Shown here: piece by piece, positions 1-64,000 of the stretch
Layout: each line of letters opens with the position of its first letter
How positions within the stretch are numbered: the first letter of the stretch is position 1
DNA from: Flaccisagitta enflata
Lineage: Eukaryota
NCBI GenBank assembly: GCA_965153355.1
Contig: OZ231126.1
Location: forward strand, 41,726,001 to 41,790,000
DNA: 64,000 nt
Reading direction: 5' to 3'
The notes under the pieces: generated by a model
Told to the model about the DNA's origin: nothing
The model's database searches: none
Seen by the model: only the letters and a program-made list of their open reading frames with translations
Position numbers and translations under genes: made by a program

Positions 1-147
1 TTACTACGAAATACGGATCATCCTTTGTCTGCCAACGAGCGCCACGCTCTCATCAAAGATAACAAATAATTGGGTACAAAATAAAGAAATATATTTCTGG
101 ATCCGACATGGAAGCAATTACAATTTTTGGACACATGTAACAGGATA

Positions 148-586
148 CAGTACCATAGGAGCAATGAGAACCTCAGATGGAGGGTCATTTCCTGCTTCAC
201 TATTCTAATGAAGTAGCTTCAATCATGGATTTTCTAAAAGCTGATGAGCAAGAGCTTTGAGTGAATATAGTTTTATTCCTCTAGCTCAAACTGTTGACCA
301 AAAAGAAAAAAAGTGCAGCAACACTCGAGATTTGAACCTGTGACACTGAAGTGAGATAAATTATTTTTCTCAAGCTCATCACTCTATCAACAGAGCTATC
401 GCGCCACATGCAATTTAAAAATATCAATTGGCGGTTTTCTTATGAATCACTTGGTTTAGAATTTTGTATTCACTCAATACCTTGGACCATCAGCTTTCAA
501 AAAAACCAAAGCTTTAGGTTCTTCCTTTAAACAGTGAGAATATAGAGGGCCCTCTTTCTACTGCGCTTATTGCTCCCATCGTACTG
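148..586. mobile_element. Tc1/mariner-like MITE carrying a tRNA-derived segment
   Basis: Imperfect TIRs CAGTACCATAGGAGCAATGAG / CTTATTGCTCCCATCGTACTG, flanked by TA on both sides (146-147, 587-588). Confidence 0.7.
300..410 (-). pseudogene. tRNA-derived (Pol III type 2 promoter-like) segment inside the MITE
   Basis: Minus strand reads GTGGCGCGATAGCTCTGTTGATAGAG (A box/D-arm-like) ... GGTTCAAATCTCG (B box) and then a T-run. No canonical anticodon arm. Confidence 0.5.
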
Positions 587-761
587 TAACATTTGTTGGA
601 TCGAACACAAGTTCCTTCCACTGCTAACTTGTGTTACGGAGAAGCGACTCGATAAGCAGCTGATTGCCGTCGTTTGGTCCGTAGGAAGTCGAGGGGGGGG
701 GCGGCATAACTCTCTCTACCCATCTCTCAGCTTAGGAGACAGATTGTGGTCCTGTATCGTC

Positions 762-888
762 TTTAGTTGCGTGCTATGGGACTCTACACCCCACTTTGTC
801 GGTCCGTCAGTGGGTTCATCCATCCATCCTCAAAAAAAGGCCCTGCCCAGCCGCACGCGACTGGGGTAGCCGTGTATCCGGCCTTGTT
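762..888 (+). mobile_element. HINE/DINE-1-like element, family 1 (short copy)
   Basis: TTTAGTTGCGTGC...ACTCTACACCCC start and the family 3' end GCACGCGACTGGGGTAGCCGTGTATCCGGCCTTGTT. Confidence 0.75.
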
Positions 889-1489
889 CTTTGAAGATCG
901 CAAAGACTTTAAAAGAGATAAGCTTTGGCTATCAGTAGAATTCCAAACAAGATTTCTTTCCAACAGGCATATGAGAGAAAAAGGGAAATATATGCAAACG
1001 CATGCAAACGCATTTTCTTCTTCAATGAGATATATTGCATGACAAAGGAATTAACGCCTGAAGATCGTCACGCACTTTTTGTAGTGAACTAGTTCATCGC
1101 GCCTTAAAAAATATCTTTGACTGTAACCATTTCTCTGTGACGCAAGGTTTTGACACGTCTTTTTCTGCAGAAATATTTCTTTTTTGTCCTTTTTTTCTTT
1201 CCATTTTGTAGATTGAGATTTCTTGTCGAGTGTTTTCTTGATATTTTGATTCTCAACATGTTTCCGACGCCGCAAAGTTTCTCCGTGAAATTTGCCTTTG
1301 TCACTTTTATATTTTCCGCATTTTTTGTTCTTGTTTTTGACATCATTTTGGAATTCATCGTGATCGTCTTCATCGACATCGTCGTTATCGATGTCATCGA
1401 TATCGTCCTCGTCATCAATACCGATGCCAGGGTCATCAGAGCCGATGTCGTTGTTATCGTCGTTGTCCTAGTCATTGTTGTTGTTCTAG

Positions 1490-1579
<90 letters not shown>

Positions 1580-1586
1580 TACTCAA

Positions 1587-1656
<70 letters not shown>

Positions 1657-1659
1657 GCC

Positions 1660-1736
<77 letters not shown>

Positions 1737-1738
1737 GC

Positions 1739-1781
<43 letters not shown>

Positions 1782-1788
1782 AACTCAA

Positions 1789-1819
<31 letters not shown>

Positions 1820-1820
1820 C

Positions 1821-1908
<88 letters not shown>

Positions 1909-1910
1909 CG
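1490..1910. repeat. (GTT)n microsatellite
   Basis: ~420 bp of near-perfect GTT repeats. Confidence 0.98.
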
Positions 1911-2075
1911 TTAATGTGGCAGACTTAGTGGGATGTTGGTGAGTGCGTAAGTGAGGAATGCTGTTGAGCCTTCGTCGCCTCGTCGACGTCGTCGCAGCAT
2001 CGAAACCAACTTGACGATGCACATCCCGATCAAAATGCTGCCAACCATCAACCCCAATATCACCAAAAACGTAAC
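1911..2075 (-). CDS. Possible terminal exon encoding a single TM helix and short tail (VTFLVILGLMVGSILIGMCIVKLVSMLRRRRR...PLSLPH*)
   Basis: (CT)n polypyrimidine tract plus TTTTGGCAG acceptor at 2076-2078; hydrophobic stretch followed by a basic stop-transfer RRRRR; TAA at 1911-1913. Upstream exons not identified. Confidence 0.4.
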   Translation of the reverse strand, partial: VTFLVILGLMVGSILIGMCIVKLVSMLRRRRRGDEGSTAFLTYALTNIPLSLPH

Positions 2076-2080
2076 CTGCC

Positions 2081-2326
<246 letters not shown>

Positions 2327-3840
2327 AGTTAAGATTAGTGGTATGAAACATTAAAGACAAATGATTGCGATGTTTGTGTTTTCCAAAATGTTGCTGCTAT
2401 GAAATCACCATCATCAACTATGGTAAAAGTGTGCGTGTGTGCATGTATATGTACAGGAATGAGTAAATTTTCTTTTCTGACTATCTGTCTGTTTTTTGTC
2501 TTTGTGTTTGTCAGTCTGTCTGTCTGTCTTTATCTCAGTCAGTCAGTCTTTCTGTCTGTCTATCGGTCTTTTTGTCTGTCTGTCGGTCTTTCTTTCTGTC
2601 TGTCGGTCTCTCTGTCTGTCTATCTTTTTTTTTTTTTTTTTTTTTTTTTTTTGCAAATCGTGCCCCTGGGGATTCGTGTTACAGAACAACGCGTAATCTC
2701 CACAAACCCCCGGCGAGCTATCCATCATTCTAATCATCCTCCTCTCTGTGAGTCTGTGACATGAGTGAATGTTTGTTTTCTTTCCAGCTGAACAATTGAA
2801 TTGGAGAGATAACCGAATTCATTAACGGCGCTCAAATGTAAATAATCCTCGGCCTCGGCCTCGGCTTCGGCGTGCGGAGGAAGAAAAAAGAACGAGAAAC
2901 CAGCAGCGGAAATGGATGAGTCGATGGAAAACAAGGTCGTGCAAGTCCAATGGACCCTTTAGCGAATTCTTAACCGACTAACGAAACATCGTACGGACAG
3001 ACCGACTGACGATCACAATTTCTTTAAGCCATGGTTATGTTTATGTACACATGGAATGATTCAACATCGCCAAAAAACTACCGATTGAAAACACGAACAA
3101 GTCAGTAAATTTACAGGAAAGATGCTCTTCATAGATGAAAAGACCTAAAGCCAGCAGATCATCATTGAATCATTAGCGCAAGTGCGAAGAAATAGCCACT
3201 CATAGAGATCCGTGTTTTGACATTGACAAAATTTCGATAGAGGAGGAAAGCAAAATTTTCGAATTCCTGCCCCCTCCCCTAAAAAAAAAACAGATTCCCT
3301 GGAAACTAAAAAGAATTCGAAAACAACGAAAGAAAAAAAAAGAAAGAAAACATTAGGAAAGAAAACAAGGGAGAGGGGAAAACAACAAAGTGGGAAATGG
3401 AAACTAAATTTGTTGAGCCGAGCTGAGCAAGCTGAGTGAGCATGAATAATTTACGTCGTCGAGGAACCAACCATCAAAACACGCAGGCTCACGTTCTAAA
3501 ATTGTGATTGTTATTGACGCAGGAAAATACATTCAGTGACGGACCGTTTTTCAGCAGCTGAACAAGCAATGACTGATACAGAGAAGAGTTGCTGTAGACA
3601 GCGGGCTGCACTCACCTAATTTTAACAGTATGGTTTAAGTTCGATCGTAAGCACTAAGCAGTGTTTGTACAGCATACGCGTGTCTCTACGGTGAAATATT
3701 GCTAGCTCAACCTTGGGTTTTAATCAGGTCGAGGTGGCTCAAAAAGCTGTAGTGTTTAATATTGAATTGTTTGAAAAAAGTTCAAATAGTTGAAATATAG
3801 AAATATGAACGGATCAATTGATCAATTAAAAAATTGATTA

Positions 3841-4280
3841 CACTCTTTTTATTAAGTAAGGACGAAGTTTATAAGGACATGAGGCTGAAATTTTGCCAAA
3901 ATTTAAGGATATTTTAAGAACAACCCCAAGCCTTAATTTTATAAAGAAAAATTTGTTTCCTATTCCAAATTTCAATCATTGCTATGAAAATTGTTTTAAG
4001 AATATATCTTCAAAAAAAAAAATGATAATCATTTGTTTTTCTACATTGATATGTTTATTATACAAACAAATACTAATCAATTGTTGCAATATTTTGTATT
4101 TTCAAATCAATCGTTTATAATAAACTTAAGCTTTTACAATTTTTATTTCCTTTACAATGTAGAACTACAGAAAAAATATTAAAGACACATCAAGAACATT
4201 TCGGCCTCAAATCTGCAAAAATTAAAAGAACGTCCCAGCCTCAGAAAAATATTACTGGTCCTTAAGAACTGAAAAGAGTG
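3841..4280. mobile_element. Tc1/mariner-like MITE
   Basis: TA-CACTCTTTT...AAAAGAGTG-TA ends; termini resemble the element at 43684-43839. Confidence 0.6.
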
Positions 4281-4394
4281 TAATGAAAGAATGAATAAAG
4301 GCACGACTGAATGAAAATGAATGTGAAGTAACATGAATGAAGGAACACGTTGCAATCAACCGTTCTACGCAGTTTTAATGAATGTGTGACGGAA

Positions 4395-4459
<65 letters not shown>

Positions 4460-4766
4460 GACAGAGAGAGACAAAGAGAGACAAAGAGAGATAGAGAGAA
4501 AAAGAGAGATAGAGAGAAAAAGAGAGACAAAGAGAGAGAGAGAGAAGAATCAGAGTGAGAGAGAAAAAAAGAACAAAAATAGACATTCAAAAACACTTTA
4601 TTGGTTAACGGCTGTTACTACACCTGAGATTCATTCATGATGAGCTTTTTTTCAGATTGAACGTGGGATGCGTCGCTTCCCTCGGATAGTTGGCGAAAGG
4701 CAACGATACATCTTCGCCATGTTTTCGTATCATTTGATTGGGGATATTTACGATTGTTGTTGTTGT

Positions 4767-4859
<93 letters not shown>

Positions 4860-5547
4860 CGTTGTTGTTGTTGAATGAATTTATTTACGAATGTGGATGC
4901 TGCGGCGTAAATCAATGGGTAGGTTCACTTTATTTGTTCATTTGTGAATTGCGATCATGAAGAAAGATTTAACAACGCCGCAGTCGCTACCACCACCATC
5001 AAAAGATGCAAGAATATGGCGCCACCCCCGACACCCAACGGCGCTGGCGCTGGCTTTATCTTTTCTTTACGACACCACCTCGTTCGCCAATGGCGACGGA
5101 ATGAAACGTTTCCTGTTTTGCCGGCGCCTTCGTCCGTCTCTCGCGCGACAGACGCCGACTCGGGCACTGAAATAAAAATTACGAAACAGGGCTGAGTTAA
5201 TCTTGAACGGGCTGAGGCAGGGGGCAGGGGGCAGGGGCAACAGTAGTCGATTTTGAAACTGAGAACATTAAACACGCATGGACAAGGAAATGGTGTTCAC
5301 GGTAGATGAGGAGGTATGACTTATGCATGTATGAGAGTGGTCGGTGGTGGTATTTCTAGATGGTGAGAGAATTTACTGCACAGTTGGGACCAGGCTGTTG
5401 GTCGCACACGAGGGCAAAACAAAACGAAACATTATACTTAGCAGAGTTCTGAATTGGAAGGGGCTGGCGCACATGTATCTTCCTAAGCACCACCGCATAA
5501 ACTAACACACACACTCATACGCGCACACACACACTCACACACACGCG

Positions 5548-5655
<108 letters not shown>

Positions 5656-6205
5656 AAAAAAAACACACACATTCACAAAGCAAGGCCGTATACACGGCAG
5701 CATTAGTCGCGGACGGGTGGACAGGAGCGGAAAACCTCGAAAAACACTTTTGTGACGGACCGATGGACCGACGAACCGAAAAGTTGCTTATAGAGTCGCG
5801 TGTCCGCGACTTAAAATCCGATAATCAACACGAGTGAAAGAAGAGAAATGGCAAACAAATCTGCTATTCGACCACAGGGAAACAGAGGAAGAAAAAAAAC
5901 AACTATGCAAACAAAGGAGCAATCATTTTGACGAAGTAACAACTGTCACAGGTACGACCGACTGAACTGAATGTAAGCTTGATTTAATGATGAAAAAATA
6001 TTATAAAGCGCCCGATTATTTGTAGCGAAAAAGATAACATGGGGGTTACACGGCCACCCAAACCGCGTGCGGGTAGGCGGGGCAACGATTAATGATGGAA
6101 AGAAAAGGAGGTAACGTACAAGAGAGAAAGACAAAATAAAAGAGAGAAAATAAAAACTAGAAAGAAAGAACGAAGCTAGAAAAAGAAAGAAAGAAAGAAA
6201 GAAAA

Positions 6206-6284
<79 letters not shown>

Positions 6285-6313
6285 TGAAAGAAAGAAATCA
6301 GTAAGAAAGAAAT

Positions 6314-6389
<76 letters not shown>

Positions 6390-6392
6390 AAA

Positions 6393-6437
<45 letters not shown>

Positions 6438-6569
6438 ATAAAATACACGGTTACCCCAGTCGCTTGCGGGTGGGCAGGGGCAGTTTGTGAAATAGGCATA
6501 TCAAAAATCTCGACAGAGGCGGTGAATATGAATATGAATGAAGATCGAACAAACTCGTCCTCGTATCTC

Positions 6570-7646
6570 TACCAGTAATGGCGGCTGTCGCCGTGAGGAA
6601 AAAAGTCGTAAGCGTTGTTCACTTTTCACCAAGCTTTTGTTTTCAGTCATTGCAACTTTCTATTTGTTAGATCAAATCAAGAGCAATTGAATATACAGGC
6701 CCATAATAATATAATGAGAGGGGCAGCAAAATCGCTAGCAACCCTACCCACAGCTTAAATGGTCAATATTACAAGGACAACTGATGTACTGGCTAAAAGC
6801 ATATCCCAATACTATTCCCGCCATCGAGGTGTTTTTCAAATTTCCTCATAATTCTGAAGATATAGGTCAATAATCGGCTAAATCAATGCTTTAGAAAATG
6901 GCTAATTTTCACCCTAAAAGAGGCTGTATCTTGGAAACTAGTTTGAAATTAAAAAAACGGCGCTATGGCAGGAATTGGATTGGGACAAGTTGTTGGGCGC
7001 TACTTTTATTGTCCATGTAACCATTTGAGCCGCAGGTAGGGGTGCTAGCGATTTTGACTACCCCTCTCACTGTAATGTCATTGGTTCTGTAGTGGTTGCA
7101 CTGAAAATCAGAGAAAAATAGGACTGAGCCAAATGAGCTAGATGAGCTAAAATATTCAGAATCACTCAACTACACAACCAGTTATGCTTACTGAGATGGT
7201 TTTTTTGTATTTGCATGCTTAAATCAAAACATTTATCTATTTATCGGTTTTGAAATCAGAAAAAAAGAGCAAGCTAAAGCTAAAATGCTCAAAATCACCC
7301 TCACACATGAGCAGCTATGCTCATAAACATGTTCTTTTGTATTTGCATGCTTAACCAAACTTAGATACACTCCTTTATTGATCCTACACAAAATCATAAA
7401 AAATCTAAAAAAATTCAATTTGAATTTTTCGTAAATAAATCTTTAAAAATTCATAACGCGAAAAATATTTGTCCCAGAGACTTCTGTTTAGCGCCAAATG
7501 AAAGAGAATTATCAAATTTACTTACCCTATCAATTTCATCCAAGGGTGCAATCGCCCTAAGGAGTTCCTAAACTTTCGCATAAGAAAATGAAAACCCTGT
7601 TTCTCTCGTTTATGTCAAAAAGTCGAAGACTAACTTCGACTTTTTT
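6570..7646 (-). mobile_element. HINE-like element, family 3, with a nested MITE at about 6713-7072
   Basis: Terminal hairpin AAAAGTCGAAG-ACTAA-CTTCGACTTTT at one end and ACCAGTAATGGCGGCTGTCGCCG...AAAAAAGTCGTA at the other; homologous in inverted orientation to 60847-61669. Confidence 0.65.
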
Positions 7647-10420
7647 CCCGATGAGATGATTTGTCGGTCTGTCCGTCCGTCCGTCCGTCCGTCCGTCCGT
7701 AACGCCAATGCGAAAAACGCATTTCTCAGCTGTTTTTGGTCATGGCGAGATCGTATACTGAGTTAAACGATCAATACACGTGTTTTGCAGTTTGTCAGTC
7801 AGTTCGTCCATGCGTCAACCCATATGTCACACAGTATCAGCGCAAATTTCGCTCCACGTAAGGACACTGTCAGGACGCATCGTTGCCCGGTCGGCAAGCA
7901 TGAAATGAAAATCAGGCCAGAAAAAATGGAATAGAGAAAGATAACAAGTCCAAGTTATGGCCAATAAGCGCGCCTCGCTCGATTGAGAATTTGTGAATGA
8001 ACGTTTCGAATGAATGAATGAATAAATGAATGAATGAATAAACGAATGAATGAATAAACGAATGAATGAATGAATGAATGAATGAATGAATGAATGAATG
8101 AATGAATGAATGAATGAATGAATGAATGAATGAATGAATGAATGAATGAATGAATGAATAACAGAATGAAAATAAGTGTGGAAAGGCATGAGAGGTGACA
8201 GGAATGAAGAAAGACGACAGAATTGGCCGTTTTGAGTGTTTTAAACGTTTGCGTTACCGACAGACCAACAGAGCGACGGACAAGACCTCTTATACAAGTG
8301 CCAGGACGCACTTAAAAATAAGTTGAACATTTAACGAAATGGTGTTCTACCGAGAGAGCAATAATCCAGCGGTAGGGAAAGTATTTTACATATTCATTAT
8401 CTTTTTCTTTGCCTGCCGTTTGCTTTGCTTTTCTTCCCCGTTTTCTCCTTCTCTTTAGTCGCTTTTTAAGTGCGTCCTCGAACTTCTATAAGAGGTCATG
8501 TCCGTCGGTTGGTTGGTTGGTTGGTCTGTTGGTTGGTTGGTAACGCGATCGTTTGAAATGCGCAAAACGGCTGATTCTGACGTATTTCTTCATTCCTACC
8601 ACCTTTCATGCCTTAACACATTCATTCTAATTCATTCATTCATTTATGCATCAAAAACGTTCATTCACAAATTCTTAATCAAGCGAGGCGCACTTATTGG
8701 CTTTAACTTGGCCTTGTTAACTTAGAAATACTAAGCGATTCAATAAGAAGTTCAGCGCGGCCGTGGATATGTACGTAGGTCCGAAAGTAGGTCCTGAATC
8801 CGTAGGTAAGTCCGAATAGAAGTTTCTTGGGTGAGTATCAAATAGTTTGCCCAGTTTCAGCTCTCAGCTTTCAGTCGGTCAGTCGGTTGGTTTAGTCGGT
8901 TAGTCTGTCACGTTTCATATTTTTTTTAAACTTTTTTTGCCGTCTTTGGCCTCACTACTCCTGCCCAAGGGCTTTAGTGACCTTAAAGTTTGGGGTTTTT
9001 TCTATCGGCTAATTCTCCTTTTTAGTCGCGTGCAGTCGACTCTACAACCCACTCTGACCGTCTGTCGGTCCGTCCGTCGGTCCGTCCGTCGGTCCGTCTG
9101 TAACACTTTGCTTTTTATCGACATTTTACATCATTTTAAAACATTTTAAGTCATTTTAAGTTATTTAAAGTTAAATTAAGTCAATTTACATTTAGTCTCT
9201 TAGTCTCTTAGTCTTCTGGTCTTTTAGTCTTTTAGTCTTTTAGTCTTTTAGTCTTTTAGTCTTTTAGTCTTTTAGTCTTTTAGTCTTTTAGTCTTATAGT
9301 CTTTTAGTCTTTTAGTCTTTTAGTCTTTTAGTCGTTTAGTTTTTTAGTCTTTTAATCTTTTAGTCTTTTGGTCTCATGGTCTTAACAACCGTACGCGACC
9401 ACACTTACTTTGTTTAATTGTAAATCGCGAAGTAGTATTTCTTTTTGATGAAAATCCTTTAGTTGGAAATCTATCGATTTTAACTTTTAGATTGCTTGTC
9501 GCTATGACTAATTCTTATATGTAAGCTTTAAATCAAGGGATATCCATTTAAGGATGGATTTGAGCCCAGGATTTTACTTCGCGAATCAGTCGAGTGTGCG
9601 ACTGTAAGGTGTTGGCCTTGTTTCCATAAACTCTTGTCCATATACCCCTACCCACCCGCAATGGTACATCGTGTATCCAGCCTTGTTTTTTTTTTTCGGA
9701 TATATTCCTTCTAGTTGGCGTTGGGAAATGATTTTGTTGGCGCCACGAAGGAGAAAAAAAGGAAGGGATTCGTTTTCTGACGCAAAAAACGGATTCGTCG
9801 CAAACCACGCGTCGGAATTACGAACCTAACGTCCGACGTCGTGCGGGACGACAACGACGACGACAACGAGGATGACGACGATGAGGACGATGTGGGAGAC
9901 AACAATGATGGCGGTGACGACGATGATAACAACAATGAGGAGGACGACGACGTTTACTAAGGCGCAACGATGGGGATTATGATGATGATAATTATTAAAG
10001 ATGATGGCGACTACGAATAAACGACATTTCACATTTAAGTGAGATATCAATTATCTTTCATGCAAAAATATTATCAATAAAAATGAATCAACCTATTTTT
10101 AGTTTAGAATATCATCATTTAATCATATGAAAAATTGACCAAAAAATGTGTTGACTCATTGAATTCTATTTTCGTTTGCACTGTGACGTAAAATGATAAC
10201 AATTGTGACTGTGACTCTACGCCTTTCTGTGTTGGTCGATCCGTCCGTCCCTCTGTCGGGCTGTAACATCTGAAAGATTTATTGTAGGGAAAGGTTATTA
10301 TTGTAAGGTATGTAAGTGTAAAGTAATGTTGTACTCTAGTTTTGTAGTACCGAAGTACTGCCCCTGCCCAACCGTCCGTGACTTTTGCCATGTTTTGGGC
10401 TTGTATTTTTCTATTTTTTT

Positions 10421-11342
10421 CAGGCCTGTATATAATTGAGTTTCCCGGGGGGGGGGGAAATCAAAGGGTCTTGAGATGGGGAAGTAAATTAAAGAGGGCA
10501 AAAAGAGAAAAAAAGAAAAAAAGAAAATTTGGGGAAAAAAAACTTTTGACAGTGCCAAATCATAAAAACTAGTTAGTAAAACACAATTTAACACTATCTA
10601 AACCTTAACTACTATCTTGTTCAAAACAAGAGTCCGGTAGTTTTTGTCATATTTCATCCAAATGGTGAAGAAAACCCTAGGAAAACCGGTGACCGTTAGA
10701 AAGCTCTTCAAAAATGCGATCAAATGCCGCCAAGCAGAGCATTGTAGCTCAATTCGTTTGGATTTTAGAGCAAAAAGAGTAAAAGAGTTCACCTTAAACT
10801 ATGCTGATAAATTAGACAAGAATTTCTTTTCAAAATTCAGGCATGTATTTTTTATGTTTCTGCACTTATCAGTTACAGAAACATAGGAAAATCGGTGACC
10901 GATGTAAAGAGCTTCAACAGGGCTTTCAAATGCCGCCAAGCAGAGCTTACTAGCTCTAGCCGTTTAGATTTTACATCAAATTGAGTGCATACCTCTCAAA
11001 ACAAGAAAGTGGTCAAAATTGCTCCTGAAATTAATTGATAGGTAACACTGAAATAAGTTATTAAGCTCTCTGATAACATAGAAAAGGTTATATGAAACAC
11101 ATTGAATACCCAAAGATGCTTAAATAAACATTCATCACAAAAAATTAGAGTTTTCTATCAATCTGATACCAAATGGGGACTTAATGTCACCGCGCGGACT
11201 CTTGATTTGAACAAGATAGTACACTGTTTTATAGCTTCATGGGAAAAAAAATCATAAATTTTAAAACGCGACGCGGCGTGTCGCGGAGAAGAAAATCAAA
11301 GGCAGGGGGGAAAAAAGAGCGACTCAATTATATACACCCCTG
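10421..11342. mobile_element. hAT-like MITE inserted in a family-1 HINE
   Basis: TIRs CAGGCCTGTATATAATTGAG / CTCAATTATATACACCCCTG; 8-bp TSD ATTTTTTT on both sides; same family as 30149-31061. Confidence 0.7.
10612..11219. mobile_element. TA-flanked MITE nested inside the hAT-like MITE
   Basis: TIRs CTATCTTGTTCAAAACAAGAGTCCG / CGGACTCTTGATTTGAACAAGATAG; TA on both sides. Confidence 0.75.
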
Positions 11343-12650
11343 ATTTTTTTTTGGCAGGGGCAGTGCTTGGATTGTCTTATCAAGCATTTGTGCAGGGGCA
11401 TTGATGCGAAAACCGCCCGTGAATGCCAAAAAATCCAAGCGTTACATACGGAGGTTAAAGATTCACACGCACGCCGCTAGAAAGACTATATAAGTTAATC
11501 ACATTCACCCTTACCTTTTTCACCTAAATAGACTATTCTTCGAAGATCAGAAAAGAAAGAAGGGGCCTAATCAACAACTATTTTGCTTACGTTTTACCTT
11601 CGCACCAAGTTTTCATACTTTGACAATCACATTGAAGAGATTAGACCGATATAATTGGATAAGATTGATTAGAATAGTCGCAAAAAAGGGGGGCGGAGCA
11701 CACTATGCTATGTATAAAAGGTGAAAACTTTGCAGAGTGCAATTTATTTTTCGATGTACAAATCAATAAAACGTCATCACGTTCTGCCTGAAAGGAAAGG
11801 ATCATGAATATTTTGCGAAAGAAAAGACATTCACAAGACGCGTTGCCCCGTCGGCCCTTCGGTCCGTCGATCCGTTGTTCCATTGCACAAAGTTCTGTAC
11901 GCGGGTCACCTCAGGACATAAAAATTTACGCCGGTAATTTTGACCTATATCAAAGGCAGAAACAGGTACGGTTGCTTATACTGAGCAAGAAAATGCATGG
12001 TTTTACCTGCATCCTAGCTAATCCAAAGCCTCTTTTCTTCCCTTGAAGTCAACTACTTCGTCCAAATTCAAATGTGGAAAAAAAGGATTATGTCATTCCA
12101 TAATTTTTTCCATTTGATTCTGTTATAGACATGAACAAGGCCAAGTAGGCCAATAAGGTGCGACGTGTGGATCGTCGAACGATTGCGTTACCCGACAGAC
12201 CGACCAACCAACCAACCAACCAACGGACACAGCCAGTTATAGAGGTGCTTTGTCGCACCTAAAAATGATACCTAGAATAGGGGAGAGGACGCCAAATTTT
12301 TAGGAAAGCTTTAGGGTGGATTGATTACGACATGTGTAAAATTTGGTACACCTGCTTCCAGATTTGAAGGACTTATAAAAAAAAAAAAACCTTGAATTTC
12401 TAATCAAAGATTAAAAAAAATCTCGTCAATTTGAGGCCTCCAAAATGTTAAACCTACTGACTCCATGAGCAAAAAAATGTCCTTTTATGTCATTTTATGT
12501 GTGCATGGGGTGGGGGAAGGTATGGGCATATATGGATGGGGGTTGTTTGCCCCTACCAACACGTCCGCAACGATATTGTGACCCCGCGAAACTTGTTAAA
12601 AAGAAATTAAAATGATTTATTCACTAGTTTTGGTGGCTAACACCATGCAG

Positions 12651-12855
12651 AACAAGGCCGGATACACGGCTACCCCAGTCGCGTGCGGTGGGCAGGGGCT
12701 GTTTTTGAGGTCACTTGATCATTTTGGCAGGAGCAGTGAGGCCAAAGACCGCAAAAAAAAACAAAAAAAAGTAAAGTGTGACGGACCAACGGACCAACGG
12801 ACGGACCGACGGACCGACAAAGCGGGGTGTAGAGTCGCGTAGCACGCGACTAAAA
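12651..12855 (-). mobile_element. HINE/DINE-1-like element, family 1 (complete short copy)
   Basis: AACAAGGCCGGATACACGGC stem-loop end, subterminal AGTCGCGTGC, GACG/GACC microsatellite, and terminal hairpin AGTCGCGT-AGC-ACGCGACT-AAAA. Confidence 0.85.
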
Positions 12856-13140
12856 AACAGAGACAACCAGGCTTTTTGTCAGAATGACTGTTCTACACAA
12901 AGCCATTTTCAAAATTCTGGGGCGTGTTTTGAGAATCGCATTTTCACCCCGCACTAACTGAAAAAAAAAAAGACAACCCAGAAAGGATTCGAACCCTTGC
13001 TCACTCAGTGCTTTAACTGCTCAAAATTGAGTTACTTTCTAGAAGTAGCTATGGGCAAATACCAGTAATGGCGGCTATCACCGACCAGAAAAAAATTGTA
13101 TGTGGTGTTTTCTTGAAGACGACCCCGAGAGAGAGAGAGA

Positions 13141-13217
<77 letters not shown>

Positions 13218-13703
13218 ATGGTTACTCCCATTAATGAAAAAACAAGGCCAGATACAAGGTAAGTCAAATAGTGTGCTGGTGGATAAACTGACTGACCGAT
13301 GGAACGACCGACCAACTGGTAAGCATGCTCAAATCTGTATGATAACAAAACTAAGGATGAGTCTTTCCATTTTGAGACTCCACACCAAGTTTCAATATCT
13401 GAAATCATGCTTGTTTTTTTATTTTGATCAAAATTTCATTTGCATACAGAAATAAAAACAGATTCAAAAATGCATAACTGGTTAATACCGGTGAGCCAGA
13501 GGATGTTTTTCGAAATATCATGTTTATGGCAAACTAGTCAGTGAGGGTTCCTAAGACCCTCTTGCATTCATTTCAGTCTGGGTATAGTGATTTGTCCTGA
13601 TCTAGAAGGGGTACAATCAATCCCGCGGACAGACGCAGACGGACAGACGGACGGAAAGGACGGACCGACTTATCACTTTCGAGATTAGGTGCATGCATCT
13701 GGA

Positions 13704-13859
13704 AACAAGGCCGGATACACGGCCATCAGTTGCGGACGGGTGGGCAGGGGCAGAAATGCGCGTTTTCCCACTTTTCAACTCGATCACCACGGACCAACCA
13801 ACCGACCAACCAACGGACGGACAAAGCCTCTTATAGAGTTGCGTGTCCGCAACTAAAAA
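13704..13859 (-). mobile_element. HINE/DINE-1-like element, family 1 (AGTTGCGGAC subfamily)
   Basis: Same architecture with subterminal AGTTGCGGAC and terminal hairpin AGTTGCG-TGTC-CGCAACT; a sister copy lies at 23625-23786. Confidence 0.8.
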
Positions 13860-14077
13860 GTGAGCCTAATAGCAAAATGCGAACGCCATAGAAACCGAAA
13901 AAGGCTTAATTGTCCGATGACCTTTAAAAGCTGCCATTTGCGCTCGATCTCAATCGAATCTCCGATTTGCAGAATAATTTATGTCGCCAAAAATCCGCTC
14001 GCTCTTTTCTTCAATTTTCGCTCTCTTTCTGCCTTAATCATTCTCTGTCTCTGTCTCCGTGTCAATCTGTCTCTGTT

Positions 14078-14202
<125 letters not shown>

Positions 14203-15339
14203 TATTGCCGCTGTCTGTTAATAACATTAGATAAAATCAGATACCTTATGTATAAATGTATATGTTGCAGTATCGGGAACCCTGTCGATATTGTTTTAAA
14301 CGAATGTGCACCAAGCATTTTATTGATGAGGCAGATCCCTCCCGGAATGAATAGCACAGAAATTAAAGCACAGAAATAAACATACATCCATAAAAATGAA
14401 ATTTCGTTTCTACTTGATTCTGTATCTATTTCTATCTCAACCCTTGGGGGAGAGCAACATGACTGTACAGACAAACACATTAAATCACAAATGAACCCAT
14501 CGTCAACTTACGGTAGCCTTTAAGCAAAAGCCGGAACAAAATTTACTTTAAAATATTTACATGTATTCAAAAGTAACTTGAAAGAGAGAGCGACAATTCT
14601 CAAAACCGGTTTTTCAATTTTTTATACGGTTTTACTTTTTTCTTCCATGGTAGTAGATTCAATAGCAAATAGACTAAAAACTCAGGCACTCCTTTTCTTG
14701 ACGTTTTTCCGTCGAATACTTAATCGACCATTACCTATTTAAATTAAAGCCTTATTCTTCACAAACGAAATGAAGTCGTTTTTTTTCGGGGGGGGGGGGT
14801 ATATTGTTTTGTTTTACTTAACCACCAACCGACTGACTTATTAACGGACTGACGATGATGATTAAAGTTTCAATAGGTTACTAGATTGGTTGTCCGACTT
14901 AACGCATGACTGACCGACCGACGGACCGGTTGAGCGACCAACCATAATCAATTTGTGGAACAACAAACTAGACCAACCGCAAATGACGTAAAAGGAGCGG
15001 TTGAAAAGATCCCATCCGTTTAATTTAATTAAGCCAGTTTCAAAAAATATATACAGACAGATAATAAGATGAAATAAAACATAGAATGGATGAATCTAGA
15101 AAAGGGTTTGGCATTAACTTGGTGTCCTCGATCCCTCGAGGCCGTTTTCTCGTTTAACGGGAATCCCATTTTATTTAAAACTTATGAAATGACATCATTG
15201 ATCTGAAAAAGGTACCAAGAATCGACCTCACCAAAGAAACGGCAACGATAAGATAACCATTTTCCTCTCCTGTAATTTCTTTAAAAATTGAACTCTTACT
15301 ATTTGTCGTTGTTTTTTTCTAGGGAAATAAAAAATACTG

Positions 15340-16882
<1,543 letters not shown>

Positions 16883-17302
16883 TAACAAACTCTTGAAAAC
16901 TCGATTGGCGCCGACATAAATCATTTTGACCGAATGGGACAACATTACCATCTCATGTTTCTGTAATGGGAATCCCGTTGATGTAAAGCTGATGACATGA
17001 CGTAATTGTTCCACAAGTTTTTGTAAAAATAGATCATTTTATCTTAAATTTACACCACTCCATGCAATGGTTTGGATAGTTTTTCATCATGGAAATGAAA
17101 ACAAAAAACTACTTGACGACCCACATAAAAAACTAACTTTATCATTGGAAACTAATTTTCCAACAAACAGTAAAATGGAGATAGATAGTAGAACAATCAT
17201 CTTGACAATTTCTTCCCATTTGTCTTTCCTGTGATTTTTAATAAGAGATTGATTTATTACATTTTACTGTAGTCTTTTTTTCAAGGGAAATGAATACCAT
17301 AG

Positions 17303-26182
<8,880 letters not shown>

Positions 26183-26490
26183 ACGCCGCGCTGCCTGATT
26201 CTCTAACGCTAGCTAATTGGTTTTGTCATGAGTATGAATGTGAATGTGCATAATTGCAAACAAAGCATTGTTGTTGACGTCGCCGCTGTGAAATTGTCTG
26301 TGCGCTTACATACATTTTGTATTTTTATTGCTCAATGACTCAATTACGCAATCCCAGATGCATAATAGATACAATATCATAAAACTGCATTCCTTCATGA
26401 CAGAAAAATTTCAACTAGTCCAAGCCCATAACTGCACAATGGGTAGAATGAATGACAGAACATACGTCAGTTGAGAATCAGGACTGAGTA

Positions 26491-26699
26491 TAGCGATGTC
26501 AGTGATGCTTAGTGACCTAGATATACATTGCAACTAGGGATGTGGAAGCGATTTGGCACTTTGAATTTGGTGAGAGGGATAGCTTCTTGTGTTTGCCACT
26601 CTAAAATGTCAGTGGAAGCGGCGGAAGTGGCGGAAGCGACGCTTTCACATCCCTAGTTGCAATGTATATCTAGGTCACTAAGCATCACTGACATCACTG
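26491..26699. mobile_element. Short MITE with ~55-bp near-perfect TIRs
   Basis: GATGTCAGTGATGCTTAGTGACCTAGATATACATTGCAACTAGGGATGTG is mirrored at ~26646-26695. Confidence 0.8.
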
Positions 26700-26743
26700 T
26701 TGTTAGGAATATACGCTCGTAGATAGCCAACCTAGATTCAGGC

Positions 26744-27954
26744 TGTCCATCTTCTCCCGCCGTCGAAACCATCTCTCGCCGTCGCAGGCTCGAGTCGAAA
26801 CTACCGTCGAAAGAAATTGTCAGCTGCAATTCGAAGATGTCTTCCTCGAATGTGTGCGCTTACGCGATTGGAAGAACAGCCGGCATACGGATTTCTCACG
26901 CCATCGAAACAATCACCGCCGGCAGATTCAAAACAAAGATACTGACTCACGGCAAGGAAAGGAAATATGCGCAGAGCTATTCAACAAAAACTGACAATAT
27001 TCAATGGAAAATCGGCGATGGTGAGGAGAAGAACGCGCGGAAGAACAAAAAGCACATATCAAACTCATCGCTTCTCGTCAACAAATTAACATTCCGGAAA
27101 AATGCTGCTCGGCGGATACACTACACGAGACGAGTTACGTGGCCGGGGAAACGAAGCCAACGGCAGGACAACTGGAGACGAACAGGAGGTTACGACGTCA
27201 GAGATAAGGCGGGCGTAACACAACATCGGAACCGGTTTCAGTCTACCTCTGGTGTGTTTTTAGGGTGGGAGCGAAAACGACTCATTTCTTACACAAACGC
27301 ACGCTAAGAAGCACTGAAAATTACCATAGAATTTGCTAACCGAGCTAGATAGGTCATGAAATTTGTAAGATGAAATTTAATGACAATTTTTGTTCTTATG
27401 TTTTCAATTAAACTGTCAACACCCATATTTTGCATGAATTGACTTGCATATGCCAGATTTAATATCCAATCCTTTATCATACAGCTGAAAAAATATGCGA
27501 AATACAATAAAAAACTTATTTTGTAAATGTACCAAAGCTCATTGAAAATTTTAAATTTGCATAGAAAATCAAAATATCAACAAAACAAGAACATAGCGCG
27601 ATTCCTAAAACTTAAACTGAGGGCGCTATGTTCTTATTATGATGATATTTTGATTTTTTATCCAAATTTAAAATTTTCAGTGAGCAGTTACTAAAATGAT
27701 TGTCATTATTTTTTTCACTTTTTAGTCTCATCAAAATCGAATTTCCTTCAATCTTTTTGCACTTCTGTCATTTGACAGTAACAGATCGGTTTCCTGGTGT
27801 AAGTTTACACATCTAAGTACAAAAAAATAAACACAAGCATTGACCTAAGCAAAGATAATAAAGTGAATGGTATCTTTGATCTCTGGGTAAATTCCTCTTA
27901 CTTAAATTTCAGTGCGTCCTAAGGGGTCTCCACGTTCGTTGACTTCCATCGTCG

Positions 27955-28024
<70 letters not shown>

Positions 28025-28050
28025 CCACAACCACAACCACAACCACAACC

Positions 28051-28082
<32 letters not shown>

Positions 28083-28257
28083 CAACCTTCTTCAAATTGT
28101 AGCTGACGGCTCTTCTGACATTAATTTGCGGCGGCGGGAGACAGTTTCGACGGCGGGAGAAGATGGACATAATGGAATTGACCACCAAATCCAAACTCGC
28201 GGATATTTTCACGTTTCCAACTTCGTCCTTTTTGAACGGTGGTTGGGGCGGGATAGT
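26744..28257. mobile_element. Unclassified element with 26-bp inverted repeats, bracketed by a 27-bp direct repeat
   Basis: TGTCCATCTTCTCCCGCCGTCGAAAC (26744) is inverted at 28144-28169; TCGTAGATAGCCAACCTAGATTCAGGC occurs at 26717-26743 and 28258-28284. Confidence 0.6.
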
Positions 28258-29294
28258 TCGTAGATAGCCAACCTAGATTCAGGCCTTAGTTTCGATAGTC
28301 TCTTTAGCTTCTAGTTCAGTTTTTACCTATTTCTTTCTGATAAGATTTGTAGATCGCTTCCAGGAACTGGCCCGATCATTTGGTAAGGCTTCTTCCGGTT
28401 GATTGATTGATTGATTGATTGACATGATCTATCGCACATTCTCATGATACTTTTAACATCTTCATACAGTCACTTGGTCGGTCAATCGATTCGACGAGTT
28501 TTCATATTGCGTCGGTTCCGGAGCATCTAAAAACCAATAAGTATCTTTTATGATATATTGATACAGAAAATGATACCTATTGGGCTTTTTGCTAAGACAA
28601 AAGTATCAAACAGATGGAAAGTCCTGTGAATGTCTTTCCTTGATCCTTGATGTTTTTTTCCAACAAAAAAACTTTAACAATTTTGAGATTTCAAAAACCT
28701 ATCATGATCATATCCGATTTGCACAAGATTTTTGCTGCATAACAATCATGCTTCCTAGTATTCCTGACTAAAAGTTTTATCAAAATCCATTGAATATTTT
28801 CGCCAATATGAAATATTTCATAGTATTTCTTATGTTTGAAATTTCTGGTAAAAAACATGAAGGTTTTGTATTCTAATTCTGATTCATACCTTTAGGGGAG
28901 CAGTCAAAACAAGTTTTGTTGACTTTTTGTCAATAAAACTTTTTAGTATAATGTTCTAGCTCACTTCGGTTCAAATCTCATGAGTCTGATCATGTATCTT
29001 GTATTGTTTTTCTCATATGGAAGCAGTATCAATAATTGTGAAACAGGTGTAAGCGCGACAACTGTACAGTCTGTCCTGATAGGGGTAAGGGAATTGAGTC
29101 TTGAAATTAGCCCCTCAGCATTGGGAAAACAGGGCAACAATAAAACTCCCTACTTTTGCTAAGTACATTCAACATCTACAGTGGAAAGAAACAAAGATAA
29201 AAGGCGAATGAATAAAAATTGCGTATCCAAAGCCATATGCAGAGGTGTTTACATTTTTGTCAAATTGTTATACATCGGATATACAGCGATAAAC

Positions 29295-34197
<4,903 letters not shown>

Positions 34198-34528
34198 AAA
34201 TCCTTTTAGTTGTTCGATAATCGCAATTGGCAAAGCGTACGTGACTTACAACAAGGCCAACGCCTATAAGTCGCGTGCGAGACTTACAGACTAAGAATGA
34301 CTTAAAATGACTTAAAATGACTTAGAATGACTCAAAATGACTTAGAATAACTATTAATGACTTAAAATGACTTAAAATGACCTAAGAGTTGATGTTATAT
34401 TACATATATTTTGTGACACTTATGATTCTCTTAATTTTGACGCCCTGACTACTGTGAGCTATTGATTTATTGTAATGGTTTCATGATATATGCTGCACCG
34501 TGTGTGCGAATACAATATCTTGTAATAA

Positions 34529-37500
34529 CCCTCACATGCATATCTTCAGTTAGCTGCGTTATTTCTTGTAAGAAAAAAAAAATCGTTGAGGGTGGCAAAA
34601 AAAAGTGATTTCTATGTAAAATTGCATCAGGATTCCATTTTGATGTTTTTAGGGCCCTACAAGGGGTCCCTAGAACGCAGACACAAAAATAGCCAAAAAT
34701 AGCTCATATTTTGGCTATTTTTGTTGAAAATTTTTGCTATATGAGACCCCAACCCCAAATTTTTGTGGTAATACTTCTTGATGTAAGAGACTGAAAAATG
34801 ATCATAATGGTAAGTGATGGTTGGGGTAGAGCCTAAAAAGGCCCAAAAGGGCCCGTAAAACATAGAAATATCACTTTTTTATTCATTGCGCGTCTAAAAA
34901 TGCTTGGATTCCTACTAAATTTGAAATGGAACTTCTCATTTTATGCAACAATGTTCCTGCAAAGTTTTGTGGCCACTTTTGAACAGCTTCATGTTGAAAT
35001 TATGCTCCAAAAAACCAAAATTCGACCAAAAAAAACCTCAATTTTGAGTATTCTTACATGAAAACACTATTTCAAGGTCCCTGAATCCATTTTTTTTTTG
35101 AAAATGGTTAGTCATGCATCTTGGGAGATCCTGACAAAAAAAATTTCAGCAGATATTTCCAAAAAATGGCCGAGTTATTACGGTTCAAAATGACCTGGTA
35201 AATGAAAAAAAAACACTAATTTGTAACTTCAAGGCTGTAGAACTGAAAAATTATACTAAAAGTACCTGGAAAATAGACAAATTAAAAAGAAAATGCATGG
35301 GGAATTCATTACTGGTGGTTTGGGGCTCTACAAGGGGGCCCCTGGAAACACACCCCAAAAAAAAGCTAAAATGGCCTATTTTGGCTATTTTTGAGAAATT
35401 GTCTTGTTTAAAGAGACCCAATCCTTCCAAATTTGTTTGGGCTATACTTCTTGATGTAAGAGACTGATGGAAAGAGAATCATGATGGTAGATGATGGTTG
35501 GGGTACCTAAAAAGGCCCGAAAGGGGCCCGTGAAAACATAAAGATATCATTTTTTATTCACTGCGCGTCCAAAAATGCTTGGATTCCTAAAAATTTGAAA
35601 TGGAGATTCTCATTTTATGTAAAAAGCTTTTGAACAGATTCATGGTAAAATTATACTCTCTCTCTCACTCACTCTCTCTCTCTCAAAATAAGCCCACTTT
35701 TTTAGTTTTCACATGTAGACACTATTTCAAGGTCATGGAATCCACTTTCTGTCGCGTGCACGCGACATTACAATCCGCTGCATCCGTCCCTCTGTCCGTC
35801 CGTCAGTCCGTCAGTCAAACATTATTCTTTTTAATACTTTTAGTTATTCTTAGTCATTTTAGGCCATTTTTAGTCATTCTAAGTCATTCTAAGTTATCAT
35901 AAGTCATTGTAAGTCATTTTGAGTCATTTACATTATATCAAGTCGCTTCTTATGTCAATTTGGTCAATTTAGTCGTATAAGTCATTTATTATCATTTTAT
36001 GTTGTTTTTTTAAGTTATTTTCAGTCATCTTAAGTCATTTTAAGTCAATTTGAGTCATCATAAGTTATCTATGTTCGCACGCGACTTTATAGGTGTTGGC
36101 CTTGTTTTTTCTAAATGGTTTCTCATGTATCTTAAAAGGTCCCAGAAAAATTTAAGCAGATATTTTTGAAAATGCTAGTATTGTTTAAAATGACCTGGTT
36201 AATGAAAAAAGTAAAGAGGCTGTTTGCATGAAAAATTCTACCAAGAGTAACTGGAAGAAAGTTAAATGTATTTAAAAATGCATGGTGAATCTATTTCAGA
36301 TGGTTTAAGGTTCCTATAAGGGGGCCCCTAGAAACGCACCAAAAAGACTTTTCATAAATGACCTGTTTTTGCTATATTTGGTAAAAAGAAATTTATCAAT
36401 GAGACTCAAACCTTCTAAAATTTAAGGTAAGAATACTTCTTGATGAAAGAGACTGAAAAAAGAATCATGATGGTAGGTGATGTTTGGGGTACCTGAAAGG
36501 CCCAAAACGGTGATAAAACAATGATACAAATTTTTATTCAGGCTTTTAAAATGCTTGATTTTCAAAAAATTGAAATAGAACTTTGCATTTAATGCAAATA
36601 GCTCACAGTTAATTTTTGGTTCCTTAATTGGAGTATTTCATGAAAAAAATAGAAATCCACAAAATTGCCCCCCCTCACCTCTGTAAATTCAATTTTCATT
36701 TTCATTTAAACCAGTGTTATTTAAAAAATAGTTCTCTCCCTTGTCACTCACTGCCCTCTTCCATTTTTATCCTCTGTTAATTTTTGTGTCTGTATAGTTG
36801 TAACCCACTATATCAGACCCAAGAGTAATGGTTTTAGGGGCCCTTTTTGGGGCGAATTTTGTTTGAGCATAATTTAACCATGAAGCTGTTCAAAAGTGAC
36901 CAAAAATTTTGCAGGAAGCCATTATTTACATGAAATGAGAATTTCCATTTCAAATTTTTTAGGAATCCAAGCATTTTTGGATGCGCGGTGAATAAAAAAA
37001 TGATATCTTTATGTTTTACGGGCCCTTTTTGGGTCTTTTTAGGTACTCCAACCATCACCTACCATCATGATTCTCTTTCCATCAGTCTCTTACATTAGGA
37101 AGTATAGCCCCAAAAATTTGGAAGGATTGGGTCTCTTTGAACAAGAAATTTTTACAAAAAAAAAGCCAAAATAGGTCATTTTTAGCTTTTTTTGGGGGGG
37201 TGTTTCCAGGGGCCCCCTTATAGAGCCCCCAAACCACCAGTAATGGATTCCCCATGCATTTTCTTTATAATATGTCTATTTTCCAGGTATTTTATATGAT
37301 TTTTCAGGTACTACAGCCTTGAAGTTACAAAATTGTTTTTTTTCACTTAATAGGTCATTTTGAACCGTAATAATTCCTGCCATTTTTTTGGAAATATCTG
37401 CTAAAATTTTTTCTGGGATCTCTCAAGATGCATGACTAACCATTTTCAAAATAAAATTGGATTCAGGGACCCTGAAATAGTGTTTTCATGTAAGAAAACT

Positions 37501-37535
37501 CAAAATTGGTTTTTTTGTCAATTTGTTTTTTTGAG
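34529..37535. mobile_element. Truncated duplicate of the piggyBac-like foldback element
   Basis: Same left end (ATAA-CCCTCACATGC) as 39547; right arm is cut at the duplication junction. Confidence 0.8.
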
Positions 37536-37827
37536 CCTTTTTTTCAGCCTCATGTCACGAGAGGGAAAAGTCAAGATGTTACAGAAATTAGCCCTAACTT
37601 TTATGACGCTAGCTTTTGCATTATACTCTGCTTGAGAGAGAAAAAGAGAGGGAGAGAGAAAGACAATATAAAGGGAAAGAGAAAGAGAAAGCTAGAGAGA
37701 GAGACTCACACACCCCCCCACACATACACAATTTCACACACACACAAACACACACACACACATTTACACACACATAGACAGAGAGAGAGAGAGACACACA
37801 CACACACACACACACATGCAAACACAC

Positions 37828-37864
<37 letters not shown>

Positions 37865-38632
37865 AAAGGCGAGGGAAAACGAAAAAGAGACAGAGAGACA
37901 GATTAAATGACAAAAACAGGCATGCAGTCAACCAAACATCATGAGATGCACATAGAAGAACATGCACTGAAAAAGAGACTCCCATTTACGACTTTTTTCC
38001 GGTCGGCGAGAGCCGCCTTTATTGGTATTTTGTCGCGTGCTATGCGAGTCGACACCCCGCTTTCTCCGTCGGTCGGTCGGTTGTTCAGTCGGTTGGTCGG
38101 TCGGTTGGTCGGTTGGTCAATCTGTCTGTCACACTTACTTTTTTATGATTTTTATTCTTTGATTTCACTACTGCTCAAATGATCTAGTGACCTCAAATGC
38201 GGCGCCTGCTCGCCCGCACGCAACTGGGGTAGCCGTGTATCCTGCCTTGTTTCCATGTCATCTTGATGTATTTCATGAGGTCGATTATGAATGTTTGATT
38301 GACTTGATGAAAAAATGAATGAACGAATGAATGAATGAATGAACAAACGAATAAATGATTCAAAATGGATGTATGAATAAATGAATAGATGAACGAATGA
38401 TTGAACAAATGATTGAATAGAAGAAGGGACGCGATAGTTACTGAATTACTGAATTGATGAATGAATGAGTGAGTGAGTGAGTGAGTGAGTGAGTGAGTGA
38501 GTGAGTGAGTGAGTGAGTGAGTGAGTGAGTGCTTGAGTGAGTCAGTGAATGAATGAATGAATGAATGAATAAATGAAGGAATGAAACAATGAATTAGTAA
38601 ATTTTTAATTTCTATTACTGAATGTGAAACAG

Positions 38633-39215
38633 TTTATTCGAGTTTCACGGGGTCGGCTTACGTTTGGATCCATCGGACGCTGATTTCGTGGATGTGATTC
38701 ACACGGACGGCGAAAGCATTTGGTGGGGAATCATCGGCGGCACTGCCAACGGCTACGGCATGGCGCAACCGTGCGGCCACAAGGACTTCTACCCCAATGG
38801 AGGCGCGTCGCAGCCAGGATGCAACGCTGAACGGAAACTACTCTTGCAGCAAATGCGGCGGATGCGGCAGGGTGCCGGTGCTGCAGAGAACCCACCAGTG
38901 TCGTCGTCGTCGTCGTCTTCAACGTCATCGTCGTCGTCTTCAACTTCATCAGCCAGGCGGATGATGGAAAGCTGCGATCACGATCGATCTCAAGAACTAT
39001 TCTTGGCGACCATCTTGGAGACCGGATGTCGATTCGTGGGTCGTCGTTGTAAAGACTGGGAACATTTCAAAGGCGGAAACTGCGACGAGAATGAAGAGGA
39101 AGTGATGGGGATCGACGCTTCGCCGCCAGACAGTCCCGAGACGAGGATGAAAGTGTACCTGAAGACGGGGGCCGAAAACCCCTTTTGCCTCGGCGATGAG
39201 GGCGCGAGAGGATGA
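38633..39215 (+). CDS. Duplicate of lipase terminal exon 5 (open frame; one extra Ser, Y>C change)
   Basis: Same acceptor and stop as 33618-34197; no duplicated upstream exons. Confidence 0.6.
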
Positions 39216-39546
39216 AAATCCTTTTAGTTGTTCGATAATCGCAATTGGCAAAGCGTACGTGACTTACAACAAGGCCAACGCCTATAAGTCGCGTGCGAGA
39301 CTTACAGACTAAGAATGACTTAAAATGACTTAAAATGACTTAGAATGACTCAAAATGACTTAGAATAACTATTAATGACTTAAAATGACTTAAAATGACC
39401 TAAGAGTTGATGTTATATTACATATATTTTGTGACACTTATGATTCTCTTAATTTTGACGCCCTGACTACTGTGAGCTATTGATTTATTGTAATGGTTTC
39501 ATGATATATGCTGCACCGTGTGTGCGAATACAATATCTTGTAATAA

Positions 39547-42500
39547 CCCTCACATGCATATCTTCAGTTAGCTGCGTTATTTCTTGTAAGAAAAAAAAAA
39601 TCGTTGAGGGTGGCAAAAAAAAAGTGATTTCTATGTAAAATTGCATCAGGATTCCATTTTTGATGTTTTTAGGGCCCTACAAGGGGGCCCCTAGAAACGC
39701 ACCAAAAAAAAAAACAGCCAAAAATAGCCTATTTTGGCTATTTTTGTTGAAAATTTTTTGCTATATGAGACCCCAACCCCCAAATTTTTTTGGTGGTAAT
39801 ACTTCTTGATGTAAGAGACTGAAAAAAAAATGATCATAATGGTAAGTGATGGTTGGGGTACCTAAAAAGGCCCAAAAAGGGCCCGTAAAACATAGAAATA
39901 TCACTTTTTTATTCATTGCGCGTCTAAAAATGCTTGGATTCCTACTAAATTTGAAATGGAACTTCTCATTTTATGCAACAATGTTCCTGCAAAGTTTTGT
40001 GGCCACTTTTGAACAGCTTCATGTTGAAATTATGCTCCAAAAAACAAAATTCGGCCAAAAAAAACCTCAATTTTTGAGTATTCTTACATGAAAACACTAT
40101 TTCAAGGTCCCTGAATCCATTTTTTTTTTTGAAAATGGTTAGTCATGCATCTTGAGAGATCCCAGAAAAAATTTCAGCAGATATTTCCAAAAAATGGCCG
40201 AGTTATTACGGTTCAAAATGATCTGGTAAATGAAAAAAAAAACACAATTTTGTAACTTCAAGGCTGTAGAACTGAAAAATTATACTAAAAGTACCTGGAA
40301 AATAGACAAATTAAAAAGAAAATGCATGGGGAATTCATTACTGGTGGTTTGGGGGCTCTACAAGGGGGCCCCTGGAAACACACCCCAAAAAAAAGCTAAA
40401 AATGGCCTATTTTGGCTATTTTTTGAGAAATTGTCTTGTTTAAAGAGACCCAATCCTTCCAAATTTGTTTGGGCTATACTTCTTGATGTAAGAGACTGAT
40501 GGAAAGAGAATCATGATGGTAGATGATGGTTGGGGTACCTAAAAAGGCCCGAAAGGGGCCCGTAAAACATAAAGATATCATTTTTTTATTCACTGCGCGT
40601 CCAAAAATGCTTGGATTCCAAAAAAATTTGAAATGGAGATTCTCATTTTATGTAAAAAGCTTTTGAACAGATTCATGGTAAAATTATACTCAAAAAAACA
40701 AAATTCGCCCCAAAATAAGCCAATTTTTTAGTTTTCTCACATGTAGACACTATTTCAAGGTCATGGAATCCAATTTTTGTCGACTCTACAACCCGCTTTG
40801 TCCGTCCCTCTGTCCGTCCGTCAGTCCGTTGGTCAAACATTATTCTTTTTAATACTTTTAGTTATTCTTAGTCATTTTAGGCCATTTTTAGTCATTCTAA
40901 GTCATTCTAAGTTATCGTAAGTCATTGTAAGTCATTTTGAGTCATTTTACATTATATCAAGTCGCTTATGTCAATTTGGTCAATTTAGTCGTATAAGTCA
41001 TTTATTATCATTTTATGTTTTTTTAAGTTATTTTCAGTCATCTTAAGTCATTTTAAGTCAATTTGAGTCATCATAAGTTATCTATGTCTCGCACGCGACT
41101 TATAGGTGTTGGCCTTGTTTTTTCTAAATGGTTTCTCATGTATCTTAAAAGGTCCCAGAAAAAATTTAAGCAGATATTCTTAAAAAATGCTAGTACTGTT
41201 TAAAATGACCTGGTTAATGAAAAAAGTAAAGAGGCTGTTTGCATGAAAAATTCTACTAAGAGTAACTGGAAAAAAGTTAAATGTATTTAAAAATGCATGG
41301 TGAATCTATTTCAGATGGTTTAAGGGTCCTATAAAGGGGCCCCTAGAAACGCACCAAAAAGACTTTTCATAAATGACCTGTTTTTGCTATATTTGGTAAA
41401 AAGAAATTTATCAATGAGACTCCAACCTTCTAAAATTTAAGGTAAGAATACTTCTTGATGAAAGAGACTGAAAAAAAGAATCATGATGGTAGGTGATGTT
41501 TGGGGTACCTGAAAGGCCCAAAAACGGGTGATAAAACAATGATACAAATTTCTTATTCATTGTGCTTTAAAAATGCTTGGATTTCTTCAAAAAATTGAAA
41601 TAGAACTTTGCATTTAATGCAAAAAGCTCACTGTTAATTTTTGGTTCCTTAATTGGAGTATTTCATGAAAAAAAATAGAAATCCACAAAATTGCCCCCCC
41701 TCACCTCTGTAAATTCAATTTTCATTTTCATTTAAACCAGTGTTATTTAAAAAATAGTTCTCTCCCCCTTGTCACTCACTGCCCTCTTTCCATTTTTATC
41801 CCTCCCCCTGTTATGAGATTCCTTTGTGTCTGTATAGTTGTAACCCACTATATCAGACCCAAGAGTAATGGTTTTAGGGGCCCTTTTTGGGGCGAATTTT
41901 GTTTGAGCATAATTTAACCATGAAGCTGTTCAAAAGTGACCAAAAAATTTTGCAGGAAGCTATTTACATGAAATGAGAATTTCCATTTCAAATTTTTTAG
42001 GAATCCAAGCATTTTTGGATGCGCGGTGAATAAAAAAATGATATCTTTATGTTTTACGGGCCCTTTTTGGGTCTTTTTAGGTACTCCAACCATCACCTAC
42101 CATCATGATTCTCTTTCCATCAGTCTCTTACATCAGGAAGTATAGCCCAAAAAAATTTGGAAGGATTGGGTCTCTTTGAACAAGAAATTTTTACAAAAAA
42201 AAAAGCCAAAATAGGTCATTTTTAGCTTTTTTTGGGGGGGTGTTTCCAGGGGCCCCCTTATAGAGCCCCCAAACCACCAGTAATGGATTCCCCATGCATT
42301 TTCTTTTTAATATGTCTATTTTCCAGGTACTTTTAGTATGATTTTTCAGTACTACAGCCTTGAAGTTACAAAAATCGTGTTTTTTTTCATTTACCAGGTC
42401 ATTTTGAACCGTAATAACTCGGCCATTTTTTGGAAATATCTGCTGAAATTTTTTCTGGGATCTCCAAAGATGCATGACTAACCATTTTCAAAAAAAAAAT

Positions 42501-43059
42501 TGGATTCAGGGACCTTGAAATAGTGTTTTCATGTAAGAAAACTCAAAAATTGGTTTTTTTTTTGTCAAATTTTGTTTTTTTTAGCATAATTTCAACATGA
42601 AGCTGTTCAAAAGTGGCCACAAAACTTTGCAGGAAGCTTGTTGCATAAAATGAGAAGTTCCATTTCAAATTTTGTAGGAATCCAAGCATTTTTAGACGCG
42701 CAATGAATAAAAAAGTGATATTTTTATGTTTTACGGGCCCTTTTTGGGCCTTTTTAGGTACCCCAACCATCACTTACCATGATGATTATTTTTTTTTCAG
42801 TCTCTTACATCAAGAAGTATTACCACCAAAAAAATTTGGGGGTTGGGGTCTCAATAAGCAAAAAATTTACAACAAAAATAGCCAAAATAGGCTATTTTTG
42901 GCTGTTTTTTTTGGTGCGTTTCTAGGGGCCCCCTCGTAGGGCCCTAAAAACATCAAAAATGGATTCCTGATGCAATTTTACATAGAAATCACTTTTTTTT
43001 TGCCACCCTCAAAGATTTTTTTTTTTTTTACATGCTAGCTGAAGATATGCATGTGAGGG
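39547..43059. mobile_element. Non-autonomous piggyBac-like foldback element with >1 kb modular inverted arms
   Basis: Ends CCCTCACATGCATATCTTCAG / CTGAAGATATGCATGTGAGGG; 4-bp TSD ATAA on both sides; arms built from repeated ~0.65-0.7 kb modules; HINE inserted at ~40775-41120. Confidence 0.85.
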
Positions 43060-43286
43060 ATAATGGCGATTCTCGCTCCAGGAAAAAAAAGTCGTGTTTT
43101 TAGGCGCGACAAAGCATCTCTATAACTAGCTGTGTCCGTCGGTCGGTTGGTCGGTCGGTTGGTCGGTCTGTCGGTAACGCATTCGTTCGACGATCCACAC
43201 GTCGCACCTTATTGGCCAACTTGGCCTTGTTTCCCTTTGCTTGTATTCTTCCTCTTTCTTTCTCTCTCCAACGTCTCCTCTGAGAT

Positions 43287-43351
<65 letters not shown>

Positions 43352-43683
43352 GAGAGAGAGACAGAGAGAGAGAGAGACAGAGAGAGGCTAAACGCACAAA
43401 ATGACTTTTTAGGTGCGTCAAAGCACCTCTATAACTGACTGTGTCGGTCGGTCAGTTGGTTGGTTGGTCAGTTGGTTGGTCGGCTGGTTGATCGGTAACG
43501 CATTCGTTCGACGATCCACACGTCGCACCTATTGGTCTACTTGTACTTGGCCGTGTTTAACTTTTTTTTTCACTTTTAGGTTGGTTTTCTCAGTGGGTCT
43601 GCGGAGCTCAAAATGGAAAATACATATGAGAACGGTCATTTCTGCCCCTGCCCAACCCTGTGGCGGCTTGTTATGATCGCATA

Positions 43684-43839
43684 CACTTTTTATTTTTTAT
43701 AAGAACGTCATTTTTTTGCTGAAGCCTTCAAAAGAGATAGAGATAGCTACTAATAGAATAACTATAATGTTCTTAATTTTGGGGCAATTTCAAGCCTTGA
43801 TGTTCTTATAAACTAGGTTCTTATAAAAAATAAAAAGTG
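43684..43839. mobile_element. Short Tc1/mariner-like MITE
   Basis: Perfect 23-bp TIRs CACTTTTTATTTTTTATAAGAAC; TA TSD. Confidence 0.85.
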
Positions 43840-44244
43840 TATATCGGGCGATGTCGGAAACTTAAAATCTTTTTTTTTTTAAGAGAAAAGAAAACAACGA
43901 ATAAAAATTTAAAGTTTCCATGGTGTTGTACAAAGAACTTTAAATACAAATGAAGCTTTTGCTTTTTGTTTATTCACGAGAAATGAGAAATGCTTACTCC
44001 ATCAGACTAATACTACGCTACTGAAAATGCGGAGAAAGAAAAAAACAAAAGGGACGTCGCGGTCGATTTTTGGTCGTGTGCACAAGCGAGACTCAACTGT
44101 GTACGTTGATAGGTCGGTCGTCCATCGGTTGGTCAGCCAGTCTGTCCATCCGTCCATCCATCCATTCATTCATCCATCCATCTATCCATACATCCATCCC
44201 CATACATCCGTTTGTCATTTCTTTTTTGTGTGAAGCGACCATCT

Positions 44245-47200
44245 TTTATTGACGAAATTTTTGAGGTAATGACATTACGCATACCCTGTGTCTCTTTTGA
44301 AAACAACAAAAAAGACTTGATTATACTGACTGTTTACAGACAGCCTGGGAACGGCAATCTGGACAAATTTCTTGACTCTATCCAAAGATGGCTGACAAAA
44401 TATGATAAAAGAACTAATGAAATTATTATAATGGGAGACATGAATCTAGACCTTTTAAAATATGACTCTCACAAACCGACGTCAGACTATCTTGATGTGA
44501 TGATGTCTCATTCTCTGCTGCCAATGATAAATAGACCGACTAGAATTAAACACTCTAGTGCAAGCCTCATAGACCACATATTTTACAAATCTGTTGCAAA
44601 GAGAACAGGCATCTTAACAAGCGAAATTGCGGGATCACATGGCTTTACAGATCACTACCCTGTTTTTTGTATCCTTAGCATCAACAACGACAAATCCAGA
44701 CCTAAAAAAACTATACACAAAAATTACTTTACAACTGATGGACATGAAAAAAGAAGAAAAGCATTAAGAGATCAATGTTGGGACGACTTCTTTGCTGAGA
44801 ATGACCCTGATATTGCTTACCAACTGTTTCAAGACAAATACTGTTCATTTTACAACAACTCTCTGACAACAAAAACTTTTGAAGTTAAATGGGATCATTA
44901 CCCAAGGGAACCTTGGATGACAACTGAAATAATAAGAAAAATGAAAAGACGAGATCGACTATCAAGGCAACCTGGAAGAAGAGATGACTACAAACTTGTA
45001 AGAAACGAGATTGTTGCAAACTGTCGTAAAGCTGAACATGATTACTACAAGAAAAAAGTATCAGAGAATTGGAACAATATAAAGGAACAATGGAACATCA
45101 TACGAAGGGCAATGGGTAAAGTTAATGACAAATCAGGCTTTCCATCTGCCTTCTTTCACAATGATACCTGGATGACAGACAAACAACAAATATCGAACAA
45201 CATGAATGCATATTACTCTGCAGTTGGGCCAGATACTAATAAAAGTGTGGGTGAATCCAAAAAGGATCCCTTATTCTTCTTATCAAACAAGGCCAACACC
45301 TATAAGTCGCGTGCGAGACTTCTTTACATAATCGCCTAATTATATAAGTACATTATTTCCTGTGATGACAATAAAGACTATAATTACCTGCTGACCTTTA
45401 ATTACCTATAATTACCTATAATTACCTATAATTATTACCCATAATCAAATAATGACCTATAAGTACCTATAAAGACCTACGATTACATATAGACCTATGA
45501 TTACATATGGACCAATGATTACCAATAATAATGTATGATTACCCATAATTACCCACAAAAACTTATAATAACATAATGACCTATAATTACCTATAATGAC
45601 CTATGATTACCTATAATTACCTATAATTACTCATAATTAAATAATGACCTACAAATACCTAAAAAGACCTATGATTACCTATGATTACCCATACCTACCT
45701 TTACAAACATAATGACCTATAATGACCTATGATTACCTATAATTACCTATAATTGGAAAATGACCTATAATTACCTATAATTACCTATGATTAGCTAAAA
45801 TTACCAATAATTGAATAATGACCTATAATTACCTATAATTGTTAATTGATGTATAATTACCTATAATGACCTATAATACCCTATAATTACCTATAATTAC
45901 ATAATGACCTGTAATTACCTTTAATAACCTTTGATTACCAACAATTACCTTTGATTTCATAATGACCTATTATTACCTATAACTATCTATAATGACCTAT
46001 AATTACCTATAATTACATAATGACCTAGAATTACCTATAATGATCTATTATAAACCTTTTATAAGCTATAATTTTCTAAAATTACATAATGACCTAAAAT
46101 TACCAATAATGACCTATAATTGCATTATGACCTGTAATGACCTATAATTACCTCTTATGACCTATAATTACCTATAATTACATAATGACCTATAATTACC
46201 TGTAATTACCTATAATTACCTATAATTACCTATTATGTCCTATAATTACCTATATTTACCTATAATTACCTATAATTACCTATGATTACATACTGACATA
46301 TTATTACCAATAATGACCTATAATTGCATAATAACCTATAATTACCTTTAATGACCTATAATTACCTATAATTACATAATGACCTATAATTACCTACAAT
46401 GACCTATGATTACCTATAATGACCTATGATTACCCAAAATTTCATAATGACCTATAATTACCTATAATTAAATAAATAAAAAGTGAAATCACTACATTGA
46501 CTAAAATGACTAAAATGACTGAAAATGACTTAGAATGACTTAGAATGACTAAAAATGACCTAAGATGACTTAGAATGACGTATAATGACATAAAGTGACT
46601 TAAAATGACTTAAAATGACTTAAAATGACTTAAAATGACTTAAAATAACATCAAATGATGAAAAGGATTATAGTGACTAAAATGACAATAATGACTTAAA
46701 ATGACTTGGAATGAATTAAAATGCCTTAAAATCACTTGAAATGACTTAGAATCACTTGAAATGACTTAAAATAACTTGAAATGACTTAGCATGACTGAAA
46801 ATTATGAAAAGGACTATATTGAATGAAATGACAATAATGACTTAGAATAACTTAAAATGACTTAAAATGACTAAGAATGACTTAGAATGACTTAGAATAA
46901 CTTAGAATGACTTAGAATGACTAAAAATGACTTAAGGAAATAAAATTGATAAAAAAAGTAAAGTGTGACCAACCAACCGACCGACCGACCGACCAACTGA
47001 CCGACGGACAAAGCGGGTTGTAGAGTCGCGTGCACGCGACTAAAAATAAAGAACGTGTAACCCATCAATTATTGACTTGTCGTTTTAATAGGCAGGATGT
47101 CATGAACGCTTGCCGGCTTCTTCATCCAAAGACCAGTTGTGATGCCTATGGGCTTTCTCAAAAGGTTATTCTTGGTGATATGGACATTCTGGCACCAATG

Positions 47201-48681
47201 TTTGTGCATCTGATCAACTGCTCTCTATCATCTGGTAAGTGTCCTGATATGAGTAAAATAGCAAGAGTTATTCCCGTCTACAAGAACAAGGGAGAAAACT
47301 ACCTTTTTACCAATTATAGGCCTATATCTTTGCTCCCAATTTTTTCTAAAATTATTGAGAAACTTGTATACAATAAGATATTCCATTTTCTGGTGCGGTA
47401 CGGAATACTGTTTAAATCACAATATGGGTTTAGAAAGGGGCACAACACCACACATGCCACTTTAGATTTTCTCAAAACCGTAGAAAATGCAATGAAAGAA
47501 AATGAACTCTCAATAGGCGTTTTTTGTGATCTCTCAAAAGCTTTTGATACTCTAGACCATGAAATTTTACTCATGAAGCTTGATCACTATGGTATAAGAG
47601 GAAAATGGTTATCCTGGATACGATCTTACCTCACAAATAGGCAGCAATATGTCGATATGGATGGTACCAAAAGCTCGTTGGCCCCAATTCTATTTGGTGT
47701 ACCACAGGGAAGCATCCTAGGCCCACTATTGTTTTTGATATACATTAATGACCTACCCGCAGCTCTGGACAAAGTGATTCCTGTTATGTTTGCTGATGAC
47801 ACTAACCTTGTCATAAGAGGAAAAAATATCAATGAACTTGTGACAACCTTGAATGCTGAACTTGACAGTTTAAGTGACTACTTCAAGGCCAATAAGCTTA
47901 AACTGAACGTGGATAAAACTAAACTTGTCTGCTTTAGAAAAAAAGGATATGATCTGTCTGAGGGTATTCCTGATGTAATTCTTGATGGCTCAATCTTAGA
48001 ATGTGAAAAAGACACAACATTTCTAGGAATAACTCTAGATGAGCATCTCACATGGGAAAATCACTGTAACAAAGTCGCAAACAAAATGGCTAAAAACACA
48101 GGTGTGCTTAATCGAGTCAAAAAAAGCCTTCCTACATGTTCACTTCTCACTATTTATAACTCTTTGATCTTTTCTCACCTTTGCTATGGACTTGAAGTAT
48201 GGGGAGCAACCTATGAAAAAAACTTAAAAAGAATAGCTGGCATACAAAAAAAGCAATACGAATAATATCTAAATCACATTGGCTTGCACACAGTGAACCC
48301 CGCATGAAAAAACTGAAATTACTAAAACTTCCTGAACAGCACAGACACCAATGTCTTAGCCTCATGTACAACATGACAAAAGGAATAGGGCCTGACATCT
48401 ACAGCTATCAACAGCATCTCTACACAGAAATCTCAAATCATAATCTTAGGTCAGCAAGCCAACATCCAAATAATGTTAAACTTCCGCCTCTTTCCTCAAT
48501 TGGGAACAAACGCTCTTTCCCTTGTCTTGCACCATCATTCTGGAATGACTTACCTGATAATCTTAAACAAATAGACTCGAAAAAACGTTTTAAAAAAGAA
48601 ACTAAGGAACTCTTGCTACAAAACTACCTTGAAATATGTGTATGTACTAACCCTCTCTGCTCTGACAGGAAATTTCATTGA
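44245..48681 (+). mobile_element. 5'-truncated non-LTR retrotransposon (CR1/L2 group, Crack/Daphne-like) ORF2: partial APE endonuclease plus reverse transcriptase; interrupted and frameshifted
   Basis: APE motifs VYRQP, MGDMNLD, PTR..., LIDHIF, TDHYP; RT motifs NYRPISLL, QYGFR, DLSKAFD, GVPQGSILGPLLF, FADDT. Insertion at 45286-47041 and a 1-nt loss in the A-run at ~48246-48252. Confidence 0.95.
45286..47041 (-). mobile_element. Family-1 HINE-like element carrying two 10-bp satellite arrays, inserted in the LINE ORF
   Basis: AACAAGGCC...AGTCGCGTGC at one end and AGTCGCGTGCACGCGACT hairpin at the other; (ATTACCTATA)n at ~45380-46470 and (AATGACTTAR)n at ~46495-46935; removing it restores the LINE frame (S-K-N-K-E) with no TSD. 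Confidence 0.9.
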
Positions 48682-48979
48682 TTTCCTTTCCCGCTTGTCA
48701 ATACATTCCCTCTCTCGTCTCTTGTCCTTCTTGTTCTGTCCCATCATGCTATGTCCGATCCGAACTTGCGTGCCTCTCTCTTTCTGTCTGTCGACTGACC
48801 CTGAGTCTTGCCTTCTTCACAATGATTGACCAACCCCCTCACCCTTTTTTTCACTTCTTAGCCTCAACAGTCAATGCTATAGGCATTCTCCAAACCTGCC
48901 ATGGGATAGGGTGGCTTGTTAATTCGTCAACTATTATTTTAAAATAGATGGTGAAATGCTACAATTCTACATCTGCTTT

Positions 48980-49322
48980 GGCACTGGAACTTGCCAGTGC
49001 CGTTTACTAACTTTTAAACTTATTAATATCAAAGATAAATCATCAATAATTACCTTTGCGTTGCACTAGACCTAGCTAGTGTCGCTTAATTACCTTTAAC
49101 ATTACCATTCAAGATAAACCTCTGAAAAGTCATTTTGCGATGCACTGGGACTCGCCAGTGTCGTTTACTAATTCAAAACTTTCAGCTGACAAAGAAATAC
49201 CATTAACAAGTCATTACGCGATGCACTGGGTATAGCCAGTGTCGTTCACTTACTCCTAAAAACAGCCATCAATGATAAATGTTAATAAGTAATCCCGCAA
49301 GAGCACTGTAACTAGGCAGTGT
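48980..49322 (+). repeat. Five ~80-bp diverged tandem units, each with a conserved GCACTRK-N6-SYAGTGY hairpin
   Basis: Hairpins start at 48981, 49063, 49142, 49223 and 49303. Confidence 0.85.
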
Positions 49323-51613
49323 TGTACACCCCTTTCACAAAAAACAATCAATAAGCAATTGCAACTAACTCAATCTGCTTCAATACGCTTCTTCCTTCAT
49401 CTCTTATTTTAACTCTATCTTTAAATCCACTTGCAAATTTAAGATACTTTAGCTTATCTATTGTATGATATCTTAGCTAAAAGCCTTTATCAATGAAAAA
49501 GAAAAAGATTGATTTATGCAATTTCAAATTCAGACTGACTGACCAAGCGTGGGTGCTAATTAGGGCACTCGTAAACTAAGTAAATACAAAACCCTACTTC
49601 TGGCTTGAGCGTGCATTTAAGTTATCTTTGAATAAGAGACAAAGACTTCTTTATCTTTGTGGTGGATTGGTTTGTATTTGTAAATTTGTGAGTCCATTCC
49701 TCCGGGTCCATTCCCCATGTTTCTTTTAAATAGAGTTTGGTCACCTAAGATCACGAATTCTCTTATCAATGCACGCTCATGCCCTTGTGGTGGGGCATTG
49801 CCGCTCAGGTCTCCTCCAGGCTGCTCTGTCTGCCTGTAGCAGTCTTGTCGTCCTTGCCCCCATTTACAATACCAAGTTCCTGTAAAATAACAAACCTCTC
49901 TCCTCCCTTCTCCTAGATTTGCTCTCCCAACAGCCTAGTTCACTTCCCGACGCCGTTCGTGATATCCGTGTTCCCGTGCCTGCAACTCGCCCACGCCTAC
50001 AACTCGCATCAGGACAACCTGTAGGCTGTTGGGAGCTGGATGATGGGACGGAGGAGCTTTTACAAGAAAATCTGATATTGCCTTTCATTGGCTTAGTCCA
50101 CAATTTGAACCGAACTGTTTCTTATCTGGTTTGCAGCTTTCAAGCTTCCAACAACAAAAGTGGATTTCCCGTTCGTTTTATAATCACGCTGTTACTGTAA
50201 TGTTGCCTTTATCCATTCTGTTTTAACAACTCTATATAGGATTTTTGGCTTACTTGCAATCCATCTGGAAAGATAACTGATATCAATTGTACTCGCGTAG
50301 ACTAGATACCCAGAGAGATACATGTATTTCATTTCAAACCACTTAATAGGCGCATACACGCCACTCTATAATTAAACTCACTGTTGGTCGGTTTGCTGGT
50401 CTTTTTGTCCGTCCATCCGTTTATCCATCAAAAGCATTTGTGTTATTGTTGTGAGATGCCTTTTGTTATTTCTTCGAGATTTCGAGATTTCTTTATAAAG
50501 TATTTGGCTGTGTGGGCAAAGAGGTGAATGGTACAAGGGGTAACAAGGCCGTTTACACCCCCCCCCCCCCCGAGCGGAAAACAGAAATGTGACGTGACGT
50601 GACCGACACGGCAGATTCTACAGTCGCGTGTCCGCGACAAAAAAAGGCATTTGGGAAAAGACGGCGTTGCAAATTTTCCGGAAAAAATTGTTTGTCACAA
50701 ACTGAAGGACAAACAGCGCGGTATCGAGTCGCACGCGCAAGACATTAAAACAAGGCCAGTTACACGTACACGGCTGCACTAGTCGCGTGCGGCAGGGCAG
50801 GGGCAGTGACACAGATGGTCACTGTGGCATTTGGGCAGGAGCTCAAAAACGCCAAAAAAGTAAAAAGGGGACAAACCGACCAATGGACGGACATAGCGGG
50901 GTGTTGATTCATGTAGCACGCGACTAAAACAAGAGATGATACCCGATAGAATGAGGAGACCATGGATGAAGCGGATGTTATAATGGGGGTAACTAAGGGA
51001 CTTAAACAGACCTATCGCGTGCCCTATTCTTTTCTACATCGACGAATTATTTTAATGAGTTTTTTTTTAATTTCACTTAAATTTTGATGCCGCGGGGTTA
51101 TCAACATTCGATAAAAGGGGCAAAAACCTTTATCACAATCTTGAATAAATAGTTTCCTTTTTTCCCCGCAACGAATATCAGTTGCATCTGTCAACAAATG
51201 ATAGTGTTCCCGCATCTTTACAAGTCCGTTTGTCATTGTTCTTGTTTTATGTCACGAACACGCTACACTGCACTAAATCTTGCAAGGCCTTGCTGTGTCA
51301 GTCCGTCTGTTTTTCTATCTGTCTGTCCTTCCATAACATTTTTGAATTGTGAGCGGTTTTTAGATGCGTCCGTCAGGAACGCATCTCTATAAGAGGGTCT
51401 GTCCGTCCATCCGTCCGTCCGTCCGTCCGACCGTCCGTCGGTCCGTCCGTCCGTCGGTATGTCCATTACGCAAGTGCAAAAACCGCGTTTCTTGGCTGTT
51501 TTAGGCCACGGTGAGATCCTATAATGGGTGCGTTTCTACTCAAAGCCACAATCGCGTTTTTGATGTAGGTTTTAAAATTCGCGATTTTATCACCCTCCTC
51601 CTGAAAAAATACT

Positions 51614-51703
51614 AGCCTCTAGCAGGAGTCGAACCCACGCTCAAAATAAATTCACTGTGTAAGATGTAGAGCTTACGCCCTTACCACCTGCGCCACTGAG
51701 GCT
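51614..51703 (-). pseudogene. tRNA-like cassette 1 (Leu/Ser-type derived)
   Basis: AGCCTCAGTGGCGCAGGTGGTAAGGGCG...GAGCGTGGGTTCGACTCCTGCTAGAGGCT followed by T6. Confidence 0.65.
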
Positions 51704-51847
51704 AATGGAAATTTGTATAAAATTGTTTTGGATTATCTTGTTTAAGACAGAGGCAAATGAATAAGATAGCCATTACATAATTCAACTCCTTAAAATGAGC
51801 AAAAGTTTTAGCACAAGGCCTATGAAATTGCATAAGTTTTAGTATTT

Positions 51848-51941
51848 GCCCAAATGGCATAGCTGGTAAGGGCGTTGACTTCCTATCCAGATAATTTGAA
51901 ACATCTAATTAACTTTGAGTGGGTTCGAATCTAACTTGTGC
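51848..51941 (+). pseudogene. tRNA-like cassette 2
   Basis: TGGCATAGCTGGTAAGGGCG...GAGTGGGTTCGAATC followed by T7. Confidence 0.6.
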
Positions 51942-52124
51942 TTCAAATTTTTTCAGGATCACTGAAGTAAAATCGTGTTTCGCAAAACCCACATTAGAAT
52001 CTTGTTTGTGTCTTCGAGTAGAAACACACCCATTGGGTGTGTTTCTACTCAAAGACACAAACGCAATTCTAATGTGGGTTTTGCAAATCGCGATTTTACG
52101 TCACACTCCTTGAAAAAAATTGAG

Positions 52125-52218
52125 GCACAAGGCAGATTCAAACCCACTCCAAGCTGTCTGATGGAATCAGATTTCTTTGATATTAAGTCAGCGCCCTTAC
52201 CAACCACGCTATTAGGGT
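52125..52218 (-). pseudogene. tRNA-like cassette 3 (homolog of cassette 2)
   Basis: TAGCGTGGTTGGTAAGGGCG...GAGTGGGTTTGAATC followed by T7 on the minus strand. Confidence 0.55.
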
Positions 52219-52340
52219 AGTCACCCAAGTTAGTGGTATTTCTTTTGATCACTTTATGGGGGTTCAGTTCTGTAATGGCTATCTTATTCAATTGCCTCTC
52301 TATTGAATAAGCCTACAAGAAATAATTCAAACTAGTGGAA

Positions 52341-52429
52341 GTCTCAGTGGCGCTAGTGGTTAAGGCGCAAGCTTCTGTTCCAATGGAACCCATTGCTTTT
52401 GAGCGTGATTTCGATCCCTGCAAAAGGTC
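52341..52429 (+). pseudogene. tRNA-like cassette 4 (homolog of cassette 1)
   Basis: GTCTCAGTGGCGCTAGTGGTTAAGGCG...GAGCGTGATTTCGATCCC followed by T6. Confidence 0.6.
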
Positions 52430-53155
52430 AATATTTTTTCAGGATGAAGGTGGTGAAAATCGCGAATTGTAAAACCTACCTGAAAAACGTGATTGTGGCT
52501 TTGAATAGAAACGCACCCACTGAAACAAATGATCAATCAACATGTTTTGAGAGCCTCCTTTACTACTAAGTCGTTTCACCCGTCTGTTCGTCCATCTGTC
52601 TCTCCATTTATGTCACATGATCAATACACGCAGAGACACTTCCCGGACCCATCGTTGCCCGGTCGAGCTTGATGCATCTATACCCCTGCCCACTCACCAG
52701 CGACTACTGATTGGCCTTGTATCCGGCCTTGTTCTTTCTGCGATCGCGAAAAATTAGGTGGGATTTGAGTAAGAAACCATAAATCATGAAGTTTTAGGTT
52801 GTTTCACTGTGATCTGTGCTTATAAATTTTCGTCACATTTGAAAGACGGCATGCAAGCGCGGCAGTCGGGTCAAATCGCGAGTATCATTCTATTTGTAAT
52901 GAATCTTTGGGAAATTGATATCAGAAAAGCATTGTGAAACAGAACTTATGTCAACATGTCATATGGCATCGACAAAATGTTTCGAAACTCTCCTTACATC
53001 AGCAAAGACTAAAGCTTAGGAAACAAGTTTGCTTCCCAGACAACCTCTCTCCCCTCCCCCCCCCCTGCTATGATATGGACTCATTTGAATTCATGATTCT
53101 CCTTAGATGCCACGGCACGGAAATCTTTAGGACGCTGCCGCTGTCAATCCGCGCG

Positions 53156-53457
<302 letters not shown>

Positions 53458-54350
53458 CAGACAGACAGACAGACAGACGTACAGACAGACAGAGTCAGAC
53501 AGGTAAAAATGAATAGATAAAAGTGAATAAATGTAAGCATGCTGAGCGAAGATGACATGTCGAGAATGCATCGCTTGTCCACAGATCACTCGTTTGCACT
53601 ATATATGAAATAATAGACGCGAGAAAGAAAAATAAGAAATTATGTATTTCGGCGGACAGATGAACAATAGATTTCTCTCATGGAAATGACATTGGAGACT
53701 TTATCACGCCTCGAGGGCCGAAGGAAAATTGGAGAAGAAAAAGAAAAAGAACAACAACAACAACAAAAAAGTATCTAATTATCGATTTCCTCTCCGTTTT
53801 TTCTCCATGGCGTCACGCAACTTATCATTTAGGCGTTGGATGTTGTATAAATACTCTAGACCGCAATGAGGAAGAACTTTACTTTTTCGCCTCGCCAAAA
53901 TAACTTTTTCCACGATTTTGTATAAATAGACATCCGATGAGAAAATTTACGATAGTCTCTTTTTTTTCTTCAATATTCTGTCCAAAATTCAACGTAAATT
54001 CAAAATTCCGTCCAAAATATTGTGTTTTTTGTCGCAAATTACCTCTTTCATCTGCAGAACCATGACTCTCTATCCTGGCGACGGAATGGTAAGTATGCAA
54101 AATTTTTATTTCCATTGAATCTTGTATTCCCGGAATCTATTCGTACCGTCATATTTTTGTATGAATTTATCGCGTTACGCCTTTCCCGATTTCACAGTTA
54201 TACATGATATGCTCGTAAAAACCAAAGTGACAGCGAAGCAAGCTAAACTAAGTACAGTGAATGACAGTGGCTGGTACAGAGAAGTTACCAAAAAGAAATG
54301 GGGAGTACTATGCAGTTCAATAGCGCATCCGACCTTGTCCCTGCGTAGTA

Positions 54351-54923
54351 CAGTAGATGTCGTCTAGACTTGGAAATACGGGGGGATTTATTACAGGATG
54401 GCAAATTAACTTTAAAGACTGATATTTGAAATATAAACTGATAAAAGAATGCTTTATTGCCCATGGGTGTTGGTTGCTATGGAAACACATTTTCATGTAT
54501 TCACAGCAAAGCATCAATATTTTGAGAAATTTTTTAAGGGAACATTGTTTGAAATAAAATCTGCCACAACTTTCCCACAATATGTTTTGTAAGAATATCG
54601 CTCGTTTGGCTGTTGCTAGGGAGCATCATAAGGCTGTCACACATAGTTACACTCCCTAGCAACGGCTAAACGAGCAGTATTCTTATAGAACATATTATAG
54701 GAAAGTTGTAGCAAATTTCATTTTAAACAGTGTTCCCTCAAAAATTTCTCAAAATATTGATTCTTTAGCCTGATTACACAGAAATGTGTTTCTATGGCAA
54801 CCAACACCTATGGGCAATAAAGCAACCTTATATAAGTCTATATTCCAAATATCAATCCTTTAAATATATTTGTCTTCCTGTAATGAATTCCCCCGTATTT
54901 CCACGTCTAGACGACATCTACTG
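54351..54923. mobile_element. Foldback MITE, Tc1/mariner-like
   Basis: TIRs CAGTAGATGTCGTCTAGAC...; inverted symmetry over nearly the full length; TA TSD. Confidence 0.88.
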
Positions 54924-55031
54924 TACATTGTTGTCAAATTAAGAAAACTTTCTTTAGAAGCTTTATTTCTTTCAAAATCAGGGAATTTCAAACGCTACAT
55001 TAGAGACATCCCTAATGCATTGGGACACCGA

Positions 55032-55127
<96 letters not shown>

Positions 55128-55293
55128 TATCCTAACATAAAAAAATGCGATACAAAGTTCATGTTATTTCATGCAAATATTCGCCTAAAAATAGTCAAGT
55201 AGATGTACAATTTGTTTCAAAGCTTTGCCTTTGGGTTACATGAGAGAAGGCGATAATTCTTTGATGCATTTAAAGATGAAAGACAAACAATTA

Positions 55294-55608
55294 CCGTATT
55301 TTTTCTAATTAGCGCCCCGGGCGCTTTTGAAATTGAAATATGACTTTGCTTTTTAACCCTTGAATTAGCGCCCCCTTTGTATTGTAAATGAACTGTCATA
55401 CATTCCATCTTTTTCCTGAAAGGCTATTAAAATGCTAAATTTGACTTAAAATGAAGATATTCATTGCATATATCTGTTTGAAAGTCAGTGAAAATAGATC
55501 ATTAAATTGTCTAGTTTCATCATTTTACTCTATATTTTAGTCCAAATCTTTTCTGAAAAAGAGGGGGGGCGCTAATTGGATGGGGGGCGCTAAATAGAAA
55601 AAATACGG
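55294..55608. mobile_element. Tc1/mariner/pogo-like MITE
   Basis: TIRs CCGTATTTTTTCTAATTAGCGCCCC / GGGGCGCTAAATAGAAAAAATACGG; TA TSD. Confidence 0.85.
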
Positions 55609-56012
55609 TACCTCAGAAAAAGGCGTCAAAGCAAAACTATTACGAGTAATGTTTGTGAGAAATGGCCACAATGAAAACCCGTTACAAACCGCGTGGGCCT
55701 CCTGTCTTACTACAACCGTAAATGGGTGCGTCTCCGTTAGTGTCTTGCATCGCGATACTTTAGTCCCAAAAACCCAAACTACAACGAACATCACGAGACG
55801 GACTTCGCCCACGATTCACCCGTCGACCACAACATGATTTGCATAAAATCGTTTGTCATCATAGCTCTCCAAGTTTCAATTCGTTCTTCAACGCTGATCA
55901 TCAGCGCTATCAATTACAATGGTTAAACGGTTAAACGGTTTTTAGTTGCGGACACACAACTCTATAAGAGCCTTAAGAGGCTTTGTCCGTCCGTTGGTCC
56001 GTCGGTCCGTTG

Positions 56013-56977
56013 CATTATGGGCTGAAATGTGCGCTAGGTGGCTCATTGGGAATTGACATTACATCTTTTCCATTACTTTTCCCTTATGAAATTTAAAGTG
56101 TGAAAAACTTTTTTCCTGTATATTTTCAGATGTTATGAAACTATTTATACCCAATTTTGAATCATCGCTACCGGATTAAAAGCTTTATGAGCTTAGTATA
56201 CAAAAGAAGAGAAATTTAAGAAAATCAAGAGAAAAATACTGCTAAATTCTCTTACATTTGATATTTAAATTGTTTAAAGTTGTGACCAAATCAATGAAAT
56301 TTTTGTCTTTGTTCAATAAGATTCCTTAATAAGGTGCTCAAAAAAATCATTTTTTTTGCTCATTTGGCTCATTTTGCTCATTTTTCTTTCAAACAAATAT
56401 AGATTTTTACTTTTATCCACATTATTACTTGTTCAATGTTCATTTTAGGCCAAAAAAATCGCAATTAGTACGGAGCTGTACATCTTGAGCCATAGCATTC
56501 TTAATTCAGGACACCTTAAGCTACACTTTGACATAGGTTTCATGTTGTGCGTCCTTGTGCGATTTTTTTGGTCATAGGGTAAAATAATCATGAAAATAAG
56601 ATCAAATATCTGAAAATAATAAGGTACTTTATCTGTCCCAGATATGTGAAAAATAAGGTTTTTTTAAACTTTTCTAGCCATTGAGACATCAATGAATGAA
56701 TCTAATCCAATAATGGAGATTTCATAAGCTTTTTTTCATTCTCAACAGATAATCTAAAGATTTATTGATTTTTGTTGAAATTTTGCGATTTTTGTGAAAG
56801 AGTCCAGTTTGGGCGTTTTTTTAAACTAAAAAATGCCATAAAAGCTGCCATATGGACTGGTAGTGTATGTTCATATATTACTTTGACTATTCTACATAGT
56901 TTCAGCCGTGTAACAGAGATAAAAATTTTCACCCAAATATCAAAGGAGCCACCTAGCCCAATCCATAGCCTACAGTG
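56013..56977. mobile_element. Non-autonomous Transib-like element inserted in a HINE microsatellite
   Basis: Ends CATTATGGGCT...GCTAGGTGGCTC / GAGCCACCTAGC...AGCCTACAGTG; perfect 5-bp TSD CGTTG. Confidence 0.75.
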
Positions 56978-57454
56978 CGTTGGTCTGTCTGTGGACACGA
57001 GTTGAAAGGTGCAAAAATGAGCGTTTTATATGGTTTTTGTTTATGTGTGGGGGGCATGGGATACGGACGGGGGTTGGATGCCCCTGCTTACCGGTCCGCA
57101 ACGATATTGTGACCCCGTATCCCTTGTTTCTCATTACTCACAATCCGCCAGTCAACGCCGACAAAATATGCATGTTCAACTTATTATCAATATCAATATG
57201 TGACATTGCCCACAATTCGCCGACAAAGTTCTCTTCACAATTTGGATGAGCATCCCATAATCACCCATTATCCCAGTCTTTTGTATTTTGTCTTTTGTCT
57301 TTTGTCTTTTGTCTTTTGTCTTTTGTCTTTTGTCTTTTGTCTTTTGTCTTTTGTCTTTTGTCTTCGGTCTTTGGTCTTTGGTCTTTTGTCTTTGGTCTTC
57401 TGCCTCAATATTAGCCTTTTGTTTCGTGTTTTTTGCCATTTTTTGTTTGTCTTT

Positions 57455-57668
57455 TTTAGTCGCGTGCTACGCGACTCTACACCCCGCTTTGTCCGTCTGC
57501 CCGTCGGTTGGTCCGTCCGTCCGTCCATCCGTCCATCCGTCACACTTTGCTTTTTTTGGGTTTTTGCGGTCTTTGGCCTCACTGCTCCTACCCAAATGAT
57601 CAAGTGATCTCAAATACAGCCCCTGCCCACCCGCACGCGACTGGGGTAGCCGTGTATCTGGCCTTGTT
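57455..57668 (+). mobile_element. HINE/DINE-1-like element, family 1 (complete copy)
   Basis: TTT-AGTCGCGT-GCT-ACGCGACT hairpin, CCGT microsatellite, subterminal GCACGCGACT, 3' GGCCTTGTT. Confidence 0.85.
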
Positions 57669-57839
57669 CTTTTGAATTTTGTCTTTGATGTGTTTGTTAA
57701 TCTTCTTCCAAGGACATCAGCGGCTTAACTTTTCATCCTCTCAGACGCCATTTCCTCTTTCAATATGATGTTGGTGTTTCCGTATGTCAACTCCTCGTCA
57801 CCCACATCTTCCAAACTAATCATAAAAGATATACAAAAA

Positions 57840-59194
57840 CTAAACTTCTTCCACGCGTTTGATTCGCGATTTGGCTCCGCTGCCTTTCGAAATCGCCGGC
57901 GAAGCTTTCGGCGGTGTAGTCGACATCGCCGTCACCGACTCCGTCTTTGAGCCCCTGCGTCCCATAGACGCAGTGCTTGAACGTCGAGTTCCTCGATTAT
58001 TCTCCAACTCCTCGTCCACGTCCTTCAGGGGAATCTCTTCGTTCACGTCGTCGTCGCTTTTCGACTTGCCACCCATCTTTCTCTTGATAGCCTGGACGCA
58101 GGCCATTTGCCGCACCGAATTCATCACCAACTCCACGATGAAATTTCCCTCTTCCTCTTCTTCCTCTTCCTCTTCTTCGTCCCCTTCTTCCCACGGTTTT
58201 TTCTCCACAATTGGCACCGGCTTGACGCGGATCGGGATTCCCAATTCTTTTCTGGAAAGGGACGTAATGAATTGGAGACGTAATGAACCAGTGACATAAT
58301 GGCATAGTGACGTAATGAAAAGTGACTCAATGACATGACATGACATAATGACTCAATTACAAAACATCCTAGATTGGCTCCATTCCAGGGTTGTCCACAC
58401 ATTTTCTTGCTGCTTGTCAGATTCTATCCTTTTATCAATCCCGCCGTCCAGAAGACATAGGCTTCACGTGTCTTGGTTAATCATCCAGCCTCCTAGACCT
58501 ACGTCACTTAACTTAGATAAAACAATCCAAATCGCCAAAGCAAATCCTAGAGTGTTAATCAGTATCAATCAAGGATTTTTCTTGCCTAGTCCAGGCCCTA
58601 TATGCCCTAATTTCAGTTTTTGACCAAATCTTATGCCTAACACAAGCGGAAATTTACCATCGAGTTATTAGGATATTCAACCTGATTTTGGCGTCGAGTT
58701 CCTCATCCGTCGCTGCCCACTCTGCAGTTGGATACGCAATTTGCTTCAGCCTGAGATAAACAATAAGTTGCAATGAAAAGAATTGATGACAAATATAAAA
58801 ATACTTTCAGTTTTGTTAAATCACTGGTTCCCTTTTATCATTCATATTTCATCCATTCCTTCTACTCCTCGACCTCTTTCCCTCTCTGACTGTATTTCTC
58901 TGTCGTTGACTCTGTGTCTGTCTGTGTCTGTCCGCCTCTGTCTCACTGCTTCTTTCCGTTTTGTATTTTTAGTCGCGTGCTACGCGACTCTACAACCCGC
59001 TTTGTCGGTCCGTCGGTCCGTCGGTCCGTCCGTCTGTCCGTCCGTCTGTCCGTCCGTCACACTTTACTTTTTTTGGGGTTTTGCGGTCTTTGGCCTCACT
59101 GCTCCTGCCCAAATGATGGAGTGGCCTTAAATATGTCCCCTGCCCACCCGCACGCGACTTCGGTAGCCGTGTATCCGGCCTTGTTTTTCCATCT

Positions 59195-59269
<75 letters not shown>

Positions 59270-62200
59270 TCTGATTTTTGGTGCCAACGACCGCTGAAAA
59301 TGATTGTATGGCTCCGTAGATCGGGAGCAAGAACACGAGAATAATGAAAAGAATCCATCCAAACTAATTAGAAGCCATGATGACAAGACAAAATAAAAAA
59401 GAATGATTTGAAATGCAACATCTATACCATACCATATTAACCATCAAGGTTTTTAATCGCGTGCAACGCGTCATTGATAGCCACTTGTCGGTCTGTGGGT
59501 CGGTCGGTCACGTTTTTGTTTTGAGAGACATTCTGATGACTCTGCTACTCCTGCTCAACTATGCCACTGCTCCTGCCCACCCACACGCGACTGTAATGTA
59601 ATCCGTCCTTGTTCCATTTGCGATCTCTTAGATTTAGAATCTAAACTTACCTCATCCAACCATGGAGGTAAAATATAATACAAGCTCAACGTGGACAGTG
59701 CTCTCCTTGATGGCTGATAAGCGAATATTCCTGTAAGACTGAATGAAATGAAAAAGTGAAAGTATTTTAACTTTCTTATGAGAAATCCCCTCTCCAGAGG
59801 GCCTCTCATTCAGGTGTGTCAAATACGGGTGATGACCGAGTTTGAGACCATAACGCTGTCTCAAGATGGGGCTGTTGATTTTAAAACAATCACCGTTTTC
59901 CTTTTTCTGAAATTCCATCAGCAACCATTTTTTTTCGCGATCGAAATCTAATGCAATGTCTGCTCTCTCGTTCGCCAAGAAACCAATTGATTACCCAAAA
60001 AAGACCATCTTTCTGTTTCATTGAATTTGATACGATTAATCCAGACACTTTTTCGTGAAGCTTTAAAGAAGATAGCGGCATTTAAAAGAAATTGGAACTC
60101 CCACTATAACAAGGCGAAGGATGAGAGTTAATAACATAAATACAACGTTATGCAAATTAGGGGCAAAACAGGGTTTTTGAAAAAAACGGAAGATGACAGA
60201 AATTTGAAAAAAGAAAAACGGTGAAAGTATTGAAATGAGTAACCCCATGATGTCCTAGCGTTACGTTCTCAGGGATTAATGTTTTGCATATTGACACACC
60301 CGAGCCTCTCATGTAGCGCAAATATTTGACCAACCACGCCAATGTGAATTGTTTATAAATGCACGGATGGAACTGCGTCATACAGACAAGCCTTTGAATG
60401 GAACAAGGACCTGAAAAAGAGCAAAAGTAATGTCGTGACGCTGCCGCCATATGTCACCGTGAGCATCGTCTGCCGCCACAACCATTGGATGTTCTTGGCC
60501 AAAGGGAGGCGAGGCTGCTCCATGGCGAAGATCATCGCCTGTAAAGTACACATTGTGTTCGGTTCAGCATTGATTGTTAGTTTTCAAAAATGGTTTGAAT
60601 TAACGGCAGAGAGACAGACAGTCCGACAGACATACAAAATAGAATGGATGCTGAAACAGAGCTCAGACAGCCTCGAGCGACGAACAACAAGGTCAACACC
60701 TATAAATAACTTAAGATGACTTAAATTGACTTTTAATTACTCAAGATGAATTGGAATGATATAAAATGGTGTAAAATGACTCAAATGACTAAATTAACCA
60801 AATTGACTAAAATGACCTAATATGACACAATCGGTCTAATCGGGATAAAAGTCGAAGTCAGTCTTCGACTTTTTGACATATTCGAGAGAAACAGGGTTTT
60901 CAATTTCTTATGAGAAAGTTGAGGCTCTCTCTCCTGGGGGCCATTGAGGTCTCCAATGAAATTGATAGGGTAAGTAAATTTGTTAATTCTCTTTCATTTG
61001 GCGCCAAGCAGAATGCTCTACGACAAATACTTTTTGCGCTATGATTTTTTAAAGATTTATTTACAAAAAATTCGAATAGAATTTTTTTCGATATTTTATG
61101 ATTTTGTGTTCGATCAATAAAGGAGTGTATTTATGTTTACTTGAGCATGCAAATACAAGAAAATATGTTTATGAGCACAGCTGCTCATCTGTGAGGGTAT
61201 TTTTTAGCATTTTAGCTCATTTGGCTCACTTAGCTCAGTCTGTTCTTTCTGATTTCAAATATGATAGATGAATAAATATTTTCAAACTTGTTTAAGCAAG
61301 CAAATAAAAACATATGTCAGAGCTGCTCATCTGTGAGGGCGTTTTCAAGTATTCTAGCTCATTTAGCTCATTTAGCTTGCGCTTTTTCTCTGAATTTAAA
61401 CAGGATGAATAAATTAATGTTTTGATTTAAGCATGCGAATACAAGAAAGCATGTCAGTGAGCAAAGCTGGTTGTCTGGTTGAATCATTTTAAATATTTTA
61501 GCTCATCTAGCTCATTTGGCTCAGTCCTATTTTTCCCTGATTTTCAGTGCAGTCAATACATACAATTGCTTTTGATTTGATCTAACAAAATTTCAGTGAC
61601 TGAAGATGGTGAAAAGTGACCAATGCTTACGACTTTTTTCCTCACGGCGACAGCCGCCCTTACAGGTATAACTCATTATGACTTAAAATGACTTGGAATG
61701 ACTATGAATGATATAGAATGACTTTCATGGTTCATATATGATGTCTTACAATGACCTAAAATGACTAGAAATGACTCAAAGTGATAAAAAATATAAAGTT
61801 TGACGGACGGACCAACGGACAGATGGACCGACCAACCGTCCATGAGCCAGAGATCGTTTCACTGCAAGAGCTTAGAATTGGGGTATTACCCTACACTTTC
61901 ACAAATGATTAGGTCAAGCGGTTTTTCAATTTTCAAACAGAAGAATAAATGGAAAAATATTATGGACGGTGCTTACGGCAAGCTTGTTTTGCGCTCTTTT
62001 TCTTTCTTTTTTTTGGCAGACTTTTCTAGTCAAAGTTTTCTTAAAAACGCATGGGAGAGATTTGTTTACGAAAAAAATCAAGGCGCAGAATGCCATGGTA
62101 ACGACCGGATAGAACTCTTACAAATGCGACCGACTGACAAAGGGGGTTGTAAAGTCGCTTGCATGCGACTAAAAACAGACAATGCAGCCGACCGACAGAT

Positions 62201-62362
62201 TGTTTTACAGACGTTTTACAGCAGTCACTTACCTTAACATCAGTGTGGAGATAACGAAAAGCGTAACACGTCATGAGAAAGAAAGTATGTTGAAAGGCGA
62301 TGCACGTGCAGGGCAAATAGGCCACCAGATCGATACTCATCACCATAAACACGATGGCATAT
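57840..62362 (-). CDS. Multi-exon membrane-protein gene, incompletely resolved (candidate exons 62233-62362, from 60538 down, 59995-60103, 59651-59730, 58658-58750, 57840-58251)
   Basis: Several open segments bounded by AG/GT (YAIVFMVMSIDLVAYLPC..., AMIFAMEQP..., WSFL/GIFAY...) and an acidic/Ser-rich segment. Only some junctions are phase-consistent, so this may be two genes or a pseudogene. Confidence 0.4.
58968..59185 (+). mobile_element. HINE/DINE-1-like element, family 1 (complete copy)
   Basis: Closely similar to 57455-57668 and to the reverse complement of 12651-12855. Confidence 0.85.
60847..61669 (+). mobile_element. HINE-like element, family 3, nested in the AATGACT array of a family-1 element
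   Basis: 5' hairpin AAAAGTCGAAG-TCAGT-CTTCGACTTTT; 3' TACGACTTTTTTCCTCACGGCGACAGCCGCC; homologous to 6570-7646. Confidence 0.7.
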
Positions 62363-64000
62363 CTGAAAAGAGGAAGAAGAAGAAGAATAGTCGCGAAAGC
62401 GGTACCTGTGCCCTGCCTAAGTAGATTGTGACTGTTGTGAATAAAGTTGAAGGAGGGAGCAGGGCAGCGGCGCCGAAGGAGCTGTTTGCCGAGGTGCGAT
62501 TATTGCAAAAACTGCAGCTAAGGTGCGACATCGCAGCCTAGCAGCAAAGACAACTCCCATTATTTATTTTGATTTACAATGGAGCAGATATATTGTTATT
62601 GTATTTATTTTCGTCAACATGAAAATGCTTTCATGAGAGACTTCGAAATTCGTGAACAAATGAACAGTTTTGACTCATATTACAGCTATGTTACGGTTTT
62701 GGCCACGTAACCCCCGAATCCCCTCTCCGAACTTGAACTTTTTAAGATGGATAGAGAACAGGGTCATCTTTCATATATATATCAGTAAGAAATTCCGCAG
62801 TGAGGGGATTCAACCTCAACCATGCAAATGTTTAAAAAAAACGCTCCAAACTGGATAAAGTGTAACTAACGTCGCTTAAAATTCGTAGTAAGAACCAATT
62901 TTTTAACATTTTTTTCTCTCTAGTTTTTTTGCTGTTCCTTCCTCTTTTGTTTGGTATGTTCAAACATGCGAACTCTTTCTAGTTTGTCTGTCAGAGGGAA
63001 TTTACTGAAACATGTTTTGCTGTGAAAATCCTATTCAAAACCGCGGTTTATCAATTTAAATACCATATTACTACGAAAATAAACACTTTTTTCCTCGAGC
63101 AAGGGTGCATTTCTTCCTCGTTTTATATCTATTTTTGGGAAAAAAAAACAAACAAAAAATGGAAAAAAATCAATTTAAATTTACCCTCTTTCAAAACTTA
63201 CGACATTTCTTAATTGCTATGTGAAATGCGACATATCAAAACTTCATTAGATGTTCCTGTATCTTATGATCAGATAATGCATTTCCGTTTTAAACTCCTT
63301 AGGATAAGAAAAACACAAATTTGCATGCACTATTTGAATGCATATTTTCAAAAAAAAATTTTCATTTGCTAACAAAAACATACTAGTTTTATCATAGCTA
63401 CATAGCTAAAGCAAATTTGGACTGGAAATTCTAATATCAATTAAATCCCAGATAATAACAGATAGAGAAAGAAAAAAATAAGAGCGACAAAAATCAGTGA
63501 TGATTGTAACTGCTAAGATGCGATATCATCGTAAGTGGTTGTTTTTACCGGACCTCAGCAGTCCCCCTCCCCCCCTCCCCGGGATGCTTTCACATATACT
63601 ATCTAAGAAATAAAAATGTTTCCGCACTATTGCATGTATATCTCAGACTAGAATCAACGAATCATAAAAAAATTGGCAAGATTTTTAAAGCCCTTCAAAT
63701 TTGCAAGTAATCTACGCAAACCACATCTCTCTAACTCAATGCATTCAAAAGTTATTCAACTTTAAATGAAATGTTTCAATTTTGTTTTTGCCATATCAAC
63801 ACAATCTTCAAATGATAAACCTCACTTTTTTTCAAATAACTTCTAAACGCATTGAGCTAGACAGATGCGGTTTGTGTAGATTGCTTGCAAATTTGAAGGG
63901 CTTCATTTTTGTCACCAATTTTTTTAAGATTTGTTGAATCTCTTTGGAGCTATAAGTTAAAACGTAGCAACAGTAACGATCAAGAAAATCCCTTGAAAGG

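Follow-up and report, generated by a model that had tools for sequence, protein, structure and literature searches.

A candidate array of five sense-strand stem-loops in the 3' UTR of a repeated LINE family from Flaccisagitta enflata

Introduction

To our knowledge, the way in which a LINE protein chooses its own RNA is understood for few elements, and in these the choice is made through one terminal stem-loop. In PMC4176376, the proteins of L2-clade LINEs are described as binding a cognate stem-loop that consists of an upper and a lower stem and whose loop is read specifically, and the recognition stem-loop of the stringent type is placed in the terminal tail. The tails of UnaL2, ZfL2-1 and ZfL2-2 (L2 clade) are single and terminal, lie by terminal short repeats, are shared with partner SINEs, and are bound by the cognate ORF2 protein; in mechanism, this stem-loop is the nearest precedent for the array described below. 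Minisatellites internal to transposable elements (TEs) have also been described (PMC6947457): these are head-to-tail units in the UTR of the element. They usually vary in number and are not known to contain a helix whose pairing is preserved through its changes.

The locus that we describe here involves both of these known kinds of feature, structured cis-elements and tandem repeats of LINE 3' UTRs. In the window (the whole stretch of DNA that was analysed, 64 kb long), five hairpins follow one another downstream of the ORF2 stop codon of a LINE copy. They resemble the tails of UnaL2, ZfL2-1 and ZfL2-2 in being sense stem-loops of a LINE 3' UTR, with two stems and a loop that appears to matter; here the sense-RNA stem-loop is a prediction, with all five hairpins present in the + strand's centroid structure and pairing in 35/35 stem cells. 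The array differs from those tails in having five copies with a period of ~80 nt, located ~1.06 kb upstream of where the 3' end of the element is placed: the array ends at 49322, and the multi-copy stretch continues to about 50413-50443. Since the stringent tail is single and terminal, whereas the array is five-fold and internal, we filed the array as something that works like a protein-docking stem-loop, and not as a member of the tail class. A sequence-only reading of this DNA had brought the hairpins together with the template recognition of CR1/L2-type LINEs; given the ~1.06 kb between the array and the inferred 3' end, this link is weak.

Like TE-internal minisatellites, the array is made of head-to-tail units, five in number and 79-82 nt long, inside a LINE 3' UTR. 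Unlike what is usual for them, the number of units seems fixed as far as the listed contig joints (15 of 28) show, and identity reaches 86% in the helices but 49% elsewhere.

The array also recalls a cellular system in its layout. The transferrin receptor 1 mRNA carries, in its 3' UTR, five spaced IRE hairpins, whose loops are hexaloops and whose stems are bulged on the 5' side, in an AU-rich setting, where the docking of protein determines the fate of the mRNA. PMC4931119 deals with these IREs. The analogy is one of layout only, with no relation in sequence or motif; an IRE as such, which has a CAGUGN hexaloop and a bulged C five pairs below it, was rejected, the loops not being CAGUGN and no Rfam IRE match appearing at E values up to 10. 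A CRISPR array was rejected as well, on account of the eukaryotic LINE context (RT and endonuclease), the homology of the "spacers" and the non-identity of the repeats. The sequence-only reading had already called the CRISPR likeness superficial for the reason that the linkers are homologous, and they do align to one another.

The host LINE copy

Judged from its sequence, the carrier of the array is a LINE copy that has lost its 5' part and is broken; it has an endonuclease and an RT domain and occupies about 44217-50413 of the window. The best full-length homologues of its ORF2 are proteins of ~1050 aa from metagenome assemblies, of which the one labelled P0003 is the closest. The copy begins within the endonuclease part of ORF2 (44217..45282, + strand), where residues 159-504 of P0003 align at 44245-45282 (tblastn) and Pfam reports Exo_endo_phos_2 and Exo_endo_phos; the ORF at 44113-45339 accordingly has an AP-type endonuclease domain (Pfam). 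The left limit of the copy is a probable one, set from the microsatellite at its flank and from a shared 9-mer. ORF2 is then split by an insertion of 1.76 kb (45283..47041, no strand assigned), such that the match to P0003 breaks off with residue 504 at 45282 and is taken up again with residue 506 at 47042. Most of the insertion consists of two 10-bp tandem arrays (Tandem Repeats Finder, TRF), with a (GACC)n run in addition, and its end of ~45 nt recurs in the window, where 47000-47055 has 13 other matches. The RT domain and the C-terminal part of ORF2 extend from 47042 to the stop at 48681 (+ strand; Pfam RVT_1, E=1e-33; 81% identity to P0003 over the RT). A frame break is found where the ORFs 47024-48265 and 48217-48681 overlap: by tblastn, residues 506-909 of P0003 lie at 47042-48253 and residues 893-1051 at 48202-48678. 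The mapping of P0003 thus indicates that the copy was damaged in three ways, by 5' truncation, by the 1.76-kb insertion and by the frame break, and it is dead. The close family, comprising P0003 and others with 59-81% identity, is known as proteins only. We take the element to be "CR1/L2-like", a tentative label that follows from the domain order and from a C-terminal motif of the WN.LP type.

Directly past the stop lies a CT-rich segment of 162 nt (48684..48845, + strand), which is absent from most other copies according to a joint 48683>48846 found in 4/4 sequencing runs and a roughly tenfold fall in depth in the bin 48680-48805. The rest of the 3' UTR (48846..50413, + strand) is multi-copy, with summed depth in the thousands over 48806-50443 and a drop thereafter. 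A degenerate (GGTC/GTCC/CATC)n run at 50386..50430 (+ strand) marks the inferred 3' end of the LINE, as judged from the sequence itself and the depth drop after 50443, and a like (GGTC/GTCC/CATC)n microsatellite is present at the 5' flank (44110-44216). Two strings are common to both flanks, TCCGTCCATCC (44149/50408) and CATCCGTTT (44205/50414); they may represent a target-site duplication or plain microsatellite repeats. These shared strings, the 5' truncation and the fall in depth past 50443 are what led us to place the copy at about 44217-50413. The 3' UTR would then be ~1.7 kb long (about 1.73), with the array in its first third and ~1.06 kb short of the inferred 3' end. In the final 146 nt up to this end, folding is no better than in shuffled sequences (z=+0.51), and no canonical tail stem-loop was recognised there. 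The window as a whole is crowded with nested repeats.

Anatomy of the array

The sequence-only reading had placed the array downstream of the LINE RT ORF, which is where we find it: ORF2 stops at 48681, and the first hairpin of the window copy starts 300 nt past this stop. The five palindromes of 20 nt were re-read from the sequence, and their sequences, starts and spacing all agree with that reading. On the + strand of the 64-kb window, the hairpins start at 48981, 49063, 49142, 49223 and 49303, i.e. at spacings of 82/79/81/80. A stem of 7 bp and a loop of 6 nt are constant over the five, again as previously described, and RNAfold can extend hairpin 1 to 8 bp.

All five hairpins are given here on the + strand. 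Hairpin 1 (48981..49000; GCACTGG-aacttg-CCAGTGC), the one with the possible eighth pair, has a predicted energy of -15.9 kcal/mol. Hairpin 2 (49063..49082; -11.9 kcal/mol) has A-U at pair 6 and a lower helix GCG/CGC. The lower helix reads GCG/CGU both in hairpin 3 (49142..49161; -12.7 kcal/mol), whose loop position 49153 is T in other copies, and in hairpin 4 (49223..49242; -12.8 kcal/mol). Hairpin 5 (49303..49322) has U-G at pair 7, and its energy is -10.5 kcal/mol on the + strand versus -5.9 on the - strand. The lower helix, 3 bp long (GCG/CGY), is set off from the upper stem by a bulge of 2-3 nt on the 5' side. RNAfold predicts it in units 2-4; in unit 5, the upper stem is lengthened by one A-U pair instead. 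The loops of units 1-5 are AACUUG, ACCUAG, GACUCG, GUAUAG and AACUAG, with U4 (T4 in the DNA) and G6 in 5/5 units and C3 in 4/5, and CACT/AGTG forms an invariant palindromic core of the five hairpins.

Based on repeat families and on the alignment of the five units, the unit boundaries on the + strand were set at 48950-49031, 49032-49110, 49111-49191, 49192-49271 and 49272-49353. The repeat search grouped five direct copies, 63-79% identical to unit 1, into one family and gave a second family that corresponds to the 5' side of units 2-4. Tandem Repeats Finder with standard penalties did not call the array, because the units are too diverged. We also searched both strands of the 64-kb window with the pattern GCACTGGN6CCAGTGY, allowing up to 2 mismatches. 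The eight matches obtained are the five sites, three of which are also read on the - strand; dinucleotide shuffles give an expectation of 0.18 matches, and 0/100 shuffles reach eight. A string resembling (A/T)GATAA is seen at the start of units 2, 3 and 5.

Helix conservation and strand bias

The alignment of the five units has 83 columns, and all its rows are paralogous units of one dead copy. The upper stem is paired in 35/35 cells. Four of its seven pairs are invariant, one (pair 1, with G-U in units 2-5 against G-C in unit 1) varies on one side, and two change on both sides. The compensatory swap that the sequence-only reading had reported for unit 2 is seen at pair 6, as G-C to A-U. That reading had put down the other stem changes to wobbles of the + strand, and this too matches the alignment, with pair 7 of unit 5 going from G-C to U-G and the G-U at pair 1 of units 2-5. 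When the lower helix is included, 49/50 cells are paired and 3/10 pairs show double changes; the third of these, a G-C to A-U change in unit 5's lower helix, is alignment-dependent. Unit 5, which is the most diverged unit and lies at the edge of the array, accounts for two of the three.

Column shuffles reached the observed pairing in 13/500 cases for the upper stem and in 8/500 with the lower helix, margins that are modest and inflated by the kinship of the rows. Sliding the 3' partner by 1-3 columns left 11-63% of cells paired. Region by region, the pairwise identity falls from 85.7% (upper stem) through 75% (lower helix) and 60% (loop) to 48.8% over all non-helix columns, so the linkers are mutually homologous and much more diverged than the upper stem, as had been claimed; the conserved bases extend slightly past the helices. 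In a crude simulation, in which 9 random substitutions were placed in the 100 helix cells of five ideal units, at most one broken pair was left in 4e-4 of 200,000 trials.

The two strands behave differently. The fold of the whole array has z=-3.2 on the + strand, with 0/100 shuffles equal to it and all five hairpins in the centroid, versus z=-1.47 with 8/100 shuffles equal on the - strand. Unit by unit, the + strand gives the more stable fold (-10.5 to -15.9 kcal/mol, versus -5.9 to -15.1), and the G-U pairs of the + strand are A-C mismatches on the - strand. The + strand is the sense strand of the LINE, and both the wobbles and the predicted folding energies favour it. Selection on an RNA structure of the sense transcript had been proposed from the sequence; of this proposal, the conservation of the helices, the pairing-preserving changes and the strand bias stand, all of them drawn from five paralogous units, and selection itself is kept as a candidate interpretation. 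The uses which that reading suggested for the structure (ORF2p binding, localisation or processing) are conjectures.

The array in other copies of the element

Logan contigs from four public runs were aligned to 47042-50800 at 80% likeness; these contigs are short, and their depth is not copy number. Of 12 public runs listed, 0 are recorded as RNA. In run X1, the summed depth is 3734-14327 per bin over the ORF, 490 in 48680-48805 and 4166-7210 over 48806-49309, the array included, with 5954-7210 over 48932-49309. It stays in the thousands to the bin 50318-50443 and then falls to 331. The low bins (48680-48805 and 50444-50569) were interpreted together with the joint and the flanking depth, and not as proof of absence. 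The joint 48683>48846 connects the end of the ORF to the UTR in 4/4 runs, so that most copies pass from the stop directly to 48846, and the array there begins ~135 nt past the stop.

A contig of 320 nt and depth 1196 aligns to 48845-49162 at ~88% identity (36 differing letters, 4 gaps) and has units 1-3 in register; another of 191 nt and depth 159 lies on 49072-49262 with 8 other letters, and a contig of depth 49 bridges 49302-49579. The 32 contig pieces listed form an overlapping series that begins at the ORF end and reaches 50333, with one gap at 49262-49302, which no listed piece crosses. The array is covered at a depth like that of the ORF, and its unit-specific sequences keep their register; it is therefore part of the repeated LINE and not private to this locus, in agreement with what the sequence-only reading had assumed. 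Since the units are 63-79% alike, whereas the contigs are about 88-96% like the window, the divergence of the units is older than the spread of the family.

No joint falls inside the array (48981-49322) among the 15 listed of 28, and these give no sign of variation in unit number. In 48950-49353, the differences from other copies that have the best support are five substitutions (49121, 49153, 49175, 49203, 49221) and three indels (49112, 49121, 49279). None of these eight lies in a helix, and one (49153) is in the loop of unit 3; the full set of differences has 778 further substitutions and 54 further indels. Eight uniformly placed variants would spare 100 of ~374 positions with a chance of ~8%, so the pattern is suggestive only.

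Distant relatives, databases and literature

Scans of contigs with RT alignment yielded at least 80 metagenome loci (572 pattern matches), 64 loci from prokaryote genomes and one viral locus. These loci, at least 145, are all distant LINEs whose best substantial matches are at most 51% identical; the close family (59-81% identical) is not among the fetched loci. A regular expression for CACT..N6..AGTG hairpins matched in 2/144 loci, each time a lone unrelated palindrome, and a pattern made of the 3' arm and its flank had 0 matches in viral contigs. A covariance model (R1) was built from the five 39-nt cores. Run on the 64-kb window, both strands and with filters off, R1 found only the five units, at 43.5-55.5 bits, the next best hit having 8.3 bits; the SINE-like repeats of this window are without the motif (R1, 64-kb window only). 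Against the 145 fetched distant loci, its best hit had E=0.32.

Forty distant relatives offer 300 nt or more past the stop, of which up to 1500 nt was scanned; none has a comparable spaced hairpin array there, which argues that the feature is specific to the family and not a requirement of the clade. The scan brought up repeated hairpins in only two loci: L120 has a run of perfect 20-nt palindromes 1.4 kb past the stop, tight and without spacers, and L137 an (AT)n run. In L093, a 20-bp satellite lies beyond the end of the LINE. All three were rejected as counterparts of the array.

Rfam gave no meaningful match at E values up to 10; the best one (E 0.23) was SNORA50 on the - strand, with 20.6 bits against a gathering score of 90. 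ARAGORN predicted 0 genes in 48600-50700. In the literature covered, which lies outside subscription journals and Repbase entries, we did not find a spaced hairpin array reported in a LINE 3' UTR.

A candidate protein-binding module and the alternatives

The reading that we favour, with a probability of roughly 0.5, is that the array is a selected, reiterated protein-binding module of the sense RNA in the LINE 3' UTR, a candidate function that the helix conservation and strand bias point to. A module of ~80 nt would have been reiterated five-fold and fixed in the proximal 3' UTR of a LINE family that is highly repeated in its host, a marine animal. Each module of the sense RNA would form a small bipartite stem-loop, composed of a lower helix (units 2-4), a bulge, a 7-bp upper helix and a hexaloop; selection would have kept the helices while the lineage was active, and the AU-rich linkers would have drifted. 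The likeliest function would be that of five equivalent putative docking sites for an RNA-binding protein specific for structure and loop. The element's own protein is one candidate binder, a host export or stability factor another, and the platform would raise the local concentration of this protein on the LINE RNA; its effect may lie in RNP nucleation or cis-preference, in export or in stability. In vivo, the RNA would be expected to fold as predicted and to be bound by one of these candidates. Being ~1.06 kb from the inferred 3' end, the array is probably not the priming site of reverse transcription.

A more specific version is put forward tentatively, as something we consider possible but would not presume: a previously undescribed cis-acting RNA element, i.e. 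a fixed array of five covarying, bipartite stem-loops of the proximal 3' UTR that is apart from the priming tail and may, as a multivalent platform, assist packaging, export, stability or the nucleation of RNPs. Such a platform would resemble in layout the transferrin receptor's five IREs or else the packaging stem-loops that RNA viruses carry in dispersed form. If true, a selected internal stem-loop array would add a second, multivalent layer to LINE RNA recognition or to the control of RNA fate, and the array offers a compact testable element, a 39-nt core present five times. If alignments of many copies lack a pairing constraint, the array would be an ordinary TE-internal minisatellite, as five paralogous units can mimic covariation.

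This minisatellite would be neutral, with its palindromic core kept at the DNA level through template switching in inverted repeats, through gene conversion between units, or through hairpin-driven duplication upon stalling of the RT or polymerase. We consider it unlikely, although it is the alternative that survives best. Tandem arrays after ORF2 were found by TRF in other fetched LINE loci, past the stop as here, and TE-internal repeats are described as seeding tandem DNA (PMC6947457). Template switching reportedly generates hairpins and maintains them, with changes that look compensatory (PMC8794818, PMC5453318), and the G-C to A-T change of unit 2 is a perfect mirror change of the sort that it would make. 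The products of template switching are Watson-Crick complements, however, and neither the U-G of unit 5 nor the G-U pairs present only on the + strand are of this kind. The units are also old (63-79% identity) and seemingly fixed in number among copies, unlike those of an unstable minisatellite, and it would be unusual for gene conversion to be confined to ~20-26 nt in every one of five units.

Somewhat less probable again is a cis-regulatory array acting at the DNA level (an enhancer, an internal or antisense promoter, or an insulator), in which the 20-bp palindrome would be the putative site of a dimeric DNA-binding protein, present five times with AT-rich spacers in between. Arrays of reiterated protein sites are known in retroelement UTRs, as with Su(Hw) in gypsy, and this speaks for such a function. 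So do the palindromic nature of the invariant CACT/AGTG core, the conservation slightly past the stem, and the (A/T)GATAA-like string of units 2, 3 and 5. A dimer site, on the other hand, needs no mirrored compensation, and unit 2 has one. The 6-nt spacer is asymmetric, with T4 and G6 in 5/5 units, and is better fitted to a recognised RNA loop, and the strand asymmetry of the pairing would be meaningless for duplex DNA.

It is very improbable that the hairpins are duplicated RT-recognition tails of the stringent type, offering alternative or redundant sites of target-primed reverse transcription. The architecture with endonuclease and RT is present, upper and lower stems occur as in the ZfL2 tails (PMC4176376), and a multimeric tail could in principle boost the capture of ORF2p. 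Yet the multi-copy stretch continues for ~1.06 kb past the array, to a microsatellite-like end near 50386-50430, and since the copy is 5'-truncated, its 3' end should be the true one; moreover, R1 does not find the motif near this inferred 3' end or in the SINE-like repeats of the window.

Least probable of all, and hardly to be expected, is an array foreign to the LINE, which would derive from some other mobile element or from a satellite and would have been captured by this one copy or lie beside it. In its favour, nested repeats fill the window, the copy already holds the 1.76-kb insertion, and the continuity of the 3' UTR is read from summed contig depth and a chain of short contigs; against it, the ORF end is joined to 48846 in 4/4 runs, contigs of high depth then cover units 1-3, and any capture would have preceded the spread of the family.

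Apart from the LINE and its array, exons of the pancreatic-lipase family are found within the same window.

Hairpin loops of the array and palindromes at distant loci

Three of the five hexaloops in the tandem array downstream of the LINE ORF2 (loops within 48988-49316) include four nucleotides that are complementary to themselves; these read CUAG in units 2 and 5 and UAUA in unit 4. Loops of this kind could in principle allow kissing contacts between RNAs. Since the units of the array share a common descent, the recurrence of these tetranucleotides may mean nothing.

Among the 145 distant LINE loci retrieved by reverse transcriptase (RT) alignment, two LINE RT genes with 48-51% identity to the query were located in megabase contigs labelled as bacterial MAGs (Stappiaceae and Paracoccaceae). 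The first (L093) spans positions 1-8941 of a 2.24-Mb contig, with the LINE at the extreme contig end and adjoining a 20-bp satellite, and the second (L120) spans positions 2013759-2024710 of a 2.07-Mb contig. It seems likely that these LINEs reflect chimeric joins or mis-binned host DNA. L120 also carries, at 7778-8003 of the locus and 1.4 kb past the LINE ORF2 stop, perfect palindromes of 20 nt (AATTGGAGATATCTCCAATT; a mirror G/C variant is among them) that are packed tightly at a period of 22 nt. This run is not comparable with the spaced array of five hairpins found in the window.

Insertions and repeats around the LINE copy

The ORF2 of the LINE copy is interrupted by an insertion (45283-47041) composed nearly entirely of two tandem arrays with 10-bp units, (ACCTATAATT)n at 45394-46470 and (TGACTTAAAA)n at 46498-46935. 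After both arrays comes a (GACC)n run (46967-47009), and the insertion closes with an end of ~45 nt, which has 13 further occurrences within the window and matches part of a repeat at 50869-50936. Arrays of (AATGACTTAA)n, found in the window at 34296, 35852, 39314 and 40870, resemble the 10-bp arrays of the insertion.

Immediately 3' of the ORF2 stop lies a CT-rich segment of 162 nt (48684-48845), which the contigs show to be missing from most other copies. All four runs contained the joint 48683>48846, and contig depth over the segment was approximately tenfold lower. The segment is either a subfamily marker or a later insertion.

A degenerate (GGTC/GTCC/CATC)n microsatellite was found on both flanks of the LINE copy (44110-44216 and 50386-50430), and the two flanks have 9-11-mers in common. 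This could reflect insertion of the LINE into a microsatellite of this kind, or else a LINE 3' tail of the same type that primed on a matching target. Throughout the window, repeats often adjoin (GACC/GTCC)n runs.

The short repeat at 50601-50936 is extremely abundant (summed contig depth of ~150,000 in X1, one of the four public runs compared) and is SINE- or MITE-like. In other copies, the contig comparison placed (GACC)n ahead of its left edge. Partial copies occur elsewhere in the window, at 12663-12863, 57450-57668 and 58967-59187.

Lipase ORFs

Two ORFs (33613-34197 and 38628-39215) matched the pancreatic-lipase family (PF00151) almost identically, with E ~3e-27, and their presence identifies the host as an animal. 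They lie ~5.0 kb apart, and the adjoining microsatellites recur at the same offset; the pair has the look of lipase exons duplicated in tandem as part of a segmental duplication.
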